Shown here piece by piece: positions 1 to 64,000 of a DNA stretch of 64,000 nucleotides. The stretch covers positions 2,074 to 66,073 of the forward strand of contig JBCCXL010000025.1 of NCBI GenBank assembly GCA_039191605.1, read 5' to 3'. A program made the position numbers and the translations under genes. This stretch comes from Acidobacteriota bacterium. GTDB taxonomy: Bacteria; Acidobacteriota; Thermoanaerobaculia; Multivoradales; JAHZIX01. Below the pieces are notes generated by a model. That model saw only the letters and a list, made by a program, of their open reading frames with translations. It was not told the DNA's origin and did not search any database. How positions within the stretch are numbered: the first letter of the stretch is position 1; every line of letters begins with the position of its first letter.

Positions 1-497
1 CGGAGCATTTCCTGCAGCGCTACGCGGAGGATCTCGACAAGCGGTTAGAAACCCTCGCCCCCGCTGCCGTGATGGCGCTGCAGGCGCATTCTTGGCCGGG
101 GAACGTGCGGGAGCTGCAGCACGTAATGCAGCGGGTGGCGGTGCTCTCGCCGGGGCCGGTGATCCATCGCCGCGACCTTGGCTTCGCTCTCCCTCAGCGC
201 GGCCACGGCCACCGCTCCACGCCTGGATCTATGGCGGATTTCGCTGCTGCTTCGCCTGCCTTCCTCGAGGGCGAGAGCGCCTTGCAGATGGAGGAGGCGG
301 GAGAGGTTCAGCCGCTGCGGAGCGCCAAGGCGAAAGTGGTCGAGAGCTTCGAGCGCGCCTATTTGGAGCGCCTGTTGACTCTCTTCGGGGGCAACATCAG
401 TCAGGCGGCTCGGGCGGCCCAAAAGAATCGCCGCGCTCTCTTCGAGCTGATCCGCAAGTACGGCATCGCCGTCGATAAATACCGCACCTCAGCCTAG
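1..497 (+). CDS. sigma-54-dependent transcriptional activator (bEBP), C-terminal fragment entering from upstream of the window
   Basis: Frame open from nt 3. The translation EHFLQRYAEDL...LQAHSWPGNVRELQHVMQRVAVLS is the end of the AAA+ sigma-54 interaction module. A Fis-type HTH follows (AYLERLLTLFGGNISQAARAAQKNRRALFELIRKYGI). Stop at 495-497. Confidence 0.9.
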   Translation, partial: EHFLQRYAEDLDKRLETLAPAAVMALQAHSWPGNVRELQHVMQRVAVLSPGPVIHRRDLGFALPQRGHGHRSTPGSMADFAAASPAFLEGESALQMEEAGEVQPLRSAKAKVVESFERAYLERLLTLFGGNISQAARAAQKNRRALFELIRKYGIAVDKYRTSA

Positions 498-660
498 CCC
501 TACCTCTCGCTTGATCGGGGTCTCGCTGCTTCATTTTTGGGCCTCACTGCCCCTGATCTAGGGCCTTGCTGACTTTTCCTCGGCCTCCATTTGCCGCTGG
601 GAGCATCGCTTTGCCCTTCGCGCCTCTCGGTGAGCGGTGGTCTTCCTCTGTCGTGGTGGG

Positions 661-709
661 CTGAGCTGTGCGGGTTGAGCTGTGCGGGTTGAGCTGTGTG
701 GGTTGAAGG
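661..709. repeat. 14-nt tandem repeat, 3.5 copies
   Basis: Read directly: ctgagctgtgcggg ttgagctgtgcggg ttgagctgtgtggg ttgaagg, head to tail, in the spacer after the bEBP gene. Confidence 0.9.
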
Positions 710-1010
710 CTTGGGCTCGCGGGGAGCAGGACGCTTTCACAGTGCAGGGCCGAGGCGTTGGCTCTTCGGCTGCTGAGGTGGCAGCGCCGACGGGTGGGAT
801 GTTTTTATCCACCCGGGATAAAAGCATCCAGCCCGCGTCTGAGCTGCCCGGATGAGAGCGAAGTCCGCGGCTGCGCTGACTCGATGCCCACTGGGGCTGG
901 TAGGGAGGGGAGCTAGCCTCGTCTGCGGAGGGTGGACAAAAAGCTCCCGGTGGTGGTGAGGGAGGCAGGGATCGAGGTCGGAAACACTGGGTTTTGAGGG
1001 CAGTCGAGGG

Positions 1011-1412
1011 GTGGCATTGGAGTTGCAGAGTACTGAGGGAAACGTGAACTCACCGTCTACCGCATCGGAGGACGAGGCGCCTGTGGCCACTCGACCCATG
1101 TCGACCCGAAACCGAGCCGCTGCTGAAGAATCGCAGCCCCACCGCGAACCCTCGGAGGTTGCCCGCGACATTCTGAGCTACCTGGCGGAGAACCCGCAGG
1201 CTCAGGACACTCTCGAGGGCATCGTCGAGTGGTGGTTGCTGGACCGACAACTCCGTAAGGCGCGGCGGTCGGTGCGGCAGGCCCTCGCGGAATTGGTCAG
1301 CGAACGAGTCGTGCTGGAGCTTCCTGGACCGGCGGACCGCAGCCGCTACCGACTCAATCCGGAGCGATTGGAGGATATTCGTCGCTGGCTGGGAGATCCC
1401 AATGAGCTCTAG
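1011..1412 (+). CDS. hypothetical small protein, possibly winged-helix-like
   Basis: 133-aa ORF. The C-terminal part (ARDILSYLAENPQAQDTLEGIVEWWLL...LAELVSERVVLEL...RYRLN) looks protein-like but no family was recognised. The start is uncertain: GTG 1011 overlaps the putative sigma-54 promoter, and in-frame GTG 1044 and ATG 1098 are alternatives. Confidence 0.45.
   Translation: MALELQSTEGNVNSPSTASEDEAPVATRPMSTRNRAAAEESQPHREPSEVARDILSYLAENPQAQDTLEGIVEWWLLDRQLRKARRSVRQALAELVSERVVLELPGPADRSRYRLNPERLEDIRRWLGDPNEL
1012..1027 (+). promoter_or_regulatory. candidate sigma-54 (-24/-12) promoter
   Basis: TGGCATtggagTTGCA matches TGGCAC-N5-TTGCW with exact GG-to-GC spacing. It lies ~0.5 kb downstream of a bEBP gene. 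Sequence match only. Confidence 0.45.
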
Positions 1413-1580
1413 TGCCGTCAGCGCTTCGGTCAGCTGCCGTGACGCCGAGGCACGGTGGGTCCGGCGGATCACCGAGAGGCTTCACCGTGGACCCTTAGCG
1501 CGCCCTGAGATGAGACTCCCGGAACGTGGGGCCGCCCACCCGTCGAGCCAGAGCCCCCATCGTGAGGTCAAGAAATCATC

Positions 1581-3458
1581 ATGACTGCCCCTGACCAAGA
1601 TTATTCAGACCAAGATTCTTTAGTCCATCGACTCCTCGATGGCGCGATTCGCCGGCTCCTGGTCGGCCCCAACGTCTTGCAACGGGTCGCCCGCGCTTTA
1701 CCGCGGGTCGATATTGGAGCGGCTTTCCGTGCGGGGGACGGTATCTCCTCCCTCCCCCGCGCGGGGGCCGAGTTTTTCTCCTCCGGCCGCCGCCGCTGGA
1801 TTCCCGTTGTCGCCCGGGCTTGTGGGCTCTGCCTGCTGCTTCCCGGCCTCGTTCTCGCTCCGTCCTCCGCTACCGCAGAGCCAGCCAATGAGGCAGAGGC
1901 GGAGGCCGCTGTGCCCCTCAGCCCTCCCCTGGAGGATTCCGAGTGGCGGGACGAGGTGCTTTACTTCGCCATCGTCGATCGCTTCGCCGACGGCGACGAG
2001 TCGAACAATCGGCGCGTCAACCGAAACGCCCAGGGGGCTTTTCACGGGGGCGACCTGGCGGGGCTGACGCAGCAGATCGCCGAGATCGCCGAGCTCGGGG
2101 CGACCGCCCTGTGGATCACCCCGGTAGTCAAGAACATCGACGGCTTCGTCACCGGGGCGGGCTTTCCGGATTGGGGCTACCACGGCTATTGGGCCGACGA
2201 TTTCTACGCTCTAGATCCTCGCTTCGGCAGCGAAGATGATCTCCGCCGCCTGGTGGCGGCGGCTCACGAGCGCGGCATCAAGGTGCTGCTAGACGTCGTC
2301 TACAACCATGGTGGTTACGACTCTCGCTACGCCCAGGAGCGCCGCTATCGGCCCTGGACTCGGGTAGAGAGCCGGGGAGAGTGCGGCAGCGACGATCTCA
2401 CCGGCTGCCTCGCCGGCCTGCCGGACTTTCGCACCGATCTGCCGGACGTGCGGGACTACCTGCTGGAGGCCCACCTGGGCCTCGCCGAGCGCACCGGCCT
2501 GGACGGCTTCCGGCTCGATACCGTCAAGCACGTGGAGCACGATTTCTGGCAGGTCCATCGCCAGGCGACCCGGGAGCGGCTGGGAGAGAACTTCTTTCTC
2601 CTCGGGGAGGTTTGGGGCGGTAACGCCAAAGCGCTGGACCCCTGGTTCTCCGGGGACGAGATGGACGCCGGTTTCGACTTCGGCTTCGTCGGATCGTCCA
2701 TCGCCTTCGTCCAGGGCCGCGGGCGGGCGGTGGCCTTCAACCGCTACCTGGAGAAGCGCCACGAGGTTCGGGAGGGCTATCACCTCTCCCACTACCTCTC
2801 CTCCCACGATGTGCCCGGTGCCCTCTACCAGCTCGAGGGCGACCTTCAGCGCTTCCGTCTGCTGGTGGCTCTGCAGCTCACCACCTACGGCATTCCCAAC
2901 ATCTACTACGGGGAAGAGGTCGGCCGCTTCGGCGGGGACTGGCCGGATAACCGCAGCGACATGCCCTGGGGAGATCGGGAGATCGAGCCGGGGGCCGGGG
3001 ACGAGCGCAACGAGGAGCTGAGGGATTACTACATCCAGCTCATCGCGGCTCGGGCCGAGCACCCGGCCCTGTGGCGCGGGGCTCATCGAGGCGTGCTCAC
3101 CGACGATAAGAATCTGCTGGTCTTCGCCCGCGAGGACGGCGAGAGCGGTGAAGTGGTCTACGTTGCGGTCAACCGCGGCGAGGAGGCGGTGAGCGCCTCG
3201 GTGCCAGTGCCCGAGATCTGGCTCGAGGCGGGGGCGGTTACCGAGCTGCTGGGGGGCAGTGAGCATGCCCTGGCGGCGCCGGTGGAGGCGGAAGCCACGG
3301 CGAATCTCAGCTTGACGGTACCGGCCCTCTCCGCCCGAATTTACGCTGTTCCCGCCGGTTCACCGACCGCAGTATCGACTGAGTTATCCAACGAGTTACC
3401 CACTGATTCATCTGCTGGGGCGCCGACTGCCGGCTCCTCCAACTCTGCCCAGGAGTGA
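1581..3458 (+). CDS. GH13 alpha-amylase family glycoside hydrolase, probably exported
   Basis: GH13 conserved regions are visible: [19 protein letters not shown] (nucleophile Asp), LLGEVWGG (acid/base Glu), YLSSHDV. The N-terminus has an RRRW plus hydrophobic stretch (Tat/Sec-like). The exact start is uncertain. Confidence 0.9.
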
Positions 3459-3465
3459 CGACGTC

Positions 3466-4563
3466 ATGGCCAACGTGACCCTCCAAAACGTCCAGAAGAG
3501 CTACGGTGAAGTCTCCGTCATCGACGATCTCAACCTCGAGATCCAGGATGGAGAGTTCATGGTCTTGGTGGGCCCCTCCGGCTGCGGAAAGTCCACCGCG
3601 CTGCGGATGATCGCCGGCCTGGAGGAGATCACCGGCGGGGAGGTCAAGATCGACGGTGGAGTGGTCAACGACCTGCCGCCGAAGGATCGAGACATCGCCA
3701 TGGTGTTCCAGAGCTATGCCCTCTATCCGCACATGACAGTGCGGCAGAACCTGGAGTTCGGCCTCAAGATCCGCAAGATGAAGCGGGAAGAGATCGACCG
3801 CCTGGTGCAGGAGGCGGCGGAGATTTTGGACATCGACCAGCTGCTGGATCGGCGCCCGAAGCAGCTTTCCGGCGGCCAGCGGCAGCGGGTGGCGGTGGGC
3901 CGGGCCATCGTCCGCAAGCCGAAGGTCTTCCTCTTCGACGAGCCGCTGTCCAACCTCGACGCCAAGCTGCGAGTGCAGATGCGGGCGGAGCTATCGAAGC
4001 TCCACTCGCGGCTGCAGACCACCACCGTCTACGTCACCCACGATCAGGTGGAGGCGATGACCATGGGCAACCGAATCGCGGTGCTCAAGGACGGTGACCT
4101 GATGCAGGTAGGCACCCCGCTGGAGCTCTTCCAGCAGCCGCAGAATCTCTTCGTAGCGAATTTCATCGGCACCCCGCCGATGAATTTCCTCGACGCCGTG
4201 GTGGCGGAAGGGGGCCGGGTGCTGCGCGCCGAGGGCGCCGATCTGCCGGTGCCCGAGAGCTGGAGCCGGGCGGTGGCGGGGCGCGACGGAGACGCCATTG
4301 CGGTGGGGGTGCGGCCAACGGACTTCTACGGTCCCGGCGAGACGGCGGACGGCGATACCGCCGCCCTCGATCTCCAGGTGGAGGTGGTGGAGCCCCTGGG
4401 GCACGAGGTGATGGTGCACGGCACCGCCGGTCCCGCCCGCCTGGTGGTGAACCTCGGCCCCCACAGCATCCCGCGCCTCGGAGAGACCCTGGAGGTGCGA
4501 GTGAAGCTCAGCGATCTCCACCTCTTCGATCCCGAAACCGAACAGCGCCTGTCGTCGGATTGA
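3466..4563 (+). CDS. sugar ABC transporter ATP-binding protein (MalK/MsiK/UgpC type)
   Basis: Walker [10 protein letters not shown], signature [10 protein letters not shown], Walker [10 protein letters not shown], and a C-terminal TOBE-like regulatory domain. Starts 8 nt after the amylase stop. Confidence 0.95.
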
Positions 4564-4688
4564 GGGCCGAAAGGGCCGAGACCCAAGCCCGCTCTGGCCC
4601 TAAACTCTCTGAATAGACTTCTGCACTCTTGCCGAAATTTCCCGAATTCTCCCTCTTTCCCCTGGTTGAGACCCCGAAAGGAGCCGTC

Positions 4689-5903
4689 ATGAAATCTCTC
4701 TCCTCCCTGATCCTGGCCGTCGCGGCGATGGCTCTGGTGCTGCCGCTGGAGGCCTTCGCCCAGACCGAGCTGGTGGTGTGGCACGCCTACCGCGCCGGCG
4801 AGAAGGCCGCCTTCGAGAAGGTCATCGAGACCTTCAACTCGAGCCAGAAAGAGATCCAGGTCAAGACCCTGGCGGTGCCCTACGACGCCTACGCCGACAA
4901 GATCAGCGCCGCGGTGCCCAGGGGTAAGGGGCCGGATGTCTTCATCTACGCCCAGGACCGCATGGGCGGCTGGGTCGAGGCGGGCAACACCATCGAGCCC
5001 ATCGACTTCTATCTCGAGGACGAGACGCTGGATCGCTTCATCCCGTCGACGGTGGACGCCATGACGTATCAGGGCACCATCTACGGCCTGCCGCTGAACT
5101 ACAAAGTGGTGACCATGTTCTACAACAAGAAGCTGGTCACCACGCCGCCGACGACCTCCAAGGAGCTGGTGGAGCTGGCGAAGAAGCACACCGACGCCAG
5201 CACCGGTCGCTACGGCCTGGCCTATTGGTACCCGGACTTCTACTACCACGCCAGCCTGATGAACGCCTTCGGCGGCGGCGTCTTCGACGACAACCGCAAG
5301 CCGGTGATCAACCAGGCCGCCAATGTGAAAAGCGTGGAGGCCCTGCTCGGCTGGCTGGAGAAGGACAAGATCCTGCCCGGCGAGCCCACCACCGCCCTGA
5401 TCACCGCGCTGTTCAACGGTGGCAAGGCCGCCATCGTCTTCAACGGCCCTTGGTTCCTGGGGGAGATCAAGGACGACGTGGACTACGGCCTGGCGCCGCT
5501 GCCGACCATCGAGGCCGCCGGGGGCCAGCCGATGCGCCCGTGGATGACCGTCGAGGGGGTGTACATCGCCGCGCCGTCGGAGCACAAGGACGAGGCCTTC
5601 ACCCTGGTGGAGTACCTCACCGATGCCGCCGCCGGCAAGGTGCTGGCCCTGGAGGGTGGTCAGACCCCCGCCAACGAGAGCGTCTACGAAGATTCCGCGG
5701 TGGCGAAGAACGAGACCCTGGCGGCCTTCCGCGAGCAGGTGGAGGTCGCGGTGCCGATGCCCAATCTTCCGGAGATGACCATGGTGTGGTCGCCGGTGAC
5801 CACCGCCATGAACACCATCGTCAAGGGCGCGGCGTCGCCGAAGGCTTCCCTCGATGCCGCCCAGAAGGACGCCGAGGAGCGCATCGACAATCTCTTGAAC
5901 TAA
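4689..5903 (+). CDS. maltose/maltodextrin-type ABC substrate-binding protein (MalE-like)
   Basis: Signal peptide MKSLSSLILAVAAMALVLPLEAFA. Family-1 SBP pattern (ELVVWHAY..., PDVFIYAQDRMGGWVEAG, LPLNYKVVTMFYNKK). AAAGGAG Shine-Dalgarno 7 nt before ATG 4689; the longer ORF from 4629 is unlikely. Confidence 0.85.
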   Translation: MKSLSSLILAVAAMALVLPLEAFAQTELVVWHAYRAGEKAAFEKVIETFNSSQKEIQVKTLAVPYDAYADKISAAVPRGKGPDVFIYAQDRMGGWVEAGNTIEPIDFYLEDETLDRFIPSTVDAMTYQGTIYGLPLNYKVVTMFYNKKLVTTPPTTSKELVELAKKHTDASTGRYGLAYWYPDFYYHASLMNAFGGGVFDDNRKPVINQAANVKSVEALLGWLEKDKILPGEPTTALITALFNGGKAAIVFNGPWFLGEIKDDVDYGLAPLPTIEAAGGQPMRPWMTVEGVYIAAPSEHKDEAFTLVEYLTDAAAGKVLALEGGQTPANESVYEDSAVAKNETLAAFREQVEVAVPMPNLPEMTMVWSPVTTAMNTIVKGAASPKASLDAAQKDAEERIDNLLN

Positions 5904-6152
5904 CGCCTCTTGAACTAGAAGCGAAGCGTCCTCAACAGGCAGCCACCCCTGGCTAGGTCCGTGAAGTAGGCCCCTTCACCTGTCCGAGCCAGAGCCCGCC
6001 GAGCGCCCCCTGGGCGCGTCGGATAGGGGAGGGGTGCGTCTACAGGATGCCTCGGCGCCTCATTTCTGAAGTGCCCTTGGCTGTCGCCAGCATCGCCAAC
6101 CCCAATCTCGAACCTCACCCAACCTTCCTCACCATCCAATGGAGTACCGGCC

Positions 6153-8276
6153 GTGACACAACGCATCCTCTGGCCCGTCGTGGGCTTGTTCGTCGCCCTC
6201 GCCTTCGGCGTAGGGGTGGGCCAATGGCTGCTCCAGGGCACCTACGAGCGCCAGCAGCGCTCGGCGGCGGAGCGCGCCGAGGTGGTGAGCACCATGGCGC
6301 TGTCGGAGCTGGTGTCGGCGACCCTCGAGGGCGGGGAGGAAGAAGGGGTCCAGGAGGTGGTGGAAGCCTGGCAGCAGCGCCACGACACCTTCCAGGTGGT
6401 GCGGGTGATTCAGGGTCGCCGGCTGGTGGCCTCCACCGCGGCGCAGGACCAGGGGGACCAAGCGGCACCGAGGCGCCTGGCGAGGGATGAGAAAGAGTAT
6501 TTCGATACCGCCCAGCGATTGCGCCAGGCGGTGGACAGCAATCGCCAGGGGAGCACCGCGGCGAAGGACGAGGTGGAGGTCTTGTCCCTCGAAGCCGCCG
6601 GTCTCTCGGTGGCGGTGCCGGTGGAGCTCGGAGGCGAGATCGAGGGTGCGGTGCTGGTGGAGACGGAAGCCGCCGCGGAGCTAGCCTCCGCGCCCTCCGG
6701 CACCGCCTGGCTCACCCTGGTCGCGCCGGTCTTGATTCTGGCGCTGTTGGGAGCCTTCACCCCTTTATCGCGCCGCGTCCTGGTGGCGGCGGCGGCGGTG
6801 CTGGCGGTGATCGCTCTCGGCTTCTTCGCCCAGCGCTCCGGCAGCTTGGTGACCTCGGCCCTCACCTCCGCCGGAGAGACGGTGGCGGAGCGCATGCAGC
6901 AGGATGCCGCCACCCTGCAGGAGCTGGTGGCGGCCCAGGTCGGTGCTACTACATCAGAGGCGGTTCTATCGGACGCGGCGGAATCCGAGGCGGTGGAATC
7001 CGAGGATGGCAGCTCCGAAGGACAGCCAGAGGATTCTAGCGAGGGCTCCACGCCGGAGGCGGCTGAGGGGACTACCGAGACCGAACAGCCGGCGGATGCT
7101 GAGGAGCCTGTAGAGACCGAACAGAGCTACGCCCTGGCGGCGGTGGATCCCTCCGCCTGGGATGTCGACCCTCAGCGGGCCGGCCGAGGCTGGATCGACG
7201 CCGCTGGCGCAGTGGTGCCCTCGGCGGTGTCGGAAGCCTCCCTCGGGGTGAGCTCCAGCCTGCGGCAGCGGCTGACGGCGGTGGGGCTGGGGGCGCTGCT
7301 GCTGCTCGCCTTCTTCGGCCTCGGCGGCGCCCAGCGGGTGGTCAGCGATCTGGTGACCTTCCGCCAGGCCTACAGCTATGTCGGTCCGGCGATGATCGGC
7401 ATGCTGATCCTGGTGTTCTTCCCCTTCTTCTACGGCATCGCTCTGTCCTTCACCAATCAGAGCATCTACAACACCGATCAGCCCATCACCGAGATCTGGA
7501 CCGGCTTCGAGAATTACGTCGAGATCCTCAGCGACTTCGAGCTTTACCGCGAGCTGGACGGCGAGAAGGTTCTCAACTTCGAGAACTTCTACTGGACCCT
7601 GTTCATCACCGTGCTGTGGACGGTGACCAACGTCACCATCGGCGTTTCGGTGGGTCTCGCCTTAGCCCTGATGCTGAATACCAAGGGGCTGGCTTTCAAA
7701 CCGATCTATCGGGTGATTTTGATCCTGCCGTGGGCGGTGCCCAACTACATCACCGCGCTGGTGTGGAAAGGCATGTTCCACAAGCAATTTGGGGTGATCA
7801 ACCAGGTCTTCCAGATCTTCGGGCTGGAACCGGTGGGGTGGTTCGACGGGGTCGCGACCTCTTTCTTGACGGTGTTGGCCACCAATAGCTGGCTGTCCTT
7901 CCCCTTCATGATGGTGATTTCCCTCGGCGCACTGCAGTCGATCCCGGCGGATCTCTACGAGGCGGCGCGGGTGGATGGCGCGACCCGGTGGCGGCAGTTC
8001 CGCTCCATCACCCTGCCGATGCTGAAACCGGCCCTGATTCCGGCGGTGATCCTGTCGGTGATCTGGACCTTCAACATGTTCAACATCATCTACCTGGTCT
8101 CCGGCGGTGAGCCCTCCGGCAGCACCGAGATCCTGATCACCGCGGCCTACAAGATTGCCTTCGAGCAATATCGCTACGGCTATGCCGCGGCCTACTCCAC
8201 GGTGATCTTCGGCATCTTGTTGGCCTATGGCTGGTGGCAGATCCGGGTGACCAAGGCGACGGAGGCGGTGCAATGA
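6153..8276 (+). CDS. MalF-like ABC sugar permease with ~400-aa N-terminal extension
   Basis: The C-terminal ~300 aa is a typical binding-protein-dependent permease with the EAA loop EAARVDGATRWRQFRSITLPMLKP. The N-terminal 400 aa holds TM segments, a ~170-aa extracytoplasmic-looking domain and an acidic Ser/Glu-rich linker. Confidence 0.85.
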   Translation: MTQRILWPVVGLFVALAFGVGVGQWLLQGTYERQQRSAAERAEVVSTMALSELVSATLEGGEEEGVQEVVEAWQQRHDTFQVVRVIQGRRLVASTAAQDQGDQAAPRRLARDEKEYFDTAQRLRQAVDSNRQGSTAAKDEVEVLSLEAAGLSVAVPVELGGEIEGAVLVETEAAAELASAPSGTAWLTLVAPVLILALLGAFTPLSRRVLVAAAAVLAVIALGFFAQRSGSLVTSALTSAGETVAERMQQDAATLQELVAAQVGATTSEAVLSDAAESEAVESEDGSSEGQPEDSSEGSTPEAAEGTTETEQPADAEEPVETEQSYALAAVDPSAWDVDPQRAGRGWIDAAGAVVPSAVSEASLGVSSSLRQRLTAVGLGALLLLAFFGLGGAQRVVSDLVTFRQAYSYVGPAMIGMLILVFFPFFYGIALSFTNQSIYNTDQPITEIWTGFENYVEILSDFELYRELDGEKVLNFENFYWTLFITVLWTVTNVTIGVSVGLALALMLNTKGLAFKPIYRVILILPWAVPNYITALVWKGMFHKQFGVINQVFQIFGLEPVGWFDGVATSFLTVLATNSWLSFPFMMVISLGALQSIPADLYEAARVDGATRWRQFRSITLPMLKPALIPAVILSVIWTFNMFNIIYLVSGGEPSGSTEILITAAYKIAFEQYRYGYAAAYSTVIFGILLAYGWWQIRVTKATEAVQ

Positions 8277-9157
8277 GCCGGTCCCAGCGCAACGAAGGCG
8301 GATCCCACGTCTTCCTTCACGTCTTCCTCATCGTCTTCTCCCTGCTCACCGCGTACCCGATCCTCTGGGTCTTCGCCATCGCCTTCAGCGGCGAGCAGAA
8401 CCTGGCCATCGTCGACGTGCCCCAGGACGCCACGGTGATGGATCGGCTGCGGGCGATCTTTCCGTGGCCGGATCAGGTGAGCGTCTCCAACTTCACCTCG
8501 GTGTGGACCGAGCAGCCCTTCGGCCGCTGGCTGCTCAACAGCGCCATCATCGCCTCGGCGACCACGGTGCTGGGAGTCTTTCTCTCCTGCACCGCCGGCT
8601 ATGCCTTCTCGCGCTTCAAGTTCCCCGGCCAGCGGGCGGGTCTGATGTCTTTCCTGGTGTCGCAGATGTTCCCCGGCACCCTGACCCTGATCCCCCTCTA
8701 CATCATCCTGGTGCAATTCCTCGGTCTGGGGTCCTCGTACCTCGGCCTGATCCTGGTCTACGCGGCGACGGCGATCCCCTTCTGCGTGTGGATGCTGAAG
8801 GGCTACTTCGACACCATCCCGCTGGAGCTGGAGGAGGCGGCGCTGATGGACGGCGCCTCCCGCGGCACCATCTTCTGGCGCATCATCCTGCCGCTGGCGA
8901 AGCCGGCGGTGGCGGTCACCGCGCTGTTCTCGTTCATGGCCGGCTGGAACGAGTTCATTCAGGCGGCGACCTTCATGGACGACGAGACCATGTACACCGC
9001 GCCGGTGGGCCTGCGCTTCTTCGTCGGCGGCTACGCCCAGGATTGGGGCTATTTCGCCGCCGGCGCCATCATCGTCGCCATTCCAGTAGTGATCCTGTTC
9101 CTCGCGCTGCAGCGCTTCCTCGTCTCTGGCCTGACCGCCGGAGCGGTGAAGGGCTAG
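8273..9157 (+). CDS. MalG-like ABC sugar permease
   Basis: EAA loop EAALMDGASRGTIFWRIILPLAKP and six hydrophobic segments. ATG 8273 overlaps the upstream stop (ATGA). Confidence 0.9.
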   Translation: MSRSQRNEGGSHVFLHVFLIVFSLLTAYPILWVFAIAFSGEQNLAIVDVPQDATVMDRLRAIFPWPDQVSVSNFTSVWTEQPFGRWLLNSAIIASATTVLGVFLSCTAGYAFSRFKFPGQRAGLMSFLVSQMFPGTLTLIPLYIILVQFLGLGSSYLGLILVYAATAIPFCVWMLKGYFDTIPLELEEAALMDGASRGTIFWRIILPLAKPAVAVTALFSFMAGWNEFIQAATFMDDETMYTAPVGLRFFVGGYAQDWGYFAAGAIIVAIPVVILFLALQRFLVSGLTAGAVKG

Positions 9158-9172
9158 TACGCCCAATTTCTG

Positions 9173-9199
9173 AATCCCGACTTCCTAATCCCGACTTCC
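9173..9199. repeat. two copies of AATCCCGACTTCC at 14-nt period
   Basis: Read directly: aatcccgacttcc t aatcccgacttcc, in the spacer upstream of gene 9287. Confidence 0.85.
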
Positions 9200-9286
9200 G
9201 AACCTCAACTTTCCAAGTCTGACTTCAACCATCCAACTGATCCGGGCTCCTGAACACACATGGGCTCATCGAAAGGAGGCACAACC

Positions 9287-10126
9287 ATGTCGAATCACCT
9301 GCAAAGCGTCGCGGCCCGTGTCGCGGTCGCGGCGCTCCTCGCCCTCGCTTTGATCGCCGTTCCCGTGGCGGCGGAGAAGCTGGAATTCAAAGACCCCACC
9401 GGGGATGACAACGGACCGGGGGAATACGTCTATCCCACCGATGCGGTGTACAACCCGGGCTCCTTCGACCTCACCGGTCTGTCGGTGAAGACCAAGGGCA
9501 AGAACGTCGACTTCTCGGTGGACCTCAACACCCGCCTAGAAGATCCCTGGAACATGGGCACCGGTTTCTCGGTGCAGATGATCTTCATCTTCATCGACAC
9601 CGACGGGGAAGAGGGCAGCGGCAATACCGAGACGCTGCCGGGTCTGAACGTCGAGTTCGCCCCCTATCACGCCTGGGACAAGGTGGTGATCCTCTCGCCC
9701 CAGGGCGCTTCTCGGGTCAAGACCGAGGTGGAGCAGAAGGTCGCTGATCTCGCCGGGGACATCGTGATTCCCGGTCGAGTCAAGGGCGTCAACCGCAGCA
9801 TCAGCGCTCGCGTGAAGCTCGAAGAGCTCGGTGGCGGCGATCCGTCTACCTGGGGCTACCAGGTGTTGGTGCAGTCCAACGAGGGCTTCCCCAGCGGCGG
9901 CGATCTGCTGACCCGCAAGGTCAATGAATTCGAGGGCCAGCACCGTTTCGGTGGCGGCAACGACTACGACTGCGACCCCCACGTCGTGGACATTCTCGCC
10001 GGCAGCGGCAGCGGCAGCGACGACGAAGTCGCCGCCCAGCACGCGCAGCTGGCCTATGAGTGCGATGCCGAGGGCAACGCAAGCAAGCGAGCGACTTTGA
10101 CCACCGTCCGCAAGTCCGCGGACTGA
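9287..10126 (+). CDS. secreted Glucodextran_C-like (glucan/cell-surface binding module) protein, paralog 1
   Basis: AAAGGAGG Shine-Dalgarno 7 nt before ATG 9287; signal peptide. The motif string DPTGDDNGPGEYVYPTD...GSFDLTGLSV...FSVQMIFIFIDTDGEEGSG...LPG...WDKVVILSP...FGGGNDY...PHVVDIL matches what I recall of Pfam Glucodextran_C (PF09985). Confidence 0.7.
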   Translation: MSNHLQSVAARVAVAALLALALIAVPVAAEKLEFKDPTGDDNGPGEYVYPTDAVYNPGSFDLTGLSVKTKGKNVDFSVDLNTRLEDPWNMGTGFSVQMIFIFIDTDGEEGSGNTETLPGLNVEFAPYHAWDKVVILSPQGASRVKTEVEQKVADLAGDIVIPGRVKGVNRSISARVKLEELGGGDPSTWGYQVLVQSNEGFPSGGDLLTRKVNEFEGQHRFGGGNDYDCDPHVVDILAGSGSGSDDEVAAQHAQLAYECDAEGNASKRATLTTVRKSAD

Positions 10127-10148
10127 TTTTTCTGGAGAGCTCAGAACG

Positions 10149-12347
10149 ATGAAAACTTCATTGCGTTTCGCCCTGGTGCTGGCGGCGGTGGCCCTGATGG
10201 CTGCCGGCTCCGCCGCCGAGGCGCAGCAGAAGCTGCAGATCGGAGGCAACGTCTACACTAAGTTCCTGTGGGGAACCGAGCGGGTGGACGGCAGTCTCTA
10301 CAACTTCACCACCATTCCCTCCGAGGGTTATGGCGACACCGGGCAGGGTACGGAGATCGAGCTTCTGCTCTCCGCCAAGGTCTCGAAGTGGGTGGAGATC
10401 AGCGGTCGCCTCAAGGGCCGCTTCAACCAGAACTTCTGGACTAATTTCGGCGGCTTCGGCGGCGGCGGAGTGGGAGATCCCGGCTCCGGCGACTGCCTCG
10501 GCGGCGACTGCGGCGAATTCGATTCCCGCTCTGCTCAATACCTCAAGGTACGCGGCATGACGGTGCTGCTGACCCCCGGCTACAGCTGGGTGGACACCAT
10601 CACCATCGGCTCGTCGGATTTCGGGATGTTCAACCCCATGGTCCACGGCAAGATCCGCTTCATCGACCGCGACAACGGCTCCGGGATCATCTTCCAGGGT
10701 TCCAACGCCGACCGCTCGGTGACCTATGACTTCACCCGCTTCTCCCTGCCTCGCCTATGGGCCGGTCCTGAGTTCGATACCGGCGACTTCGCGGCTCTCG
10801 ACTCCGCCTACACCCTGCAGCTGGGTATCAGTCCGTCATCGAGCTACGACCTGACCCTCATCGGAACCTACGTCAACGATACCGAGATCGACGCTAGCGA
10901 TCTCAACCTCGACGACGGCCGGGACCTGCGGGCTCGTTTCCGCAATTCGGTCTATGGCGCGGTGCTCAACGTCTACGCCAGCAACTCGGTGGATCTCGGG
11001 CTGCAGTACTACCACTCCGAGTCCCAGACCTTCAGTGACTTCGCGCCGTCCAGCTTCTTCGGCCTCTCCGGCTTCTCGCCGGTGCCGGCGGGCAAGCTCT
11101 CCGACGACGCGCTGATCGGTGATGTCGGACTCAACGATCCCTTCGGCAACGGCCTGTCCTTCAACCTGCAGTACTTCGATATCGGTTCGGATTACGTCTC
11201 TATTCTCGCCGCCCGCCGCGAGCAGGACGTGCTCCTCACCGAGGGCTTCGATGGCGCCTTTGCCTTCCCTGGCCCCAGCAACGCCGCCTTCGGCGTGTTC
11301 GGCGGCAACCCCACCCGCATCGGCTACGGCGGATGGCAGGGCAACGCCCAGCAGGTGGCCACCATCAACGTCGACAACGAGTTCACCGATTTCGACGAGC
11401 AGCTGGCGGAGACGGTGATCGGCTGGAAGGGCTTCACCTTCAACCCGGTGTACGGCTCCGGCTCCCTGGATATCTCCGCGGAGTACACCTACATCGACTA
11501 CAACACCAACTGGCAGGCCTTCGACGATCCCACCCGTCCGGTGGATTCGAGCATCTACCCGGTGCACGAGCTGGATACCGGCGTCGGCCACAACTTCCGT
11601 AGCGCCTACGCTCCCTTCCAGGAGAAGGAAACCGAGATCCTCGCCCTCAACTTCAAGTACCTACTGGATGCCGGCAAGGGCGTGGACATCTTCGGCAAGG
11701 TGAAGTTCATCGACGAGACCGACAAGCGCCTCGACGACTCGAACTTTCTGCCCTTCGCCGCCGGCGACTGCCCCGGTGGCGGCGTCGCCTGCGCCAACAA
11801 CGCCAACGCCTACAACGCGGCGGGCAACAGCACCTCGGCGATCTACGGCAACCCGCCGGTGATCACCGTCAACGGCGTGACCGGCTACCAGTGGAAGCCC
11901 TTCGACTCGCTGGCCGACGACGACCGGGACATGGACTACAAGATGTACCAGCTCGGCGCCGGCTATCAGCTCACCAACGATCTCTACGCCTCGCTGCAAT
12001 TCGAGCGCTACGACGTGGACCTGCAGGACGGCAACACCGCCTTCCAGGCCTACCAGCTCCACGAGATCGCCTCCGGTGACCACACCAAGAACAAGCTGAT
12101 CCTGAAGGCTCGCTACGTTCTCGGCGGCGCGGAGATCGGCTTCAACTACGAGTACAACGAAGGCACCTTCGACCCTGACTTCGGTACCGGCTTCGTCGTC
12201 AACTTCGCCGACGAAGGCACCGCCGCCAGCGTCAACGTGCCGGTGGGCTCGCCGGGCTTCTTCGGTCGCTTCGGCGGCTGGAACAGCCTGGCGGAGCGCG
12301 ACTTCGATCAGCAGCGCTTCAAGGCCTACGTCAAGGTCCAGTTCTAA
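10149..12347 (+). CDS. outer-membrane beta-barrel protein (large porin-like), family not recognised
   Basis: Signal peptide MKTSLRFALVLAAVALMAAGSAAEA. Gly/Tyr/Asn/Asp-rich alternating pattern throughout. The C-terminus ...RFKAYVKVQF ends in Phe, as in BAM substrates. Confidence 0.7.
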   Translation: MKTSLRFALVLAAVALMAAGSAAEAQQKLQIGGNVYTKFLWGTERVDGSLYNFTTIPSEGYGDTGQGTEIELLLSAKVSKWVEISGRLKGRFNQNFWTNFGGFGGGGVGDPGSGDCLGGDCGEFDSRSAQYLKVRGMTVLLTPGYSWVDTITIGSSDFGMFNPMVHGKIRFIDRDNGSGIIFQGSNADRSVTYDFTRFSLPRLWAGPEFDTGDFAALDSAYTLQLGISPSSSYDLTLIGTYVNDTEIDASDLNLDDGRDLRARFRNSVYGAVLNVYASNSVDLGLQYYHSESQTFSDFAPSSFFGLSGFSPVPAGKLSDDALIGDVGLNDPFGNGLSFNLQYFDIGSDYVSILAARREQDVLLTEGFDGAFAFPGPSNAAFGVFGGNPTRIGYGGWQGNAQQVATINVDNEFTDFDEQLAETVIGWKGFTFNPVYGSGSLDISAEYTYIDYNTNWQAFDDPTRPVDSSIYPVHELDTGVGHNFRSAYAPFQEKETEILALNFKYLLDAGKGVDIFGKVKFIDETDKRLDDSNFLPFAAGDCPGGGVACANNANAYNAAGNSTSAIYGNPPVITVNGVTGYQWKPFDSLADDDRDMDYKMYQLGAGYQLTNDLYASLQFERYDVDLQDGNTAFQAYQLHEIASGDHTKNKLILKARYVLGGAEIGFNYEYNEGTFDPDFGTGFVVNFADEGTAASVNVPVGSPGFFGRFGGWNSLAERDFDQQRFKAYVKVQF

Positions 12348-12483
12348 GCGGACCAACTCATCGGCTCGGGCCTCGAGGGGGCCCGGGTCGGTGACCGTCG
12401 ACGGTGGAGATCCTGCCGTCGGCGCAACCCCGTCTCCCGCTCTGGCCCTGGGCCGGGCGGGGGCTTCCCCTCGGGATTTTTCT

Positions 12484-12520
12484 GGCCTGACTGTATCGGC
12501 CTGACTGTATCGGCCTGACT
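12484..12520. repeat. 14-nt tandem repeat GGCCTGACTGTATC, 2.6 copies
   Basis: Read directly: ggcctgactgtatc ggcctgactgtatc ggcctgact, ~65 nt upstream of ATG 12584. Confidence 0.9.
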
Positions 12521-12583
12521 TTGCGGGCCCTGCTCTACCGGCTGTGGGCCCATCGAAACCACGACGCTTTGGGAGAAACCGTC

Positions 12584-13720
12584 ATGACTCGTTCTTCTCG
12601 CCTCGCTAGCTTACGCCTCGATCGCTGGACTCTGGGAGTCGCGCGACCGAGCTTCGGTCTCGTCGCCCTCGTGCTGCTGATTCTCGGATCTTTCGCCCTC
12701 GCCACGCCGGCGGCGGCGGATCGCGACGATGTCTTCTTCAAGATCACCGATCCCCGGGGCGATGACCACGGCGACGGCAGCCTGACCTATCCCATCTCTC
12801 CGGAGTTCAACGAAGGGGAGCTGGATCTCATCGAGCTCACCGCCAAGGCCGCCAAGGGCGGCACGGAATTCCAGGCGATCTTCGCTGAGCCGATCCGCCG
12901 GCCCCGCCGGGTGGCGGTGGACGCCACCGGGGTAAGCCTCTCGGACGTCGCCCGCTTCGGCTTCTACACCTTCAACATCGACATCTACATCGACACCGAT
13001 CGCGAGCCGGGCTCCGGCGCGGTGCAGACCCTGCCGGGGCGCCGGGCGGAGCTGGATGCCGGCCACGCCTGGGAGAAGGTGGTGGCCCTGACCCCCCGCC
13101 CCCACGCCGCCCGCGGACAGCTGCAGCGGCTGATGATCAAGTCCCTGGAGCGCTCCATGGCGACCACCGGCGAGGCCTCTACCGAGGTAGAGATCTCCGA
13201 GGTCAAGACGGTGGTGCCGGACGAGGTCGGCCGCCACGTCTTCTTCCCCACCCGGGTGCGGGTTTCCGGCTCGAAGGTGCGCTTCTTCGTGCCGGATAGC
13301 TTCCTCGGTGGTCCGGCCCAGGACGATTGGAGCTACACCGTGGTGGTCTCCGGCTCCGACCTGCTGCCCTCCTTCGAGCTCGGCGCAGCCCTCGGCCTCG
13401 GCGAGGCTGGCGAGCCCAACCTGATGGTGCTGCAGCGGGAAGAGGGGCGCAACCAGCTGACCTTCGGCGGCGGTACCGACAACCACAACCTCGAGACCCC
13501 CATCGTCGACATCATCGCTCCCCCGGAGCAGCGCCAGGAGCGTATGCTGCGCTCCTACAACCCGCGCACCGGAGAGCCGGTTCGACTGTCCGGCGTAGTG
13601 CCGGCCCAGGGCGATGAGCGCCCGGCCCGCTACGCCGCGCCGACCGCTCCCCAACAGGCTCCGGAAGTCTCCTCGAAGTCCGAGCGCGAGGACGACGATG
13701 CCGTCGGAGAGGTGCGCTGA
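12584..13720 (+). CDS. secreted Glucodextran_C-like protein, paralog 2
   Basis: GGGAGA Shine-Dalgarno before ATG 12584; TM/signal segment. DPRGDDHGDGSLTYP...GELDLIELT...FYTFNIDIYIDTDREPGSG...LPGRRAEL...WEKVVALTP...FGGGTDN...PIVDIIA aligns with paralogs 1 and 3. Confidence 0.65.
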   Translation: MTRSSRLASLRLDRWTLGVARPSFGLVALVLLILGSFALATPAAADRDDVFFKITDPRGDDHGDGSLTYPISPEFNEGELDLIELTAKAAKGGTEFQAIFAEPIRRPRRVAVDATGVSLSDVARFGFYTFNIDIYIDTDREPGSGAVQTLPGRRAELDAGHAWEKVVALTPRPHAARGQLQRLMIKSLERSMATTGEASTEVEISEVKTVVPDEVGRHVFFPTRVRVSGSKVRFFVPDSFLGGPAQDDWSYTVVVSGSDLLPSFELGAALGLGEAGEPNLMVLQREEGRNQLTFGGGTDNHNLETPIVDIIAPPEQRQERMLRSYNPRTGEPVRLSGVVPAQGDERPARYAAPTAPQQAPEVSSKSEREDDDAVGEVR

Positions 13721-14130
13721 TCCTAGGGTCTGAAGGGTCCCAACAAGCCCCGAGGGCGTGAGATTCAGCGGATGCCGGGCTGAGCCGGCCTGATGCTGGA
13801 TTTCCTTCTCGTCCTCAGTCTCGACTCGGGAAAATTCTCGCTCTCCCAACGCGAGTGGGGTGGAAGGAGCGGCGCCATGGCGCGGCGCTCCTTCCACCCA
13901 TCGTTTCGATTCGTCGCCTCGGGACTGAGCCGCGGCATGTTCGTGGAGCACTTCGTCGGACGTGCCTCGTGGCAGGTCTCGCCGGATTTCTTGCCGAATG
14001 TGTCGCCGGAGTGGGCTGATAGCCTCACGGGGCGAACCTCGGGGGGGCGCCGGACGGACTCGCTGGCCGAGCTGGCTCTAGCAACTCGCTGGACGGGGAG
14101 ACGAGCATTTCGTGGAAAGGAGCGCGGCTC

Positions 14131-15267
14131 ATGAAGCGATTTGGAGTCGGTGGGGGAAGCCCGCGGAGAGGGCTGCTGGGAAACGAGAACGTTGGGTTGA
14201 GGCCGCTAGGCTGGTGGGCTCTCTTCGCCGCCCTGGCGCTGATTGCCGTCGCTACCCTTCCGGTGTTGACGCAGGGAGAGGAGAAAGAGGGGGATCGGAA
14301 GGGAGAGATCTTCGCCGTCGCCGATCCTTACGGAGATGACTTTGGCGCCGGGGAGCTGGTCTACCCGCTGCGGGAAGGGTGGGGGCGTGGAGATCTCGAC
14401 CTGCTGCGCTTCAGCGCGAGTCGGGTGGACGGCGGAACCCGCTTCGAGGCCCGGCTGGCGAGGTCGATTCGGGCGCCGATGCGCCGCGCCGTGGACTTCA
14501 CCGGGATCCAGGAGACGGATATCGCCCGTCTTCCCTTCTATACCTTCAATCTAGACGCCTATATCGACACCTCCGGCAGCGAAGGGGAGGAAGCCCTGGA
14601 AGGATGGGGCGGGGAGCGGGCGATGATGCCGGGAAGGCTGGCGGAGCTGCCGCCGGGGGCCGGCTGGGAAAAGGCCGTGATCCTCACTCCGGCGCCGGCT
14701 CAGGCCCGAGGGGAGCTGGTGCGCACCGTCGCGGCGGCGCTGGAGGACGATCCCGGAACCAGCTTCTCTCATTGGCTGCAGTCTCCGGGGCAATCTCCGG
14801 GGCAGGCGCCGAGCCCGCTGCCCACCGGGCGCCAGCTGCGTCGGGCGGTGGAAGAGGCGCTGAGCCAGCGGGTGCATTTCCCTCAGCAGGTGCACGTCCG
14901 CGGCCGGGAGATCACCTTCTTCGTGCCTGACTCCTTCCTCGGCGGCGCGGCGAGGGCGGAGTGGGGTTACGTGGTGGTGATCACCGGGGCCGAGCTGCAG
15001 CAGCGGGTGAAGATCCCGCTGCTGGCGCCCTACACCCGTCCCGAGAGCGCCGGCCTCGCCATGCCGGTAGTTTCCGGCCGGTCGAAGGACGCCTTCGGCG
15101 GCGGAGCGTGGGATCAACCCCTCCAGCCTTGGTTGATCGACATCCTGGAGGGACCCGGCGCCGATCAGGGAGCGATCTTGCGCAGCTTCGACCCCACCGC
15201 CGGCACCCTGGCGAGAGTGCCACCGGTGGTGCCCGCGATCCTGCCGGCTGCCGATCCCGAAGACTAG
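14131..15267 (+). CDS. secreted Glucodextran_C-like protein, paralog 3
   Basis: GGAAAGGAG Shine-Dalgarno before ATG 14131; signal/TM segment. DPYGDDFGAGELVYP...GDLDLLRFS...FYTFNLDAYIDTSGSEGEE...GRLAEL...WEKAVILTP...FGGGAWD...PWLIDIL. Closest to paralog 2. Confidence 0.65.
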   Translation: MKRFGVGGGSPRRGLLGNENVGLRPLGWWALFAALALIAVATLPVLTQGEEKEGDRKGEIFAVADPYGDDFGAGELVYPLREGWGRGDLDLLRFSASRVDGGTRFEARLARSIRAPMRRAVDFTGIQETDIARLPFYTFNLDAYIDTSGSEGEEALEGWGGERAMMPGRLAELPPGAGWEKAVILTPAPAQARGELVRTVAAALEDDPGTSFSHWLQSPGQSPGQAPSPLPTGRQLRRAVEEALSQRVHFPQQVHVRGREITFFVPDSFLGGAARAEWGYVVVITGAELQQRVKIPLLAPYTRPESAGLAMPVVSGRSKDAFGGGAWDQPLQPWLIDILEGPGADQGAILRSFDPTAGTLARVPPVVPAILPAADPED

Positions 15268-15285
15268 AGATCTTGGGGATGAGGA

Positions 15286-16218
15286 ATGGCCAAGGACTTC
15301 GATAGCGCCCGCCGCGCGGCGGTGATTCAGGATCTGCTCGGCGCTCTGCGGGACGAGCCGGTGGACCTGCTGCCCTTCGACGAGGTGAGGGAGAGCCTGC
15401 ACCTGCGGCACCTTGTAGACCGCGGCATCTATGAGGTGCCCCTGGACCAGGTGGTGGGCTCCTTCAACCGCACCCGGGAATTCAACCGCGCCTTCCTGCC
15501 TCGCCGCGCCGGCCAGCGGGAGCGATGGAAGCGAATCGAGGCCCTGGCGAAGGGCTCCGAGGGCTTTCCGCCGGTGGAGCTCTACAAGGTGAGAGACGCC
15601 TACTTCGTCATTGACGGGCACCACCGGATCTCCGTGCTCCGCGCCCTCGAGGCGCCGACGGTGGAAGCCTGGGTGAAGGAATTCCTGACCCCCGTGCCCC
15701 TGTCCCCGGAGGAATCCATCGAAGAGGTGGTGAGCAAGGCCGGCCTCGCCGACTTCCTCGAGGCCACCGGCCTCGACGCCAGCGCCGAAGCCAGCTACCG
15801 GACCACCGCCGCCGGCGGCTACGAGCGCCTGCTGGAGCACATCGTGGTCCACCGCCATTACCTCGGTGTCGAGCAGCAGCGGGAAATCCCGTGGCGCGAG
15901 GCGGTGAGCTCCTGGCGAGATCGCGTCTACCAGCCGGTGATCGAAGTGGTGCGGCAGCGGCGAGTATTGGAACAATTTCCCCAGCGCACCGAGACCGATC
16001 TCTACCTCTTCACCATGGACCACTGGCACCTGCTGCGAGAGCGCTACGGCGACGAGCAAGTCGACGCCCAGCGCGCCGTCCACCACCTCTCCCGCAAACG
16101 CCGTCGCCGCCAGCGCCAGGAAATGCCCTGGGTGCGCCGCAAGCTCCACGACCTCTGGCGTCAGTGGCGGGGGAGTAGCATCAGAGAATCTGAAGCCCAA
16201 CAAGAGTCAAAGAAGTAA
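15286..16218 (+). CDS. ParB/Srx-fold N-terminal domain protein with uncharacterised C-terminal domain
   Basis: YFVIDGHHRISVLRAL is the DGHHR-type ParB-like nuclease-domain signature. The C-terminal half (ERLLEHIVVHRHYLGVEQQREIPW...) resembles a DUF I cannot name with certainty. Basic tail. Confidence 0.6.
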   Translation: MAKDFDSARRAAVIQDLLGALRDEPVDLLPFDEVRESLHLRHLVDRGIYEVPLDQVVGSFNRTREFNRAFLPRRAGQRERWKRIEALAKGSEGFPPVELYKVRDAYFVIDGHHRISVLRALEAPTVEAWVKEFLTPVPLSPEESIEEVVSKAGLADFLEATGLDASAEASYRTTAAGGYERLLEHIVVHRHYLGVEQQREIPWREAVSSWRDRVYQPVIEVVRQRRVLEQFPQRTETDLYLFTMDHWHLLRERYGDEQVDAQRAVHHLSRKRRRRQRQEMPWVRRKLHDLWRQWRGSSIRESEAQQESKK

Positions 16219-16482
16219 GTATGTCGGTGATTGATCGCTACTCACGAGTCTCGCTTTGATGGCGAAGCGGTTTAAGGTCCACCTAGATTCTTGTGATTTA
16301 TTATTGCGGCTTTGAGGGTCTAGCCATATAGATGGTGGCTGTCCATTCTCCGGCTTGAATCCGTTCTGCCGGGGCCTGACGGTTATGATGAGTGAAGGGT
16401 CGGCTTTTTGTATTGTGGATCTTGCAGCAGCTATGTTTTTATTTGAGGAGTGACTAGAATCTTATTGATTAGGGGGATTTAG

Positions 16483-18600
16483 ATGATGGGATCAGGGTTA
16501 CCCAAGATAGGAGTCGTTGGTTTAGGCGCTTATTATTCGAAGCTGGCTCCGTGGCTGGTGGGTAAATTTGATCAAGTAGCTTTGATAGATGCCCGGGCAG
16601 AAGTGCAAGAAACTCTGGCGGGTTCTATGCGGGGAAGGTTTACATGGGCAATGGATCCGGAGTGTATTGCCGAGAGATTGTCTAGAGCGAACCCGGATGG
16701 AGTGTTGCTTCTCATTCCCCCGGAGTCTTTCCAGGCGATCGCATTACCAATAGTTCAGCGAGGCCTGCGAGTCCTGCTGGAGAAGCCTTTTTGCCGTGAC
16801 GGGTTGGACCTCGAGAGGATTCTGGAAGAGCTGCGCTCCCCTGACCAAATTCTCTTTTCAGACTACTACCGAGATGTTCGATCTTTGCCGCTCATGTCCC
16901 TTTGCCAAGGCAATACTCTGACTTCATTGGAACGCTCCTTCGTGAAGAAGGCCAGCGCAGAAAGTCTTGAGCCGGGGGGCGATCTCACAGCGGTTACCAA
17001 AATCATCGGTCGGCTCAACGAGAGAGCTCCCTTCATCAATGGGGAGTGGCGCTCAGAGGCCGAGGGGGGTGGCGTGGTTCGCGACCTGATGGTTCACTTA
17101 CTCGCGGTGATCCAGCGCCTCTTTCCTGACCGATGGTTGAGGCCCAGGGAGGTCGTGTTGACTCAGCCAAGTCATGCCAGAGCGGAATCGCGTGCCAGGG
17201 TCATCGGGCACCTAGTGCCTGGTGGTCTGCAGATTGACCTAGAAGTTCAAAAAGGTGCGGTGAAGAGCCAAAGACATTTGACATTGCTCGGACCGGACTT
17301 TTCGCTGCGGCAATCCTTCGATGATCGCCACGAGGCGTATCTGGAGAGAAAAGGGAAGCGATTGATGCTAGCGGAGCTCGCCGGCAACCATTATGAGTTG
17401 AGTGCAGCCTTGTGGCGGTGCTGGTTGGACAATTCAGCCATTTCCGTAGGCCCTAGGGATTGTCGCGAGATCGTCTCAATCCTAGATTTGATTCGGCTCT
17501 CAGGCGAGCGGCTTGTGACAAGAAGGACGCCGGCTAGCGGGGAGGTGCTAGTGCGAGTTATCGATAAGCCTCATGAGAGAGAACAGCGAACAGTATTTCC
17601 CGTGACCAGTGTATGCACGATTCCTGCTACTGCAGATCATGATGAGAACAAGTCCCCGGATTGGCTTCTGGAGAGCGAATCCCGCGTGCTCGACAGTCTG
17701 AACACCAGAGCCGATGAGATGCTGGATTCTCTCGGCCCTCAGGAGGCTCGAATGGAGGTTCTGAGGCGTCACTTCTTCTACGAAGATTGGGATCGGAAAA
17801 TTGTTCCCCGTACGATTGTTCCGCCAGTGGCGTCCTACGTCGAGAAAGTCGGTAGTCGCGGAAAGAACTATGGTCACTTGACGTTCCCCCATGAGGCTGC
17901 CGGAATGGCAGCATTCAAGGCGATCGCCGGAAATCAATCGGACAAGATTCTTGTAGGGGAGTCTTATAAGGAGCTTGCAGATCAGAGAACGCGTTTTGTT
18001 TGCTTTGGTAGCTCGGTGGTCAACGAGCTCACTCGAATGGTTTTCCCCCTCGGCCTAGAGGGGAAGAGTGAGCTTCGGAGTCTCTTTGCGTTAGAGAAAA
18101 TTCCCTACAGAATCGTTTTGGATCGGCAGGACCCTGATGTCAAGGTGTACTCGGCGATGTTGGGTGGCGAGCGGCTGAAGAGGAGGAAAGCCATTATCGA
18201 GTCAATGCCCGGTGGTGTTTATAGAAAGCACTCATTGCCCCCTCAGGAGTATTTGTGGTCCGCTGGCCGATGGCAGGGGTGGCTGAGGCGAGATCGCCTA
18301 CTCGTCAGCAAGTTGCCGATCAACTTTGAAGGGGGCTCCTTGCTGTTGATCGAGGGAGGGCACGGAAGTGGGACCGAGGCGTTTCGGCTCCTTCTGAGCG
18401 AGAAGGCCTTCGATCCTCTCGCTTTGTCGGAGCTGAACCGGCTCCTCATCGGTTGGCGGTACTTCCAAATTGTCTTCGAGGTCGAGGACATCCGGCATGA
18501 GAAGGCTGGTAGCTCTCCACGCCATCTGAGGGTTTCATCGGATCTTCCGCCTCGGCAAGTACACCTATCGAAAGAGCTCTTGCCTTTTTGGAATAGTTAG
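16483..18600 (+). CDS. 705-aa fusion protein: N-terminal Gfo/Idh/MocA-type NAD(P)-binding Rossmann domain plus unknown C-terminal domain (possibly SLOG/LOG-like Rossmannoid)
   Basis: GGGGGA Shine-Dalgarno 7 nt before the ATG. The N-terminus KIGVVGLGAYYSKLAPWL...VALIDAR...PDGVLLLIPPESFQAIALPIVQRGLRVLLEKPF is the classic GFO_IDH_MocA pattern. The C-terminal ~340 aa has a strand/Gly-loop pattern (FVCFGSSVVNEL ... LLLIEGGHGSGTEAFRLLL). No family was recognised. Confidence 0.75.
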   Translation: MMGSGLPKIGVVGLGAYYSKLAPWLVGKFDQVALIDARAEVQETLAGSMRGRFTWAMDPECIAERLSRANPDGVLLLIPPESFQAIALPIVQRGLRVLLEKPFCRDGLDLERILEELRSPDQILFSDYYRDVRSLPLMSLCQGNTLTSLERSFVKKASAESLEPGGDLTAVTKIIGRLNERAPFINGEWRSEAEGGGVVRDLMVHLLAVIQRLFPDRWLRPREVVLTQPSHARAESRARVIGHLVPGGLQIDLEVQKGAVKSQRHLTLLGPDFSLRQSFDDRHEAYLERKGKRLMLAELAGNHYELSAALWRCWLDNSAISVGPRDCREIVSILDLIRLSGERLVTRRTPASGEVLVRVIDKPHEREQRTVFPVTSVCTIPATADHDENKSPDWLLESESRVLDSLNTRADEMLDSLGPQEARMEVLRRHFFYEDWDRKIVPRTIVPPVASYVEKVGSRGKNYGHLTFPHEAAGMAAFKAIAGNQSDKILVGESYKELADQRTRFVCFGSSVVNELTRMVFPLGLEGKSELRSLFALEKIPYRIVLDRQDPDVKVYSAMLGGERLKRRKAIIESMPGGVYRKHSLPPQEYLWSAGRWQGWLRRDRLLVSKLPINFEGGSLLLIEGGHGSGTEAFRLLLSEKAFDPLALSELNRLLIGWRYFQIVFEVEDIRHEKAGSSPRHLRVSSDLPPRQVHLSKELLPFWNS

Positions 18601-18748
18601 GAGGATTCGCGGGTAACTGCATAGGCGTTCAGCTCGCTGGTCCTTGGAGAAAGGCTCAGTGCATTCGTTGACTGCGGAAAGTCCATCAGGATTCAGCAAA
18701 GCTGCTTGGACCTCGAGAGTCTCGAACAGGTGACGGAGGTTCCAGATA

Positions 18749-18799
18749 GATGGAAGGGCTAGCCAGATGGAAGTGCCAGCCAGACGGAAGGGCCAGCCA
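18749..18799. repeat. 17-nt tandem repeat, 3 copies
   Basis: gatggaagggctagcca gatggaagtgccagcca gacggaagggccagcca, between the two convergent island genes. Confidence 0.9.
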
Positions 18800-18871
18800 A
18801 ATGACCGGGCGCCGGGCGCTAGGGAAGTGCCCCAAGCCCTCTTGGGAGAGGCGATCCAGTCATGCAGCGAG

Positions 18872-19285
18872 TCATTGCTCTACCTGCCGCTTGATCCTCG
18901 CCAAGTCGATCCGTGCTGCTTCGAGCCTCGATTCGAGGCGCTCTAGCTCGGCCGTCAGAGGCCCGCTTCTGATCTTGAGGTAGACCCAGGCGACGAGGGT
19001 CATGGCGGCAAAGAAGGTGAAAACGGCGAGCAGAAATAGAGGCCAAGGCCACGGACCTTCCGCGCTTGCGACTCCGAACAGGCTCTCGTACCAAGGTACC
19101 GCCATTCGAGTGACGAAGACCGAGAATCCCACCTGGATCACCAGGATGGGGAGCACCTTCGTAAGGAACTCATCAAAGCTGTTCACCGACAGGGATTGGA
19201 TCTCTTCGATCTCTTTTTTCAGCTTCGTGCGCCTGGCATCCAGGCGCGCCACGTTTTCTCTTTTTTCTACCAGAATGTCCTTCAT
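18872..19285 (-). CDS. small membrane protein: coiled-coil, 2 TM helices, coiled-coil
   Basis: GAGGAGAG Shine-Dalgarno before ATG 19285. Charged N-terminal heptad-like stretch MKDILVEKRENVARLDARRTKLKKEIEEIQ. Hydrophobic segments VLPILVIQVGFSVFVT and WPLFLLAVFTFFAAMTLVAWVYL. C-terminal ELERLESRLEAARIDLARIKRQVEQ. Confidence 0.6.
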   Translation of the reverse strand: MKDILVEKRENVARLDARRTKLKKEIEEIQSLSVNSFDEFLTKVLPILVIQVGFSVFVTRMAVPWYESLFGVASAEGPWPWPLFLLAVFTFFAAMTLVAWVYLKIRSGPLTAELERLESRLEAARIDLARIKRQVEQ

Positions 19286-19581
19286 GCTGCACTCTCCTCG
19301 AATGAACGACGGGCCTTCCGCTAGAAGGGCTTTCAACTAGGCAGCCCCATGTCGCAATGCTGCCGGGGCCCCACTGGTTTTCTAGCATTCTGACGTTCTA
19401 GCATTTTGGTCGACTGACTCGCGGCTCTATCGGCCTGCTGATTTGTCTGCTCTGTGGTGATGATTCTCTCCCACGGCTTTCACCGACTCTTGCTTCTTGC
19501 CTGCATGCTTTTTACGTTCTGGTGTCGGGAGCGGGCTTGGGGAAAGGCTTTGAGCATCTTGCGATACGGAGTCTTTGGAGT

Positions 19582-20556
19582 TTAGCTGCGATAGAGATCT
19601 CCGATCTTCGGCCTCAGGCTGCTGGGAGGAACTCCCATTTCGCGGCCGAAGGCGCGGCTGAAGGCGGCGGCAGATTCGTAGCCGACCGACTGGGCCACTT
19701 CGCTGACGGAGGAGCCCTGGCGGAGCTGTCGTGCCGCCAGTCGTAGTCGCCAGGAGCTTAGATACTTCATGGGAGATTGGCCGACGGCGGCCTTGAATCG
19801 GGAGGCGAAGGGAGAGCGAGAGAGACCGAGCTGATTCGCCAGCTCCGGCACGGTCCAGGGGTGTTGGGGGTTGGCGTGGAGCAGGGAGAGGGCGCGGCCG
19901 GCGACCGGGTCCTGGAGCGCCGCCAGCCAGCTGGCGGCCTCTCCCTGGTGCTCTTGAAGCCAGCGCCGCAGGGCGCCGACCAAAATCAGGTCGACGAAGC
20001 GTGCTCTCGCTAGGGAGCTTCCCGGCAGATCTTGCGCCGTTTCTGCCGCGAGCAGCTTCATGATGGTGCTCAGCCAGCGCTCGGGGGCGCCCTCGGATCC
20101 CCGCAGGATCAGGAGCGGCGGAAGCGCTTCGATGAGCGCCTCGCTGCCTATGGAGTCGATGACGAATCGACCGCAGGTTAGCTCGGTAGAGGAGGGCAGC
20201 CCGGAAGATTTCTGGGGTTGGGCTGGCTCATCGCTTAAATCGAGGCAGCGCTGATCAGCGTCGTAGCGCTCGGGCAAGACTTCGGTCAATGACCTGCGGT
20301 GTCGTGGGGCGGGATCGGAGGAGATCGTATGTCCGCTGCCGCTCACCAGCAGGATCAAGTCCCCTGCGCGAGTTTCCTCGGCTTGATTCTCAGCCGGCAG
20401 GCTGATCCAACAGGAGCCGCGCTCCACGACGTGGAAGTGAGCCTGGCCAGGCGGTAGGGAGAGGGAGGTGTCGTGGCCCAGGAGCGTGCAGCAGAAGATC
20501 TCTCCGCGAAGCTGTAGATGTCCGAGGACCTCGGACAAGACATCCTCAGCGGCCAT
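19582..20556 (-). CDS. AraC family transcriptional regulator with N-terminal cupin-type domain
   Basis: C-terminal double HTH (LANQLGLSRSPFASRFKAAVGQSPMKYL...VAQSVGYESAAAFSRAFGREMG). N-terminal cupin-like sensor region. Confidence 0.9.
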   Translation of the reverse strand: MAAEDVLSEVLGHLQLRGEIFCCTLLGHDTSLSLPPGQAHFHVVERGSCWISLPAENQAEETRAGDLILLVSGSGHTISSDPAPRHRRSLTEVLPERYDADQRCLDLSDEPAQPQKSSGLPSSTELTCGRFVIDSIGSEALIEALPPLLILRGSEGAPERWLSTIMKLLAAETAQDLPGSSLARARFVDLILVGALRRWLQEHQGEAASWLAALQDPVAGRALSLLHANPQHPWTVPELANQLGLSRSPFASRFKAAVGQSPMKYLSSWRLRLAARQLRQGSSVSEVAQSVGYESAAAFSRAFGREMGVPPSSLRPKIGDLYRS

Positions 20557-20729
20557 TCTCTTGAACCTCTAGAAGGAGCATTGTAGGCGCTTCTGCAAAG
20601 AAATCAGTCTTCTTGATCATAGATCCTCTCATCTACCCGGAATATAACAGGAGCTCACGATCCGGTGAGTTTCCTGGCGCCCCCCGAGGCCCTGGGCTCG
20701 TCGGCCAGGATCCCTACGGAGGAATGACC

Positions 20730-21812
20730 ATGTTGAGAGTTTCGAGGATGCAGAAGGAATTGATTCCTCTGGTGGCTGTTGTCTCGCTGGCTGTTGGCCT
20801 GCAGGCTGCAGGCTGCGGCCAGGCTGAGGAGCGAGGACTGCCCGAGGAGCCTGAGCAGCGGGCCGTCGCGGGCAGCGGGAATCAGAATCCCGATATCCAG
20901 GGCGCGGAAGCCGCCAACCCCCTGGCGGCGGGGATCGCTATCGAGCGCCCTCCCCACGCCGCCGCGGAGGTCGCTCATAGGGAGGCGACGGTGCTGGCGG
21001 AATGGCCGGTGGGCACCTTCGTGGAGAACCTAGTGGCGCTGGCGGACGGCTCTTTCTTGGTGAGTGTGGTGACCGCGAAGCGTATCGATAGGGTCAGCGC
21101 CGATGGATCGAGGGCTGTCTTTGCCCAATTCGAGCACGAGCCGACGGGCCTCTCGAGGGTCGGTGACGAGGTGATCGTGAATCTCGGGGCCCCGGGGCAG
21201 CCGGGCTGGGCTCTGTGGGGCCTCTCGTTGGCCGATGGAGAGAGACGGTCCATCGCCGAGATCCCGGAGGCTCTCTTTCTCAATGGCTCCACGCCCTTCG
21301 GCGATCGCTCCGTCTTGGTGACGGATTCGATCCTCGGCCAGGTATTCCAGGTCGATCTCCTCGACGGAAGCTACCGGGTCTGGTGGCGTGACGAGCGTCT
21401 CGGCAAGATCTCGGAGGACCGCTGGATGCCCGGAGCCAACGGCATCGCCGCGACGGAGAACGAGGTCTTCGTCGCGAGCACGGAGAGGGCCTTGCTGCTC
21501 AGGGTAGAGATCCAGCCGAACGGCAGCGCCGGGGCCGCCGGCGTGCTGGGGGAGCAGCTCGTCGGAGATGATCTGGTCCTCGCCGCCGACGGCACGATCT
21601 ACCTCACCACCAACGTCTACAACCAGGTCCTCGCGGTGAGCGAGGACGGCAGCCGCCGAGAGCTGGCGGGCGTCGATCAATTCATGAACGGCGCGACGGC
21701 GGCGGCTCTAGCTCCTGACGGCCATCTGGTGGTCACCACCACCGGCGGCATCCTAGCGCCGGTGGACGGAGTGGTGCAGCCGGCGAAGCTCGTTCGCCTG
21801 AAGATCAGCTGA
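20730..21812 (+). CDS. beta-propeller lipoprotein (SMP-30/gluconolactonase/strictosidine-synthase-like)
   Basis: GGAGG Shine-Dalgarno 9 nt before ATG 20730. Signal plus lipobox-like LQAAGC. Repeating blade-like segments (ADGSFLVS, SVLVTDS, PGANGIAATENEVFVAST, DGTIYLTT, DGHLVVTT). Divergent from the AraC gene. Confidence 0.6.
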   Translation: MLRVSRMQKELIPLVAVVSLAVGLQAAGCGQAEERGLPEEPEQRAVAGSGNQNPDIQGAEAANPLAAGIAIERPPHAAAEVAHREATVLAEWPVGTFVENLVALADGSFLVSVVTAKRIDRVSADGSRAVFAQFEHEPTGLSRVGDEVIVNLGAPGQPGWALWGLSLADGERRSIAEIPEALFLNGSTPFGDRSVLVTDSILGQVFQVDLLDGSYRVWWRDERLGKISEDRWMPGANGIAATENEVFVASTERALLLRVEIQPNGSAGAAGVLGEQLVGDDLVLAADGTIYLTTNVYNQVLAVSEDGSRRELAGVDQFMNGATAAALAPDGHLVVTTTGGILAPVDGVVQPAKLVRLKIS

Positions 21813-21866
21813 GCGCTGAGGCCCCTTCTCGGCGAGAGCCGAGGAGGAGGTTGCCTGCTCTGGGCC

Positions 21867-23258
21867 TCAGCTGTCTTCCAGGATCTCGTCCTTCTGCGGA
21901 TCCCACACCGTCACCGGGCCGAGGCTGGAGAGCTGTTCCTTCAGGGCGTCGGCGGGGCCGACGGCGAGGATGGTGGCCTGGGCGGGGTGGAGATGGCGCT
22001 GGGCGAGATCCAGGAGGCCCTCGGGGGTGACGCTGCGGAAGGATTCGAGGTATTGGTCGAAATAGTCGTCCGGCAGATCGTAGAGGGGCAGCAGGGTGAG
22101 TCGCGCGGCGAGGTCGTCGAAGGTTTGGAGCTGGGTGGCGAAGATGCCGGTGAGGTAGTTGGCGGTGTCTTCCAGCTCCTCGAGATCCACCGCCTCGCGG
22201 CGCAGGATCTCCATTTCCTTGAGGATCTCTTCCGTAGCGCGGCCGGCGACCTCGGTGGCGACGGCGGTCTGTACCTTGAAGGGGCCGGCGCCCCGGCGGC
22301 CGATGAAGCGGCTGTGGGCGCCGTAGGTGAAGCCGTGGACCTCGCGCAGATTGAGGTTGATGCGGCTGATGAACTTCCCGCCGAGCAGGGCGTTGAGCAC
22401 CATCAGCGAGCCGTATTCCGGATCGGTGCGGGGGACGCCGACGTGTCCCACCCGAAGCTCCGTCTGAGCCGCCGCCGGGCGGTGAACGATCCACACCCGG
22501 CGCTCTCCCGGCGCTGACTCAGGATAGGTGGGATGGAGCGGAGCGGGGCCGAGATCGAGGCGACCGAAGGATGAGTCCAGCAGCGGCAGCAGCTGGTCTT
22601 CGGACACCGCGCCGGCGGCCACCAGGAAGGCTCCCTGGCAGCGGTAGTGGCGCTGGTAGAAGTTGCGGATGGCCGTCTCGTCGATCTTCTCCAGGCTCGC
22701 CTCGTTGCCGTGGAGGGAGCTGCCGTAGAGAGCGTCGCCGTAGAGGGCGCGATCGAGGTAGAGGTTGGCGAGGGCCTGGGAGTCGTCCCGCCGTTGCAGC
22801 AGGCTGGCCTGCCGCCGCTCCGCCAGTCGGCGGATCTCTCGGGTGGGAAAGGCGGGTTCCAGCACCACCTCCGACAGCAGCTCGACGGTGGCTTCGAGGT
22901 GGGTCGAGAGGCCGAAGGTGCTGACGTACGCAGCATTCCAGCCAGCATCGGTGGTCAGGCTGCCGCCCAAGGCCTCAGCGGCGTGGGCGATGGCCCGCGA
23001 ATCTCGCCGGGTAGAACCTTCATCCAGCAGGCTGGCGGTAAACGTAGCGATGCCGTCGAGACCCTCGGGATCGTGCTCGCCGCCGGCGGGGGCGAAGAGC
23101 TCCAGTCGAGCGAGGGGGAGGGTGGGATCCGGGGCCAGCACCACCGGTAGACCGTTATTGAGCCGGTGCCGGGAGAAGGAGGGGAAGACGAAGTCGCGGG
23201 CGGGCCGCAGCGCCGGTGGCGAGTTGCGGTCCAGGGAAGGAGAGAGGATGTCGCTCAT
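21867..23258 (-). CDS. M16 (pitrilysin) family peptidase, non-catalytic-type subunit
   Basis: M16 fold pattern, but the HxxEH position reads ATFTASLLDEGS. ATGA overlap with the upstream M16 gene. Confidence 0.85.
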   Translation of the reverse strand: MSDILSPSLDRNSPPALRPARDFVFPSFSRHRLNNGLPVVLAPDPTLPLARLELFAPAGGEHDPEGLDGIATFTASLLDEGSTRRDSRAIAHAAEALGGSLTTDAGWNAAYVSTFGLSTHLEATVELLSEVVLEPAFPTREIRRLAERRQASLLQRRDDSQALANLYLDRALYGDALYGSSLHGNEASLEKIDETAIRNFYQRHYRCQGAFLVAAGAVSEDQLLPLLDSSFGRLDLGPAPLHPTYPESAPGERRVWIVHRPAAAQTELRVGHVGVPRTDPEYGSLMVLNALLGGKFISRINLNLREVHGFTYGAHSRFIGRRGAGPFKVQTAVATEVAGRATEEILKEMEILRREAVDLEELEDTANYLTGIFATQLQTFDDLAARLTLLPLYDLPDDYFDQYLESFRSVTPEGLLDLAQRHLHPAQATILAVGPADALKEQLSSLGPVTVWDPQKDEILEDS

Positions 23259-24631
23259 CGTGCTGCTCCCTCGTCGGCTACCGCTTCGGCGTTCGACTTG
23301 CTGCGGGGAAGATAGGTGACGCTCACTCGCTGATGGCGCTGGAGGAATTGCCGGGCGAAGCCGGCGAGGTCCTGCGACTCCAGCTCCAGGTAGCGGCGAT
23401 GCTCCTCCATAGCGCGCTCCGGGGCGTCGAAATAGGTCGTCATCTCGCTCAGGCGATCGGCGCGATCCTCGATGGTCTGGAGCCCCTGATAGTGCGAGAC
23501 CAGCGTTCGATTGCGGGCTCGCTCCAGGTGTTCCGGCGCTAGCTTGCCGGCGGCGGCCCGGTCGAGCTCCGCCAACAGCTCCTCCTCGAGCTCCTTCGGG
23601 TCGACGCCGGGACGGCAGGTGGCGATGACGTAGAAGGTGGTCGCAATCTCCAGCGGCAGAATGTACGCGGCCACATCCTGTGCCAGCTGGCGCTCGTACA
23701 CCAGGCGCTGATAGAGGGGAGAAGACTTGCCGCTGCCGAGGGCGGTGGCCAGCAGGTCGCCGGCATACCAGGAACGATCCCCGTAGGCCGGAGCCCGGAA
23801 GCCGAGATAGACCCGCGAGAGCTGGACGTCGTCCTCCACCTGGATGGTGCGCGGCGACTCCATCGGCAGAGTGTCGGCGACCACCGGTGGGGGAGTGGGG
23901 CCGGAGGCGAGGGGGCCGAAGAAGCGCTCCACCTGCTCCAGGGCGCGATCCGGATCGAAGTCACCGCATAGGGTGAGCACCGCGTTATTCGGCAGGTAGT
24001 AGGTGCTGAAGAAGGCCTGGACGTCCTCCAGGGTGGCGGCGGCGATGTCCTCCATGGTGCCGATCACCGGCCAGCTATAGGGGTGTCCCGGGGGCCAGAG
24101 CAATTCTTGGAGACGCTCGAAGGCCCGTCCGTAGGGTCGGTTGTCGGTGCGCTGGCGACGCTCGTTCATCACCACGCTGCGCTGGTTCTCGAGCTTCTCT
24201 GAGTCGATTCCCGGCAGCAGAAAGCCCATGCGATCCGACTCCAGCCACAGGGCGAGGTCGAGAGCGCCGGCGGGAAGGGTCTCGTAATAGTTGGTGCGGT
24301 CGAACCAGGTCGATCCGTTGACCACGCCGCCGACCTTCTGCACGTGTTGGAAGTGCTGATTGTCGGGCACGTGTTCCGAGCCCTGGAAGAGCATGTGCTC
24401 AAAGAGATGGGCGAAGCCGGTTCGTCCCGGTCGCTCGTTCTTCGAGCCGACGTGGTACCAGAGGTTGACGGCGACCAGGGGAAGGGTGTGATCTGGCTGC
24501 AGATTGACTCGGAGGCCGTTGTCCAGCTGGTGGCGGCGCAGATCCAGATCGGTGATGGAGGCTAGGTCAGGGGTAGTGGAGGGGCACATGCTCGGGGTGG
24601 GGAAAGGGAGTCGAAGGGCTCGGTTGGCCAA
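23255..24631 (-). CDS. M16 family zinc metallopeptidase (catalytic HxxEH subunit)
   Basis: GFAHLFEHMLFQGSEH carries the inverted zinc motif HxxEH. The start may be the internal Met MCPSTT. Confidence 0.85.
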   Translation of the reverse strand: MANRALRLPFPTPSMCPSTTPDLASITDLDLRRHQLDNGLRVNLQPDHTLPLVAVNLWYHVGSKNERPGRTGFAHLFEHMLFQGSEHVPDNQHFQHVQKVGGVVNGSTWFDRTNYYETLPAGALDLALWLESDRMGFLLPGIDSEKLENQRSVVMNERRQRTDNRPYGRAFERLQELLWPPGHPYSWPVIGTMEDIAAATLEDVQAFFSTYYLPNNAVLTLCGDFDPDRALEQVERFFGPLASGPTPPPVVADTLPMESPRTIQVEDDVQLSRVYLGFRAPAYGDRSWYAGDLLATALGSGKSSPLYQRLVYERQLAQDVAAYILPLEIATTFYVIATCRPGVDPKELEEELLAELDRAAAGKLAPEHLERARNRTLVSHYQGLQTIEDRADRLSEMTTYFDAPERAMEEHRRYLELESQDLAGFARQFLQRHQRVSVTYLPRSKSNAEAVADEGAAR

Positions 24632-25002
24632 GAAGGTCCAGCTTCGATGCCGTCACGACTCGCTGTGGAGGAGTTTCGGCAGGAGAGAACCGCGCGGATA
24701 CCGCGGGATGGAGCGTCTGCAGGGAGAAGACGACAGGACGATTCTCTGAGGGCTGATGGAGAATGGAAGCCGGTACGGACGAATCCTCGAAGGAGAGGCA
24801 AGAGAAGAGATGAGGGAGGCAGCGGAAGTGAGCGCATGCCTACCGTGAGGGGATTCAGGCAGTCTACGGAGGCATAGAAAGGGTGTCAACCGGAGGTGGG
24901 GCGACTCCCAGGGGCTCCGTCGAAGGCAGTCGCCGGCCCTGCTGGGATGACTTCAAAAAGCCGTTGGGGGCTGCAGATTGGCGGGAGTGCGGCAGAAATC
25001 CC

Positions 25003-25031
25003 TTGACTTACGCCGTGTTGCCGCCTACGAT
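25003..25031 (+). promoter_or_regulatory. candidate sigma-70 promoter of lexA (TTGACT-17 nt-TACGAT)
   Basis: TTGACT 25003-25008, a 17-nt spacer, then TACGAT 25026-25031. The ATG at 25039 begins 8 nt after the -10 hexamer and has no Shine-Dalgarno. Confidence 0.5.
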
Positions 25032-25038
25032 AATCGCC

Positions 25039-25857
25039 ATGGCTAAGCAAGATCTCCCGCTCGACTCTGCTCCCTCCCCGATTTCGGATTCCTCCGTATC
25101 GAACTCGTCCGAGGCGAAGGAATTCGCCTCCTCTAAGGATAGTGCTGCTTCAGAGGCCGGAGTCCCAGCCGCTGCGGCGCCGGCGGCCAAGAAGAGGACC
25201 CCGCGGGCGGCGAAGAGGGGGCGCCCCCAGGGGGGAGGCTCGAAGGCGAAGTATCTGACCGAGCGTCAGAAAGCCATTCTCGACTTCATTCTCAGCTTCC
25301 AGGGGGAGCAGGGAATCGCTCCGACCCATCGCGAGATCTGCGATCAATTTGGCTACAGCTCCTATGGAACGGTCTACAAGCACCTCAAGCTCTTGGAGCA
25401 GAAGGGCTACCTAACCCGCGACTGGAACCAGAAGCGGGGGATTCAGGTGGTGATGGAAGAAGAGGAGACGGAGGCTTCCGGCCTTCCCTTCTACGGCAAG
25501 ATTGCCGCCGGTCGGCCCATCGAGGCGATTCAGGGAAGAGATCGACTGGAGGTGCCTGGGCATCTGCTGAGTCGTCGTCCTGGGGAACACTACGTTCTTC
25601 GGGTGGCTGGTGAATCGATGATCGAGGAAGGCATCCACGACGGCGATCTGGTGGTGGTGCTGAGCCGGGACGATGCGGAGACCGGGGACATGGTCGTGGC
25701 CCTGGTGGACGACGAAGCGACGCTGAAGCGCTTCTATCCGGAAGGAGAGCAGGTGCGCCTCCAGCCCGCGAACCCTCAGATGAAGCCGATCTTTGTTCCG
25801 GCAGACCAGCTGCGGATTCAGGGCGTGGTGGTGGGTCTGATGCGGAAGTACCTCTGA
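25039..25857 (+). CDS. lexA: LexA repressor (S24 peptidase) with ~75-aa N-terminal extension
   Basis: LTERQKAILDFILSFQGEQGIAPTHREICDQFGYSSYGTVYKHLKLLEQKGYL is the wHTH. FYGKIAAGRPIEA is the cleavage site region. VAGESMIEEGI carries the Ser and ATLKRFY the Lys. The start is chosen at ATG 25039 rather than GTG 24883. Confidence 0.9.
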   Translation: MAKQDLPLDSAPSPISDSSVSNSSEAKEFASSKDSAASEAGVPAAAAPAAKKRTPRAAKRGRPQGGGSKAKYLTERQKAILDFILSFQGEQGIAPTHREICDQFGYSSYGTVYKHLKLLEQKGYLTRDWNQKRGIQVVMEEEETEASGLPFYGKIAAGRPIEAIQGRDRLEVPGHLLSRRPGEHYVLRVAGESMIEEGIHDGDLVVVLSRDDAETGDMVVALVDDEATLKRFYPEGEQVRLQPANPQMKPIFVPADQLRIQGVVVGLMRKYL

Positions 25858-25888
25858 GATGTCTCTCTAGGAACGGTGCGCTCGAGCG

Positions 25889-26007
25889 TCCTGACCCCTG
25901 GTTTCTGACATTCCAGAATCTGATACTCCAGACCCTGATACCCCATACCCTGAGATCCCGGCTCCCGGGCTTACGCCCCTGAAGTCCGTACCCCTGAGGT
26001 CCCTGCT
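25889..26007. repeat. periodic ~15-nt CTGA-core array (about 7-8 units)
   Basis: CTGA occurs at 25891, 25905, 25920, 25935, 25950, 25979 and 25994 (spacings 14, 15, 15, 15, 29, 15). Units such as tctgacattccagaa / tctgatactccagac / cctgataccccatac / cctgagatcccggct. Confidence 0.8.
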
Positions 26008-26403
26008 GTGGGGCCTTTTCTCTTCTGGGCACGCTGGTTCGGCATGCCGGTCTCTTGTGCACCCTGGTGCCTTGTGCTTGGGCACCTTGGTCTTTTGGGG
26101 CACCCTGGGCTCCCTTATTGGGGTGGGCTGGCGCCTCGCAGAGCCTTTGGTCCTCCGAGCTCCTCGATTCCGCTTTGCCGATTGTGGCGTCATCGGGGGT
26201 TGGGGGTATTCAGAGTCAGAGCTCTCTGAGGCTAGAGTTGTCGGGTGGTACCGCTGGAGCAGGGGGCGGTTTGGAAAGGGCCCGGAAGTCCTTTCGTCTC
26301 TGCTTTTTTCTCCTAAATCGGTTATCCTTGAGAGCCCTTCGCCCACAAAACGCGTAGCGAGCTTCCCCCCCAGGTGAGCCGCGCGGGAGCCGACCCGCAA
26401 GCT

Positions 26404-27846
26404 ATGGATCTCGATTCACTACTCAAATTCATGACCAAGAAGGGGGCGTCGGACCTGCACCTCAAGCCGACTCGCCCTCCCTTGCTCCGCGTCGACGGCA
26501 AGATCGTGCCGGTCGATTTAGAGCCCTTTCGTCCAGACGCCCTGAGGGAAATGCTGGAGGGCATTCTCGACGATGCCCAGAAGCGGCGCCTCGAAGAAAA
26601 TAAGAGCGTCGATCTCGGCTATGGGGTGCGCGGTCTCGCCCGCTTTCGAGGCAATCTCTATCTGCAGCGGGGCAGCATGGCGGCAACCTTTCGCCGCGTA
26701 CCCTTCAATATCGCCTCGGCGGAGGATCTAGACCTACCGGAAACCCTGCTGGATTTTTGCAAGATCCACATGGGGCTCGTCTTGGTCACGGGTCCCACCG
26801 GTAGCGGCAAGTCCACCACCCTGGCGGCGATGATCAAGCACATCTCGCGCACTCGCCAGGTGCACGTGATCACCATCGAAGATCCGATGGAGTTTCTGTT
26901 CACGGACAACATGGCGACCATTTCTCAGCGCGAGGTGGGGACCGATACGGTGAGCTTCGCCGAGGCCCTGCGCAACGCCATGCGGCAGGACCCGGACGTC
27001 ATCATGGTGGGAGAGATGCGTGATCCGGAGACCGTGGCGACGGTGATTACCGCGGCGGAAACCGGCCACCTGGTGTTCTCCACGCTGCATACGAATTCCG
27101 CCCCGCAGACCATCGACCGTATTCTCGATACCTTCCCTTCAGATCAGCAGCCGCAGATCCGGGCCCAGCTAGGGCAGATCCTCAAGGGCGTGATCTCGAT
27201 GAAGCTGGTGGAGCGTAAGGATGGTGGCCGGGTCGCCTCCCTCGAGATTCTCAAGGCCTCTCCGAAGGTCTCGAACATGGTCGAGAAGGGGGAGATCGGC
27301 GAGCTGCACGAGGAGCTGGAGTCCTCGGTTGGCTACTACAAGATGCAGAGCATGAATCAGAGCCTGCTCTCGCTCCTGGTCAACGGCTCCATCACCTACG
27401 ACGAAGCGATGAACCAATCCACGGATCCGGAGGATCTTTCGCTCAAGCTGCGCAAGCTCTTCCCGAAGCTCATCGAGAGTGATTCGACGGACGGAGACGA
27501 CGATATGTCCAGCGCAGATTTTTCGCAGATCCACGAGCTCTTGGAATTTCGCCGCCTGTTCGAGGAGCAGGAAGAGAAGGTCAAGCAGCGGATGCTGGAG
27601 AAGGATGAGGTCATCGGTCGCCTCGAAACGGTGGTCTCAGACCGGGATCGCTCCATCGATCAGCTGGAAGATCAGATCCGCGGCCTTCAGGACGAAGCGG
27701 ATAAGCAGCAGGGGGAGTACACCCGCCTGCGGCAGGAAGCGCAGGAGAAGATCGACAAGCTGATGCAGCGAATCCGTCAGCTGACTCAGGGCGCCCAGCC
27801 GGAGGCACCGCCGCCGCCGCCGAAGAAGTCCGGCATTTTCCGCTGA
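26404..27846 (+). CDS. pilT: PilT-like type IV pilus retraction ATPase with ~135-aa C-terminal coiled-coil extension
   Basis: MDLDSLLKFMTKKGASDLHL, Walker A GPTGSGKSTTLAAMI, GHLVFSTLHTNSA, GVISMKLV. The C-terminus is a charged heptad-like region ending PPPPPKKSGIFR. The alternative GTG start 26374 is less likely. Confidence 0.85.
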   Translation: MDLDSLLKFMTKKGASDLHLKPTRPPLLRVDGKIVPVDLEPFRPDALREMLEGILDDAQKRRLEENKSVDLGYGVRGLARFRGNLYLQRGSMAATFRRVPFNIASAEDLDLPETLLDFCKIHMGLVLVTGPTGSGKSTTLAAMIKHISRTRQVHVITIEDPMEFLFTDNMATISQREVGTDTVSFAEALRNAMRQDPDVIMVGEMRDPETVATVITAAETGHLVFSTLHTNSAPQTIDRILDTFPSDQQPQIRAQLGQILKGVISMKLVERKDGGRVASLEILKASPKVSNMVEKGEIGELHEELESSVGYYKMQSMNQSLLSLLVNGSITYDEAMNQSTDPEDLSLKLRKLFPKLIESDSTDGDDDMSSADFSQIHELLEFRRLFEEQEEKVKQRMLEKDEVIGRLETVVSDRDRSIDQLEDQIRGLQDEADKQQGEYTRLRQEAQEKIDKLMQRIRQLTQGAQPEAPPPPPKKSGIFR

Positions 27847-28185
27847 GGGGCTCGCGGGGTAGCAGCATTGCGCCCGAAGACTGGGTTGGGCTCTTCCGAC
27901 GGGCTCTGCTGAAGGGGCCCGCTGAACGAGCCTCGCTGGCCGTTCGATTGAAGGCCGTCTGATCCAAGACCGGTTCGGTCCAAGGATGCCGATGGGGGAA
28001 GCGTCGAGCTATTCAGGCCCCCTCGCTCTTTTGCCTCTTTGGTGAGCCTCTTTGGCTGAGGAGCCCTTCTGCCTCCCGCGCCGAGGAGAGGGCGATTCTC
28101 GCTACCGAGAGGATGCTTCCGGGAAGAGATTTGTTGTAGCGCCTCAACAGGGTTAAACTCCCGCTTGAGGTAATGGGCTACAACT

Positions 28186-28572
28186 ATGCATGAAATCAAG
28201 AGAATTGCCCGGTTAGCGAAGCTGCATCTGGAAGCCTCGGAGGAAGCGGAGCTGCAGCAGCAGCTGGCGAGGGTCTTCGAGTATTTAGAGCGGCTCGAGC
28301 CCGTGTCGTTGGAGGGCGGAGCTGGGGGCGAGTCAGCGCAGAGCGGACTTGAGCCTCAGGATCGGTCGTTTCGTGAGCCTGCGGCCCCACCCTTAGAGCC
28401 TGAACCCTTAAAGCCTGAGGCCGCGCCTTTGGAGCCTGCGGACGAGCCCGGGGAGATCACTCCGGCGCTGAGCCGATCCAGCCTGCTCGCCAACGCGCCT
28501 CGCCATCGCGACGGCCATCTCGTCGTTCCCGGGGTGTTCAGCGCTGCCGGAGAGAGCCGCCGTGGCCGCTGA
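28186..28572 (+). CDS. gatC: Asp/Glu-tRNA amidotransferase subunit C with Pro/Glu-rich C-terminal tail
   Basis: IKRIARLAKLHLEASEEAELQQQLARVFEYLERLEPV is the typical GatC core. Located directly upstream of gatA. Confidence 0.8.
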   Translation: MHEIKRIARLAKLHLEASEEAELQQQLARVFEYLERLEPVSLEGGAGGESAQSGLEPQDRSFREPAAPPLEPEPLKPEAAPLEPADEPGEITPALSRSSLLANAPRHRDGHLVVPGVFSAAGESRRGR

Positions 28573-30109
28573 GGAGCTCGCCCATCTCGACTCGACGAGC
28601 CTCGCCTCGGGGCTTCGGCGAGGCGACTTTTCCGCCTTGGAGTTGATGGACTTTTGCCTGCGGCGCATCCAGCGAGCTGATTCCCGGCTACAGGCCTTCA
28701 TCGAGGTTTTCACCGACGACGCCCTGCGCGAAGCGGAAGCGGTGGATCGCCGTCTCGCTGCCGGTGGCCGCCTCGGCCCCCTGGCGGGAGTGCCGGTGGC
28801 GATTAAAGACAATCTCAGCATCGCCGGGCGGTCGCTGTCCTGTGGGTCGCGGATTCTCGAGGGCTACGTGGCGCCCTATTCCGCGACCGCCGTAGAGCGC
28901 CTGCAGCGGGCCGGTGCCATCGTCGTCGGCCGCACCAATCTCGATGAAATGGCCATGGGCTCTTCCTGCGAGACTTCGATCTGGGGATCGACCCTCAATC
29001 CATGGGACTTGGGGCGAGTGCCGGGAGGCTCTAGCGGCGGATCTGCCGCCGCGGTTGCCGCGGCGATGGTGCCCTTGGCTCTGGGCTCGGACACCGGCGG
29101 CTCGGTACGGCAGCCGGCAGCCTTCACCGGCGTTGTGGGGCTGCGGCCGACCTATGGTCGAGTGTCTCGCCACGGTTTGGTGGCCTTCGCCTCTTCCTTC
29201 GATCAGGTCGGGCCCTTGGCGAGGTCGGTACGGGATGTCGCCCTGGCGCTGGAGGTGCTGGCCGGCCCGGATCCCCGGGACAGCACTACCACCAAGGAGC
29301 CGGTGGAGAGCTGGGGATCCTCACTTCAGGGGATTGAGGATGCCCCCTCCCTGGCGGGGCTGAGACTAGGCTGGTGCGAGCTGGCAGGAGATCTTGCGGT
29401 AGACGCCGCCACCGAGGCCTGCTGGCGGCGGAGCTGTCAGCGGCTGGAGGCTCTCGGCGCCACCCTGGTTCCGCTTCAGCTGCCGACCCTGGATCAAGCC
29501 CTCGCCATCTATTCGGTGCTGGCTCCCTGCGAGGCGAGCTCCAATCTGGCCCGATTCGACGGCGTCCGCTTCGGTCGTCGGGCGGCGGAGGCGGAAGACC
29601 TGGAAGATTCTGCTGTTGAAGAATTGAGTCTGGAAGATCTCTACGTCCGCAGCCGTTCCGAGGGCTTCGGTCCCGAGGTCAAGCGACGAATCCTGTTGGG
29701 AACCTACGCGCTGTCGGCGGGTGATCGGGAGAGCTACTACTACCGTGCGCGGCGGGCGCTACGCCAAGTGCGCCGCGAGTTGCGGGAAGCCCTGGAGCGG
29801 GTCGACGCCCTGATCAGCCCGACGACGCCGACCTCCGCCTTTGCCCTGGGAGCTCGCCGTGAGCCGCTGGAGATGTATCGCAGCGATATCTTCACCTGCG
29901 CGCCGAGCCTGGCTGGCCTCCCGGCTATCGCGGTCCCCGCCGGCCTGACGGGGGAGGGATTGCCCTCCTCGCTCCAGGTGACGGGAGCCCCCTTCGCCGA
30001 GGCCAAGATTCTGCGCATCGCCACCGCCTTTGAGGCGGATCGGCAGAGAGACGAAGGGATGCTGAGGCCTTCGATGGAATGGATGAATGCTTCGGGGGTC
30101 GCGGCATGA
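28562..30109 (+). CDS. gatA: Asp/Glu-tRNA amidotransferase subunit A (amidase signature family)
   Basis: GVPVAIKDNLSIAG, GRTNLDEMAMGSS, GGSSGGSAAAVAA (amidase signature). GTG start overlaps the gatC end by 11 nt. Confidence 0.9.
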   Translation: MAAEELAHLDSTSLASGLRRGDFSALELMDFCLRRIQRADSRLQAFIEVFTDDALREAEAVDRRLAAGGRLGPLAGVPVAIKDNLSIAGRSLSCGSRILEGYVAPYSATAVERLQRAGAIVVGRTNLDEMAMGSSCETSIWGSTLNPWDLGRVPGGSSGGSAAAVAAAMVPLALGSDTGGSVRQPAAFTGVVGLRPTYGRVSRHGLVAFASSFDQVGPLARSVRDVALALEVLAGPDPRDSTTTKEPVESWGSSLQGIEDAPSLAGLRLGWCELAGDLAVDAATEACWRRSCQRLEALGATLVPLQLPTLDQALAIYSVLAPCEASSNLARFDGVRFGRRAAEAEDLEDSAVEELSLEDLYVRSRSEGFGPEVKRRILLGTYALSAGDRESYYYRARRALRQVRRELREALERVDALISPTTPTSAFALGARREPLEMYRSDIFTCAPSLAGLPAIAVPAGLTGEGLPSSLQVTGAPFAEAKILRIATAFEADRQRDEGMLRPSMEWMNASGVAA

Positions 30110-32106
30110 GGCTGCCTAAATACGCCAAACGCCGCCTATTCCAGGTCGCCTTGGTGCTGATGTTGGTCTCTGTCGGGGACCCGGCGGCATTTGAGGCTGC
30201 GGCAGACAAGGGAGTCACTCTCACCTTGGCGATCCCCGGTGGGGAAGGGGGCCAGCGGGCCGTTTGGACCGCCGACGGGATCTATATCGAGGCTCAGCCC
30301 CTGCCCGGCGAGGGGCTCTTGGCGTTCAGCCGCCGACTCTGCGGCAGCGAGACGGCAGCTTCCGCCATCGCCCAGGCCCACGGAGGCCGGCGCGGAATGC
30401 TGGCGGGAGCGTGGTACCGAATTCCCGTCGACTGGCTCTCCCCGGTGCATCAGCAGGTCGTGATGACCACCCTGTTTCCGGGGGATCAGCGCAGCAGCGC
30501 CGGATGGCGCCACCGGGTCTCACAGCGGGACGACACCCTGTGGGCGATCTCGGAGCGGTTTACCGGTCGCGGTGAGCTCTTCCCGGAGCTTCGTCGGGCC
30601 AATCAGCTGACCGACAACACAATTCGCCCAGGGCAGCGATTGCTGATTCCGGCGGCGCTGCTGCGCCCGGAGCTGCGGGCGATGCTGCCCCAGGTTCCCG
30701 GCGCCGCTATTGGGGCTGGCGGGGCCGGTGGGGCGACGATGGCCCCGTCGCAGGGGGGTGGCGTTACGACTCCCACTTCCGCTTCGCCCTCCACTAGACC
30801 TTCCATTGGGTCCTCTACTGGGCTCTCCACTGGGGCTAGCAACTCGGCAGCGGGGGCGGCCCCCGCTGCTTCGTCGGTGACGACGGCTCCCTTCTCCGTC
30901 GAGGCGACCACGGCGCAGCGCTTCCCGTCCCTCGGCGACGTGCGGCTGGAGTACGGATCGGATCGCGACGGCGACTTCGCGCTCTACCGGCTCAAGCCCG
31001 GCGAGGCCCTCTACTCCAGCGTGGTGGTGCGCTTCACCGGCCGGGTTTACGCCAACGACGTCAATGCTCTGGCGGCGGATATCGCTCGGCGCAGCGGAGT
31101 GGCGGACGTCACCGATATGGCGGTGGGCTACCCGGTGAAGATCCCCTTCGCGTTGCTGCAGCCGGAATTCCTGCCTCCGGGGCATCCCCGACGGCAGGAG
31201 TTCGAGCAGAATCAGCGGGCTAGCGCCGCGTTCAGCAACACGGTTCGCTCCCGCAATCTTCAGGGCATCACGGTGATTCTCGATCCCGGCCACGGTGGGA
31301 ACGATGTCGGCGCTTCCCGAAGAGGAGTGTGGGAGAGCGTCTACGTCTATGACATCGCTCTGCGCCTCAAGCGGCATCTGGAGACCACGACCTCGGCGCG
31401 GGTCTTTCTCTCCACCGAGGCGAAGGGCGGAACGGAGGTAGGAGAGCGGGATGTGCTGCCCTACGACAAAACCCATCGGGTGCTCACCGACCCTCCCTAC
31501 TCGCTGAACCAGGACTCCACCGTCGGGGTCCATCTACGCTGGTATCTATCCAACCGCATCTACCGCGAGGCTCTGGAGCGTGGAGCCCAATCGGATCACG
31601 TGGTGTTTCTCTCGATCCACGCCGATTCTCTCCACCCCTCTCTGCGCGGGGCTATGGCCTATATCCCCGACGCTAAGCTGCGGCGGTCGAGCTACTCCAA
31701 GAGCGGCAGCGTGTATCGCGCGCGGCGGGAGGTGCGGGAGCAGCCCCGGGTGACCTTCACCCGCGAGGAGATGGTGCGCTCGGAAGGTCTCAGTCGGCAG
31801 TTGGCGACGGAGATCATCGACGCCTTTTCCCGGGCCGGGCTCGCGGTACATCCGGAGCAGCCGGTGAGGCAGAAGATCTATCGCGGGCGCAAGCCCTGGG
31901 TTCCGGCGGTCTTGCGCTACAACCGAGTGCCCGCCTCGATGCTCTTCGAGGTCAGCAATCTGGCCAATGACGAAGATCGCAGATTGCTGCAGACTCGCCG
32001 TTTCCGAGAGACGGCGGCGGTAGCTATTGCCGACGGACTCTTGCGCTACTACGGCGTCGATAGCCGATCCGCGCCGCCGCCGCAGCGGATTGCGGCGGAG
32101 GAGTGA
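30106..32106 (+). CDS. N-acetylmuramoyl-L-alanine amidase (Amidase_3, AmiC-like) with LysM domain
   Basis: ATG 30106 overlaps the gatA stop (ATGA). Signal peptide. LysM-like HRVSQRDDTLWAISERF...IRPGQRLLIP. Amidase_3 motifs ILDPGHGGNDVGA and VFLSIHADS. Confidence 0.85.
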   Translation: MRLPKYAKRRLFQVALVLMLVSVGDPAAFEAAADKGVTLTLAIPGGEGGQRAVWTADGIYIEAQPLPGEGLLAFSRRLCGSETAASAIAQAHGGRRGMLAGAWYRIPVDWLSPVHQQVVMTTLFPGDQRSSAGWRHRVSQRDDTLWAISERFTGRGELFPELRRANQLTDNTIRPGQRLLIPAALLRPELRAMLPQVPGAAIGAGGAGGATMAPSQGGGVTTPTSASPSTRPSIGSSTGLSTGASNSAAGAAPAASSVTTAPFSVEATTAQRFPSLGDVRLEYGSDRDGDFALYRLKPGEALYSSVVVRFTGRVYANDVNALAADIARRSGVADVTDMAVGYPVKIPFALLQPEFLPPGHPRRQEFEQNQRASAAFSNTVRSRNLQGITVILDPGHGGNDVGASRRGVWESVYVYDIALRLKRHLETTTSARVFLSTEAKGGTEVGERDVLPYDKTHRVLTDPPYSLNQDSTVGVHLRWYLSNRIYREALERGAQSDHVVFLSIHADSLHPSLRGAMAYIPDAKLRRSSYSKSGSVYRARREVREQPRVTFTREEMVRSEGLSRQLATEIIDAFSRAGLAVHPEQPVRQKIYRGRKPWVPAVLRYNRVPASMLFEVSNLANDEDRRLLQTRRFRETAAVAIADGLLRYYGVDSRSAPPPQRIAAEE

Positions 32107-32172
32107 CCCCGAGGGTTCGGGGCGCGGGAACCTCTTCGATGCCGCGGGGGTCTCATCGAGAGGAGACCCTCG

Positions 32173-32874
32173 ATGAATGCCGCCAACCTCTACCCCGTCG
32201 CCGCCGTGATCGCTGACTCGGCGACCCCGTCGACGGCGGATGCCCAGCGGGCGCTGGATCTCGAATTAGCCCAGCGTCATCGCTGGGGCGACGATGCGGC
32301 CTTCGAAGAGCTCTACGAGCGCTTCTCGGGCTTGGTCTACAACCTCTGCCTACGGATGGCGGGGGAGCGAGAGCTGGCGTCGGATCTCGCCCAGGAGATC
32401 TTCCTTCGCATCTTTCGTCACCTCGGCCGCTTCGAGGGTCGCGCTAGCCTCAAGACCTGGGTGACCCAGGTGACCCTCAACCACTGCCGCTCCCGTCTCG
32501 GTCGGCGTCACCGCCGTCGACAGCGATTCCGCCCCCAGCCGCTGGTAGAAGAGGGGGAGGAGGGAGTGGAGCTGGTAGATGAGGGTCGCGATCCGGAACA
32601 GCGGGCGGCCGCGGCGGAGGAGAGTCGCCAGGTGGCCGCAGCGGTGGCTCAGCTTCCCTCCCCCTACCGCGAGGCGGTGGTGCTCTGTGATTTAGAAGGG
32701 ATGTCTTATCAACAGATCGCCGAGATTCTCGAGGTGCGCATCGGCACGGTGCGCTCGCGCATTGCCCGCGGGCGCACGCGGCTGCGAGCGATACTCGAGA
32801 AGAGCGAGCTAGCGACCGGTACTATTGGACAGCGGCCCGGGGGCGGCACCCGGTCCCGCGGAGAGAAAGCATGA
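32173..32874 (+). CDS. ECF-type RNA polymerase sigma factor
   Basis: Region 2 (LVYNLCLRMAGERELASDLAQEIFLRIFRHLGRFEGRASLKTWVTQVTLNHCRS) and region 4 (YREAVVLCDLEGMSYQQIAEILEVRIGTVRSRIARGR). Confidence 0.9.
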   Translation: MNAANLYPVAAVIADSATPSTADAQRALDLELAQRHRWGDDAAFEELYERFSGLVYNLCLRMAGERELASDLAQEIFLRIFRHLGRFEGRASLKTWVTQVTLNHCRSRLGRRHRRRQRFRPQPLVEEGEEGVELVDEGRDPEQRAAAAEESRQVAAAVAQLPSPYREAVVLCDLEGMSYQQIAEILEVRIGTVRSRIARGRTRLRAILEKSELATGTIGQRPGGGTRSRGEKA

Positions 32875-33560
32875 GCGCCTTAGCCCAGAACAAGGATCCC
32901 CACGGTCACCTCAGCGATGAGGAGCTGTCGGCGGCCGTCGACGGCGAGCTACCGCGCCCGCATCTACGGCTAGTAGAGGAGCACCTGCAGCGTTGTGAGA
33001 TCTGCCGTCAGCGGCAGCTGGATCTGCTGCGGGTGGTAGAGCCGCTGCGCCGATTGCAGCGCCAGGCGCCACCGCCGGCTCTCGGGCAGCTGGTGATGGA
33101 TCGCGTTCGCTACCAGCGGGGCCAGCGCAGCTGGATCGAAGCGGTGGAGGATCGTCTCCCAGGGCCGGTGAGCCGCCAAAGCCCGGTGGGCTATTCCTTC
33201 GCCCTGGTGATCGCCCTCGCCGCCTGTCTCTTTTTCTTTGCCGATTGGCTGGAGCGTCGCGAATCGCCGAGCCCCACCTTCTCGGTGCCGACGGTGGAGG
33301 GGGCGGTGGTGGACGGGCGCGCCTTCGAGCTGACGGCGGACGGCATCTGGATCCAGAGCGCGGTCCGGGAGCGGGCTGGGGCTGCGGCTCCGCGGCTCCT
33401 TTTGCTGGAGTCCGCGGCGGGTCAGGAACTGGCTCTGCGCTGGCCCGGCGCCGCCCTCTTGGCCCGCTCCGGGGAGGTGGTGCTACAAGATCAAGATGGC
33501 CAGTTGGTGCGCCTGAAGGCGCAAGGGCCCGCAGAAATAGAAAAGCCCGCAGCGCGGTAG
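32871..33560 (+). CDS. anti-sigma factor (zf-HC2 type, single TM)
   Basis: ATGA overlap with the sigma gene. HLQRCEICRQRQ is the H-x3-C-x2-C motif. One hydrophobic segment, FALVIALAACLFFFADWL. Confidence 0.75.
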   Translation: MSALAQNKDPHGHLSDEELSAAVDGELPRPHLRLVEEHLQRCEICRQRQLDLLRVVEPLRRLQRQAPPPALGQLVMDRVRYQRGQRSWIEAVEDRLPGPVSRQSPVGYSFALVIALAACLFFFADWLERRESPSPTFSVPTVEGAVVDGRAFELTADGIWIQSAVRERAGAAAPRLLLLESAAGQELALRWPGAALLARSGEVVLQDQDGQLVRLKAQGPAEIEKPAAR

Positions 33561-33694
33561 AGCGGCGGGCTAGTCAACCTGTAGGCCAGTGAATCCGCAG
33601 GCTAATCAGGCAGAGAGGCGTATCCCCCTCTCGAGCTCCCCTCAGTGGGTCCCCTTCCGGCAGAGCTCCCAATGGAGCTCCTTCGAGAGCTTCC

Positions 33695-35776
33695 TCAGGC
33701 GGGGTTGAAGACCTCGATGGCGGCGATGGTGTACTCGGTACCGGAGTAGTTCAGGGTATCGCCCACCCGCTTGCCGAGGATCTTCTGCGCCAGCTCCGAC
33801 TCGTAGGAGATGATGTCCGACTCCGGGTCGCTCTCCCAGGGGCCGAGGATGGTCAGGGAGGAGCCCTCGCCGCCGTCGAGGGTCAGCCTGGTGCCGATGA
33901 CCACCTGGTCCGTCTGCACCGCGTTGAGGTCGATGGGGCGAGTCCGGGAAAGGTCGCTGTTGAGGGCGGCGAGTCGGGCCGAGAGGTATTCATGGCGCTG
34001 GCGGGCGCTCTTGTATTCAAAATTCTCTCGCAGATCACCGAGGGCTCGCGCTTCTTCGATGGCCTTGCGGTTCGCCGGTAGCTCCACGCTCTTGAGGTGG
34101 CGGAATTCCTCCCGCTTGGTCTCGATGGAGCTCTCAAGGGCGTAGAGGGGAGCGTCCTGGTCGTCCCGCAGGTCGGAGAATTTGAGCTCCAGGGAGGTCA
34201 CCAGGGCGTCCCGCTGGTAGCCCTCTAGAGCGGCGCTCTTGGTGATCGCATCGCGGGCTGGCTCCGCCTGCTCGGGCTCCAGGTCCTGCAATAGCTTAGG
34301 GGCCGTGCCGCCGCTCTCCAGCAGGGGAACCAGGCGGGAGGCGCGGTAGCTGGCGAAAGCTTCGTCCTGCAGCGCGGTGAGCAGCTGCTTGAGCAGGCGC
34401 AGGGGGTTGTGCTGGCGCAGCCCGTCGTCGTCGCTGGCACGTTCGGCGAGCCAAACGAAACCTGCGGGGTTCTTGCGCGGCTGGGAGAGCAGCTGCTCGA
34501 TGAAGCTCTTGCGCTCCTCCGGCGCTTCCGCGGTGAGACCCGCTAGCAGCAGGTCCAGCAGACGTGGGTCTTCCTCGCGGGCGATGAAGCGGCCGAAGTG
34601 CTGGGGCCAGTCCTCGCGGTCGTTCTGCACCAGCTCGTAGACCCGCTGCCGCAGGGCGCGGTCGTCCAGCCCGCCGACGAGCTCGAGGAGGTTAGGGCTC
34701 TGGGCCACCAGGGTCTCGGGGGTCCACTCGACGTCGGTGAGGGTGGTGCCAGCGCGATCCAGGGCGTGCCAGATCTCGAAAGCTCGGCCGACCCGGGAGC
34801 TCTTGACCTCCTCACCGGCCTTGTGGAGGGCATCGACCATCCTCTTCTTGAGGCCGGCGTCACGATCCGCGTTGCGCTTCAGCAGGTCGATCTTGCCGCG
34901 AATTCCGGCGCGTTCGAAGGCGGTCCAAAGAGCGGAGAAGGCGTCCTCGCTGGTGGCCGCCCAGCGATAGTTCTGACGGCCTTTGGCTTGGGTGAGCACC
35001 TGAGGGTGCTTGCGGGCGGCGGTCCACCAGCGATTCCAGCCTTTCTCGGTGATCACGCCGGTGAGAGCTTGGCGCACCTCGGTGGCGGTCATCGGACTGT
35101 TGTAGCTCACCAGCACTCGGCGCAGCAGCTCGGAGGGGTCCTGCTTGGCCAATTCCCTGAGGCTTTCGGGATCCTCCAGCTTCTGCCGCAGGACGTGGTC
35201 GGGCTCCAGCGCCTGAAGCATCTTGGCGGCGGCACGAAAGCCCACCATCAGCCCCTTGTGGCGCTCGAGATCGACCTTGAAGCTCTCCAAGGCAATATTG
35301 ATCTCGACGATGCGTCCGGCTCCGCGGCCCACCATCCACACCGGAGTGCCGATGTCGAAGCCCATCAGCGCCTTGAGTCGGTCGACCCGATCCCAGGTCT
35401 TGGCGGGATCCTTCTGCACTTTGTCGAGGCCGACCTTACTCTCCAGCAGCTCGTACATGCTGTGGTCGTCATAGATGCTGCGCAGACAGACCAGAATCGC
35501 CTTGTGGAGATCTTCTGGCTCATAGATCGTAGGGCCGATGCGGCGCAGCAGCTTGAGACGAGGCTCCCAAAGCTCTTTTTCGATCAGCAGATCATCGAGA
35601 ATCTCCAGCAAGAAGCGGGAGCGATCTGCCTCGTTGTTGCCGATCAGCGCTCGGGCGACGCCGACGAAGTAATCGAGATCCTCTGGTTGCTTCGAGGAGT
35701 GGCCGAGCCACTCGTCCTCGATGGCCTCGAAGTTACCTTTGGAGAGATGTGCCTGGGTTTGCTTAGAAATCGCCAT
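33695..35776 (-). CDS. Gre-factor-like protein: ~540-aa helical N-terminal region plus GreA/GreB coiled-coil and C-terminal domain
   Basis: The C-terminal 150 aa reads IEEARALGDLRENFEYKSARQRHEYLSARLAALNSDL (Gre coiled-coil tip with D..E) then VVIGTRLTL...ISYESELAQKILGKRVGDTL (Gre C-terminal domain). Start taken at ATG 35776; TTG 35785 is possible. Confidence 0.75.
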   Translation of the reverse strand: MAISKQTQAHLSKGNFEAIEDEWLGHSSKQPEDLDYFVGVARALIGNNEADRSRFLLEILDDLLIEKELWEPRLKLLRRIGPTIYEPEDLHKAILVCLRSIYDDHSMYELLESKVGLDKVQKDPAKTWDRVDRLKALMGFDIGTPVWMVGRGAGRIVEINIALESFKVDLERHKGLMVGFRAAAKMLQALEPDHVLRQKLEDPESLRELAKQDPSELLRRVLVSYNSPMTATEVRQALTGVITEKGWNRWWTAARKHPQVLTQAKGRQNYRWAATSEDAFSALWTAFERAGIRGKIDLLKRNADRDAGLKKRMVDALHKAGEEVKSSRVGRAFEIWHALDRAGTTLTDVEWTPETLVAQSPNLLELVGGLDDRALRQRVYELVQNDREDWPQHFGRFIAREEDPRLLDLLLAGLTAEAPEERKSFIEQLLSQPRKNPAGFVWLAERASDDDGLRQHNPLRLLKQLLTALQDEAFASYRASRLVPLLESGGTAPKLLQDLEPEQAEPARDAITKSAALEGYQRDALVTSLELKFSDLRDDQDAPLYALESSIETKREEFRHLKSVELPANRKAIEEARALGDLRENFEYKSARQRHEYLSARLAALNSDLSRTRPIDLNAVQTDQVVIGTRLTLDGGEGSSLTILGPWESDPESDIISYESELAQKILGKRVGDTLNYSGTEYTIAAIEVFNPA

Positions 35777-35919
35777 AGATCCCAAGACAATACCAAAAAA
35801 TCCTAGCGCGCCGTAGCACTCTGTCAGCGCAATTGAGGGGTTGGAAACTCTGGATCCTGCGCACCGGCGGTGTCGCGGCGACGGGATAGGGGGGCTCTGC
35901 GCTGCTAGAGTTGGAAGAT

Positions 35920-36822
35920 ATGAAAGAGGAGACCGCCAATTTCCTCGACGGGTCGTCGTCGTCGGCGGCGCCGGACGAGATCAGCGAAGATCCCGCCGAC
36001 GAGATCAGCGAAGATCCCGGCGACGAGATCAGCGAAGATCCCGGCGGAGAACGTGGGGAGATCACGTCGGGCAGCGAGCTGTCGCGGCTGCTGCGGGATG
36101 CTGGGCCCGAGGCGCTGCGGGATCTGCTGCGCCAGCGGGGGGAGGAGCTCACGGTGGAAGAAGCGCGGCAGGCGCTGCGCAACCCCTTCGTAGACGAGGC
36201 CCTGGTGCGCGCCTTGGTGGAGCGGCGATCGCTTCTTTCCTCCTACGAGCTGCGCCGAGATTTGGCGGCGCATCCGAGCACCCCGAGGGTGATCGCGTCC
36301 CGCTTTTTGGGGGGACTGTATTGGGGCGACCTGCTGAAGCTATCCCTCAGCCTGCGGGTGCCGCCGGCGGTGAGAGTGTTGGCGGAACGGGAGCTGGTGC
36401 AGCGGCTTCCCGGCTTGGCCCTCGGCGAGAAGGTGAGTCTCGCCCGGCGAGGGGCCCGACCGGTGCTTCATCAGCTGAGGAAAGAATCGCATTTTCGGGT
36501 GATCGCGGCGCTGCTGCAGAACCCTCGGTTGACGGTGGATATCGTGCAGCCCCTGGCGGGGGATCTCCAGGCTCCGCCGGAGATCCTGCGCCAGCTTGCG
36601 GAGCATCCCCGTTGGGGAGTGCGCTACCCCGTGCGCCTCGCTCTCTGTCGTAATCCACGGACGCCGCCGCAGGTCGCCCTGCGCCTGCTTCCGATGCTGA
36701 AGAAGGTCGATCTAAAAGGCTTGGCTTCCGATCGGCGCATCTCGTCGGTGCTGCGCCGTCGCGCGGCGCGATTGCTTTCGTCGACGCCTCCTCGCGGGAC
36801 AGGGAGTCTCGGCGGATCCTAG
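35920..36822 (+). CDS. helical repeat protein (leucine-rich-variant/HEAT-like), paralog of 37927-38940
   Basis: Repeats of the type L..HP.TP..V...L / LL.NPR.... The C-terminus CRNPRTPPQVALRLLPMLKKVDLKGLASDRRISSVLRRRAARLL aligns with VRNPRAPVGLAIKLLSRLSVRDLRDLRRDRNVPDPVRQTANRLY of the downstream paralog. Confidence 0.6.
   Translation: MKEETANFLDGSSSSAAPDEISEDPADEISEDPGDEISEDPGGERGEITSGSELSRLLRDAGPEALRDLLRQRGEELTVEEARQALRNPFVDEALVRALVERRSLLSSYELRRDLAAHPSTPRVIASRFLGGLYWGDLLKLSLSLRVPPAVRVLAERELVQRLPGLALGEKVSLARRGARPVLHQLRKESHFRVIAALLQNPRLTVDIVQPLAGDLQAPPEILRQLAEHPRWGVRYPVRLALCRNPRTPPQVALRLLPMLKKVDLKGLASDRRISSVLRRRAARLLSSTPPRGTGSLGGS
35974..36045 (+). repeat. 24-nt in-frame tandem repeat, 3 copies (encodes DEISEDP[A/G])
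   Basis: gacgagatcagcgaagatcccgcc / gacgagatcagcgaagatcccggc / gacgagatcagcgaagatcccggc, read directly inside CDS 35920-36822. Confidence 0.9.
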
Positions 36823-37039
36823 GGTGACGCATCGGTCGCGGACGATCGGCGTAAACACGGCGGTCTGTGCAACTCTCGCAGGTCGAGTACAATAGGCGAG
36901 CTTCCGGTATGGGATCTTCGATACGATTCGTGCTTCCCGCTCCGGGCCTACCCCAGCCGCCGCGGCGGCACCCCCGTGCCCTCTTCCCGAGCCCAACCCG
37001 GTCGTCTCCTGCGAGACGGCGACCTCGGTAGCTTTTGCG

Positions 37040-37930
37040 ATGACGACCTCCAGCCGCACCACGCCCCGAACCCCACCATGGGAAGGCCCCGACAACCAGG
37101 GGATAACCTTCGGAACCTGGCTTCGCCGACAGCGAGAGGTGCGGGAGATCGAGCTCAAAGAGATCGCCGACAGCACCAAGGTGAGCCTGCGCTATCTACA
37201 GGCCTTCGAGCAGGACCGCTTCGAGCTGCTTCCGGCTCTGGTGTTCTCTCGCGGCTTTCTGCGCCAATACGCCGAATGTGTGGGGCTGGATCCCGACGAG
37301 GTCCTGAACTCCTTCCTCTGGGCGATCAACGCTTCTCAGCCGGAAGAGGAAGAGCCGGAGGAGGTACGCCGCCGCGAGGTCGAGGCGAATCGCTCGATTC
37401 TGATCCCGGTGCTGATCCTGGTGGTGGCCCTGGTGGCTCTGGTGGCGGGGCTCTTGATCTCCTCTGGAGACGAGGAAGAGGCAGCCGCCGAATCCCAGGA
37501 AGCGGTGGTGGAGGACTCCGCGCCGGCGACCTCGGGACCGAATTTCGTCCCGCCGGTGCGTCAGGCGGCGGCCCCCGCTCCAGCGGTGGAGCCCCCACCT
37601 CCAGAGCCCTCGGCGCCGCTGGTGGTCACCCTGGAGTTCACCCGGGACTGCTGGGTGGAGGCGGTGGTGCGCAACGCTCCCGAGGGGCGTGATCAGCGCA
37701 TCTCCCAGACTTTCTGGCAGGGAGAATCGTTGACCCTCGAGGCGCAGCGGGCGGTGGTGCTGCGCAAGTTGGGCAACGCCGGTGGCGTGCAGGTGGAGGT
37801 CAACGGCCTTCCCTTCGAGCTCGGTGGCCGCGAGGGGCAGGTGATCAATGATCTGCGCATCGATCTGGAGACCGCCGCTGAGCTGCGGGCGGCTGATGCT
37901 GGGGCTGCTGATGCCGGAGGTGGTCCTTGA
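37040..37930 (+). CDS. rodZ: RodZ-like cytoskeleton-associated protein (HTH, TM, C-terminal beta domain)
   Basis: FGTWLRRQREVREIELKEIADSTKVSLRYLQAFEQDRFELLPALVFSRGFLRQYAECVG is the RodZ-type HTH. TM segment ILIPVLILVVALVALVAGLLI. The C-terminal VTLEFTRDCWVEAVV...GGVQVEVNG is DUF4115-like. Confidence 0.8.
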   Translation: MTTSSRTTPRTPPWEGPDNQGITFGTWLRRQREVREIELKEIADSTKVSLRYLQAFEQDRFELLPALVFSRGFLRQYAECVGLDPDEVLNSFLWAINASQPEEEEPEEVRRREVEANRSILIPVLILVVALVALVAGLLISSGDEEEAAAESQEAVVEDSAPATSGPNFVPPVRQAAAPAPAVEPPPPEPSAPLVVTLEFTRDCWVEAVVRNAPEGRDQRISQTFWQGESLTLEAQRAVVLRKLGNAGGVQVEVNGLPFELGGREGQVINDLRIDLETAAELRAADAGAADAGGGP

Positions 37931-38940
37931 ACCCGACCTCGCCGCTGATTCAGCGAGTGCTCGCCGGCGCCGACCGCAACCTCCAGATGCTGGCGGCGGA
38001 CGGTCTGCTGCCGGTTCCGCCGGAAGAGCTGATCCCGGTTCAGATTTTTCTCGCCCGTAGCCCCGACGTGGAGGTCTCCACCAAGGCGAAGCTGTCCTTG
38101 ACGGGAACCGCGCCTCGCTTGGTCTCCAGCTACCTCAAGGAGGTGGAGGAGATCGCGCCGCTGGAATTCTTCCTGCGCACGTCGTCGGAGCCACTGATTC
38201 TGCAGACCATCCTGCAGCGACGGAATCTCCCCAACCACCTCCTCCTCGAGGTGGCGCCAAAACTGGATGGGGACCTGCAGGAAATTTTGTTGCTGAGACA
38301 GGATCAGATCATTCAGGCCCCCCAGATTTTGGATGCCCTGGAACAAAACCCTCAGCTTTCCGCCTATTCCAAGCGGCGGATCCAGGAATACCGAGAGCAC
38401 CTGCTGCCGCGGGAAAAGCCAGAGAAGCCGAAAACCAAGGCCATCGAGGAGGTCACCGAAGAGGAAGTGCAGGAGGCCATCGCCGAGGTCAAGCGCACGA
38501 TCCCCGCGGAAGGTGAGGAAGATGACCTCACGGGGCTCACCGAGGTGCAGATCAAGGCGTTGCCCATTCCGGTGCGTATGAAGCTCACGGTGGGCGCGAA
38601 CCGCACTCTTCGCGGTATCCTGATTCGGGACGTCAACTCCACCGTGGCGATGACGTGTCTGGAGAACAACTCCTGGGCGGATACTGAGATCGAATCCGTT
38701 TGTCAGAATCGAAACACCCACGAGGAGGTCATGCTGGGGGTCAGCCGAAATCGCCAGTGGATGAGCAAGTACGCCATCGTTCAAGCCTTTGTCCGGAACC
38801 CTAGGGCCCCGGTAGGTCTTGCTATTAAACTGCTGTCACGATTGTCCGTCCGAGACTTACGGGACCTCCGTCGAGACCGCAATGTCCCCGATCCCGTCCG
38901 CCAGACGGCGAATCGGCTGTATAGAATCAAAGTAAGATAG
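37927..38940 (+). CDS. helical repeat protein, paralog of 35920-36822
   Basis: TTG start overlaps the rodZ stop (TTGA). The N-terminus LIQRVLAGADRNLQMLAADGLLPVPPEELIPVQIFL and the C-terminal NPR-repeat region align with the upstream paralog. Confidence 0.6.
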   Translation: MNPTSPLIQRVLAGADRNLQMLAADGLLPVPPEELIPVQIFLARSPDVEVSTKAKLSLTGTAPRLVSSYLKEVEEIAPLEFFLRTSSEPLILQTILQRRNLPNHLLLEVAPKLDGDLQEILLLRQDQIIQAPQILDALEQNPQLSAYSKRRIQEYREHLLPREKPEKPKTKAIEEVTEEEVQEAIAEVKRTIPAEGEEDDLTGLTEVQIKALPIPVRMKLTVGANRTLRGILIRDVNSTVAMTCLENNSWADTEIESVCQNRNTHEEVMLGVSRNRQWMSKYAIVQAFVRNPRAPVGLAIKLLSRLSVRDLRDLRRDRNVPDPVRQTANRLYRIKVR

Positions 38941-38950
38941 GAAGCGTCCG

Positions 38951-39598
38951 ATGGCGACGAACTACTACTCCATTCTCGGCGTGCCGCAGAACGCGACGAG
39001 GGACCAGGTACGTTCGCGGTTCTTGGAGTTGGCCCGTCAGCTACACCCGGACCGCTTCCGCGGTGATGCCAAGCGCCAAGCAGAAATCGATTTTCAAGAG
39101 ATCACTGAGGCGTTCAACATTCTCTCCAACCCCCAGCGCCGCCGAGACCACGATCGTGAGCTGGCGCGACCGCAGGCGGAAGATGAGCAGGATGACGCGA
39201 AGCAGGCAGCAAAGGTTTATATGCAACGAGGCGTCAAGTCCTATCGCGAGGGCAACTATTCCGCGGCTGCCGACAGCTTTGATCGCGCTACCAAGGAAAA
39301 TCCGGAGGATCCCAAGACCTGGTTCCACCTCGCTTTGGCCTGTAGCCGCCTGCCGAGATTCCGGCAGCGGGGCCTCGAGGCGATCACGGAGGCCTGTCGT
39401 CGGGACGCGATGAACGCGAAATACCACAAGCTTGCGGGGCGCATGTATGCCGAGGCGGGGAGCGTCGAGGATGCGGAACGGGCCTATAACCGGGCGCTGC
39501 AATGGGGAGGCGAGGATGCCTCCGTGCGCTCGGCCCTCGACGAGCTGAAGAAGAAATCGAAGCGTGGTGGCCTCTCCTCGCTCTTCGGCAGGTCTTGA
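38951..39598 (+). CDS. J-domain protein with TPR repeats
   Basis: NYYSILGVPQNATRDQVRSRFLELARQLHPDRF carries the HPD motif. TPR-like C-terminus (GNYSAAADSFDRATKENPEDPKTWFHLALA...). Confidence 0.85.
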   Translation: MATNYYSILGVPQNATRDQVRSRFLELARQLHPDRFRGDAKRQAEIDFQEITEAFNILSNPQRRRDHDRELARPQAEDEQDDAKQAAKVYMQRGVKSYREGNYSAAADSFDRATKENPEDPKTWFHLALACSRLPRFRQRGLEAITEACRRDAMNAKYHKLAGRMYAEAGSVEDAERAYNRALQWGGEDASVRSALDELKKKSKRGGLSSLFGRS

Positions 39599-39600
39599 TC

Positions 39601-40377
39601 ATGCTGCGTATCCGAGCCTGCGGACTGACGGACATCGGTCTCGCCCGAGCCCACAACGAAGATTGCTTCGGCATTGATGCCGAGAACCAGCTGGCGGTGG
39701 TCGCCGACGGCATGGGGGGGCACAGCCACGGGGAGGTGGCCTCCCGCATCGCGGTGGAGTCGATCCAGGAATTCGTTGGCACCCGGGTGACCCGGGCGAG
39801 CTTCAACGGAGCGCGGCCGGAAGGCAGCCATAGCGGTTTGCGGCAGCACTCCCGGGTGCTGCGGGATGCCGTACGCTCCGCCCACCACCGGGTGCTCGGG
39901 GCGATTCGTGAAGACGGCTCCCTCTACGGCATGGGCACCACCGTGGTCGGCTTTCTGCTGCGGGAAGACGTCGCCGCCGTCGCCCACGTCGGGGATAGCC
40001 GGGTGTATCGTCTGCGGGGTGGAGACATGGAGCTGCTGACCCAGGATCACACCTGGGTCAACGAGCAGGTGATGGCGGGCTTTCTCTCCCCAGAGCAGGC
40101 GCGGGTGCATCCCTTAAAGAACGTGATCACCCGCGCCCTCGGCGGCGAGTCGGACGTGCAGGTGGATGTCCGAGAGCTGCGCGCCCGCGCCGGGGATGTC
40201 TACCTGCTGTGCTCCGATGGCCTGACCACGATGATGCAGGATCCCGAGATTCTCGCCGAGGTGACGCGCTCCGGGCGCTCCCTCGAGCAGGTCTGTCGCG
40301 GCCTGATTCAGGAAGCGAATTCCCGCGGTGGGCTGGATAACATCACCGTGATTCTGCTGGCCATCGAGGAAGTCTGA
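39601..40377 (+). CDS. PP2C-family Ser/Thr protein phosphatase
   Basis: GLTDIGLARAHNEDCF, VVADGMGGHSHGEVAS, YLLCSDGLT, GGLDNITVILL. ATG 39601 lies 2 nt after the upstream stop. Confidence 0.9.
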   Translation: MLRIRACGLTDIGLARAHNEDCFGIDAENQLAVVADGMGGHSHGEVASRIAVESIQEFVGTRVTRASFNGARPEGSHSGLRQHSRVLRDAVRSAHHRVLGAIREDGSLYGMGTTVVGFLLREDVAAVAHVGDSRVYRLRGGDMELLTQDHTWVNEQVMAGFLSPEQARVHPLKNVITRALGGESDVQVDVRELRARAGDVYLLCSDGLTTMMQDPEILAEVTRSGRSLEQVCRGLIQEANSRGGLDNITVILLAIEEV

Positions 40378-40494
40378 GAGATCCCAATCTAGGGATGCCT
40401 CCCGTCTCGAGGCTTTCCTCCCAGGAGCTCCCCCGGATCGGGACGAGCCGAAGGATCCTCGATCGGTGCGGAACCCTCAGTCCCTGAAGAGCCC

Positions 40495-41661
40495 TCAATC
40501 TCCGAATAGATAGCCGTCGCGGGCGGTGATCTCGAATTCCGGGTTAGTCGCCTCCACCTCGACCTCCTGATAGCCGCTCTTATCCGCTGGATGACGGCTC
40601 TGGTAGCTCAGCAGGTAATAGCCATTATTGGCCTTGGAGACCCTGCTGAGGGCGGTGCGGAAGGTGGAGTGGTTGAAGAGATACTCACCACCGGTGGCGT
40701 TGGCGAAATGGTTGAGGCTGCCGGCCATGGTGTGGCGCACGTTGGGCAGGCTGAGGTCGATGGCGTAGGTCGCGATGTTGCTGTCGTTGAGGTGGCGGAT
40801 GGTGGGCTCGGTGTAGCGGGCATCGGGCTGGTAACCGCCGAAGGTGTCGACACGACCGAAGCCGAGGGAGAAGAGCAGGAGGTTCTTGCGTCCAGGGGTG
40901 CTGCCGGCGGCCTTGGCGAGCTCCTGGAGCCCTTCGTAGATGGTTTCCGTGCTGTCTCCTAGGGCCTCTCCTTGGGGTAGGTGAGCGGCGAGGCTGGGGA
41001 TTCCTCGATCTCCCTCGTCCCCGATTCGCGACGGCCAATTCTCGCCTCCGGCGCTGCGCACGGCGCGGTCGATGGCTCCCTCCAGTAGCTCCTGATCCTG
41101 AGTGAAGTCCTGGTGCAGGCGCAGCTTGACGTCATAGCTCAACACCGCGACCCAGTCGCCGGGCTGGAGATCCTGCTGCACCCAATCTTTGGAGTATTTG
41201 CCCGCCTGGAGCTGACGCTGGACGATGCCCGGAGCCTCTCCGGCCTTGCGCCGCTGGTCTTCGAAGAGCAGGATGAAGTAGCGGTCCCGGGGCTGGCGAT
41301 CGAGATCGCTGCCCCGCGCCTCGAGGCTGGCCCCGAGATTGGCCTCGGCCTCGCCGCCGGGCTGTGCTTCCAGCAGGCGGTGGCTGTAGAAGACGACGGA
41401 GTCCAGGGCCACCAGGTCGCCGTCCTCGCTGACCCGGAAATCCTCGGGACCAAGGCCGACGACGACATTGCCGGCCTCGTCGGTGACCTGCACGTCCAGC
41501 AGCACCTCGGTGACCTCTACGGCGTCCTCGAAGGTGGCCTCCTGCTGCGCGGCGAGGGGAAGGGCCACCAGCCCTAGGAGCAGAGCCAGCAGGGCGCAGA
41601 GACTGCCTCTGCGAAGGGTGCTGGGAGACGAGGCGGAAGGGGCATGAAGGGGAGAGGGCAT
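40495..41661 (-). CDS. VWA-domain protein of the acidobacterial VWFA-related type
   Basis: GGAGG Shine-Dalgarno 5 nt before ATG 41661; signal peptide. VEVTEVLLDVQVTDEAGNVVVGLGPEDFRVSEDG is the N-terminal pattern I associate with TIGR03436. A VWA-like region follows (YFILLFEDQ...NLLLFSLGFG). Confidence 0.7.
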   Translation of the reverse strand: MPSPLHAPSASSPSTLRRGSLCALLALLLGLVALPLAAQQEATFEDAVEVTEVLLDVQVTDEAGNVVVGLGPEDFRVSEDGDLVALDSVVFYSHRLLEAQPGGEAEANLGASLEARGSDLDRQPRDRYFILLFEDQRRKAGEAPGIVQRQLQAGKYSKDWVQQDLQPGDWVAVLSYDVKLRLHQDFTQDQELLEGAIDRAVRSAGGENWPSRIGDEGDRGIPSLAAHLPQGEALGDSTETIYEGLQELAKAAGSTPGRKNLLLFSLGFGRVDTFGGYQPDARYTEPTIRHLNDSNIATYAIDLSLPNVRHTMAGSLNHFANATGGEYLFNHSTFRTALSRVSKANNGYYLLSYQSRHPADKSGYQEVEVEATNPEFEITARDGYLFGD

Positions 41662-42045
41662 GGGGACCTCCAAAACGAGCGAGGGTACGGGGAGCGGGGA
41701 CTTGGGAAGCTGGTTCATTGGAGCTGGTTCAATCGGAGCCTGAGCTGCTCCGCTCATTTGCAACAATCAGAGAAGAGCAAAATGGTTGCCAGCTTGTTCA
41801 AATCTGCCTGATGATTCGGCCGCCGCCGGGATTAGGGCCGCTAACGATCCTCTCGTGCTGGAAATCGAGCGTTCAGCGGGATGATCTGGGCACTGGCGGC
41901 GCCTCGCTAGCCTGTCGAGAGCGGCTCGCTCCGCGGCAGCTGCCCCCGGCGGGGGACGGCGGTGTCCTTCCCGGGGGGCATCTGTCTTGAGGATCAGGAC
42001 ACGGGGTTTAGGGGCGGAGGGTGGCGAGGTCGGCTAGCGGACGAC

Positions 42046-44223
42046 TCAGGTCGAGCTCGTCTCCTGGCTGTAGGAGTAGAAGCCGCCCGCGTCGGCCAGT
42101 TGCCGCAGCGCCGCGGACGGCGCGAAGCGAGGCCCGACGGATTGCGCTAGGCGCTCCAGCACCCGAACGATCTCGTCGATCCCCTGCTCGTCCGCCCAGC
42201 GGCAGAGGCCGCCGCGGAAGGGAGGAAAGCCGGCGCCGGTGAGCAGGGCGAAGTCGATATCTTCGGGGCAGCTGACCACTCGCTCCACCAGGCAGCGGGC
42301 GGCCTCGTTGACCATCGGGAGAGTGACACGATCGCAGGCCACCAGCGGCTCCTTTAAGGAGCGGCGCTGGCCGCTGTCGAGGAGCGGGTAGAGATCCGAG
42401 TTCGGGGTGCGGCGGCCTTCTTCGCAGCGGTAATAGCCGATTCCGGTCTTGGTGCCCAGCCAGCGCCGCTGCAGGAAGATCTCCTCCAGCTCCCACGGCG
42501 GCAGCGCGAAGCGGCCAGGGAAGGCGCGCTGCAGGGTGGTGACGACATCGATGGCGAGATCGATGCCGACTCGATCGATCAGGGCCAGGGGGCCCATCGG
42601 CAGGCCCCAGCTCTCCAGGGCGTGGTCGATATCGTCGATGCGATAACCCTCCGCCAGCAGGCAGAGGGCCTCGGTCATAGCGAAGGAGAGGATTCGATTG
42701 ACCAAAAAGCCCGGGCTGTCCTTCACCGCCACCGGGCGCTTGCCGAGGCGCAGAGCGAAGGCGCGGGCGATTTCCAGACTCGCCGGTGAGGTCTTCTCGC
42801 CGGCTACCAGCTCCACCAGGGGGAGCCGTCCCGGCGGGTTGAAGAAGTGTAGGCCCACCAGGCGCTGAGGGTGCCGGAGACCGCGGGCGAGGTCGTTCAC
42901 CGAGAGCGAGGAAGTGTTGGTGGCAAACACGGTGTTCGGCCTCACCTCTTCCTCCAGGCGCTGGAGCAGCCTTCGCTTCGACTCCAGATTCTCGGTGATC
43001 GCTTCCACCACCAGATCCACGCCGTGGAAGCCGGTGGTGTCGAGACAGGGCTGGAGACGAGTGAGGGCAGCGCGGCTCTCGGTGCGGCTCAGCCGTCGCC
43101 GCTTGACCCGATTGTGGAGCACTCGGGAGGCGTTGCGCAGGGCAGCGATGGAGGATTCAGGATCGGTATCCAGCAGGCGCACCGGGAGGCCTCCCTGGAT
43201 CGCCACCAGCTGCGCGATCTCCGAGCCCATCACACCCGCTCCCACCACCGCTATTCGGCTCAAATGGACGTTGCTGGGGGGCTGGTCTTTGGCCCTCTGG
43301 TGAAGCTGGAAGACGTGCTGCAGATTGGCCGCTACGGTACCGGTGGCGAGCTCGCCGAGGGCTCGGGCCTCGGCCTCAAGACCAGCCTCCTTGCCCTGCT
43401 CGAGGCCGACCTTCACCACCTCGATGGTGCGGGCGGGGGCGGGGTAGCGGCCGTCGGTCTTGGCGAGGGTGCGGCGGCGCGCCTGGTCGAAGACGATGCG
43501 GCGGCCGAGGGGGTTGTCCTGCAGCATTTCCCGAAGGTCCAGCTCGGCGGCGGCCTCTATTTGTCCCGCCATCACCGCTCGGGCAAATCGATGGACGTGA
43601 CGCAGGAAGCCCGCGGTCGGCACCAGCTCGTCCACCAGGCCGAGTCGCCGCGCCCGCGGGGCGTCGACGCTCTTCCCGGTGAGCATCAGCTGCAGCGCTT
43701 CCGCCAGGCCGATGCGCCGCGGCAGGCGAACGGTACAGCCCCAGGCCGGCAGGATGCCGAGGCGAACTTCCGGCAGGCCGAGGCGTAGGGAGTTCTCGGC
43801 GGCCACCCGATAGGTGCAGGATAGGGCCAGCTCCATGCCGCCGCCGACACAGACTCCGCGCAGGGCGGCGACGGTGGGGAAGGGGAGCGCTTCCCAGGCG
43901 GAGAACAGCCGCTGGCCGAAGCGGGCACCCTCTTGGGCCTTCCGCTGCGCGACCTCCCGCTGTTGGCGACCGCCGGGCACATCATTGCCGAGGGCCCGAA
44001 TCATCGAGATGTCGGCGCCGTGGCAGAAGGACTTTGCCTTGGCGGAGAGCACCACCAGGCAGCGAATGTCGGAGCGCTGGCGAAGCACCTCGACCCAGTT
44101 GGCGAGGCTTTGAAGGGCGTCCTGGGTGAACAGGTTGACGGAGCGTCGGGGCTGGTTGAAGGTCAGGGTCGCCAGCCCTTCGGCGCCGACTTCGAGACCG
44201 AAGGCCTCCTCCGTCGAGCTCAG
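42046..44223 (-). CDS. FadJ/FadB-like bifunctional enoyl-CoA hydratase / 3-hydroxyacyl-CoA dehydrogenase (start codon unresolved)
   Basis: Crotonase motifs (FCHGADISM, VCVGGGMELAL) and the NAD-binding IAVVGAGVMGSEIAQL. The tracked ORF starts at GTG 44088, but the frame stays open to 44256. The upstream residues FGLEVGAEGLATLTFNQPRRSVNLFTQDALQSL are clearly the first crotonase strands. Confidence 0.8.
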   Translation of the reverse strand: MSSTEEAFGLEVGAEGLATLTFNQPRRSVNLFTQDALQSLANWVEVLRQRSDIRCLVVLSAKAKSFCHGADISMIRALGNDVPGGRQQREVAQRKAQEGARFGQRLFSAWEALPFPTVAALRGVCVGGGMELALSCTYRVAAENSLRLGLPEVRLGILPAWGCTVRLPRRIGLAEALQLMLTGKSVDAPRARRLGLVDELVPTAGFLRHVHRFARAVMAGQIEAAAELDLREMLQDNPLGRRIVFDQARRRTLAKTDGRYPAPARTIEVVKVGLEQGKEAGLEAEARALGELATGTVAANLQHVFQLHQRAKDQPPSNVHLSRIAVVGAGVMGSEIAQLVAIQGGLPVRLLDTDPESSIAALRNASRVLHNRVKRRRLSRTESRAALTRLQPCLDTTGFHGVDLVVEAITENLESKRRLLQRLEEEVRPNTVFATNTSSLSVNDLARGLRHPQRLVGLHFFNPPGRLPLVELVAGEKTSPASLEIARAFALRLGKRPVAVKDSPGFLVNRILSFAMTEALCLLAEGYRIDDIDHALESWGLPMGPLALIDRVGIDLAIDVVTTLQRAFPGRFALPPWELEEIFLQRRWLGTKTGIGYYRCEEGRRTPNSDLYPLLDSGQRRSLKEPLVACDRVTLPMVNEAARCLVERVVSCPEDIDFALLTGAGFPPFRGGLCRWADEQGIDEIVRVLERLAQSVGPRFAPSAALRQLADAGGFYSYSQETSST

Positions 44224-45998
44224 CCCTCTGCCTCCTCGTACATCTGATCGACGACGTCACCGAACTTGTCGTTGATGATCCGCCGCTTGATCTTCAGGGT
44301 CGGGGTGAGCTCGCCACCCTCGATGGTCCACTCCTCCGGCAGCAGGTGGAAGATGCCCACCCGCTCGTACTTCGCCAGCTTGCCGTTGACCTTGCGGATC
44401 TCGCCGTCGATCAGCTCCCGCACCCGGTCGTCGGTGGCGAGGGCGGCGTCATCGCTGCTGTCGATGCCCTGCTTCTGGGCCCAGGGCTTGAGGTTCTCGA
44501 GATCCGGAACCACCAGCGCCGAGAGGAATTTCCGGCGGTCGCCGATGACCATCACCTGGTTGATGTAGGGGCTGCTCTTCAAGGCATTCTCGATCGGCGC
44601 CGGGGCAACGTTTTTGCCGTAGGCGTTGACGATGATCTCCTTCTTGCGATCGGTGATGCGAAGGTAGCCCTCGTCATCGATCACGCCGATGTCGCCGGTG
44701 TGGAACCAGCCGTCGTCGTCGATGGCCTCGGCGGTGGCGTCGGGAAGGTTGTGATAGCCCTTCATGATGTTCGGGCCCTTGGCGAGGATCTCGCCGTCCT
44801 CGGCGATCTTCAGGGTGACGATGTCGATGGCCCGCCCGACGCTGCCGAGCTTGGTGTGCCCCGGGGCGTTGACGGTGAGCACCGGAGAGGTCTCCGACAG
44901 GCCGTAGCCCTCGAAGATGCTGATGCCCGCTCCCCAGAAGAACTCTGCGACCTCCCGCGATAGCGGGGCTCCGCCGGAGCAGGCCATGCGGAAGCGGCCG
45001 CCGAGGCGGTCCCTGAGCTTGCCGAACACCAGCTTGTCGGCGATCAGCAGCTGAATGCCCAGAAGGCCCGGGGGGGTCTTGTTCTTCAGGCGGTAGGGCA
45101 GGGTCTTGCGCCCTACGCCGACGGCCCAATGGAAGATCTTCTGGCGCAGCGGCGGCGCCTGGGCGATGTTCTCCATCACCTTGCCGAGGATCTTCTCGTA
45201 CACCCGGGGGACGGAAACGAAGACGTGGGGCCTCACCTCGCCCATGTTCTGCGCCACGTGGGCCACCGACTCGGCGTAGGCGATGGTCACCCCGCAGTAG
45301 AAGTAGATGTAGCTGACGGTGCGCTCGAAGGAGTGGGAGAGGGGCAGGAAGGAGAGGGCGGTGAAATGCGGCTCGATGCCCAGGTAGTCGAGGGAGGAGA
45401 GAGCGTTGGAGATGATGTTGTGATGGGTGAGCATCACGCCCTTGGGGTTGCCGGTGGTGCCGCTGGTGTAGATGAAGGTGGCCAGATCTTCCGGCTCTAC
45501 CGCCCGGCTATTGGCCTCGAATTCCTCCGCCGTGGCCCCAGCGCCGGCCTCGATCCAGTCGTCCAGGGTCTCGACTCCTTCTTCTCCCTCGCTGTCGCCG
45601 ATGAGCACCAGGCGCTCGAGGGCGGGAAGCTCCTGTACCTGGAGGCCGCGATAGCGCTCGAAGCCCTCGGCGAAGACGATCTTGGTACTCGCGTCATTGG
45701 CGATGTAGGCCGCCTGGTCCGGCGTCAGGGTGGGGTAGATGGGCACTACCACCGCGCCGAGGCTCAGGGTGGCGAAGTCGATGATGGGCCAATGGGGCCC
45801 GTTTTCGGCCATCAGACCGACGCAATCCCCCTTCTGCACTCCGGCGTCCGCAAGGGCCTTGGCCAAACGCTGTACCGAATCCACCATCTCGGCGGTGGAG
45901 ATGGGGCGATATTGGCCGTCCACCTTGTGGAGCAGGCAATCGGGCTTCTGGTTCTTGGCGTTGACCAGGAACAGCTCGGGGATCGTACGAATGGCCAT
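44220..45998 (-). CDS. fadD: long-chain fatty-acid-CoA ligase (AMP-forming)
   Basis: AMP-binding motif YTSGTTGNPKGVMLTHHN; GWFHTGDIGVIDDEGYLRITDRKKEIIV. Confidence 0.9.
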   Translation of the reverse strand: MAIRTIPELFLVNAKNQKPDCLLHKVDGQYRPISTAEMVDSVQRLAKALADAGVQKGDCVGLMAENGPHWPIIDFATLSLGAVVVPIYPTLTPDQAAYIANDASTKIVFAEGFERYRGLQVQELPALERLVLIGDSEGEEGVETLDDWIEAGAGATAEEFEANSRAVEPEDLATFIYTSGTTGNPKGVMLTHHNIISNALSSLDYLGIEPHFTALSFLPLSHSFERTVSYIYFYCGVTIAYAESVAHVAQNMGEVRPHVFVSVPRVYEKILGKVMENIAQAPPLRQKIFHWAVGVGRKTLPYRLKNKTPPGLLGIQLLIADKLVFGKLRDRLGGRFRMACSGGAPLSREVAEFFWGAGISIFEGYGLSETSPVLTVNAPGHTKLGSVGRAIDIVTLKIAEDGEILAKGPNIMKGYHNLPDATAEAIDDDGWFHTGDIGVIDDEGYLRITDRKKEIIVNAYGKNVAPAPIENALKSSPYINQVMVIGDRRKFLSALVVPDLENLKPWAQKQGIDSSDDAALATDDRVRELIDGEIRKVNGKLAKYERVGIFHLLPEEWTIEGGELTPTLKIKRRIINDKFGDVVDQMYEEAEG

Positions 45999-46250
45999 TG
46001 AGATCGACTCCTTGCTTAATCTGGATGTCTCCGCGCCGGCCGCCGATGGGTGTCCCGGTGCACTGCTAGCGGAGGGCCTGCTCCTCGCCGTCGGAGGTGC
46101 TGTGCGGCGTTCTGCCCGAAAGATCCCGCTCGGGACTTGAGAAGGATCGCGGGAGAGAGGGGTAGAGTTTATATACTCCCGTCGTTTGCGGCATGCCGCA
46201 GTGCGACAAAGTTCCCCTGAAAGCGCCCTCGAGGCGCAGGAGATGCTCCA

Positions 46251-48230
46251 GTGGCCGATTCATCTTCCGCTCCCAACTCTCTCCCCCAGATGCGCGAGGC
46301 CCTCGATCGACTGGATCGCGAGTTCATCGAGCTACTGGCCAAGCGAATGCGCCTGGTCTCCGATGTGGCGGCCCTCAAGCGTCAGCAGCCGGATGTCCCG
46401 CTGCGGGACGAGGGCCGAGAGCGGCAGATTTTCGAGGTGTGGGCTCAGGAAGCGCGCTCCCACGGGCTCTCTCCCTACTTTGTCGGTCGACTGTTGCGGG
46501 AGCTGCTGAATTACTCCCGCCGTGATCAAGAGCGCCACCTAGATCGCGCCGAGGCGACTTCCCAAGCGGCGTTGCGGGTGGGTTACCAGGGAGCGCCGGG
46601 GAGCTACAGCGATCTCGCCGTGGGCAAGCTCTTCGCCGCCCGCTCGGTGGATCGTCTGGAGCGGGTGGGATTCGATACTTTCCGCGAGGCGGTGGAGGCG
46701 GTGGAGAGCGGCCGCGTGGAATATTCCCTGCTGCCCATCGAGAACACCATCGTCGGCGGCATCTACGAGGTCTACGATCTGCTGGCGGATCGTTCCCTCT
46801 CCCTGGTGGGAGAGGAGGTGTGGCCGGTGGAGCACTGCCTGGTGGGGCTGCCGGGAACCCGTCCGGAAGCGCTGCGGGTGATCCGCTCCCATCCGGTGGC
46901 CCTGCAGCAATGCGAGCGCTTCCTGCGCTCCCTGGTGGGGGTGCGTCAGGAGAGCTGGTTCGATACCGCCGGGGCGGCGCAGGCGGTGGCGGAAGCCGGC
47001 GACCCGGGGCTTGCGGCGATCTCGTCCGAAGAGGCGGCCCACGCCTGGAATCTGCAGATCCTGCGCCGCGACGTGGCGGATCACCGCCGCAACCTGACCC
47101 GCTTCCTGCTCATCGGCCGCAAGGCGGAGGAGCCGGACCCGAGGCAGCCGGCCAAGACCTCGCTGCTGCTGGTGGTCGCCCATCAGCATGGCGCGCTGGC
47201 CCGCTGCCTGCGGGTCTTCGACAGCCACGGCATCAATCTCACCAAGCTCGAGAGCCGGCCGCTGCCGGAAACTCCCTGGGCCTACCGCTTCTACATCGAT
47301 CTCGAGGGGCGGGCCCAAGACCACAAAGTGGTGGAGGCCATCGCCCAGCTCAAGCCCTTCTCTACCCGGCTGGAGATCCTCGGCTCCTACACCCGCCGCG
47401 CCGGGGGCTTTGAGGACGCGCCGGTACCGGCGCCGCCCTTAGCGGTGGAGGACGAGGAAGAGTCGACCTCCGTCGCCCGCCGAGTGGTGAGCGTCGGGGA
47501 CGTGGTGCTGGGGGGCGGGGCCTTCGGCCTCTGCGTCGGCGCCGCTCGGGGGGCTCGCCGCCGGGAGCTGGCCCGTCTGGCGTCGGTGGCCCGGGAATGT
47601 GGTGCCCTGGGGCTGGTGGCCGGACCGATGAGCGGCGAGGGCTCCCTGGTGCAGCAGCTGGAGCTGGTGCAGGAGGTCACCCACGCCTATGAGCTGCTCT
47701 CGGTAGTGGCGGTGGATCGCGCCGAAGACGTGCCGAGCATCGCGGCTCAGGCCAACGTGCTGCGAATCCCCGGGCACCAGATGGCCAGCGTCGCCCTGCT
47801 GGAGGCGGTGGGGCGCAGCGGGCGGGCGGCGCTATTGGAGCGCGGTCCTTCCGCCACGGTGGAGGATCTGCTGGCGGCGGCGGCGGTCTTCGAGGCCACC
47901 GGCAATCATCAGCTGATCCTGGTGGAGAGCGGCATTCGTACCTTCGAGACCGCCACCCGCAGCACGGTGGACGTCGGCGCGGTGGCGGTGCTGCGGCAGC
48001 GCTGTGATCTGCCGGTTTGGGTGGCCCCCGGCGCCGCCGGGGAGGCGGCCCTGATCGAGCCTCTGGCCCTCGCCGCCGCTGCTGCCGGAGCCGATGGGCT
48101 GCTGCTGGAGTGGGCTTCGGAGGAGAGCCCCGAGGCATTGGATCCCGAGCAGCCCTCTCCCTTCGAGCGCCAGCTGCCGGTGATCGCCGCCCGTCTCGCG
48201 CCGGTGCTGGCGGCCTTGGGCAAGACCTGA
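46251..48230 (+). CDS. pheA: chorismate mutase / prephenate dehydratase (P-protein, with ACT) fused to a C-terminal DAH7P-synthase-like domain
   Basis: CM_2 (REALDRLDREFIELLAKRMRLV...), PDT (RVGYQGAPGSYSDLA...), ACT (TSLLLVVAHQHGALARCLRVFDSHGINLTKLESRP). A ~250-aa domain with GIRTFETATRSTVD and AAGADGLLLEW follows. The real start may be ATG 46290. Confidence 0.85.
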   Translation: MADSSSAPNSLPQMREALDRLDREFIELLAKRMRLVSDVAALKRQQPDVPLRDEGRERQIFEVWAQEARSHGLSPYFVGRLLRELLNYSRRDQERHLDRAEATSQAALRVGYQGAPGSYSDLAVGKLFAARSVDRLERVGFDTFREAVEAVESGRVEYSLLPIENTIVGGIYEVYDLLADRSLSLVGEEVWPVEHCLVGLPGTRPEALRVIRSHPVALQQCERFLRSLVGVRQESWFDTAGAAQAVAEAGDPGLAAISSEEAAHAWNLQILRRDVADHRRNLTRFLLIGRKAEEPDPRQPAKTSLLLVVAHQHGALARCLRVFDSHGINLTKLESRPLPETPWAYRFYIDLEGRAQDHKVVEAIAQLKPFSTRLEILGSYTRRAGGFEDAPVPAPPLAVEDEEESTSVARRVVSVGDVVLGGGAFGLCVGAARGARRRELARLASVARECGALGLVAGPMSGEGSLVQQLELVQEVTHAYELLSVVAVDRAEDVPSIAAQANVLRIPGHQMASVALLEAVGRSGRAALLERGPSATVEDLLAAAAVFEATGNHQLILVESGIRTFETATRSTVDVGAVAVLRQRCDLPVWVAPGAAGEAALIEPLALAAAAAGADGLLLEWASEESPEALDPEQPSPFERQLPVIAARLAPVLAALGKT

Positions 48231-48262
48231 GTCTGGCGGGTTTCCGCTCAGCTGATTCCGGC

Positions 48263-49483
48263 TCAGCTGGCGTACAGCTGGAGCTCCGACCCCACTCGAT
48301 CCGCCAGGCCGCAGGCGATCTCCAGATTGGGATGGCGCACGAAGAGCCAGCCGTCGGAGAGCAGGGTCGCCTTCCAGTTGCGCCGCGGATGCCCCAGCGG
48401 CAGCAGGTCCACGCCCACCACGTGCTCGCCGATTTCCGTCAGCAGACGCTGCAGGCCCTCGACTCGGGTGATGCGCCCCTGTCCCTGGGCGCGCTTGAAG
48501 ATCACCGAGGCGTTGTATTTGCGCTCCGTCGGCTGGGTCAGGCGACCGTGGCAGACCGCTTCTGCCCAGCCGACGTAGACGTCCGTGTCGCAGGTGTAGT
48601 TCATCAGATCGACGGAGCGTGCCCCCGGGGGGCGGCCACCGATCTCGCCGAATACCGCCTCGCCGCTGGAGGTGAGAAACCACTCCATATGGGTGAAGCC
48701 GGTGGAGAAGCCCAGGGCCTCGATCACCCGCTCCCCGAGGCGGTGTCCCGCCGCCAGCTCCGGCCGGTCGAGGTTGCGCAGGTTCATCGTCTGCGGGCTG
48801 ATCCACTCCAGGGAGCGGCCGACGAGGACGTTCGGGCGGTACCAAGCGATGTTGCGAAACAGGATCTCGCCGTTGGCGCAGATGGTGTCGAAGGTATATT
48901 CGCGGGCGTCGATGAACTCCTCGACGCTGACCTCCGGGACGTGGCGGATGCTGCTCAGCACCTCTTCCAGCTCGGCGTCGCTCTCCACTCGGTGGGTATC
49001 GGCGCTGCCGGCTCCGGCGATGGGCTTGATGATCAGCGGGTAGCCGATGCGCTCCGCCGCTTCCCGCACGCCCGCGGCGCTCTGCGCCGCGGCGTGGCGG
49101 GGAGTGCGGATGCCGGCGTTGTCGAGGGCCTGCTTCATCGCCTCTTTGTCGCGGAAGAGATGGGTTTGCTGGACCCCCATGCCGGGGAGCCCGAGGGTTT
49201 CCCGCAGCCTCGCGGCGAGCATCATGCCGGGCTCCCACAGACATTCCACCCGATCCACTCCGCCCCGCGGCCGCAGCCAGTCCACCACCGCGCGGGTGAC
49301 CTCCGCCTCGTTCCACAGGTTGGGTACCTGGAGATAGTCCGAGAGGGCGTGGCGGGCGGCCTGGGGGATCATCCCCGAGGGCTGGTCGCCGAGGCCGAAG
49401 ACCCGGGCTCCCACCTGCGCCAGACCGCGGGTGAAGAGGTTCATCTCGGTGGGGAAGCCGGGGGAGATCATCAACACCTTCAT
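48263..49483 (-). CDS. ATP-grasp ligase, L-amino-acid-ligase-like (paralog A)
   Basis: FRDKEAMKQALDNAGIRTP, GYPLIIKPIAGAGSADT, VEEFIDAREYTFD, FTHMEWFL, EIGGRPPG. GGAG Shine-Dalgarno before ATG 49483. Alignable along its length with 49606-50877 and 60347-61567. Confidence 0.8.
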   Translation of the reverse strand: MKVLMISPGFPTEMNLFTRGLAQVGARVFGLGDQPSGMIPQAARHALSDYLQVPNLWNEAEVTRAVVDWLRPRGGVDRVECLWEPGMMLAARLRETLGLPGMGVQQTHLFRDKEAMKQALDNAGIRTPRHAAAQSAAGVREAAERIGYPLIIKPIAGAGSADTHRVESDAELEEVLSSIRHVPEVSVEEFIDAREYTFDTICANGEILFRNIAWYRPNVLVGRSLEWISPQTMNLRNLDRPELAAGHRLGERVIEALGFSTGFTHMEWFLTSSGEAVFGEIGGRPPGARSVDLMNYTCDTDVYVGWAEAVCHGRLTQPTERKYNASVIFKRAQGQGRITRVEGLQRLLTEIGEHVVGVDLLPLGHPRRNWKATLLSDGWLFVRHPNLEIACGLADRVGSELQLYAS

Positions 49484-49605
49484 AGCGGGCTCCGGGAGGT
49501 TGGGGACTCTAGGGGGGAGAAGGAATGTCAGAAGCACGCCGGAAAGGGGCTCGTACTTCTTGTTTCAGGCTTTGGGCTTTGGGCTGCGGGATCGAGGTGG
49601 GGGCG

Positions 49606-50877
49606 TCAGCCGAGCTCCACCTGCACCAGGCTGATCAGTCGGTGCAGGGCCTTTTCTACAACTTCGGTCTCGGGGTGGCGCAGGATCACGAAGCCTTCGC
49701 CCTCGTAGGTGCCGGTGGGGGTCTGGCCTTCCTTCGGCAGGTGCGCCTCCACCACCAGGGAGCCGAGCTCCCGCTGGGCCTGATCAAGGCCGCGGATCGC
49801 TCGCACCCGGCTGCCGCGCCCCTGGCCGCGGAGGAAGGCGGCGCCGGTGGCGTAGCGCCGCGGCGGCAGCCACAGCTGATCGAAGATCGCCAGCCGGGCC
49901 CAGGTGCTCTTGAAGGGAGCGTCGTGGGCCCAGGACAGCAGGGAGGTGATCTGGGCCCCCGGGGGACGGGCACCGACCTCGGAAACCGCTACCGAGCCGT
50001 CGCCGCGGCGGAACCACTCCATGTGGGTCATGCCGGTGCCCATGCCGAGGGCGTCGAGGGCCTGGAATGCCACCGGCCGGAAATCGTCCCAGGCGGGGTC
50101 ATCGAGCTCCCGGGGGAGCAGCACGCACCACTGGATCCATGGGGTCTCCAGCACCTCCAGGGGGGTGGGGCGGTAGTGGCAGACGGAATGCCATAGAGGC
50201 TTGCCCTGGACGCACAGGGTCTCGAAGGAGGATTCTTCCCCCCGCACCCATTCTTCCAGCAGCAGCTCCCGCCCGAGGCCCGGTCGCAGCACCTCGAAGG
50301 AGCGCCGCAGGGCGTCGTCATCCTGCACTCGAAAGGTCGCCTTGGCGCCGGCGCCGGCGGGAGGCTTGACGATCAGTGGATAGCCCACCTCGGCGGCGAA
50401 GGCGAGGGCGGCGGAGACGTCGGTGACCAGCCGATGGCGAGCGCAGGGCACCCCCGCGGCGCGAAAAATCTCCTTCATCCGCGCTTTGTCCCGGAAGCCG
50501 CGGGCGGTCTCGGCGCTCATCCCGTCGATGCCGAGGGTGTCGCGCACCCGGCCGAGGGGAACCTGCAGCTGCTCGAGGGTGCCGAGGAGTCGGTCGACGC
50601 CCCCCAAGACCTTGGTGAGGTAGCGCACCGCCGAGGTCAGCTGCTGGGGATCGAGGGCCTGATCAACCCGGTAATGGGCGACCAGGCGGTGGCGCAGGGC
50701 CGCCGGCAGCTGCTCCACCGGCTGCTGGCTGACCAGGGCGAGGCGTACCCGCGGCAGCGAGGCGGCGGCCTCGATGAAGGCGTTGGTGGTGGGCAGAAAG
50801 AAGGGAGCGACGAAGACGACATTGCGATAATCCCTGGAGGGATCCGAGCCGTCGACGGAGGGTGCGGTATGGGGCAT
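49606..50877 (-). CDS. ATP-grasp ligase, L-amino-acid-ligase-like (paralog B)
   Basis: FRDKARMKEIFRAAGVPCA, GYPLIVKPPAGAGAKAT, MTHMEWFR, EVGARPPG. Divergent from glgA. Confidence 0.8.
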   Translation of the reverse strand: MPHTAPSVDGSDPSRDYRNVVFVAPFFLPTTNAFIEAAASLPRVRLALVSQQPVEQLPAALRHRLVAHYRVDQALDPQQLTSAVRYLTKVLGGVDRLLGTLEQLQVPLGRVRDTLGIDGMSAETARGFRDKARMKEIFRAAGVPCARHRLVTDVSAALAFAAEVGYPLIVKPPAGAGAKATFRVQDDDALRRSFEVLRPGLGRELLLEEWVRGEESSFETLCVQGKPLWHSVCHYRPTPLEVLETPWIQWCVLLPRELDDPAWDDFRPVAFQALDALGMGTGMTHMEWFRRGDGSVAVSEVGARPPGAQITSLLSWAHDAPFKSTWARLAIFDQLWLPPRRYATGAAFLRGQGRGSRVRAIRGLDQAQRELGSLVVEAHLPKEGQTPTGTYEGEGFVILRHPETEVVEKALHRLISLVQVELG

Positions 50878-50956
50878 GGGGAATCTCCCGGAGAGGCGGT
50901 GCGAGGGATGGCATTCCCTACGGCGTGCCGAGTATATGCGGGATAAGATCGAGAGT

Positions 50957-52414
50957 ATGAGCGCTCTGAAACTGTGTTTGCTTTCCGCCGAGATGGTTCC
51001 CTACGCCAAGACCGGTGGCCTCGCCGACGTCACCGCCGGTCTCTCCAGGTTCCTCGCCGCCGAGGGCCACGACGTGAGGGTCTTTCTTCCCTTCTACGAC
51101 GTCATCAAGTCCGCCGGCCGGGACTTCACGCCGGTCTCCTTTCTCACCGACGTACCGGTCACCCTGGGGGGGCGCACCTTTCGCTACACGGTGCGCACCG
51201 ATAGCGCCGGAGAGGGAGATGCGGGGCGCTATTTCATCGATTGCCCCGCCCTCTTCCACCGCGGGGGGATCTACACCGGAGGGCTGGACGACGCCCTGCG
51301 CTTCGCGGTGCTCACCCGCGCCACCATCGAGGCCTGCCAGCGCATGGGTTTCGCCCCGGACGTCTTCCACTGCAGCGATTGGCATACCGCCCTGCTTCCT
51401 CTCTACCTTCGGGTGCACTACGGCTGGGATCGCCTCTTCGCCAACTCCCGGACCCTGCTGACGATCCACAATCTCGGCTATCAGGGAGTGGTCTCCACCC
51501 AGCATCTGAACGCTCTGGATCTCGCCGGCTGCGCCGACATGCTCTACCAGGAAGATCTAGAGGCCGGGCGCCTGAGCTTTCTCAAGACCGGCTTTTTGTA
51601 CGCCGACTTTCTCTCCACCGTCAGCCGCACCTACGCGCGGGAGATTCAGACGCCGGACTTCGGTTTCGGCCTCGACGGCGTGTTGCGGGCGCGCTGGGAT
51701 CATCTGGTGGGCATCGTCAACGGCGTGGACTACGGAGACTGGAATCCGGCGGAGGATCCTCACCTTCCCGCCGCCTACAGCGTCGACGACCTCAGCGGCA
51801 AGGAGCGCTGTAAGCAGTACCTGCTGGAATCCCTGGGGCTGGACTACGACCCGAAGGTGCCGGTCTTCGGCATGGTGACCCGGCTGACTCCGCAAAAAGG
51901 GCTGGATCTTCTGCCGGGACCGGTTTCCGAGCTGCTGGGGGCTCACGACGTTCGCCTGGTGATGCTGGGCTCTGGGGAGCCCCGCTACGAGGCGATGCTG
52001 GCGGACTTCCAGCGCCGCTTTCCTAAAAAAGCCTGCTTCTTCCGCGGCTATAGCGAGCCCTTGGCCCATCTGGTGGAGGCGGGGAGCGATTTCTTCTTGA
52101 TGCCCTCCCGTTATGAGCCCTGCGGCCTGAATCAGATGTACAGCCTGCGCTACGGCACGGTGCCCATCGTGCGAAAGACCGGAGGACTAGCGGATACGGT
52201 GCAGCTCTTCGATCGCCAGCAGGGAGAGGGCACCGGCATCGTCTTCGACCACTTCGACGCCGACGCCCTGCGCTGGGCGCTGCTCTTCGCCCTCGATCTC
52301 TGGCGCCAGCCGGAGGCGCTGGAACAGGCGCGCCGCAACGCGATGAATCAGGACTATTCATGGCAATCCCAGGGACCTCAATACGTCGAGCTCTACCGCC
52401 GCCTGGTCGGCTGA
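50957..52414 (+). CDS. glgA: glycogen (starch) synthase, GT5
   Basis: LKLCLLSAEMVPYAKTGGLADV is the KTGGL motif. The C-terminal GT-B region reads PSRYEPCGLNQMYSLRYGTVPIVRKTGGLADTV. The start could also be ATG 50936. Confidence 0.9.
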   Translation: MSALKLCLLSAEMVPYAKTGGLADVTAGLSRFLAAEGHDVRVFLPFYDVIKSAGRDFTPVSFLTDVPVTLGGRTFRYTVRTDSAGEGDAGRYFIDCPALFHRGGIYTGGLDDALRFAVLTRATIEACQRMGFAPDVFHCSDWHTALLPLYLRVHYGWDRLFANSRTLLTIHNLGYQGVVSTQHLNALDLAGCADMLYQEDLEAGRLSFLKTGFLYADFLSTVSRTYAREIQTPDFGFGLDGVLRARWDHLVGIVNGVDYGDWNPAEDPHLPAAYSVDDLSGKERCKQYLLESLGLDYDPKVPVFGMVTRLTPQKGLDLLPGPVSELLGAHDVRLVMLGSGEPRYEAMLADFQRRFPKKACFFRGYSEPLAHLVEAGSDFFLMPSRYEPCGLNQMYSLRYGTVPIVRKTGGLADTVQLFDRQQGEGTGIVFDHFDADALRWALLFALDLWRQPEALEQARRNAMNQDYSWQSQGPQYVELYRRLVG

Positions 52415-52423
52415 GGCTGCCGG

Positions 52424-52933
52424 TTGCAGATCTACCTGCCGATCTTCGAGACCCTGGACGTCGCTGAGCTGCGCTGGATGGTGGCTGGCGGCTGGGCGGT
52501 TTCTCTTCACGGGGCTCCACGAATGACCGTGGATCTAGATCTCGTCGTGGACCTCGAACCGCCGGCAGGGCAGGAGCTATTGGAGGCGTTTCGTCGTCTC
52601 GGCCTGGTTCCCCAGCTGCCGGTCCCGCCCCAAAACCTGCTGGATGCCAGTCTCCGGCGCCGTTGGCAAGAGGAGCGAGGGCTGCGGGCTTTCTCCTGGT
52701 ACGATGCCGCCAACCCCCTGAGGATTGTCGATTTAGTGCTGGCCCTACCGGCGCCCTTCGAAGACTTGTGGCAGCGGCGAGCGATGTTTTCGGTGCGAGG
52801 TCGCCGGATTGCCGCGGTGAGCCGCAAAGATCTCGTCGCGATGAAAGAGCAGGCCTCTCGACCGCGAGATCTCGAGGACCTTCGTCGCTTGATGCAATCG
52901 AGGGACGATGAACCCGGTGGGCAGCGATCTTAG
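52424..52933 (+). CDS. minimal nucleotidyltransferase-fold protein
   Basis: GGWAVSLHGAPRMTVDLDLVV fits the hG[GS]-x9-13-DxD NTase signature. TTG start 10 nt after the glgA stop. Confidence 0.55.
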   Translation: MQIYLPIFETLDVAELRWMVAGGWAVSLHGAPRMTVDLDLVVDLEPPAGQELLEAFRRLGLVPQLPVPPQNLLDASLRRRWQEERGLRAFSWYDAANPLRIVDLVLALPAPFEDLWQRRAMFSVRGRRIAAVSRKDLVAMKEQASRPRDLEDLRRLMQSRDDEPGGQRS

Positions 52934-52978
52934 GCCAGGGTATGCAAGCCAGGATAGGTAGGCCATGGAGATGGAGTC

Positions 52979-53320
52979 GTGACTGAGGTGAAAGATCAAC
53001 AGCCGAATGCCGAGGGGGGCGAAGACCCGCTGGCGGACGCTCCGTGGACGCCGGAGGCTTCGGAGAAAGAGCAGCTGCGGCGCATCGCCGGAGCCAGCGT
53101 TGAGGAGCGAGTCGCGTGGGTAGAGGACATGCTCCTCCTGGCCTTCGAGATGGGCTGGGCCCAGCCGGTGCGGCCGGTGGATGCCGAGACCTGGGAGCGC
53201 TGGCGGGAGCACGGGCGGCCTCCCGGGGATTGGCGTACGGCCCACGACCCGTGGCCAAGCGCAGACCACCAAGACCACTATCAGGCAGCGCCGAGTCGAG
53301 TTGAGGAGGACGGCCGATGA
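52979..53320 (+). CDS. hypothetical 113-aa protein
   Basis: GTG start; the stop overlaps the next ATG (ATGA at 53317). No family was recognised. Confidence 0.4.
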   Translation: MTEVKDQQPNAEGGEDPLADAPWTPEASEKEQLRRIAGASVEERVAWVEDMLLLAFEMGWAQPVRPVDAETWERWREHGRPPGDWRTAHDPWPSADHQDHYQAAPSRVEEDGR

Positions 53321-54777
53321 ACCTTTCCCAGCGATGCAGACTTTGGTGGAGAGCCTTGGCCCTCGGAGGGATGGTCCTCTCCTTCGCCGTCGCCTGTGGC
53401 AGCGCGGGGACTCAGGAGCCCCAGAGCCCGGCAGATGCTGCGGTGGCGGGAGCTGACGTCGGTTCTGAGACGAGCTCTGAGACGGACCTCGAGGGAGGTA
53501 CCAGCGAGGGGAGCGCAGATCTTTCGGGGGAAGGTTCCGCTGGTGGTCAGGCGCCTGCGAATGACGCGGCTACGAGCGCAGAAGCTGCCGCCCCTCGCCC
53601 CGCATCCGGTTTATCCCTCGCCCCCCTGCCAGCCCTGGAGGATGAGCTGGTGACGGCTCTGGGCTTTGCCCGGACGGCGGTGGAGGCCTACCGTCAAGGG
53701 CGCTATGACGAGGCCCGAGGGGCGCTGAATCGCGCCGCGACGGTGCTGGAGGGGGCACCGCTGCCGCCGGCATTCCGCCGCGCCGGGCTTCAGCTGCTGC
53801 AGCCCTCCCTGGCAGCGGAGGCCGCCGACGGTGCTCTTCCAGCACCGTCCCTGGAGGAATTACGGCAGCGGCTGGAGGCGGCATCGGCGGATCGAATCCT
53901 GCGCCGCCGCCTCGACCTGACCCGCCGGCTGGAGCCGGTCTGTCATGCCCTAGGGGCCAACGCTCCCCGCGATGCTCGGCTGCTGGACGATATCGCCGGG
54001 CATCTAGTGGAGCAGGCGCGCAACCCCGGGGCCATCAATACGGCCCTGCGTCGCCGTGCTCGCCACGGTGCGGTGGTGCGGGCGGAGCTGCGCCGCGCTG
54101 GATTACCCCAGGAGCTGGAGGCGCTGGTGCTGGTGGAGAGCCGATACGATCCCCAGGCCCGTAGCCCCGCCGGCGCCCGAGGCCTGTGGCAGCTGACCCC
54201 CAAGACCGCCAACGGCTTTGGGATTCGAGGAGCCCAGCTGCTGGATCCAGCAGATTCCACCCGCGCGGCGGCGGCCTATTGGCGACAGCTGCAGCAACTC
54301 TTCGGCCCCGAGCAGGTCACCCTCGCCCTAGCCGCCTACAACGCGGGCGAGAATCGGGTGCTGCGCTGCCTCCGGCAGGCGGAGGACCCGCTGAGGCGAA
54401 ATTACGAGCACATCGCACCGTGCCTGCCGCCGGAGACGCGGAATCACGTGCCCAAAGTGCTGGCGGCCTTCCTGGTGCTCGCCGACCCCGAAGCCTTCGG
54501 TCTGCGGGCTAACGCCGGTCCCGGGGCGGAGCAGCGCGGCCAAGGCGCGGGATCTAGCGCTAGCGGAGGCGCAACGAGGAGTGAGACTGGCGGCAGCGCC
54601 GGAAGCGCCAGCGGGGCTCAGACCGCGGCCCGCGAGCACGTGGTGGAAGCTGGCGAGACCCTCTACCGCATCGCGCTGCGCTATGGGCTGGCTCCGGAGC
54701 AGCTGGCGCGCTGGAACGGGATCGCCGACCCCCGCTCCCTGAAGCCCGGACAGGTCTTGCGGCTCGCGCCTCCGTAG
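53317..54777 (+). CDS. lytic transglycosylase (SLT domain) lipoprotein with C-terminal LysM
   Basis: Lipobox FAVAC. SLT motifs LVLVESRYDP (catalytic Glu), GLWQLTP, AAYNAGENRV. LysM reads HVVEAGETLYRIALRYG...LKPGQVLRL. Confidence 0.85.
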   Translation: MNLSQRCRLWWRALALGGMVLSFAVACGSAGTQEPQSPADAAVAGADVGSETSSETDLEGGTSEGSADLSGEGSAGGQAPANDAATSAEAAAPRPASGLSLAPLPALEDELVTALGFARTAVEAYRQGRYDEARGALNRAATVLEGAPLPPAFRRAGLQLLQPSLAAEAADGALPAPSLEELRQRLEAASADRILRRRLDLTRRLEPVCHALGANAPRDARLLDDIAGHLVEQARNPGAINTALRRRARHGAVVRAELRRAGLPQELEALVLVESRYDPQARSPAGARGLWQLTPKTANGFGIRGAQLLDPADSTRAAAAYWRQLQQLFGPEQVTLALAAYNAGENRVLRCLRQAEDPLRRNYEHIAPCLPPETRNHVPKVLAAFLVLADPEAFGLRANAGPGAEQRGQGAGSSASGGATRSETGGSAGSASGAQTAAREHVVEAGETLYRIALRYGLAPEQLARWNGIADPRSLKPGQVLRLAPP

Positions 54778-55428
54778 ATTGGCCCGCCCTTCAGCTGTTT
54801 ACTCCTGAGGCTCAGCCGATCTACTCCTGAGGATGAGTCGGCTGATCCCTGAGGAGCACTCTTCTGATGGGGATGTTCTTGATGTGGCGCTTCTGGTGAG
54901 GCCTACCCTGGCTGATTTCATCTTGGCCGGGTTGCGTTGGGCGATGGTCCGAGACGGCCTCCGTCCTGAAGGAACAAGTTGTCAGAAAAGAAGCTCTGAA
55001 ACGGTCAGGCGTGCTGGGAGGTTTTCCTCGGAACCGAGATTTTCCTTGCTGAAGAAATTTATAAGATGGAGTAAGTATCTCCCCAAGGATGCTCTCCATC
55101 TGTTCTCGATTCGCTGGCGAGTCTCCTGCCACCGGGCTCGAGTGCCGAAGCCCTCCTTTCTTCCGGACCGAGCTCTCCGTGGTTCCCAAGCTTTAGCGAC
55201 TGATTCTTCCCTCTGCCGGGCCTAGGCCCGGCTTTTCTGTGGGCAGATTCAGAGGACGAGATCGTGGCTCGGGAGGGAGGAGCGGCTTGGGCTCGAGACA
55301 AAGAGATTTCGTGGTTTCGCGCTCGTTCAGCTTTGGAGTATCATCATCGAGACGATTCCAATTCAATCTCCCGTGGTGAAAACCGCGTACTCGAGGTGCT
55401 GGCGCTGCCGGTGCCCTTGCTGCGAAGA

Positions 55429-55452
55429 ACGGAACGCACGTTCCGTCCTTTT
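55429..55452 (+). terminator. intrinsic-terminator-like hairpin plus T tract in the 5' region of gene 55480
   Basis: acggaacg-ca-cgttccgt (8-bp inverted repeat) followed by ccTTTTat. Lies 28 nt upstream of ATG 55480. Confidence 0.5.
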
Positions 55453-55479
55453 ATCTGATGTTCTGAAGGAGAGAATCAC

Positions 55480-56271
55480 ATGTCATCTCATCGTCTAAGC
55501 CTCTTCATCGCCTCCATCGCCCTGTTGGCCTTGGCTCTCGGCGCCGCTTTCAACTCTCCGCTCCAGGCGGCCGATCGCATTTCCATGCCGGACTCTTACG
55601 AGCCCCAGGACCTCATCGCTGAGGACTGGCAGCCGTTGGGGGTCGACGCCTGGACCCGCACGGCCCTGAACGGGCACCAGCAATTCCTCGCCACCACCGA
55701 GCGCGGCATGATCGCTCTGCGGCCGGTAATTCACGAGCGCATGTCCTATGCCGTGGAGCTCTACCTGCGCCACGGCGACAAGGGTTTCCTGAAGGTCATG
55801 GAGCACCACCAGGCAACCCTGCGCAAGATCGATGCTCTCGAGGCGAAGCACGGCTCCGGCCCGGGCCTGATGAGCCGTGAAGCGGCGGGCACCTCCAAGG
55901 CCGCCGCGCCGCCGCCGCAATGCTCCATCGACGTGCTGGTAGATACCGGCCATGTCGGCTGCTACAACGTGGCCTATGCCGAAGGTGAGTACATCGCCGA
56001 TCAGGCTCCCTGTCTCGGCAACTGCGAGCTGTGGACCTTCGCCTTCGCCGGTCGCACCAGCTGCACCACCGGCGTCGAGACCTACGATTACGACATCACC
56101 GAGATCACCTACAGCGCTCCCGGTGGCGGCGGGCATTACAGCAACGCCTTCCACCTCACCACCGACAACGAGTCCTGCAACAACTTTGCTGAGGCGGAGT
56201 GGAATTGCAGCGCCGGGGGCTTCCTCTACGACTACACCACCGGCAGCGACTGCGGCTGCTGGGCCTGCTAA
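55480..56271 (+). CDS. secreted protein with helical N-terminal region and Cys-rich C-terminal domain (10 Cys)
   Basis: AGGAGAG Shine-Dalgarno; signal peptide MSSHRLSLFIASIALLALALGAAFNSPLQA. The C-terminal ~120 aa holds 10 cysteines and ends DCGCWAC. No family was recognised. Confidence 0.7.
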   Translation: MSSHRLSLFIASIALLALALGAAFNSPLQAADRISMPDSYEPQDLIAEDWQPLGVDAWTRTALNGHQQFLATTERGMIALRPVIHERMSYAVELYLRHGDKGFLKVMEHHQATLRKIDALEAKHGSGPGLMSREAAGTSKAAAPPPQCSIDVLVDTGHVGCYNVAYAEGEYIADQAPCLGNCELWTFAFAGRTSCTTGVETYDYDITEITYSAPGGGGHYSNAFHLTTDNESCNNFAEAEWNCSAGGFLYDYTTGSDCGCWAC

Positions 56272-56315
56272 GTCCGAGATAGCTTTCACGCTCGCGTTCG
56301 GATGGAACGCAAAGC

Positions 56316-56345
56316 AAAACCGCCGGCCCCTGGGCCGGCGGTTTT
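56316..56345. terminator. bidirectional intrinsic terminator between convergent genes
   Basis: AAAA-CCGCCGGCC-cctg-GGCCGGCGG-TTTT: a perfect 9-bp GC stem flanked by an A tract and a T tract. Confidence 0.8.
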
Positions 56346-56388
56346 CTTATTGAACGAAGCCGAGGGCCTCAGGCTGAAGGGGCCTTGC

Positions 56389-57630
56389 TCAACCGGGGTT
56401 GCCCTCGGTCTCCCGCCAGTGCTGGATGCGGCCCCAGAAGAGCTCGGTGAAGGGCTCGATCTCGTGGTCCGGGTAGAGGGCGCTGACCTTCTGGCGGACG
56501 GCGTTCTTGGCGGTCTCGCTGCCGAAGAACTCCCACACGATCTCGTCGAGATGGAGCAGGTGGCGGGCCTGGAAGTCCTCGAAACGGTCGACCTCCAGAC
56601 GCTCCCGGGCGATGGCGGCGTAGGCGGCGACGCGCTCGCGGTAGGGCAGATCCTGCTCCAGCACCTGGTAGTAGGGCTCCCAGTCGACGGTGCGGAGCAT
56701 CTTGCGGCCGGTGACGGCGCAGTACAGGGACCAGGCGATCTTCGAGCGGATCAGCCACGGGAAGTGGTAGTGCAGGGAGGTGACCTGGGAATCGGGGCAG
56801 GCGTTGGCGAAGTCGATGGGGTGGAAGACGCCATCGGCGCGCAGGGATTCGCAGGAGTTGAAGTCCCAGCCGAAGAAGGTGTTGATGGTGAGGGTCATGT
56901 CCTCCAGCAGCTGGCGCTCGTCGGCGCTGATCTGCGGAGTCTCCATGGTGTAGCGGTCATGGAGAGGAGCGGAGGGATCGTAGCGCACGATCTTGACCTG
57001 AGGGCCGAGGCCGACGCAGCGCACGAAGAGGTCGTGGGGCAGCACGGCCTTCTGTAGATGCATCAGCCGCTTGCCGCTCTCGTTGTAGGCCTTGTGGAGC
57101 TGCTCCGCGTTGTCGATCTTGTTGACCCCCACCCAGGCGCCGCCGTCGTAGGGCTTGATGAAGAGGGGATAGCCGATGGTCTCGCCGATGCTGTCGAGAT
57201 CGAAGAGGCGAGCGTAGCGGGCCAGAGTGGGCTCGAGGTCGGGGCTGGGCTCGTATTCTTTCTGCGGCACCAGCCAGGTTTCCGGCACCGGAAAGCCGAG
57301 GTGAGCGATGGCGGCGTAGGTGGTGGCCTTCTCCATGCTCTGCACGCTCCACGGATTGTTGAGCACGTAGAGCTGATCCATCAGGATGGATTTCTTGATC
57401 CACTCCCGGCTGGGGTAGTACCAGTGGGTGAGGCGATCCAGCACCACGTCGTAGCGGCAGGGCTGACGAATGTCGAAGGGCTCGATGGTGACTCGCTCCA
57501 CCTCGACCTGCACCGTATCCCCTTTCCAGGGCACCGAAAGGTCCAGTCGGCGCACGATCTCCTCGTAGCACAGGGGCCAACAAATATCTGCGCCCAGGGA
57601 AAGACCGATGCGCCGGGTGACTTCAGCCAT
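56389..57630 (-). CDS. ATP-grasp ligase, RimK/glutathione-synthetase-like (distinct from paralogs A, B and D)
   Basis: GYPLFIKPYDGGAWVGVNKIDNAEQL, LFVRCVGLGPQVKIVRYDP, and the N-terminal pre-ATP-grasp pattern RYDVVLDRLTHW. GAGGAGG Shine-Dalgarno 5 nt before the ATG, 27 nt after the esterase stop. Confidence 0.75.
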   Translation of the reverse strand: MAEVTRRIGLSLGADICWPLCYEEIVRRLDLSVPWKGDTVQVEVERVTIEPFDIRQPCRYDVVLDRLTHWYYPSREWIKKSILMDQLYVLNNPWSVQSMEKATTYAAIAHLGFPVPETWLVPQKEYEPSPDLEPTLARYARLFDLDSIGETIGYPLFIKPYDGGAWVGVNKIDNAEQLHKAYNESGKRLMHLQKAVLPHDLFVRCVGLGPQVKIVRYDPSAPLHDRYTMETPQISADERQLLEDMTLTINTFFGWDFNSCESLRADGVFHPIDFANACPDSQVTSLHYHFPWLIRSKIAWSLYCAVTGRKMLRTVDWEPYYQVLEQDLPYRERVAAYAAIARERLEVDRFEDFQARHLLHLDEIVWEFFGSETAKNAVRQKVSALYPDHEIEPFTELFWGRIQHWRETEGNPG

Positions 57631-57657
57631 GATGCCTCCTCGCTCGTCGAGCGAGCG

Positions 57658-58797
57658 TCATTCGTAAACCATCCACAGCGGGCCGGGGAAGAGCCACGAG
57701 AGGCCCTCCCTCAGGCGGTCCCGCCAATTTTCCCAATTGTGGCCGTCCCGAGCCTCGACGTAGCGCACTTCGAGGCCCGACTCCCGCAGCAGCGGGATCA
57801 GGGAGCGGTTGTAGTAGATCGGGCGTTCGTAGGTTCCACAACAGATGAATAGCTTATCCGCTGGGCGACCGGGGCGGCTGCGAAAGCGGTTGACGAAGGC
57901 CACCACCGGGTCGAAGACCGGGCCCTTCTGGTGCTCGCCGATGTCGGTGAAGGCGAAGGAGCCGGATTGCAGCAGCAGGCGGTCGAAGGTGCCGGGGTAG
58001 CTCCACGCCGCGTGCAGGGAGGCGACGGCGCCGAAGCTGGCGCCCATCAAGCCTCGAGACCCAGGGGCGTCGGTGAGGGGGTAGCGTTCCTCCATCGCCG
58101 GCAAGAGCTCTTCCACCAGGAAGCGCGCGTGCTTTGGATTGGCGCCGTACTCCACCAGTCGCTGGTCGCCGGGGGCCTGGGTCAGGGCGACGATCATCGG
58201 GGGGATCTCGTGACGGTGGATGAGGTTGTCGAGCACCGTCTTGAGCCCGGAATAGTCGAGGTATTCGAAGCCGTCATGGACGATCAGGAGGGGGTAGCGA
58301 GCGCGGGGGCGAAAGCGCGCCGGGAGATAGACCCCCACCCGGCGCTGCTCACCGAAAGCGGCGGAGGACACCATCAGGTTCTCGAAGCTTCCCGGACGGG
58401 CCTCGGGATCCGGGTGGGCCCATTCCGGCTCGACGTAGCCCTCGCTGTGGGCCACCGAGTTGGCGCCGAAGGGATCCCGCGCCAGGTGCGGGTTCAGCGG
58501 ATCCCGCACCCAGCTGCGGCTCTCCCCCTGATGGACCTCGAATTTGTACTCTACCCGCGATCCCCGGGGGAGCTGGAGGGTGGTGTGCCAGAGGTCTAGA
58601 TCCTGCACCGGATCCAATATCTGCCCGGTCTCGAGGCCGAAGATGAAGTGCTTCAGCTCTACTCGATCCGCCGAGCCGTGGTAGACGAAGGTGACGTCGG
58701 AGCCTTCGACGAGAGGGAATTCGTGGCTCTCCAGGAAAGCGTGGAGATCCTGGTGATCCGGCTGAGCGTCGAGAAAGCGATCGAGAACCGAGGTCAC
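57658..58797 (-). CDS. alpha/beta-hydrolase esterase (PF00756-like) with N-terminal CBM48/E-set-like beta-sandwich
   Basis: The N-terminus VTFVYHGSADRVELKHFIFGLE...WHTTLQLPRGSRVEYKFEV...WVRDPLNP has a CBM48/E-set pattern. The hydrolase core is YPLLIVHDG...RGLMGASFGAVASL (GxSxG). GTG 58797 overlaps the upstream stop (GTGA). Confidence 0.75.
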   Translation of the reverse strand: MTSVLDRFLDAQPDHQDLHAFLESHEFPLVEGSDVTFVYHGSADRVELKHFIFGLETGQILDPVQDLDLWHTTLQLPRGSRVEYKFEVHQGESRSWVRDPLNPHLARDPFGANSVAHSEGYVEPEWAHPDPEARPGSFENLMVSSAAFGEQRRVGVYLPARFRPRARYPLLIVHDGFEYLDYSGLKTVLDNLIHRHEIPPMIVALTQAPGDQRLVEYGANPKHARFLVEELLPAMEERYPLTDAPGSRGLMGASFGAVASLHAAWSYPGTFDRLLLQSGSFAFTDIGEHQKGPVFDPVVAFVNRFRSRPGRPADKLFICCGTYERPIYYNRSLIPLLRESGLEVRYVEARDGHNWENWRDRLREGLSWLFPGPLWMVYE

Positions 58798-60041
58798 GGT
58801 GAGTCTCCGGCGGGTAGCTGCGGTGGGGGGAGCTCGACTCCCGAAGCGCGGGATCGGGGGGAAGGCTGCGGTTCCGTGGGGTTGGCTCCCTCGGAGTTGA
58901 TCTCCTCGGTCCAGCGGCCGTCGATATCCTCTCCCTGACTGGAAGGGGGCCACGGCCAGTCGGGGCGCCAGCGCGCCGACTCGCCAGGGAAGGGGGCCAC
59001 GGATCCATCCGGGAGCAATCGCTTCACCTCGCCACCGCTGACGCATCGAAGCTGGTCTCCGTCGCCGTATTGGTGAGCGGCTTCAGGATGGAGAGAGTCG
59101 TGGTGGCTTCTCTTCCCGGCGTTGTCGTTGTCGTTGTCGTTGTCGTTCTCGTTCCCGCTGGCGTTCAGCGAAGCTGTGGGCCAGCAGTCGACGCTATCTC
59201 CCTGATCCAGGGTGAGAGCGGCCATCGGCGCGAAGCGGCGGGCGAAGAGCCCCACTCGCACCGGATCATCCAGCTGAAGCCGGCTACTGGCGTGGGGCAG
59301 GGGGAGCACCCCCGGCACCAGGCCTAGACCGCGGTCGAGGATCTCGGCGTTACCGGCCCCCTGGGGCGGTCGATCGTGGAACAGAACGATGTGCTCGGCG
59401 CACGCCATGGCTCCGGCGGACCAGGCGATCACCGGTTTCCCGACCAGGAGCTCGGGCAGGCCGAAGAGCCGCAGCCGATTCAGCAGCACCGCCACATGGC
59501 CACCGGCGATGGTCACCGCCGCGGCGCCTTCGAGAATGCTCGCCAGCTCTTCCCGATCCGGCTTCAGAGCCGCCTCGGTGCGGGCGCGCCACAGGGCATC
59601 GTGGCGATCGTGAATCTCGGCGATGCGGCGGCAGTGGTGACCGTCCAGGTGGCGCACTAGCTCCAGGGCATCCTGGCGCTCCGGGTCGATCAGCGCCCCC
59701 GGGTCTGGCAGGCGCAATAGCTGCCGGGTGCTCTCCAGCAGCGGATGCAGTCTGCGGCGGTAGAGGCGCTGGAGATCCTTGAGGCGATTTTGGCGACGGC
59801 GCAGGGCGTTGAAGAGCTCCGGGTGGGCTTCGAACGCGGCATCTGCCCGGGCATGGAGCCTCAGGTTGACCACTTCCCGGCCGACGTGCTCGCGGAGCTC
59901 GTCGACCTCTTCCTCCCGCTCCTGCCAGCCGGCGGTGACGGTGGCAATAGGGCCATCGATCTCGAGACGCCGCAGGGCGTCGACGATGATCGGCTGAAGT
60001 CGCTGGGGTCCGAGGAGAGTAACGCTGGTGGGGTGACTCAT
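58794..60041 (-). CDS. S51-family (cyanophycinase / dipeptidase E-like) peptidase with helical insertion and low-complexity C-terminal tail
   Basis: AVTIAGGHVAVLLNRL, the nucleophile motif PVIAWSAGAMA (G-x-S-A-G), and LPLPHASS (His) ~35 aa later. A ~125-aa charged helical insert lies between the first strands and the GG motif. Start taken at ATG 60041. Confidence 0.65.
   Translation of the reverse strand: MSHPTSVTLLGPQRLQPIIVDALRRLEIDGPIATVTAGWQEREEEVDELREHVGREVVNLRLHARADAAFEAHPELFNALRRRQNRLKDLQRLYRRRLHPLLESTRQLLRLPDPGALIDPERQDALELVRHLDGHHCRRIAEIHDRHDALWRARTEAALKPDREELASILEGAAAVTIAGGHVAVLLNRLRLFGLPELLVGKPVIAWSAGAMACAEHIVLFHDRPPQGAGNAEILDRGLGLVPGVLPLPHASSRLQLDDPVRVGLFARRFAPMAALTLDQGDSVDCWPTASLNASGNENDNDNDNDNAGKRSHHDSLHPEAAHQYGDGDQLRCVSGGEVKRLLPDGSVAPFPGESARWRPDWPWPPSSQGEDIDGRWTEEINSEGANPTEPQPSPRSRASGVELPPPQLPAGDSP
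59121..59153. repeat. hexanucleotide microsatellite (GTTGTC)4-5 inside the S51 gene (encodes NENDNDNDNDN)
   Basis: gttgtc gttgtc gttgtc gttgtc gttctc gtt, read directly. Confidence 0.9.
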
Positions 60042-60346
60042 GGGAGGTGCTATTATCCATGGGTTACGCCACAGCAAGAAGCCCGAGTCGAGGTCTCGCT
60101 GCATTCGACGAGATGGCGCTGAGCGGTGGCGGGGCAACTCACTCTCTCCGCTCCATTTTCTGGTTGCCGATCCAGCTCTGGGCTCCACCGCATTCCTTGG
60201 CTGGTCCCTTGGCTGCATCCCTCGACTGGTGTGCCCAACGAATCACCTTTTCGACAGTCTGATCCTGAGTTTGATTCGCCGCTCGGCCTGTCGTGGTCGG
60301 GCCGAGATTTCCCGCCTCAACCCGCCTCAACCATGAGAGCCGCACC

Positions 60347-61567
60347 ATGCACGTGCTATTCGTCGAGCCGTCTTTTCCCTACAACCAGATTCGCTTCGTC
60401 CAGGCCCTGGCGAGCGTCGGCGCCAGGGTCACCGGGATTGGCGAAGTGCCCCCGGATCACCTACCGAGCGCGGTGCGAGAAGCGCTTCACGGCTATGAGC
60501 ACATCGGCAACGTCTGCGATACCGGGGCGCTCTACGGAGCGGTGCGCCGAGTGCAGCAGCGGGGCTGGGTCGATCGCCTGGAGGCGACGGTGGAGGCACA
60601 CATTCTCACCGCCGCGAAGGTCAGGGAAGCCTGCCAGATTCCCGGCACCACCGAGCGCACCGCCTTCCTCTGCCGCGACAAGCCGGCGATGAAGGAGGCG
60701 TTGCGCCAGGCCGGGGTCCCCTGTGCCCTCTCTATCGGCTCCTCCGACCCGAAAGAGATTCGGGATTTTGCCCGCCAGACCGGCTATCCCTTGATCATCA
60801 AGCCTCGCGACGCCGCCGGCGCGGCGGGAACCTGGAAGGTGGAAACCGACGACGATTTAGAACGGGTGTTGCGGGAATCCGGCGCGGCGGCGGGGCGCTC
60901 CGTCGCCGTGGAGGAGTTCATCGAGGGCCACGAGGCCTTTTACGACACCCTCACCATCGGCGGGGAGGTGGTGTACGAATTCATCACCCATTACTACCCC
61001 GGGGTGCTGGAGGCGATGCGGACGCGCTGGATCTCGCCTCAATTCATCGCCACCAACCGGGTAGATGCGGAGACCTACGCCGAGGTCAAGGAGATGGGCA
61101 AGCGGGTCATCGAGGTGCTGGGCATCGGCACCTCCGCCACTCATATGGAGTGGTTCTATGGACCCAAGGGGCTGAAATTCTCCGAGATCGGCTGCCGGCC
61201 GCCGGGGGTCGGGGCGTGGGATCTCTACTGCGCCGGCAACGATATGGATCTCTACCGTCAGTGGGCGATGGCCCTGGTTCATCGACGGGTAGAGCAGCCG
61301 GCCTCTCGCCGCTTCGCCGCCGGCATCATCAACCTGCGGCCGGATCGCGACGGGCATATCGCCGGCTACGAGGGGCTCGAAGGGATTCAGCAGGCCTTCG
61401 GCGACTGGATTCTCGACTCCAAGCTGCCCAACCCCGGCACCCCCACTCAGCCGGTGGAGGCGGGCTATATGGCCAACGCCTGGCTCCGCATGCGCCATCC
61501 AGATTACGACGAGCTTCGCCGGATGCTCGATCTGGTGGGGAAGACGGTGAAGGTGCGAGCTGCCTGA
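60347..61567 (+). CDS. ATP-grasp ligase, L-amino-acid-ligase-like (paralog D)
   Basis: CRDKPAMKEALRQAGVPCA, GYPLIIKPRDAAGAAGT, VEEFIEGHEAFYD, ATHMEWFY, EIGCRPPG. Divergent from the S51 operon. Confidence 0.8.
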   Translation: MHVLFVEPSFPYNQIRFVQALASVGARVTGIGEVPPDHLPSAVREALHGYEHIGNVCDTGALYGAVRRVQQRGWVDRLEATVEAHILTAAKVREACQIPGTTERTAFLCRDKPAMKEALRQAGVPCALSIGSSDPKEIRDFARQTGYPLIIKPRDAAGAAGTWKVETDDDLERVLRESGAAAGRSVAVEEFIEGHEAFYDTLTIGGEVVYEFITHYYPGVLEAMRTRWISPQFIATNRVDAETYAEVKEMGKRVIEVLGIGTSATHMEWFYGPKGLKFSEIGCRPPGVGAWDLYCAGNDMDLYRQWAMALVHRRVEQPASRRFAAGIINLRPDRDGHIAGYEGLEGIQQAFGDWILDSKLPNPGTPTQPVEAGYMANAWLRMRHPDYDELRRMLDLVGKTVKVRAA

Positions 61568-61808
61568 GGATCTGTTGAGGGGGGGTGATCTTTGGAGGAG
61601 GTGCCGCGGTGGCGGCGCAGCGTTCTTCCCCCAAGAACACCCTGGAGTCCTCGATATCGCTATGGAGTCCACATAGCCCTGCTAGTCCACGCAGTCCATC
61701 AAGTTCCCGTAGTTCTGGTTTTCGCCGTGCGCTTCTGCCCATCGTGACTCAGCCCCAATCTAGAATCTTCTTCCCTTCCCTTCTTTAACCAGTGGAGTTC
61801 CAGTAACC

Positions 61809-63377
61809 GTGTCCACCTCAGCTACCGCCTCGATCTCCAGCCCGCCGAGCCCTCAGCTGCCGGAACGCTTCGAGCCTGTTCCCGACTTTCTCACCGCTGC
61901 TGAGCCTCGGCTCGTATGGCAGCGCTTCAACGAGCTGCGTCAGATCCCTCGACCTTCGAAGGCGGAACAGGCGGCGGTGCGCTGGGTGGAGAATTGGGCG
62001 GCGGACCACGAATTCCAGCTGCGCCGCGACGCCCGAGGCAACCTCGCGGTGGACGTACCGGCCTCCGTCGGTCGCGAGAAAGCTCCCAAGGTCGTTCTCC
62101 AGGCTCATCTCGATATGGTGTGCGAGAAGAATAGCGATACCGAATTCGACTTTCTGAAGGATCCCATTCGGCTGCTGCGGGACGGCGATCTGATCACCGC
62201 CGACGGCACCACCCTCGGCGCCGATAACGGCATCGGCGTTGCCGGGATGATGGCGATGGCGGAGGATCCGGAGGTCATCCACGGCCCTCTGGAGCTGCTC
62301 TTCACCCTCGATGAGGAGACCGGGCTGAACGGCGTGCGGGATCTCGACCCGGCGCTGGTGACCGGCGATCTACTGATCAACCTGGATACCGAGGACGATC
62401 ACATGCTGACCGTCGGCTCGGCCGGAGCCCAGGGCGTTTCCCTGAGTTTCGCCGTCACCCGGGAGGCCGAAGCGCCAGCGGCGCTGAGCCTGCTGCGGCT
62501 GCGAGTCACGGGAGCCACCGGCGGCCATTCCGGAGCCGATATTCACCTCGGGCGAGTCAACGCCAACAAGGTTTTAGGAGAGATTCTCGCCGCTCTTCAC
62601 TACAAGGCGCCGGGATCGGCCATCGTCGACCTCCAGGGTGGGAGCGCCCGCAACGTGATTCCTCGAGAATCTGAGGTGCTGTTGTGGGCCGAGCCGAGGA
62701 CCGCGGCGGCGGTCGTGGAGAAAGCTCGGGGGGTGATGCGCCAGCGCTATGCCGCTACTGATCCTCACCTACAGATCGAGTTATTGGAGGAGGATAGCGA
62801 GGCGAAGCCGGCGCCGTGGACCGCGGAAACCACGGAAGCGATCCTGCTGCTGCTGCGGCGGTTGCCCAACGGCCGCCTGAAGCGCAGCGAGCGCTTCCCG
62901 GAGCTCACCCAAACCTCCGCCAATCTCGCCGTGATGCACTGTGGTGGCGAAACTAAGCAGGATGGAACGGTGGAGGAGGAGGGCTTTCACATCCTCTACT
63001 CCTGCCGCTCGTCGGTGATGGAGGAGCTCTTCGCCACCACCGAAAGGATCGCTATCATCGCCCGCGAGTTAGGGGCCGAGGCGGAGATCCTCGCCAGCTA
63101 CCCCAGCTGGGAGCTGCCGGAAAATTCTGCTCTGCTGGAGATCTGCCGCCGGGAATTCCAGCGAATCCTCGATCAGGAGCCGGAGGTGACGGCGGTGCAC
63201 GGCGGCCTGGAATGCGCCGTTCTCGGGGACAAAGTGCCCCGCCTCGACGTGATCTCTCTAGGCCCCAATATTGCCAACCCCCATTCGCCCGACGAGTGGG
63301 TGAGCATCGCCTCGGTGGAGAAGGTCTTCCAGCGCCTGCTGCCGGGTCTCCTCGACGCTCTCTCTGCCGAAAGCTGA
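61809..63377 (+). CDS. pepD: aminoacyl-histidine (Xaa-His) dipeptidase, M20C
   Basis: FNELRQIPRPS, VVLQAHLDMVCEK, GTTLGADNGIGVAGMMAM, VHGGLECAVLG, GPNIANPHSPDEWVSI: typical PepD signatures. GTG start. Confidence 0.85.
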   Translation: MSTSATASISSPPSPQLPERFEPVPDFLTAAEPRLVWQRFNELRQIPRPSKAEQAAVRWVENWAADHEFQLRRDARGNLAVDVPASVGREKAPKVVLQAHLDMVCEKNSDTEFDFLKDPIRLLRDGDLITADGTTLGADNGIGVAGMMAMAEDPEVIHGPLELLFTLDEETGLNGVRDLDPALVTGDLLINLDTEDDHMLTVGSAGAQGVSLSFAVTREAEAPAALSLLRLRVTGATGGHSGADIHLGRVNANKVLGEILAALHYKAPGSAIVDLQGGSARNVIPRESEVLLWAEPRTAAAVVEKARGVMRQRYAATDPHLQIELLEEDSEAKPAPWTAETTEAILLLLRRLPNGRLKRSERFPELTQTSANLAVMHCGGETKQDGTVEEEGFHILYSCRSSVMEELFATTERIAIIARELGAEAEILASYPSWELPENSALLEICRREFQRILDQEPEVTAVHGGLECAVLGDKVPRLDVISLGPNIANPHSPDEWVSIASVEKVFQRLLPGLLDALSAES

Positions 63378-63387
63378 GCTTCCGGGT

Positions 63388-63416
63388 TTCAAGGTGCGCG
63401 CCGCGCGGGCCTTGAA
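63388..63416 (+). terminator. GC-rich stem-loop after pepD (possible terminator)
   Basis: ttcaagg...ccttgaa form a 7-bp outer stem with additional CGCG pairing inside. There is no clean T tract. Confidence 0.35.
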
Positions 63417-63488
63417 GCTGCGCAAAAAGATCTTTGTTGCCCCGAAGATTCCTCGGTTCTCTCAGCTGCTCATCGTCGAACAATCCTG

Positions 63489-63532
63489 CTGACTCCTAAG
63501 CCCTGACTCCATAAGCTCTGACTCTGAAGCCT
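63489..63532. repeat. 14-15-nt tandem repeat with CTGACTC core, 3 copies
   Basis: ctgactcctaagcc / ctgactccataagct / ctgactctgaagcct, ~55 nt upstream of GTG 63588. Confidence 0.85.
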
Positions 63533-63587
63533 CGATCCCGAAGTTCTGCCCTAGAGATCCTGGCCCCCCAACGCCCATTTCTATCCC

Positions 63588-64000
63588 GTGAAGAATCCAA
63601 GCGAATCCGAAGACCGCCCCCGCCACTCTCAGGAAGAGGAATCCGCCTCCCGGCTTCGGCTGGAATCCCTGGGACAAACCATGGTGGAGCTCGGGGAATC
63701 CCAGGGAGCCGGAGAGTCCTCGAGTCTGCTGCGATTGGTTTTGGATTCCATGCATTCCGGCGTGTTCTGGAAGGATCAGAGCTCCACCTACATGGGCTGC
63801 AACCAGAGCTTCGCGAGGATGGTTGGCCTCAGCTCCCCGGAGGACATCGTCGGGCGCACCGACGATGAGCTGCCCTGGGCCGATGAGGCGGAGCGCTTTC
63901 GCCAGGCGGATCGCCAGGTGATCGAATGTGGCCGGGCGATTCTGGACATCGAGGGGCCGTACACCCGCCTTGACGGAACCCAGGGATGGCTGCGCACCAG
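63588..64000 (+). CDS. PAS-domain sensor protein, 5' fragment running out of the window
   Basis: Not in the ORF track because it has no stop in the window. The frame is open from 63555. Translation ...SLLRLVLDSMHSGVFWKDQSSTYMGCNQSFARMVGLSSPEDIVGRTDDELPW...ECGRAILDIEGPYTRLDGTQGWLRT is a PAS fold. The start is GTG 63588 or ATG 63681. Confidence 0.75.
   Translation, partial: MKNPSESEDRPRHSQEEESASRLRLESLGQTMVELGESQGAGESSSLLRLVLDSMHSGVFWKDQSSTYMGCNQSFARMVGLSSPEDIVGRTDDELPWADEAERFRQADRQVIECGRAILDIEGPYTRLDGTQGWLRT

What the first reader, a model, noticed from the sequence alone, without database searches (positions are those of the whole stretch)
9287..15267. Candidate outer-membrane glucan-capture module: three Glucodextran_C-like paralogs around a 732-aa beta-barrel, appended to a MalEFGK-type locus
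Four co-directional genes follow the MalG-like gene:
- secreted protein P1 (9287-10126);
- a signal-peptide protein ending ...KAYVKVQF, a BAM-type C-terminal Phe (10149-12347);
- P2 (12584-13720);
- P3 (14131-15267).
P1-P3 are alignable by eye. Shared motifs are DPxGDDxGxGxxxYP, G(x)[FL]DL, [FY]xFxIDxYIDT[DS], GSG, LPG, W[DE]K[VA]VxL[ST]P, FGGG and P[IVL][IV]DI[IL]. This matches my memory of the Pfam Glucodextran_C module, a glucan or cell-surface binding fold.
The inference is that surface glucan-binding proteins and a dedicated outer-membrane channel feed the periplasmic MalE-like protein. That would be a functional analogue of Sus or maltoporin systems built from unrelated parts. I am not aware that it has been described.
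Basis: partly seen in the sequence, partly recalled or inferred. Interest (0 to 1): 0.7.

Follow-up and report, generated by a model that had tools for sequence, protein, structure and literature searches.

The report
New outer-membrane maltodextrin uptake module
A maltose-type sugar import operon carries a previously undescribed outer-membrane barrel and its partner proteins, conserved across several bacterial phyla and most likely serving as the outer-membrane entry route for starch-derived sugars.

Summary
P1, P2 and P3 are Pfam Glucodextran_C (PF09985) proteins, with E-values of 4e-59, 9e-35 and 2e-24. The 732-aa protein is an outer-membrane beta-barrel with no Pfam, NCBIfam or PDB sequence match. 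Two independent AlphaFold2 models give the same 22 strands and no N-terminal plug domain.

The predicted synteny also holds. In 82 related loci the order GH13-MalK-MalE-MalF-MalG-P1-barrel-P2 is almost invariant: P1 sits before the barrel in 77/77 loci and GH13 is present in 57/57. These loci come from Acidobacteriota, Myxococcota (including cultured Corallococcus and Hyalangium) and Ca. Eisenbacteria. More distant relatives occur in MAGs labelled Syntrophaceae and Steroidobacteraceae.

The conserved unit is P1-barrel-P2. P3 is an extra paralog specific to this lineage.

In Ca. Aminicenantes and Bradymonadia, P1 and the barrel are one protein: signal peptide, Glucodextran_C, Pro/Ala-rich linker, barrel. 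In the one Aminicenantes locus examined, this fusion occupies the same slot after MalG. P1 is therefore very likely a physical partner of the barrel, joined at its N-terminal end, which is normally periplasmic.

"Surface capture" is not supported, and a periplasmic position is more likely. No glucan binding has been shown for this domain. I found no description of this module in the literature searched.

The parts
1581..3458 (+). GH13 alpha-amylase, first gene of the operon. It is probably exported and its true start is probably downstream of 1581.
   Evidence: Pfam Alpha-amylase E 1.9e-48. The best NCBIfam hits are PRK09505-type alpha-amylase (E 1e-59) and cyclomaltodextrinase, both below their cut-offs. 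I recall PRK09505 as the MalS type; no tool output names it so. The only hydrophobic segment is at residues 74-92, preceded by GRRRW (twin-arginine-like) and followed by ATA|EP. Orthologs are 504-534 aa. Present in 57/57 related loci with enough sequence.
3466..4563 (+). MalK-type ABC ATPase
   Evidence: Orthologs carry ABC_tran, OB_MalK and TOBE_2. Present in 59/59 loci.
4629..5903 (+). MalE/CycB-type periplasmic solute-binding protein
   Evidence: SBP_bac_1 E 1.8e-36. NCBIfam GanS 4.8e-51 and MalE 6e-50, both below cut-off. Present in 60/60 loci.
6153..8276 (+). MalF-type permease with a roughly 400-aa N-terminal extension
   Evidence: BPD_transp_1 at residues 497-692. NCBIfam MalF E 1.7e-56 at residues 447-702. 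Hydropathy peaks at 5-23, 187-205, 209-227 and 374-392 precede the core. Orthologs are 649-700 aa.
8234..9157 (+). MalG-type permease
   Evidence: BPD_transp_1 E 6.9e-20. Present in 75/76 loci.
9287..10126 (+). P1: secreted stand-alone Glucodextran_C (DOMON-like) protein, inferred partner of the barrel
   Evidence: PF09985 E 4.4e-59. PDB 1ULV domain match E 2e-17. Signal peptide ...VPVAA|EK with no lipobox Cys. Lies 22 nt upstream of the barrel gene. Immediately upstream of the barrel in 77/77 loci. Fused to the barrel in about 30 non-redundant proteins.
10149..12347 (+). Outer-membrane beta-barrel of a new family: 22 strands, no plug domain, long conserved loops
   Evidence: No Pfam, NCBIfam or PDB sequence hit. 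The AF2 model has 22 strands, and these map one-to-one onto the 22 strands of the higher-confidence fusion model. Foldseek finds only generic outer-membrane barrels at TM 0.2-0.5. Signal peptide and C-terminal ...VKVQF. Long loops are more conserved (0.80) than strands (0.71).
12458..12473 (+). Terminator-like GC hairpin followed by a T-run, between the barrel and P2. It may attenuate transcription.
   Evidence: Consensus scan only. Weak evidence: 15 sites were found against 9.2 expected.
12584..13720 (+). P2: longer Glucodextran_C paralog with internal insertions and a Pro/Ala/Glu-rich tail
   Evidence: PF09985 E 8.6e-35. Signal peptide ...ATPAAA|D. Found downstream of the barrel in 71/75 loci, median 46% identity. 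Also present beside divergent barrels. Absent beside the fused forms examined.
14131..15267 (+). P3: extra P2-type paralog specific to this lineage
   Evidence: PF09985 E 2e-24. 38% identical to P2. In 80 of 81 loci its best match is the P2 ortholog. Only L009 has a separate P3-like gene, on the minus strand upstream.
15286..16218 (+). Conserved downstream gene of unknown function (310 aa). Association is uncertain.
   Evidence: No Pfam or NCBIfam hit. Homologs at 52-62% identity lie downstream of the module in 19 loci.

Best explanation
P1, the 732-aa barrel and P2 form a conserved outer-membrane module that belongs to a MalS-like-amylase/MalEFGK2 maltodextrin import operon. It most likely does the job that maltoporin LamB does in E. 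coli.

The barrel is a 22-stranded, plug-less outer-membrane protein of a new family. About half of its residues lie in long, unusually conserved loops rich in aromatic and charged residues. Examples are RYIDRDN in loop 3 and ARRExDVLLTEG...DFDE...IGWxG in loop 7. I infer that these loops shape a specific sugar passage.

P1 is a physical partner of the barrel, attached at or near its N-terminal end, which is normally periplasmic. P1 has a CBM9/DOMON-like beta-sandwich fold. I infer that it receives alpha-glucan chains as they emerge into the periplasm, helps retain them, or tethers the channel in the periplasm. The exported GH13 would then trim the chains and MalE would deliver the products to MalFGK2.

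P2, and here P3, are accessory paralogs of the same fold.

Shown: domain identities, barrel architecture, operon conservation across phyla, and P1-barrel gene fusions.
Inferred: the substrate, the side of the membrane on which P1 and P2 sit, and any sugar binding.
For: Identity: PF09985 in P1-P3, and a match to a solved Glucodextran_C domain.

Barrel:
- Two AF2 models have identical 22-strand registers.
- Foldseek probability is 1.0 to outer-membrane barrels only.
- It has a signal peptide and a C-terminal Phe.
- Strand 1 starts right after the signal peptide, so there is no plug domain or TonB box. No TonB/ExbBD or SusD-like genes appear among the Pfam-annotated genes of the loci for which gene tables were returned.

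Synteny in 82 loci: GH13 57/57, MalK 59/59, MalE 60/60, MalF 69/71, MalG 75/76, P1 77/77, P2 71/75. This includes cultured Corallococcus and Hyalangium.

Divergent relatives keep the link:
- A Syntrophaceae-type locus and another divergent locus carry the full operon.
- A Steroidobacteraceae-type locus has MalEFG-P1-barrel-P2-MalQ.
- A Deltaproteobacteria MAG has P1-barrel-ABC transporter.

Fusions:
- About 30 non-redundant 860-1012-aa proteins cover 97-100% of the fused query. The nine inspected in full (P0148, P0171, P0408, P0409, P0412, P0417, P0430, P0437, P0440) have the order signal peptide, Glucodextran_C, Pro/Ala linker, barrel.
- They fall into two sequence groups only 31-35% identical: one near 870 aa (includes a Ca. 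Aminicenantes MAG) and one of 947-1012 aa (includes a Bradymonadia MAG).
- In Aminicenantes locus L093 the fusion sits exactly where P1 plus barrel sit here, directly after MalG.
- The fused barrel has lost its own signal peptide, so this is not read-through.

Periplasmic side:
- The fused domain is N-terminal. Outer-membrane barrels have periplasmic termini (established knowledge).
- Pro/Ala-rich hinges resemble those of OmpA and TonB (my own knowledge).
- P0443 joins a P1-type domain through poly-Pro to an OmpA-family peptidoglycan-binding domain.
- P1-P3 have no lipobox.

Loop conservation is 0.80 against 0.71 for strands.
Against: - No experiment exists. The substrate is inferred only from neighbouring genes.
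- Glucodextran_C has never been shown to bind a sugar and is not a recognised CBM (PMC10074034).
- The relative placement of the P1 domain and the barrel is not resolved. The linker in the fusion model has pLDDT below 50, and I could not run a complex prediction.
- An N-terminal domain plus linker plus C-terminal barrel is also the layout of classical autotransporters, where the N-terminal part ends up outside. A roughly 35-residue linker could thread through a 22-strand barrel.
- Some family members occur away from ABC genes: L089 has the trio alone and L090 the barrel alone.
- The window barrel model is only moderate (pLDDT 61.8), and loops 2, 7 and 8 are unresolved.
Confidence: 0.55

Rival explanations
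1. Surface capture. P1, P2 and P3 are displayed on the cell surface around the barrel, like SusD/E/F around SusC. They bind starch or maltodextrin outside the cell and feed it into the channel.
For: - In other organisms Glucodextran_C is appended to secreted, extracellular glycosidases: GH15, GH49 (P0446), GH53 (PMC8447715), and GH65 and GH57 (PMC10074034).
- The barrel's extracellular loops are unusually conserved, as expected if they dock a partner.
- The fused layout is formally compatible with an autotransporter-like threaded linker.
Against: - There is no lipobox, no T9SS or autotransporter signature, and no secretion genes in the operon.
- Unfused P1 and P2 would need an unknown route across the outer membrane.
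- The fusion to an OmpA-type peptidoglycan-binding domain places the same domain type in the periplasm.
Confidence: 0.2
2. Structural tether. The Glucodextran_C proteins bind peptidoglycan or another envelope polymer rather than the transported sugar, as the Pfam label 'SLH-like binding module' suggests. They would anchor the channel, or the outer membrane, to the cell wall in the manner of OmpA or OmpM. The barrel would still be the maltodextrin pore.
For: - The Pfam description says so.
- Pro/Ala-rich linkers of about 35 residues in the fusions resemble the OmpA hinge (hinge comparison from my own knowledge).
- No sugar binding is known for the domain.
Against: - P0443 already carries an OmpA-type wall-binding domain next to the Glucodextran_C domain. 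A second wall anchor would be redundant.
- Kinetic data on a GH65 enzyme suggest the domain helps recognise alpha-glucan (PMC10074034).
- The strict coupling to alpha-glucan genes across phyla is not expected for a generic tether.
Confidence: 0.15
3. The barrel is not a passive channel. Either it is an outer-membrane-embedded enzyme acting on glucans, as reported for the Corallococcus beta-barrel beta-1,6-glucanase GluM, or it is a translocator that exports P1, P2 or the GH13.
For: - Loops 3 and 7 carry near-invariant acidic residues across the whole family: RYIDRDN, ARRExDVLLTEG and DFDE.
- An outer-membrane barrel glucanase has been described in a genus that also carries this module (PMC10800785).
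Against: - No similarity to any glycoside hydrolase, Omp85 or TpsB family was detected.
- Charged 'polar tracks' are also typical of sugar channels such as LamB (my own knowledge).
- The operon encodes a complete importer with a binding protein.
- I could not compare with the GluM sequence.
Confidence: 0.07

Closest known systems
E. coli maltose system outer-membrane part: LamB maltoporin with periplasmic MalM (malK-lamB-malM), plus MalS, MalE and MalFGK2
   Same: Both have an outer-membrane barrel gene inside a mal operon. Both also encode a periplasmic amylase, a binding protein, an ABC importer, and an accessory secreted protein next to the barrel gene. The inferred role is the same: entry of maltodextrins.
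   Different: There is no sequence relation and no LamB Pfam hit. The barrel has 22 strands rather than 18. About 370 residues lie in conserved loops. The partner proteins are Glucodextran_C/DOMON-like and can be covalently fused to the barrel.
Bacteroidota Sus system (SusC TonB-dependent transporter with SusD/E/F surface lipoproteins, SusG)
   Same: Both have a 22-strand barrel associated with several carbohydrate-module-like partner proteins and GH13 enzymes for starch use.
   Different: This system has no plug domain, no TonB box and no SusD-like gene. The partners are not lipoproteins, and an ABC importer is used instead of an MFS transporter. The partners probably lie on the periplasmic side.
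Barrel-plus-inserted-partner complexes: MtrB/MtrA(/MtrC) and LptD/LptE
   Same: Both have a large plug-less barrel encoded next to soluble partner proteins that form an obligate complex. MtrB is the top or third Foldseek hit.
   Different: TM-scores are only 0.26-0.34. MtrB has 26 strands and its partners are haem proteins. There is no evidence here that P1 enters the lumen.
OmpA / OmpM-type proteins (barrel joined by a Pro/Ala-rich or coiled linker to a periplasmic wall-binding domain)
   Same: The fused relatives have a periplasmic-type domain, a Pro/Ala-rich linker and a barrel. One relative combines the P1-type domain with an OmpA-family domain.
   Different: The domain order is reversed relative to OmpA. 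There is no SLH or OmpA_C domain in the window proteins. The barrel is far larger.
Glucodextranase domain C (PDB 1ULV) / CBM9 / DOMON-like superfamily
   Same: P1-P3 are full-length members of PF09985 and align to 1ULV residues 780-931. The fold is described as a CBM9-like beta-sandwich (PMC10074034).
   Different: Here the domain is a stand-alone secreted protein, or is fused to an outer-membrane barrel, rather than appended to a glycosidase. Its ligand is unknown in every context.

Membership tests
Pfam PF09985 Glucodextran_C (DOMON-like clan) | Score above the Pfam gathering cut-off (22 bits) with near-full model coverage | tested here: met
   P1 200.2 bits (model positions 3-220 of 228), P2 120.7 bits (2-224), P3 86.8 bits (1-226). 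P1 matches 1ULV residues 780-931 at E 2e-17.
Pfam PF09985 Glucodextran_C (DOMON-like clan) | Binding of a carbohydrate or cell-wall ligand | not testable with these tools
Bacterial outer-membrane beta-barrel protein (general) | Cleavable signal peptide, an even number of antiparallel membrane strands closing a barrel, and a C-terminal beta-signal ending in an aromatic residue | tested here: met
   Signal peptide ...SAAEA|QQ and C-terminus ...YVKVQF. Two AF2 models give 22 strands that map one-to-one. Foldseek probability 1.00 to outer-membrane barrels only.
Maltoporin LamB (PF02264) | Sequence membership and an 18-strand barrel | tested here: not met
   No Pfam or NCBIfam hit. The barrel has 22 strands. 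Foldseek to 1MAL/1MPR gives only TM 0.23-0.43, no better than unrelated porins.
TonB-dependent transporter / SusC | N-terminal plug domain (PF07715) with a TonB box, plus a 22-strand barrel (PF00593) | tested here: not met
   No PF07715 or PF00593 hit. Strand 1 begins at residue 29, directly after the signal peptide. The strand number (22) is the only shared feature. Matches to BtuB, OprC and XusA have TM 0.22-0.40.
TonB-dependent transporter / SusC | Adjacent SusD-like lipoprotein or TonB-ExbBD dependence | tested here: not met
   No such genes appear in the window region scanned or in the related loci for which Pfam-annotated gene tables were returned.
CUT1 MalEFGK2-type ABC importer | Binding protein, two BPD_transp_1 permeases and a MalK-type ATPase in one operon | tested here: met
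   Pfam and NCBIfam hits. OB_MalK and TOBE_2 in orthologs. All NCBIfam equivalog scores are below cut-off, so exact substrate specificity is not assigned.
SLH-domain outer-membrane tethers (OmpM / SlpA) | SLH domain (PF00395) N-terminal to the barrel | tested here: not met
   No SLH hit in any protein. The Pfam name 'SLH-like' for PF09985 is descriptive only.
Classical autotransporter (type Va) | 12-strand C-terminal barrel (PF03797) with a helical linker in the pore | tested here: not met
   No autotransporter Pfam hit. The barrel has 22 strands. The fusion linker is Pro/Ala-rich and not predicted helical.

The most novel reading that the evidence does not exclude
The P1-barrel-P2 module is a new class of multi-component outer-membrane glycan translocon. 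A plug-less 22-strand barrel would be gated or ratcheted by non-covalently bound (or fused) DOMON/CBM9-like proteins on its periplasmic face. It might also couple physically to the enlarged periplasmic loops of the co-conserved long MalF. That would give energy-independent but directional uptake of long alpha-glucan chains across the whole envelope.
Probability: 0.2. Interest if true: 0.85.

Novelty: new variant of a known kind. Interest (0 to 1): 0.62.

Why it matters
How diderm bacteria outside Proteobacteria and Bacteroidota move oligosaccharides across the outer membrane is largely unknown. This is especially true of Acidobacteriota, which are among the most abundant soil bacteria.

This module would be a third solution for starch and maltodextrin entry, after LamB-type porins and SusC/TonB-dependent transporters. 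It is built from an uncharacterised barrel family and a domain whose function has stayed open since the 2004 glucodextranase structure.

The gene fusions and the operon context give the first clear functional setting for stand-alone Glucodextran_C proteins.

Cultured Corallococcus and Hyalangium carry the module, so the hypothesis may be testable genetically.

Tried and rejected
- Sequence searches of the barrel against Pfam, NCBIfam and PDB, both as a single sequence and as a 28-sequence profile, found nothing.
- Pfam scans of ten divergent family members gave only sub-threshold OMP_b-brl hits.
- Foldseek on both models returned only generic barrels at low TM-score. No specific structural relative could be named, and I do not treat the MtrB top hit as homology.
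- I asked whether the large loops 9 and 11 occur only where P2 is present, which would hint that P2 docks on the outside. I rejected this because the short barrel P0141 lacks those loop elaborations yet has P2.
- I predicted the natural fusion hoping to see where the P1 domain sits. The linker is low-confidence and no coordinates or PAE were available, so the side is unresolved.
- Literature searches for Glucodextran_C, PF09985, DOMON plus maltodextrin, and maltoporin in Acidobacteria or Myxococcus found no description of the module. The 2004 glucodextranase structure paper is not held.
- Pfam at permissive thresholds on the 310-aa downstream protein, the MalF N-terminal 400 aa and the P2 tail gave nothing.
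- Genes from 16.4 to 36 kb are unrelated to glucan use.
Full report
**What is in the window**

Positions 1581-15267 hold nine co-directional genes on the + strand:
- a GH13 alpha-amylase (Pfam E 1.9e-48);
- MalK, MalE, MalF and MalG homologs;
- P1, the 732-aa protein, P2 and P3.

The best NCBIfam hits for the GH13 are PRK09505-type alpha-amylase and cyclomaltodextrinase. I recall PRK09505 as the periplasmic MalS type; no tool output names it so.

The GH13 has a single hydrophobic segment, preceded by GRRRW and followed by ATA|EP. It is therefore probably exported.

Downstream genes from 16.4 kb onward are unrelated to glucans: a GFO/IDH/MocA-like protein, an AraC regulator, M16 peptidases, LexA and others.

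**Check of the observation**

P1, P2 and P3 are clear members of Pfam PF09985 Glucodextran_C. Their scores are 200, 121 and 87 bits against a cut-off of 22, with near-complete model coverage. P1 aligns to the C-terminal domain of the solved glucodextranase 1ULV at E 2e-17.

They are paralogs well beyond chance. P2 and P3 are 38% identical (E 4e-65), and P1 and P2 are 28% identical (E 2e-25).

Each of the three has a Sec-type signal peptide with an Ala-x-Ala-like cleavage site and no lipobox cysteine.

**The barrel**

The 732-aa protein has a signal peptide and ends ...KAYVKVQF. It has no Pfam, NCBIfam or PDB sequence match, either alone or as a 28-sequence profile.

An AlphaFold2 model built from 28 orthologs is of moderate quality (pLDDT 61.8, pTM 0.61). 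It predicts 22 membrane strands joined by short turns on one side and long loops on the other. Strand 1 starts at residue 29, directly after the signal peptide, so there is no N-terminal plug domain or TonB box.

A second model, of a distant natural fusion protein with a 52-row alignment, is better (pLDDT 78.4, most strands above 90). It also has 22 strands. The two sets of strands map one-to-one through the alignment.

Foldseek against the PDB returns only generic outer-membrane barrels: MOMP, MtrB, TonB-dependent receptors, AlgE, maltoporin and OmpM. TM-scores are 0.2-0.5. I therefore treat it as a new barrel family.

About half of the residues (369) lie in the long loops. These loops are more conserved (mean column identity 0.80) than the strands (0.71) or turns (0.70). 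Loop 7 (residues 346-422) scores 0.88 and loop 10 scores 0.91.

Several motifs persist across the whole divergent family: GSxDxGxFxPxTxGxxRYIDRDN, ARRExDVLLTEG and DFDE...IGWxG. Two loop Cys pairs (116/121 and 541/548) are invariant among orthologs.

Loops that are more conserved than strands are atypical for porins. This pattern suggests that the loops form a specific internal constriction or a docking surface. That reading is inference.

**Synteny**

The barrel has more than 660 close homologs at 55-72% identity. Every source that names them calls them 'hypothetical'.

A scan of species-representative genomes returned 80 loci, and two more came from contig look-ups. By record title, about 70 are Acidobacteriota (Thermoanaerobaculia, Holophagales or unclassified). 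Eight are Myxococcota, including cultured Corallococcus exercitus, C. aberystwythensis, C. carmarthensis and Hyalangium versicolor. Two are Ca. Eisenbacteria.

A tblastn survey with the window proteins counted each gene in loci with enough flanking sequence:

| Gene | Loci with the gene / loci with room |
|---|---|
| GH13 | 57/57 |
| MalK | 59/59 |
| MalE | 60/60 |
| MalF | 69/71 |
| MalG | 75/76 |
| P1 directly upstream of the barrel | 77/77 |
| P2 directly downstream | 71/75 |

All are in the same order and orientation. A second GH13 on the opposite strand, and a homolog of the 310-aa gene at 15286-16218, often follow.

That test is passed strongly.

P3 is not part of the conserved block. 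Its best match in 80 of 81 loci is the P2 ortholog, and only L009 has a separate P3-like gene.

**The wider family**

An exhaustive profile search found only 255 representatives at 50% clustering, many of them fragments. This is a small family. Divergent members keep the association:
- A locus whose barrel is labelled Syntrophaceae, and another divergent locus, carry the full operon.
- A locus whose barrel cluster includes a Steroidobacteraceae MAG has MalE-MalF-MalG-P1-barrel-P2-MalQ.
- A Deltaproteobacteria MAG has P1-barrel followed by an ABC ATPase, a binding-protein/permease fusion and a permease.
- One short-barrel member has the P1-barrel-P2 trio without ABC genes.
- One barrel stands alone on a short contig.

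**Gene fusions**

Two representatives, P0148 (877 aa) and P0171 (959 aa), are single proteins. Their order is signal peptide, Glucodextran_C, Pro/Ala-rich linker, barrel.

A search with P0148 found about 30 non-redundant proteins of 860-1012 aa covering 97-100% of the fused query, in two sequence groups only 31-35% identical. One group is near 870 aa and includes a Ca. Aminicenantes MAG and a candidate division CSSED10 record. The other is 947-1012 aa and includes a Bradymonadia MAG.

The fused barrel lacks its own signal peptide, so this is not read-through or an assembly artefact. P0148 was assembled independently from two samples.

In Aminicenantes locus L093 the order is LacI-type regulator, MalK, MalE, MalF, MalG, fusion. 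The fused gene occupies exactly the slot held by P1 plus the barrel in the window. Other fusions sit next to GH13 and GH15 genes.

This is a classic Rosetta-stone signal that P1 and the barrel work as one physical unit.

**Which side of the membrane**

Outer-membrane barrels with an even strand number have both termini in the periplasm (established knowledge). An N-terminal domain on a roughly 35-residue Pro/Ala-rich linker is therefore most simply periplasmic. The OmpA hinge and the TonB spacer are similar (my own knowledge).

One relative, P0443, joins a P1-type domain through a poly-proline stretch to an OmpA-family peptidoglycan-binding domain. That independently places this domain type in the periplasm. 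It is a single metagenomic protein in a non-mal context.

P1-P3 have no lipobox or other surface-targeting signal.

Against this, classical autotransporters share the 'N-terminal domain, linker, C-terminal barrel' order and export the N-terminal part. The linker in the fusion model is low-confidence, and I could not run a complex prediction.

I therefore favour a periplasmic position over a surface position by roughly 2-3 to 1. It is not settled.

**What the Glucodextran_C domain does**

According to PMC10074034, the domain belongs to the DOMON-like superfamily and has a CBM9-like beta-sandwich fold. It occurs in GH15, GH57, GH65 and GH49 enzymes. [quoted passage not shown]

It is also found on an archaeal GH53 galactanase (PMC8447715). 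Glucan binding by P1-P3 is therefore plausible but undemonstrated.

**Most likely mechanism**

The following is inference resting on the shown anatomy.
1. Maltodextrins or longer alpha-glucan chains cross the outer membrane through the 22-strand barrel. Its conserved aromatic and charged loops form the specific passage.
2. P1, bound at the periplasmic N-terminal end of the barrel, receives or retains the emerging chain, or positions the channel.
3. The exported GH13 trims the chains.
4. MalE delivers the products to MalFGK2.
5. P2, and here P3, are accessory paralogs. They are less conserved (median 46% identity, against 61% for P1 and 55-72% for the barrel) and can be lost.

The function parallels LamB/MalM/MalS in E. 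coli, but with unrelated parts.

**Rivals**

The rival models are surface capture, a pure wall-tether role for P1 and P2, and an enzymatic or exporter role for the barrel. They are laid out separately with their tests.

**Novelty**

No family model, structure, annotation or paper that I could search describes the barrel or the module.

The kind of system is known: an outer-membrane sugar entry attached to a mal ABC operon. The components and the obligate barrel-DOMON partnership are new. I therefore rate it a new variant of a known kind, of solid interest, and possibly testable in cultured myxobacteria.

Noticed in passing
window 6153-7352 (MalF residues 1-400): The MalF homolog is 707 aa. Before the canonical permease core it carries extra hydrophobic segments at residues 5-23, 187-205, 209-227 and 374-392. 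Between them lie a roughly 160-aa loop and a roughly 145-aa strongly acidic low-complexity loop. Long MalF proteins (649-700 aa) recur in the related operons, but the extension is poorly conserved in sequence. Whether it contacts the P1/P2/barrel module is unknown.
   Followed up: partly
window 15286-16218: A 310-aa protein with no Pfam or NCBIfam hit contains a DGHHR motif reminiscent of ParB/sulfiredoxin-fold proteins (from memory). Homologs at 52-62% identity lie downstream of the module in 19 related loci, so it may be functionally linked or simply syntenic.
   Followed up: partly
window 16001-20000: GC content drops from about 0.65-0.68 to 0.54-0.585. The region holds a 705-aa protein with only a weak N-terminal GFO/IDH/MocA Rossmann match. 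It may be a horizontally acquired insertion, and it lies where many related loci have a second, opposite-strand GH13.
   Followed up: no
window 10106-10123 and 12458-12473: Terminator-like GC hairpins with T-runs lie at the very end of P1 (overlapping its stop codon) and between the barrel and P2. They might set the expression ratio of P1, barrel and P2. The evidence is a consensus match only.
   Followed up: no
L092 709-3726 (protein P0443): This 1005-aa metagenomic protein combines a P1-type Glucodextran_C domain, a poly-proline linker, an OmpA-family peptidoglycan-binding domain and about 600 aa of unknown sequence. Its context is not a mal operon.
   Followed up: partly
L088 11577-13757: In a Deltaproteobacteria MAG the ABC transporter following P1-barrel encodes a 726-aa fusion of the solute-binding protein (SBP_bac_1) with a permease (BPD_transp_1).
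   Followed up: no
L086 10096-11280 and L091 7882-9066: The P2 orthologs in the Syntrophaceae-type and Steroidobacteraceae-type loci carry a C-terminal SHOCT (short C-terminal domain) Pfam hit. The hit is faint in L086 and unmarked in L091. This hints that the P2 tail mediates oligomerisation or docking.
   Followed up: no
window 24883-25857: A LexA homolog (LexA_DNA_bind plus Peptidase_S24) has an N-terminal extension of about 120 aa in the longest ORF. The start codon is probably mis-assigned.
   Followed up: no

Follow-up and report, generated by a model that had tools for sequence, protein, structure and literature searches.

A GC-poor bacterial islet encodes a predicted Gfo/Idh/MocA dehydrogenase joined to an undescribed protein domain

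How did a short stretch of GC-poor DNA come to lie within a GC-rich bacterial genome, and what do its genes do? The question arises from 64,000 nucleotides of Acidobacteriota DNA (hereafter, the window). From the letters alone, the original prediction described an island of foreign composition between housekeeping-type genes, holding two convergent genes of unknown function and a 17-nt tandem repeat, and proposed that such compact islands typically carry phage-defense or toxin systems. The host is a marine Acidobacteriota-like genome. Features of the locus are collected in Table 1.

Table 1. Coordinates of features in and around the GC-poor segment (positions in the window)
Feature	Position	Strand	Basis
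3' end of native ParB-fold gene (15286-16218): last 15 codons and stop, GC-poor	16171..16218	+	
GC-poor foreign segment	16174..19609	.	Maximum-likelihood two-change-point fit
AT-rich spacer upstream of ORF A, 46% GC	16219..16482	+	Sequence
Imperfect 21-nt direct repeat, left copy, just inside border	16308..16328	+	
ORF A, 705 aa, two-domain protein	16483..18600	+	
Predicted Gfo/Idh/MocA NAD-dependent oxidoreductase domain, ORF A residues 1-343	16483..17511	+	
Disordered linker, ORF A residues 344-392, pLDDT < 50	17512..17658	+	
Undescribed alpha/beta domain (C-domain), ORF A residues 393-705 (~310 aa)	17659..18597	+	
17-nt tandem repeat, 3.3 copies (AGATGGAAGGGCCAGCC)	18748..18803	+	TRF, 84% matches
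ORF B, 137 aa, ATG at 19285	18872..19285	-	
Two 13-nt direct repeats (TTCTAGCATTCTG / TTCTAGCATTTTG), 16 nt start to start	19380..19408	.	
Imperfect 21-nt direct repeat, right copy, 16 nt before stop of AraC-family gene	19546..19566	+	

Composition, borders and origin of the segment

By direct counts, positions 16219-19581 contain 54.5% GC, compared with 65.4% elsewhere in the window. In the GC profile, no other window of 3.36 kb is as GC-poor, and the interval falls short of the mean by about 4 SD. A likelihood fit of two change points, run over 12000-24000, gave GC fractions of 0.676, 0.542 and 0.664 to the left of, within and to the right of the segment, with a log-likelihood gain of 85 nats, and its change points are displaced by no more than 45 nt (left) and 28 nt (right) from the gene stops at which the borders had been predicted. 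These three analyses confirm the low-GC island, although at a depth of ~54% GC instead of the predicted value of about 50%. Foreign codon usage is likewise borne out by two measures. The GC3 of ORF A is 0.60, versus 0.73-0.92 for neighboring genes, and ORF A and ORF B score 0.371 and 0.48 on a CAI-like index, versus 0.685 +/- 0.074 (minimum, 0.541) for 31 host genes; codon usage of the segment genes is 3-4 SD away from that of the host genes. The description of the spacers as AT-rich applies only to the first of them, as the other two have 59% and 55% GC.

Only one public run holds this DNA. A Logan contig, which represents an independent assembly, covers positions 13000-22500 with a single mismatch, and the junctions are therefore not an artefact of one assembler.

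The flanks proved not to be of the housekeeping type. They comprise an alpha-glucan utilization/ABC transporter cluster, a ParB-fold protein, an AraC/Cupin_6 regulator and M16 peptidases. The prediction had called for comparison with related genomes, and the nearest available relative, an Acidobacteriota MAG (L001) with ~60% amino acid identity, retains the gene order g9260-g10149-g12521-ParB-like up to the ParB-like gene. Synteny then breaks: a different, GC-rich gene begins 10 nt downstream, and the segment is absent. In an alignment inspected by eye, homology between the ParB-fold protein and its L001 orthologue stops at ...LWRQ(W/Q)R, just before position 16171, so that the left junction probably lies inside the 3' end of the ParB-fold gene.

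As predicted, neither an integrase nor a tRNA was found: the 64-kb window has no tRNA anywhere, and the only two ORFs of the segment have no recombinase domain. Among the classical hallmarks of integrative islands, atypical composition is thus present, and an integrase or transposase and a tRNA/tmRNA target are absent. The predicted lack of a flanking direct repeat holds for any clear repeat, but a weak, imperfect one does lie inside both borders. Its 17/21 matches were equalled in 8 of 1000 shuffles, at a window length chosen post hoc. The segment resembles small genomic islets in its sharp drop in GC and codon adaptation, in its borders at gene ends and in a cargo without named function. It differs from them in that integrase, transposase and tRNA target are all missing, and the imperfect 21-nt direct repeat is no better than marginal.

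Might the low GC instead be ancestral, as in a locally relaxed or AT-biased region, or might the contig be a chimeric mis-assembly of a metagenome bin? The missing integrase, tRNA and clear target duplication would agree with either idea; with the sequence in one public run, presence/absence polymorphism is not observable, and contig-level depth is uninformative. We nevertheless regard an origin without acquisition as very improbable. Composition changes abruptly at either border and does so at gene ends; both ORFs are intact and have ribosome-binding sites, and the two assemblies agree across both junctions. Moreover, L001 lacks the segment downstream of its ParB-like gene, and the GC deficit recurs among ORF A relatives whose hosts are unrelated: at 12 of 14 loci, the family gene has less GC than the DNA around it, and the mean difference is 4.3 points. 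Horizontal acquisition is well supported by the foreign composition, the synteny break in L001 and the GC deficit of the family.

The two domains of ORF A

Both of the predicted convergent genes are present, and neither has a named function. A Shine-Dalgarno-like AGGGGGA at 16471-16477 lies 5 nt ahead of the ORF A ATG. Existing gene calls differ: that of NCBI begins at a GTG (V154) and yields 552 aa, and that of Logan yields 704 aa. The NCBI call is too short.

The N-terminal domain, judged by its Pfam match, catalytic motifs and modeled two-subdomain fold, is a member of the Gfo/Idh/MocA superfamily. PF01408 matches residues 8-126 with 30.2 bits (cut-off, 24) and also matches the fused relatives P0002-P0007. 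Motifs include the Rossmann loop GLGAYY (residues 13-18), D36, the EKP motif (LEKPF, K101) and GGGVVRDLMVHLL (D201, H205); K101, D201 and H205 are kept in 11 of 11 relatives checked, both fused and N-only. The AF2 model has pLDDT mostly >90 over this domain, and Foldseek finds 348 PDB matches at E <= 1e-3, including UDP-GlcNAc 3-dehydrogenase GnnA (PDB 7bvj; TM 0.81, E 1.9e-15) and TDP-sugar 3-ketoreductase KijD10 (PDB 3rc1; TM 0.79). With its catalytic motifs intact and nucleotide-sugar 3-dehydrogenases as its nearest structural neighbors, the domain is predicted to be a dehydrogenase. It shares with GnnA, KijD10, DgpA and levoglucosan dehydrogenase the two-domain fold, the Rossmann loop, the EKP lysine and the GGxxxDxxxH motif. 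However, its identity to solved Gfo/Idh/MocA structures is only 13-18%, no characterized member has a C-terminal domain like the one in ORF A, and the subfamily is confined to rare metagenomic sequences. Its closest stand-alone relatives adjoin GH127 and GH3 glycosidases. A match to well-characterized metabolic families, which would have spoken against the original prediction, therefore exists in half: the N-terminal half falls into the Gfo/Idh/MocA superfamily, although not into a characterized subfamily, and the C-terminal half matches nothing.

The low pLDDT of the linker and a full-length pTM of only 0.57 indicate that the two domains are independent. Many relatives carry an RR dipeptide and a hydrophobic segment ahead of the C-domain, which suggests an extracytoplasmic location for the domain in those proteins. 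The ORF A linker retains the RR (TRRTPASG) and lacks the hydrophobic segment that is present in most fused relatives.

The C-domain is modeled confidently (pLDDT 88.6, pTM 0.89) and has not been described before. No Pfam family matched any of 56 members at E <= 1, a profile search of PDB sequences returned nothing relevant, and BFVD holds no counterpart. The best Foldseek match in the PDB has E 0.011 and TM 0.29 (BcsB), with no LOG, DprA or TIR structure in the top 50; the best neighbors, all non-significant, are flavodoxin/GATase1-like domains of carbohydrate-active proteins. Conserved motifs are (Y)PH(D/E), GS(P)xSN, PY(HF), D(F)LLVS(R)LP, GGHGxGTxAxxLL and YFQxVxEV, and the residues invariant in A1 are G509, S557, D604, P612, G625, H627, G628, L636, Q662 and E666. 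In the AF2 model, the Gly-rich loops sit between a beta-strand and a helix: GSxxSN follows strand 504-508, and GGHGxGT follows strand 619-625 and precedes helix 628-638. A Gly-rich loop between strand and helix is the usual geometry of a phosphate- or nucleotide-binding crevice in three-layer alpha/beta folds. The GGHGxGTxAxE loop also recalls the PGGxGTxxE loop of LOG/SLOG proteins, a resemblance that serves as a lead only. Assignment of the C-domain to SLOG/LOG-like proteins (LOG, DprA, YpsA or TIR-like) was rejected, as these Pfam, PDB-sequence and Foldseek searches showed no sequence or fold similarity.

ORF B and the small elements

ORF B is preceded by the Shine-Dalgarno sequence GAGGAGAG at 19292-19299 (- strand). 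The protein has a charged N-terminal helix, TM helices at residues 42-58 and 83-99, and a C-terminal coiled coil. It is a singleton without a family; its best Pfam E-values, 0.014-0.08, belong to unrelated coiled-coil and TM families. Like SLATT, PycTM and class II holin proteins, it is small, has two TM helices and ends in charged helices, but it has no sequence match to any of them. As a SLATT/PycTM 2-TM effector it was rejected, because none of SLATT_1-5 or PycTM matched even at E <= 10. No ORF B homologue lies beside any member of the ORF A family.

The convergent orientation of the two genes argues against an operon or a toxin-antitoxin pair. A type II toxin-antitoxin pair was rejected, given convergent genes 271 nt apart that encode 705 and 137 aa and contain no toxin-antitoxin domain. 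The predicted tandem repeat was recovered by TRF in this 271-nt gap between the stop codons; its unit does not recur in the window, and it gives no RNA-structure signal. The 13-nt direct repeats, located 95-125 nt upstream of ORF B, are a possible operator or promoter element.

Relatives of ORF A and the role of the islet

The C-domain family is very rare, with 91 representatives among 1.84 billion, all metagenomic. It is also patchy, with clusters of only one or two sequences, and no relatives were found in phage, plasmid or IMG/VR collections. The domain occurs both fused and as stand-alone proteins of ~300-350 aa. It is adjacent or fused to the same Gfo/Idh/MocA-like domain at several loci (L016, L018, L023-26, L028/29), and at L021 the two occur in reversed gene order. 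Other fusions join it to PNP_UDP_1 (P0024, P0069), Trans_reg_C (P0075) or an XRE HTH (P0077). In two divergent loci, a HAD_2 phosphatase lies directly downstream, and the two phosphatases are 38% identical (E 1e-45).

Some neighborhoods are of a defense or mobile type. At L028/29, the genes immediately upstream encode a defense-type HerA ATPase (PADLOC HerA, E 1.5e-21) and a 198-aa protein of unknown function; they share the strand and the low-GC block of the family gene. At L035, a PNP_UDP_1-C-domain fusion and its HAD adjoin a complete GAP1-N1/DO-GTPase/GASH/Metallophos system together with a pair of HNH_2 genes; for systems of this type, recruitment of PNPase and TIR effectors as well as SLATT proteins with two TM helices is reported (PMC7159879). 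The PNP part of P0024 matches the PADLOC 'PN-superfamily' effector (E 4e-7). Integrase fragments and Barstar occur at L034, a weak TIR/NDT-like protein (E 5.8e-5) lies upstream at L018, and a ParB_N-DNA methylase is found at L021. Other family loci have ordinary neighbors, such as GH36, NRPS accessory genes and peptidases.

At the locus itself, a search of PADLOC-DB v2 at E <= 0.1 with ORF A, ORF B and the flank proteins assigned no family to either ORF. The sole match among the four proteins, BrxA (E 0.0096) on the native ParB-like flank, is not meaningful. PADLOC also matched none of four relatives, and it gave no family for the L028 fusion homologue or for the C-domain that stands alone at L022. 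The island genes have no PHROG match, and no known defense genes occur in the flanks. What stands of the predicted defense or toxin system is a compact, foreign two-gene segment whose large protein has several relatives that adjoin defense or mobile genes; a recognizable defense system was not found. A defense role is plausible.

The explanation that we prefer, tentatively and with somewhat less than even confidence, is an acquired islet in which ORF A combines a dehydrogenase with a ligand-binding C-domain, has an accessory role with sugar or nucleoside derivatives, and is accompanied by a loosely associated ORF B. The islet lies between the 3' ends of the native ParB-fold and AraC-family genes, at the edge of the alpha-glucan utilization cluster, and its main cargo would be ORF A, which is built from two modules and belongs to a family that is very rare and mobile. 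The N-module is presumed to be an NAD-dependent dehydrogenase whose structural type is that of sugar or nucleotide-sugar 3-dehydrogenases, and a flexible linker of ~50 residues would tether it to the C-domain. The latter may be a sensor or regulatory module for a small ligand, probably a phosphorylated sugar or a nucleoside-type compound, and may gate, or pass substrate to, the attached output module. In ORF A, that output would be an NAD(P)+-dependent oxidation of a hydroxyl group on a sugar; in relatives, it would be cleavage of N-glycosidic bonds (PNP_UDP_1, with the HAD phosphatase) or DNA binding (HTH). The whole might serve accessory, strain-specific conversion of sugar or nucleoside derivatives, with ORF B as an unrelated or loosely associated orphan 2-TM membrane protein on the same islet. 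Several observations weigh against parts of this explanation. An extracytoplasmic C-domain, as suggested for relatives, fits direct allostery with a cytoplasmic enzyme awkwardly, although ORF A itself lacks the hydrophobic segment. The case for a metabolic role is thin when the islet offers one dehydrogenase and neither a transporter nor pathway partners, and several relatives reside in the defense-type neighborhoods described above.

The sensor function is open to a further objection, in that the invariant polar residues S557, D604, H627, Q662 and E666 might just as well make up a catalytic site. The C-domain would then be an enzyme with a Ser/Asp/His/Glu active site, ORF A would catalyze two successive reactions in a sugar or nucleoside pathway, and the HTH fusions would be enzyme-derived regulators. 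The Rosetta-stone pattern of domains fused or adjacent in either order fits such a bifunctional protein, as do PNP_UDP_1 and HAD partners that work on the same class of compound, and the best Foldseek neighbors, although non-significant, come from carbohydrate-active proteins. We consider it unlikely, because the domain resembles no enzyme family in sequence or fold, partnership with two distinct DNA-binding domains is seen more typically in ligand-binding modules, and the long disordered linker leaves no channelling interface in the AF2 model. A possible, although not a probable, alternative to a metabolic role is a new single-protein or two-gene anti-phage or conflict module. Its C-domain would sense an infection-derived or nucleotide-type signal and switch on an effector enzyme, namely the NAD-binding dehydrogenase here and a PNPase-type nucleosidase in relatives, with ORF B as a 2-TM membrane effector like SLATT/PycTM. 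A sensor domain with variable enzymatic or HTH outputs is reportedly the standard architecture of conflict systems. SLOG/SAVED/CARF sensor-effector fusions with PNPase, TIR or HTH outputs (Burroughs et al. 2015; Kaur et al. 2020, PMC7159879) similarly pair a constant domain with interchangeable modules, as the C-domain does with PNP_UDP_1, dehydrogenase and HTH modules. The compact, foreign, GC-poor islet, the rare and patchy family, usually GC-poorer than its hosts, and its neighbors at L028/29, L035, L034, L021 and, weakly, L018, together with the effector match of P0024, also favor a conflict module; GC-poor, patchily distributed members and neighbors of the HerA or GAP1/DO-GTPase type are features shared with nucleotide-centered conflict systems. 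Differences from those systems are that SLOG, SAVED, CARF and TIR models and structures give no match to the C-domain, that the segment has no signal-generating enzyme, and that a Gfo/Idh/MocA effector is without precedent in the literature searched. The PADLOC and PHROG results and the lack of phage or plasmid copies also speak against a conflict module, as do an ORF B that is convergent to ORF A, matches no SLATT/PycTM and never accompanies the family elsewhere, the ordinary neighbors of other family loci and the glycan-utilization contexts of N-only relatives. The more specific proposal that ORF A is a new single-polypeptide immune protein, in which the GGHGxGT domain, as a new sensor fold, responds to an infection signal derived from a nucleotide or sugar and triggers a dehydrogenase (PNPase in relatives) that depletes or chemically alters an essential nucleotide or cofactor pool, with ORF B as membrane effector, appears doubtful.

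Small, horizontally acquired patches such as this islet are commonplace. What this one carries is less usual: a confidently foldable family of ~310-residue domains without a Pfam model, combined Lego-like with a sugar dehydrogenase, nucleosidases, phosphatase neighbors and DNA-binding domains. Promiscuous domains of this kind have repeatedly proved to be sensors of small signaling molecules or metabolites. If ORF A belongs to plain accessory metabolism, then the C-domain modestly extends the list of domains of unknown function; if the immune reading is true, it would be a new sensor domain with an unprecedented oxidoreductase effector in bacterial immunity. The identity of its ligand would give a function to all members at once, and would show whether a Gfo/Idh/MocA enzyme can be a regulated output, possibly in defense.

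Composition and borders of the islet

Counts of GC content, together with a GC profile, confirmed that 16219-19581, originally predicted to be a foreign two-gene island, differs from its surroundings. Its GC content is 54.5%, not the predicted "about 50%", compared with 65.4% in the remainder of the window, and it has the lowest GC of all 3.36-kb stretches in the 64 kb, roughly 4 SD under the mean. Fitting two change points by likelihood over 12000-24000 gave borders at 16174 and 19609 (GC 0.676, 0.542 and 0.664 before, between and after), within a few dozen bases of those predicted, and we call this segment the islet. Codon usage also deviates. GC3 is 0.60 in ORF A, the larger of two convergent genes, versus 0.73-0.92 in surrounding genes, and on the codon-adaptation index ORF A scores 0.371 and the smaller ORF B 0.48, versus 0.685 +/- 0.074 for the host (reference set of 31 host genes). 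The spacers had been described as AT-rich, which holds for the first (46% GC) but not for the other two (59% and 55%). Milder dips to 58-60% GC in 1-kb windows occur at roughly 26750-28250, 38000-39250 and 54750-55750, none of them near the islet's 54%.

A single public run, a marine metagenome, contains the islet DNA. Because a Logan contig from this run, assembled independently, spans 13000-22500 (with one mismatch), both islet junctions are present in two assemblies.

The genes flanking the islet appear native (Table). Downstream lie an AraC regulator, a secreted protein without assigned function, two M16 peptidases and LexA. Within the GTDB species set, the genome nearest to this one is an Acidobacteriota MAG (L001), which retains the gene order g9260-g10149-g12521-ParB-like at 50-67% identity; there, a different gene, rich in GC, starts 10 nt past the ParB-like stop, and then the contig ends. 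When genome contigs were searched with the ParB-like flank, no close relative turned up; the best match had 56-59% identity, on a contig ending 200 nt past the gene. The C-terminal 15 residues of the ParB-fold protein come after the point at which similarity to the L001 orthologue stops, and they correspond to nothing in that orthologue. Because the corresponding codons are GC-poor and lie past this similarity, we place the left junction probably inside the 3' end of the gene, whose original 3' end the insertion seems to have replaced.

As originally predicted, the window contains no tRNA. Directly inside both borders, a 21-nt direct repeat occurs in imperfect form (17/21 matches). It was equalled in 8 of 1000 shuffles, but we treat it as marginal, because the window length was picked after the repeat was seen. 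Overall, it is well supported that the islet is acquired foreign DNA carrying an intact gene of a rare, mobile family; as an object, it is of an ordinary kind.

Table. Features of the window and of two loci carrying relatives of ORF A (L028 and L035, numbered within each locus)
Feature	Position	Strand	Description
Alpha-glucan utilisation cluster	1581-15267		Native, upstream of islet
Enzyme and uptake genes	within 1581-15267		Alpha-amylase-family enzyme, MalK-type ATPase, solute-binding protein
Permeases	within 1581-15267		Two, one of 707 aa with long N-terminal extension
Glucodextran_C/SLH-like paralogues	within 1581-15267		Three
732-aa protein	within 1581-15267		No Pfam family; 67% identity to L001 counterpart
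ParB-fold gene, last 15 codons	16171-16218	+	GSSIRESEAQQESKK; GC-poor DNA at 3' end
ORF A	16483-18600	+	705 aa; start 5 nt past AGGGGGA Shine-Dalgarno
17-nt tandem repeat	18748-18803		3.3 copies, between the ORF A and ORF B stops
ORF B	ATG at 19285	-	137 aa; preceded by GAGGAGAG; gene callers recorded the exact same product
13-nt direct repeats	19380-19408		TTCTAGCATTCTG / TTCTAGCATTTTG; ~100 nt upstream of ORF B, downstream of AraC-family gene
AraC/Cupin_6 gene	19582-20556	-	Native composition; same orientation as ORF B
LexA-like repressor	24883-25857		324 aa; LexA_DNA_bind + Peptidase_S24; ~120-residue N-terminal extension without family match (first-start ORF may be over-extended)
GreA/GreB ORF	33695-35785	-	696 aa; Gre domains confined to last ~145 residues, preceded by ~550 without assignment (an unusual fusion of a Gre factor, or else an ORF called too long)
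L028 (= L029) block	5853-10744		Same-strand HerA (723 aa), 198-aa protein without family, GFO-C-domain fusion (690 aa)
L035 block	2876-11762		PNP_UDP_1-C-domain fusion + HAD phosphatase, convergent with complete GAP1-N1/DO-GTPase x2/GASH/Metallophos system

The two domains of ORF A and their relatives

The deposited ORF A call begins at an internal GTG (V154, 552 aa) and thereby cuts away the whole Rossmann NAD-binding subdomain, for which Pfam and AF2 give good support; the Logan call has 704 aa. Residues 1-343 match PF01408 above its gathering score and are modelled confidently by AlphaFold. The EKP lysine (K101) and a GGxxxDxxxH motif (D201, H205) are present in ORF A and in 11/11 relatives checked. 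Foldseek gave 348 PDB matches at E <= 1e-3, the best being the UDP-GlcNAc 3-dehydrogenase GnnA (TM 0.81) and the TDP-sugar 3-ketoreductase KijD10 (0.79), with DgpA, glucose-fructose oxidoreductase and inositol dehydrogenases also among the best. Judged by sequence and model, this half is a Gfo/Idh/MocA oxidoreductase (hereafter GFO), and within that known superfamily it forms a new subfamily. Disorder is predicted for residues 344-391, and the full-length pTM of 0.57 indicates that the two modelled halves would have no fixed mutual orientation.

The C-terminal half (the C-domain, residues ~393-705) was modelled alone from 56 sequences with pLDDT 88.6 and pTM 0.89. Apart from domains fused to single members, no Pfam family was found in the 56 members at E <= 1; its profile found nothing relevant among all PDB sequences, and the best Foldseek matches were at E 0.011 (TM 0.29, to BcsB and GATase1-like domains) in PDB and E 0.12 in BFVD. 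As far as these three libraries show, the C-domain is an undescribed domain family with promiscuous architecture. Its conserved motifs are (Y)PHD, GSPxSN, PYHF, DFLLVSRLP, GGHGAGTxAFELL and YFQxVxEV, and its invariant residues (ORF A numbering) are G509, S557, D604, P612, G625, H627, G628, L636, Q662 and E666. A GGxGxGT..E loop suggested a SLOG-like domain, a membership that we rejected on the Pfam, PDB-sequence and Foldseek searches. Many members have RR and a moderately hydrophobic segment directly before the C-domain, Tat-signal-like where N-terminal and TM-like where internal; this element is missing from ORF A and from the relatives P0075 and P0069.

Relatives were uncovered only when 1.84 billion cluster representatives were scanned exhaustively with HMMER, which yielded 91: about seven full-length fusions (611-695 aa, ~30-35% identity), ~25 proteins with the N-terminal domain only and ~55 with the C-domain only (300-350 aa). 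Their clusters hold 1-2 sequences each, derive from metagenomes where a source is recorded, and carry the sole name "hypothetical protein". Searches based on word indexes were almost blind: ORF A retrieved itself alone, the profile of a broad alignment (A1) 2 proteins, and the relative P0011 6. A narrower alignment (A2) retrieved 12 metagenome loci, none of them viral. Neither ORF A nor ORF B, nor a typical C-domain protein, had a match in IMG/VR, INPHARED phages or PLSDB plasmids. One hit, P0054, is 974 aa long with 15 repeat stretches; it appears to be spurious, owing to its repetitiveness, and the alignments exclude it.

GFO-like domains and C-domains are fused or side by side in metagenome contigs L016, L018, L023-26 and L028/29, and their genes occur in reversed order in L021. 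Because of this Rosetta-stone pattern across loci, we regard the two domains, on sequence grounds, as functionally linked. The C-domain is also fused to PNP_UDP_1 (P0024, P0069), to an OmpR-type winged helix (P0075), to an XRE HTH (P0077) and to a Cys/His-rich N-terminal segment (P0016, P0021, P0023), and it occurs as a stand-alone protein. The Cys/His-rich segment, with which those three stand-alone relatives begin, is conserved (C-x-RFE ... H-x3-C-x4-H, then RR and the hydrophobic segment) and recalls anti-sigma zinc fingers, but no Pfam model fits. At two divergent loci, a HAD_2 phosphatase gene lies directly downstream of a C-domain gene, and these HADs are 38% identical (E 1e-45).

Gene neighbourhoods, ORF B and small elements

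Compared with the rest of their own contigs, relatives' genes are lower in GC in 12 of 14 cases, with a mean of -4.3 points. A GC content below that of the host is thus a trait of the whole ORF A family, not of this window alone.

Several neighbourhoods point to conflict or mobility. In L028/29, a defence-type HerA ATPase and a 198-aa protein lie directly upstream of the GFO-C-domain fusion in the same low-GC block (0.57-0.59; most flanking genes, 0.62-0.72), a candidate multi-gene system around the family. In L035, the fusion and HAD genes also adjoin two HNH_2 genes, and the fusion may be a variable effector of the conflict system there, a type described as recruiting PNPase and TIR effectors and 2-TM SLATT proteins (PMC7159879). 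Other such neighbours are Barstar and integrase fragments (L034), a weak TIR/nucleoside-deoxyribosyltransferase-like gene (L018) and a ParB_N-DNA methylase (L021). Ordinary neighbours also occur: GH36 and a surface protein (L030), VanZ, PPTase and MbtH (L033), and peptidase, kinase and acyl-CoA ligase (L017). The nearest relatives with only the N-terminal domain adjoin GH127 and GH3 glycosidases, and no C-domain lies in their vicinity.

The predicted convergent gene pair is present, as ORF A and ORF B with 271 nt from stop to stop, and the predicted 17-nt tandem repeat is real; its unit has no other occurrence in the window. In ORF B, a charged helix at the N-terminus is followed by two hydrophobic helices (42-58 and 83-99) and, at the C-terminus, by a coiled coil. 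No Pfam, PADLOC or PHROGs family includes it; SLATT, holin and PycTM identities were considered and rejected. The relatives' loci examined contain no ORF B homologue, and a conserved convergent small membrane gene beside family members was looked for and not found (L025 carries an unrelated 1-TM ORF, and L033 carries VanZ). Rfam gave nothing credible in 15500-20500, the spacer between the stops is no more stably folded than its shuffles (z = -0.09), and scans for promoters and terminators stayed at background level. The 13-nt direct repeats upstream of ORF B are a possible regulator-binding site.

Possible roles of ORF A

Because the constant C-domain pairs with swappable enzymes and two kinds of DNA-binding domain, we infer that it is a small-ligand-binding module. 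The AF2 model contains two glycine-rich strand-to-helix loops, the geometry usually seen where phosphate or nucleotide groups are bound. The partners, namely a 3-dehydrogenase-type GFO enzyme, PNPase, HAD phosphatase and a TIR/NDT-like protein, are all predicted to have sugars, nucleosides or the phosphates of these as substrates. Given this architecture, these loops and this substrate class, we propose that the C-domain would bind a phosphorylated sugar or nucleoside-type ligand and couple binding to the attached output module, which in ORF A would be NAD-dependent oxidation. We tentatively favour this reading of ORF A as a ligand-coupled accessory enzyme, though at somewhat less than an even chance. 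That the C-domain is itself catalytic, making ORF A a bifunctional enzyme, seems unlikely. For the islet, whose junctions recur in an independent assembly, an origin other than acquisition, or an artefact, is very improbable.

The original prediction of a defence or toxin site is partly supported, in that the island and its foreignness are real, but the defence assignment draws only on indirect evidence, the neighbourhoods of distant relatives. A search of the phage-defence literature for Gfo/Idh/MocA found no such case. We regard a novel conflict or defence module as a doubtful, if appreciable, alternative to the accessory enzyme. Its most specific form, to which we give little probability, is that a new sensor fold drives an immune effector that is an oxidoreductase (or a nucleosidase) and works together with a 2-TM partner. 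If true, a sensor-driven oxidoreductase immune effector would be unprecedented.

Follow-up and report, generated by a model that had tools for sequence, protein, structure and literature searches.

The gene described here encodes a protein of 705 amino acids and lies within a stretch of 64,000 nucleotides of acidobacterial DNA, hereafter called the window. The protein consists of a Gfo/Idh/MocA oxidoreductase joined by a disordered linker to an uncharacterised C-terminal module, and together with a small convergent ORF its gene is situated in an island of low G + C content (Table 1). The GC fraction of the island was 0.46–0.58, whereas that of the flanks was 0.65–0.70, and the GC3 of the gene was 0.53–0.64 compared with 0.80–0.88 for the neighbouring genes. 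This dip in both GC and GC3 indicates that the gene was horizontally acquired. No integrase or tRNA was found within the 64-kb window. A 21-nt imperfect direct repeat at the edges of the island (16308/19546, 81%) is not claimed as a pair of attachment sites, since chance alone should produce a 9-mer seed many times over within 4.2 kb. Elsewhere, the window contains genes for AraC, M16 peptidases and LexA, and the neighbours include three SLH-like Glucodextran_C surface proteins.

The gene, whose product would be self-contained, appears to be monocistronic, as it is preceded by an AT-rich spacer of 265 nt and followed by a convergent gene. Scans for promoters and terminators did no better than on shuffled sequence. 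The small ORF beside it in the island encodes a protein with two predicted transmembrane (2-TM) helices; it is convergent and thus not co-transcribed with the 705-aa gene, and no link between the two is claimed. The 137-aa protein had no match in Pfam or PADLOC, SLATT included, and no similarity to the 2-TM proteins that adjoin the module at two other loci (L009 and L011).

Table 1. Features of the locus (positions in the window; aa, residues of the 705-aa protein)
Feature	Position	Strand	Basis or remark
Low-GC island with 705-aa gene and small convergent ORF	16100..19550	.	GC and GC3 dip
Shine-Dalgarno-like GGGGGA	16472..16477	+	5 nt before ATG 16483; second ATG at 16486
705-aa ORF: Gfo/Idh/MocA oxidoreductase, disordered linker, uncharacterised C-terminal module	16483..18600	+	
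Gfo/Idh/MocA NAD(P)-binding Rossmann domain, aa 8-126	16504..16860	+	Pfam PF01408, E 7.8e-7
VLLEKPF (EKP lysine motif), aa 97-103	16771..16791	+	
DLMVH (D-x3-H motif, in GGGVVRDLMVH), aa 201-205	17083..17097	+	
Gfo/Idh/MocA alpha/beta C-terminal (substrate/dimerisation) domain, aa 127-343	16861..17511	+	weak GFO_IDH_MocA_C3, AF2, Foldseek
Disordered linker, aa 344-392	17512..17658	+	pLDDT <50; AF2, alignment of relatives
Uncharacterised conserved module, aa 393-705	17659..18597	+	alignment, AF2
FPHE, aa 468-471	17884..17895	+	conserved module motif
FVCFGSS, aa 505-511	from 17995	+	conserved module motif
IPYRIV, aa 540-545		+	conserved module motif
DRLLVSKLP, aa 604-612	18292..18318	+	conserved module motif
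GGHGSGT, aa 625-631	18355..18375	+	conserved module motif
YFQIVFEVE, aa 660-668	18460..18486	+	conserved module motif
PP, aa 689-690		+	conserved module motif
Convergent 137-aa ORF, two predicted TM helices between coiled coils	18872..19285	-	GC3 0.72

The ORF scan showed a single unbroken reading frame, and in an independent assembly of 99.99% identity the same gene was called with a product of 704 aa. One gene caller reported a shortened product of 552 aa from an internal GTG start and split off the first 153 residues; we favour the long form because of the two ATG codons, the GGGGGA upstream of them and the in-frame Pfam match upstream of the GTG. A chance ORF is dismissed and the gene is genuine, given its full-length relatives, the confident AF2 models of both halves and the 704-aa call. 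The split call would agree with an artefact, either a false junction of two genes through assembly or a frameshift, or a C-terminal part that is simply the usual Gfo dimerisation domain, but we find this scarcely credible. Mis-joining was rejected on the basis of the single frame, the recurrence of the product in the second assembly and the presence of the same architecture in 10 other distinct proteins. The original prediction, which called the domain combination unusual, is half right: the combination is rare and has not been described before, yet as an architecture it is conserved and does not stand alone. The question whether the C-terminal half is an ordinary dimerisation domain was checked as well and left that prediction standing: the dimerisation domain is separate (aa 127–343) and the module is additional to it.

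The oxidoreductase and the C-terminal module

The Rossmann domain matched PF01408 (GFO_IDH_MocA) with 30.2 bits against a cut-off of 24, and aa 127–343 gave a weak Pfam match to GFO_IDH_MocA_C3. AF2 predicted a complete two-domain fold for aa 1–343 with a pLDDT mostly above 85, and Foldseek aligned this part with GnnA (7bvj; E 4e-15, TM 0.81 over the whole chain) and KijD10 (3rc2; TM 0.80). These matches indicate that aa 1–343 form a complete Gfo/Idh/MocA NAD(P)-dependent oxidoreductase, the closest solved relatives of which, judged by the model, are nucleotide-sugar C3 dehydrogenases/ketoreductases. A Gfo/Idh/MocA domain with the VLLEKPF motif had been proposed for residues 5–120; the assignment is borne out and the limits fit the Rossmann part, but the enzyme really extends over aa 1–343. 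Both the EKP and the D-x3-H motif are kept in all Gfo-fused relatives in the family alignment. The dinucleotide loop reads GLGAYY (aa 13–18; consensus of the fused family GLGDYYxK), with the third G of GxGxxG replaced. From its sequence, the Gfo half looks catalytically competent.

The module, of about 310 residues, begins at about aa 393, after the linker, although family homology is strongest from about aa 440. Its AF2 model (pLDDT 84.6, pTM 0.83) opens with an N-terminal hairpin of two helices, after which comes an alpha/beta core that carries a beta-rich insert. No match to the module was found in Pfam, NCBIfam, PADLOC, PHROGs, PDB sequences, PDB folds or viral folds. The sequence-profile search of the PDB gave implausible matches only (E >= 0.011), Foldseek against the PDB gave nothing at E <= 0.001, and the search of viral folds in BFVD gave no match; the best Foldseek match, BcsB (E 0.015, probability 0.77, TM 0.26), was non-significant. 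The earlier impression that the C-terminal part resembles nothing known was thus upheld in all sequence, profile and fold libraries searched. On the alignment and the model, the module (aa ~393–705) is an independently folding unit, for which these searches detect no relative whose structure or function is known.

The two stretches in which the original prediction had seen a Rossmannoid signature, the second of them recalling the loop of SLOG/LOG domains, are FVCFGSSVVNEL (aa 505–516) and LLLIEGGHGSGTEAFRLLL (aa 620–638). They were well chosen, as they contain the two strand-loop-helix motifs that are best conserved in the family (G509/S510 and G625–T631). That both are a strand, a small-residue loop and a helix speaks for a divergent SLOG/LOG-type Rossmannoid nucleotide-binding domain, as do TIR and 2-TM partners reminiscent of SLOG-associated systems (one TIR fusion; 2-TM neighbours at L009, at L011 and in the window). 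However, these 2-TM neighbours had no SLATT match, and no SMODS or cyclase gene was seen at the family loci. Models of the SLOG clan in Pfam (LOG/Lysine_decarbox, DprA, LSDAT, STALD, TPALS and YpsA) found nothing in the window protein even at E <= 10 and nothing in any of 60 relatives at E <= 0.01. In hhalign the module reached a probability of 0.4% against E. coli PpnN (LOG) and 0.1% against DprA, and although the module model is confident, no LOG, DprA or other SLOG structure was among the top 50 Foldseek matches listed (E up to 1.7). The motif is also out of register: GGHGxGT[QE]AxE of the family has two more residues before the T than GGxGTxxE of LOG, and another T-to-E spacing. Finally, a three-layer Rossmannoid sandwich would need more helices than the predicted topology offers, and that topology includes a large beta-meander insert. 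SLOG/LOG membership was therefore rejected by three tests, namely the Pfam profiles, the Foldseek search and the hhalign comparisons with PpnN and DprA, and we consider it very improbable.

The full-length AF2 model (pTM 0.52) shows no fixed contact between the domains. Directly before the module, 9 of the 11 distinct Gfo-fused proteins carry RRxF/L and a hydrophobic stretch of about 20 aa; an RR and a hydrophobic segment precede it in PNP, anti-sigma and other fused forms too, and many stand-alone members start with classic Tat-like signals (SRRNLFG, SRRRFIKAGAA, TRRSFIVGL). In one anti-sigma form (P0071) the Pfam Tat-signal model matched next to the zinc finger. Most relatives would thus be held in the membrane or exported by way of this segment. 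In the window protein no twin-arginine with hydrophobic h-region was present in aa 342–440, where the linker occupies its place; one other member (P0025) and all HAD-linked stand-alone members had neither signal nor anchor. These topology calls come only from scanning for hydropathy and for regex patterns. The window copy, predicted to have lost the anchor segment, should be soluble and cytoplasmic.

The module family and its partners

With word-indexed searches for homologues we recovered the protein alone or, from a profile, two relatives; the family came to light only by exhaustive HMMER searching. This yielded 74 representatives at E <= 1e-3, of which 44 reached E <= 1e-10, counts that include the query itself and one artefact. 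The artefact (P0010, 974 aa, '15 stretches') proved to be a 186-nt tandem repeat in translation and was left out of the family. The family comprises about 72 clusters, mostly from soil Acidobacteriota, with a rare and patchy distribution and a clean alignment. Neither tblastn against plasmids and phages nor a scan of IMG/VR yielded relatives of the module, and PADLOC (PADLOC-DB v2) assigned 0 families to the window protein and to one stand-alone module. By these sequence comparisons, the module defines a real, rare and undescribed protein family.

Besides Gfo, the module is fused to PNP_UDP_1 (twice), TIR, Trans_reg_C (wHTH), HTH, zf-HC2 (anti-sigma) and AAA_33 (a kinase-like P-loop). A HAD_2 gene overlaps or abuts a stand-alone module at five distinct loci, and a second HAD lineage, PNK3P/GmhB-like, lies upstream of it at two further loci. 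At L011 a PGM/PMM gene is located downstream of the module, and small 2-TM proteins follow it at L009 and L011. The TIR domain of one relative matches defence TIRs (PDC-S66, 4.7e-33; RT-TIR; ThsB), and the PNP partner of another resembles the CBASS PN effector. Defence or mobile neighbours were found at 3–5 of 13 distinct loci: AbiU (2e-167) after a module-HAD pair (L001), a HerA-type ATPase two genes upstream of a Gfo-module gene (L020), a type I RM methylase/specificity gene adjoining a module-HAD pair (L010), a ParB-DNA methylase nearby (L017), and an ICE-like element that contains one member (P0075), which is preceded by a sigma-70-like gene. At about 8 of the 13 the neighbours were ordinary (permeases, GGDEF, melibiase, PGM, ABC-2).

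A set of polar residues (R423, H470, S510, Y542, D604, H627, Q662 and E666) is kept in all enzyme-linked classes, the window protein included. The regulator-linked classes, of 1–2 sequences each, deviate, with H627F and E666V in the anti-sigma types and H470N, T631I and E666H in the wHTH type. This pattern is expected of a catalytic site that has turned into a pseudo-enzyme sensor in the regulators.

Possible functions of the protein

The explanation that we prefer, at a little under an even chance, is that the 705-aa protein is a bifunctional enzyme that converts a small molecule, namely a sugar or nucleoside phosphate. A putative polar pocket of the module (R423, H470, D/E471, S510, Y542, S557, D604, H627, T631, Q662 and E666, assumed to cluster) would bind, and probably transform, a sugar-phosphate or nucleoside/nucleotide-type molecule. 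The tethered Gfo domain would oxidise or reduce a hydroxyl/keto group of this molecule or of its product, so that one protein would catalyse two successive steps of a small-molecule conversion. Relatives would instead draw the second activity from HAD phosphatase, PNP-type nucleosidase/phosphorylase, kinase-like P-loop or TIR partners. The conversion could belong to specialised metabolism, signalling or defence. The confident Gfo fold with both motifs kept, the partner spectrum (Gfo, PNP, AAA_33, two HAD lineages and PGM/PMM) and the degradation of the pocket in regulator-linked forms but not in enzyme-linked ones all point to such an enzyme. However, no library or fold match points to a substrate, ligand or reaction of the module, and the single shared pocket is assumed from conservation, with 1–2 sequences in each regulator-linked class. 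The full-length model gives no fixed domain contact, and if the RR and hydrophobic segment exports the module, Gfo and module would lie on opposite sides of the membrane in most relatives, an arrangement more like a receptor with its output than like two catalytic steps in succession. The presence of TIR and PNP as partners, and of defence or mobile-element genes at several loci, speaks for conflict systems rather than metabolism.

An immune role of the 705-aa protein, at which the original prediction hinted, is possible. As a single-protein immune device, which we think rather unlikely, the module would sense an infection cue or nucleotide-derived signal, being SLOG- or SAVED-like in function and homologous to neither, and the N-terminal domain would be the effector: Gfo, or in relatives TIR, PNP or the kinase-like P-loop, would deplete or alter a metabolite that the cell needs, for example NAD(P) or nucleotide-sugars. 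The defence-type TIR and PNP domains, the AbiU, HerA, RM and ParB-methylase neighbours, the ICE-like element, the patchy and rare distribution, the small 2-TM proteins after the module (a different one in the window) and the low-GC, horizontally acquired singleton of the window would agree with this. Against it, the module lacks PADLOC and PHROG matches, the phage, plasmid and IMG/VR collections contained no member of the family, and most loci, including the window with its AraC, M16 peptidases and LexA, have ordinary neighbours, so that the 3–5 of 13 contexts are suggestive only. A literature search for Gfo/Idh/MocA in phage defence, or for the module's partner combination, gave nothing relevant, and Gfo, HAD and kinase-like partners are not known as immune effectors. 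Loss of the putative pocket in regulator-fused forms is also contrary to a pure ligand-sensor role. Decidedly unlikely, in our view, is an envelope system in which the module is ancestrally extracytoplasmic (Tat-exported or anchored), possibly glycan- or envelope-binding, and linked to enzymes or regulators of the cytoplasm by one passage through the membrane; the anchorless window copy would be a derived, perhaps decaying cytoplasmic variant. The segments before the module, the Tat-like N-termini, the Tat-signal match, the sigma-70-like gene before P0075, the resemblance of the Gfo half to nucleotide-sugar enzymes of envelope glycan synthesis, the surface proteins in the window and a sole weak fold resemblance, to periplasmic BcsB, are in line with it. 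However, the BcsB match is non-significant, the topology is from the hydropathy/regex scan, the HAD and Gfo partners are cytoplasmic enzymes, and the window protein, P0025 and the HAD-linked stand-alone members have no signal or anchor.

A broader reading, which we also hold to be unlikely, is that the module is a new fold and the family a receptor-like class, mostly twin-arginine-anchored, in which one unchanging sensor/enzyme domain would control cytoplasmic outputs that can be exchanged (TIR, PNP, Gfo oxidoreductase, kinase-like P-loop and anti-sigma/wHTH regulators), with the window gene as a soluble variant. If true, it would provide new single-protein immune/signalling devices and the first Gfo/Idh/MocA NAD(P) enzyme as an effector. 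If the module is catalytic or ligand-binding with a new fold, an unannotated family would join the domains that bacteria combine with TIR, PNP, HAD, kinase-like and Gfo enzymes and with membrane-bound regulators; its members are at best annotated as plain 'Gfo/Idh/MocA oxidoreductase' or 'hypothetical protein' at present. Handles on the chemistry are the near-invariant residues, the natural pseudo-enzyme variants in regulator fusions, the two independent HAD phosphatase partnerships and the naturally soluble window variant, which should express easily. The family would also reveal whether a Gfo-type NAD(P) enzyme can be the output of a sensor module, and would add cases of an internal Tat-like anchor between two folded domains.

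Comparison with known systems

The Gfo half shares the Pfam Rossmann signature, the EKP lysine motif and the D-x3-H motif with GnnA (UDP-GlcNAc 3-dehydrogenase) and KijD10 (TDP-sugar 3-ketoreductase), and superimposes on them with a TM of ~0.8 over ~345 columns. The identity is only 14–16%, however, and the subfamily of the window protein has a GLG[AD]YYxK loop in place of GxGxxG and motifs of its own (SDFYxDVR, YGWxW), whereas enzymes of the GnnA/KijD10 type have neither the extra C-terminal module nor a membrane segment. The module shares with LOG/SLOG proteins (LOG/PpnN, DprA, TRPM MHR, ThsA-SLOG) two strand/glycine-rich loop/helix motifs, an occasional association with TIR and small 2-TM proteins, and a possible small-molecule pocket, but it differs in motif register and predicted topology and is not a member. 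Like BcsB, a periplasmic cellulose synthase subunit (9fmt, 6yg8), it combines a flavodoxin-like alpha/beta part with a beta-rich part; an rmsd of ~12 Å and 9% identity, with the TM-score of 0.26, give no evidence for homology.

The layout of zf-HC2 anti-sigma factors and ToxR/CadC-like wHTH-TM-sensor proteins recurs in three family members (P0071, P0075 and P0055), with the module as sensor. The window protein differs from these regulators in having no DNA- or sigma-binding domain and no membrane segment, and the conserved polar residues of the module are degraded in the regulator-linked members in contrast to the window protein. In Thoeris ThsA and the CBASS Cap effectors with SAVED, a variable effector (TIR, PNP or SIR2) is joined to a constant sensor domain. 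By every test the module is related to none of SAVED, SLOG and STING, and no cyclase or signal-producing partner gene was found at its loci. Its family has the same design, a constant C-terminal module with swappable N-terminal enzymes that include defence-type TIR and PNP, and shares with these systems the location of some of its loci in defence or mobile contexts.

The gene and its surroundings

The gene consists of 705 codons without interruption, and the motifs named in the original prediction were all found in its product: VLLEKPF (aa 97-103), FVCFGSSVVNEL (aa 505-516) and LLLIEGGHGSGTEAFRLLL (aa 620-638). In one public gene call the product is only 552 aa, starting from an internal GTG (V154); this call leaves out 16483-16941 and loses the entire Rossmann domain, and the shortened product had no precomputed Pfam domain. 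We favour the long form for three reasons: GGGGGA at 16472-16477 lies just ahead of the ATG at 16483 (followed by another ATG at 16486); the Pfam Rossmann match is upstream of the internal GTG in the same frame; and in an independent (Logan) assembly, which agrees at 99.99% identity over 6975 bases, the gene call gives a product of 704 aa. Given the AT-rich spacer of 265 nt upstream and the convergent neighbour downstream, the gene is most likely monocistronic.

The G + C content of the island that holds the gene (~16100-19550) was 0.46-0.58, versus 0.65-0.70 on either side, and the GC3 of the gene was 0.53-0.64, versus 0.80-0.88 in the adjoining genes. On this evidence the gene was very probably acquired recently by horizontal transfer. 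No integrase or tRNA was found in the window. Two copies of a 21-nt direct repeat, 81% identical to each other, lie at the island edges; as a statistically weak signal, they could mark an insertion. The spacer between the two convergent genes of the island contains a 17-nt tandem repeat, AGATGGAAGGGCCAGCC (3.3 copies, 84% matches).

The convergent 137-aa ORF (GC3 0.72; likewise 137 aa in the Logan assembly) matched no Pfam, PADLOC or PHROG family. The 310-aa ORF contains a ParB/Srx-like DGHHR motif; its sole match was PHROG ParB-like (E 1.8e-5), and Pfam gave none. Other neighbours in the window are a Cupin_6/AraC regulator, two M16 peptidases and LexA; none of the neighbours named here is a recognised defence gene. 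The Glucodextran_C run may be a cell-surface gene cluster. A 732-aa ORF between these genes has a signal-like hydrophobic N-terminus and no Pfam match.

Coordinates of features in the window and at loci (L-numbers) carrying relatives of the C-terminal module
Feature	Location	Position	Strand	Remark
Glucodextran_C proteins (three paralogues, SLH-like surface-binding)	window	9260-10126, 12521-13720, 14131-15267	+	
732-aa ORF	window	10149-12347	+	
ParB-like ORF, 310 aa	window	15286-16218	+	directly upstream of island, normal GC
21-nt direct repeat	window	16308-16328, 19546-19566		
Gfo-module gene	window	16483-18600	+	
17-nt tandem repeat	window	18748-18803		
137-aa ORF	window	18872-19285	-	inside island; two TM helices between N- and C-terminal coiled coils
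AbiU	L001	9669-11465		after module-HAD pair; PADLOC 2e-167
HerA-type ATPase	L020	2835-5006		two genes upstream
Type I RM methylase-specificity fusion	L010	9047-11170		
ParB-N6/N4 DNA methylase	L017	4433-5854		
ICE-like region	L008			serine recombinase, Replic_Relax, DUF8128
Small 2-TM protein	L009	1266-1667		
Small 2-TM protein	L011	3796-4254		

A complete oxidoreductase fused to an independently folding module

Pfam GFO_IDH_MocA matched aa 8-126 (30.2 bits, gathering score 24) and GFO_IDH_MocA_C3 matched weakly at aa 167-216; NCBIfam gave nothing but a faint UDP-GlcNAc 3-dehydrogenase match. In the full-length AF2 model (pLDDT 83.6), aa 1-343 form a complete Gfo/Idh/MocA fold, comprising the Rossmann domain and the family's own alpha/beta C-terminal domain. 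Foldseek superposed this half over the whole chain on the UDP-GlcNAc 3-dehydrogenase GnnA (7bvj; E 4e-15, TM 0.81) and on the TDP-sugar 3-ketoreductase KijD10 (TM 0.80), followed by inositol, levoglucosan and other sugar dehydrogenases. Both the window protein and all fused relatives have intact EKP and GGxxxDxxxH motifs. Because its alpha/beta C-terminal domain is already present within aa 1-343, the remaining C-terminal half is not an ordinary dimerisation domain; such a domain there would have counted against the original prediction.

Residues 344-392 are predicted to be disordered, and the module that follows (aa about 393-705) folded confidently in a module-only model with a 32-sequence alignment as input (pLDDT 84.6, pTM 0.83). 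The whole-protein pTM of 0.52 indicates that, in the model, the two halves lack a fixed mutual arrangement. The protein is a real fusion of a complete, apparently active Gfo/Idh/MocA oxidoreductase and an independently folding module.

A SLOG/LOG-like C-terminal domain had been proposed, and four lines of test spoke against it. No SLOG-clan Pfam model matched the window protein at E<=10 or any of 60 relatives at E<=0.01; LOG/DprA structures were absent among the fold matches listed (best 50, E up to 1.7); when the module profile was compared by hhalign, the probability was 0.4% with E. coli PpnN (LOG) and 0.1% with DprA, and the glycine-rich loops stayed unaligned; and the motif GGHGxGT[QE]AxE differs from the GGxGTxxE of SLOG/LOG, while in the predicted topology a long beta-meander insert separates the two strand-loop-helix motifs. 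SLOG membership is very improbable and essentially excluded.

The module had no match in Pfam, NCBIfam, PADLOC or PHROGs, among PDB sequences (by single sequence or by profile) or among viral predicted folds. No PDB fold matched at E<=0.001, the best being BcsB (E 0.015, TM 0.26, rmsd about 12 A).

The module family and its partners

Word-indexed searches retrieved only the window protein itself. When aa 342-705 served as query in an exhaustive HMMER search, 74 of the 1.84 billion cluster representatives scanned matched at E<=1e-3, 44 of them at <=1e-10. One of these, P0010 (974 aa; P-numbers denote relatives from this library search), was rejected: its sequence is a 62-aa unit repeated perfectly 15 times in tandem, seemingly the translation of a 186-nt satellite, and its E of 7e-18 arose only because weak repeats were summed. 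The majority of members stand alone, with lengths of about 300-350 aa. Matches in genomes came from Acidobacteriota/Terriglobia MAGs and one Pirellulales MAG, and those in metagenomes mainly from soil and peat contigs; plasmid, phage and IMG/VR collections contained none. The family is narrow in taxonomic range, rare, conserved and unannotated, and no relatives of it were detected by structure or by sequence.

The Gfo+module architecture was found in 10 further distinct proteins (P0005, P0020, P0025, P0033/L018, P0036, P0039, P0056, L013/14, L019 and L020/21), which share the subfamily-specific Gfo motifs GLGDYYxK, SDFYxDVR and YGWxW. Other N-terminal partners were PNP_UDP_1 (P0015, P0053), a defence-type TIR (P0074), Trans_reg_C (P0055), HTH_XRE (P0058), an anti-sigma zf-HC2 with a Tat-like segment (P0071) and an AAA_33 kinase-like P-loop (L006); P0075 is preceded by a sigma-70-like gene. 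At five distinct loci (L001-L004, L010) a HAD_2 hydrolase gene overlaps or abuts the 3' side of a stand-alone module, and at L011 and L012 a different, PNK3P/GmhB-like HAD lies upstream. At L009 and L011 the gene directly downstream of the stand-alone module encodes a small, conserved 2-TM protein (133-152 aa, motif YxKWxNDEITRYRNxEWRI, no Pfam family), to which the 137-aa ORF shows no similarity. The gene string at L011 is HAD - module - 2-TM - PGM/PMM (phosphoglucomutase).

In about 95 aligned sequences G509, Y542, D604, P612, G625, H627, G628 and Q662 were (near-)invariant, and R423, H470, D/E471, S510, S557, T631 and E666 were kept in over 80%. The window protein and all enzyme-linked classes (Gfo, PNP, AAA_33, HAD-adjacent) retain this set, whereas both anti-sigma types carry H627F and E666V, and the wHTH type H470N, T631I and E666H. 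Although numbers are small, such a distribution is what a functional and probably catalytic pocket would show if it had turned into a pseudo-enzyme sensor in regulators.

Immediately before the module, 9 of the 11 distinct Gfo-fused proteins (P0005, P0020, P0033, P0036, P0039, P0056, L013, L019, L020) contain RRx[FL] and, after it, a moderately hydrophobic stretch of about 20 residues. PNP, anti-sigma and other forms have the same element, and in many stand-alone members it is N-terminal and resembles a classic Tat signal. Relatives outside the Gfo-fused group that carry the element are P0002, P0004, P0007, P0014, P0018, P0047, P0051 and P0071-P0073; in P0071 the Pfam Tat-signal model scores. 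In fused forms it is internal, behind a folded cytoplasmic domain, and may be an internal Tat-type anchor. Tat-dependent internal anchors exist in some actinobacterial Rieske proteins; this precedent and the positive-inside rule suggest a topology in which the module is exported or membrane-anchored and the N-terminal domain cytoplasmic. The element is absent from P0025, the HAD-linked stand-alone forms and the window protein, where the disordered linker occupies the corresponding stretch. Lacking the anchor, the window copy is atypical of the family.

Possible function and relation to known systems

From the partner spectrum (two HAD lineages, PNP, kinase-like P-loop, TIR, Gfo, adjacent PGM) and the conserved polar residue set we infer that the module has a pocket that would accept a small molecule of the sugar-phosphate or nucleoside/nucleotide type. 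The window protein would then perform two linked steps on one metabolite, a reading to which we give a little less than an even chance. An immune sensor-effector is a rather unlikely reading. The TIR partner is consistent with it; defence or mobile-element neighbours occurred at 3-5 of the 13 distinct loci with usable flanks, with ordinary neighbours elsewhere and no recognised defence genes beside the window gene, an enrichment that is suggestive, not conclusive. An ancestrally extracytoplasmic, envelope-related role, to which the twin-arginine segments of the relatives point, is more doubtful still. An artefact, as the shortened public call might suggest, has next to no probability and is essentially excluded, the fusion recurring in distinct proteins and in an independent assembly.

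The module is a well-delimited domain whose range of partners is unusually informative and which may act in immunity or as a receptor. It lies outside every described family tested and may itself be a new fold, and its combination with Gfo is an undescribed architecture. The Gfo half is an additional member of a known family, and the whole protein can be described as a Gfo oxidoreductase that carries a novel accessory module.
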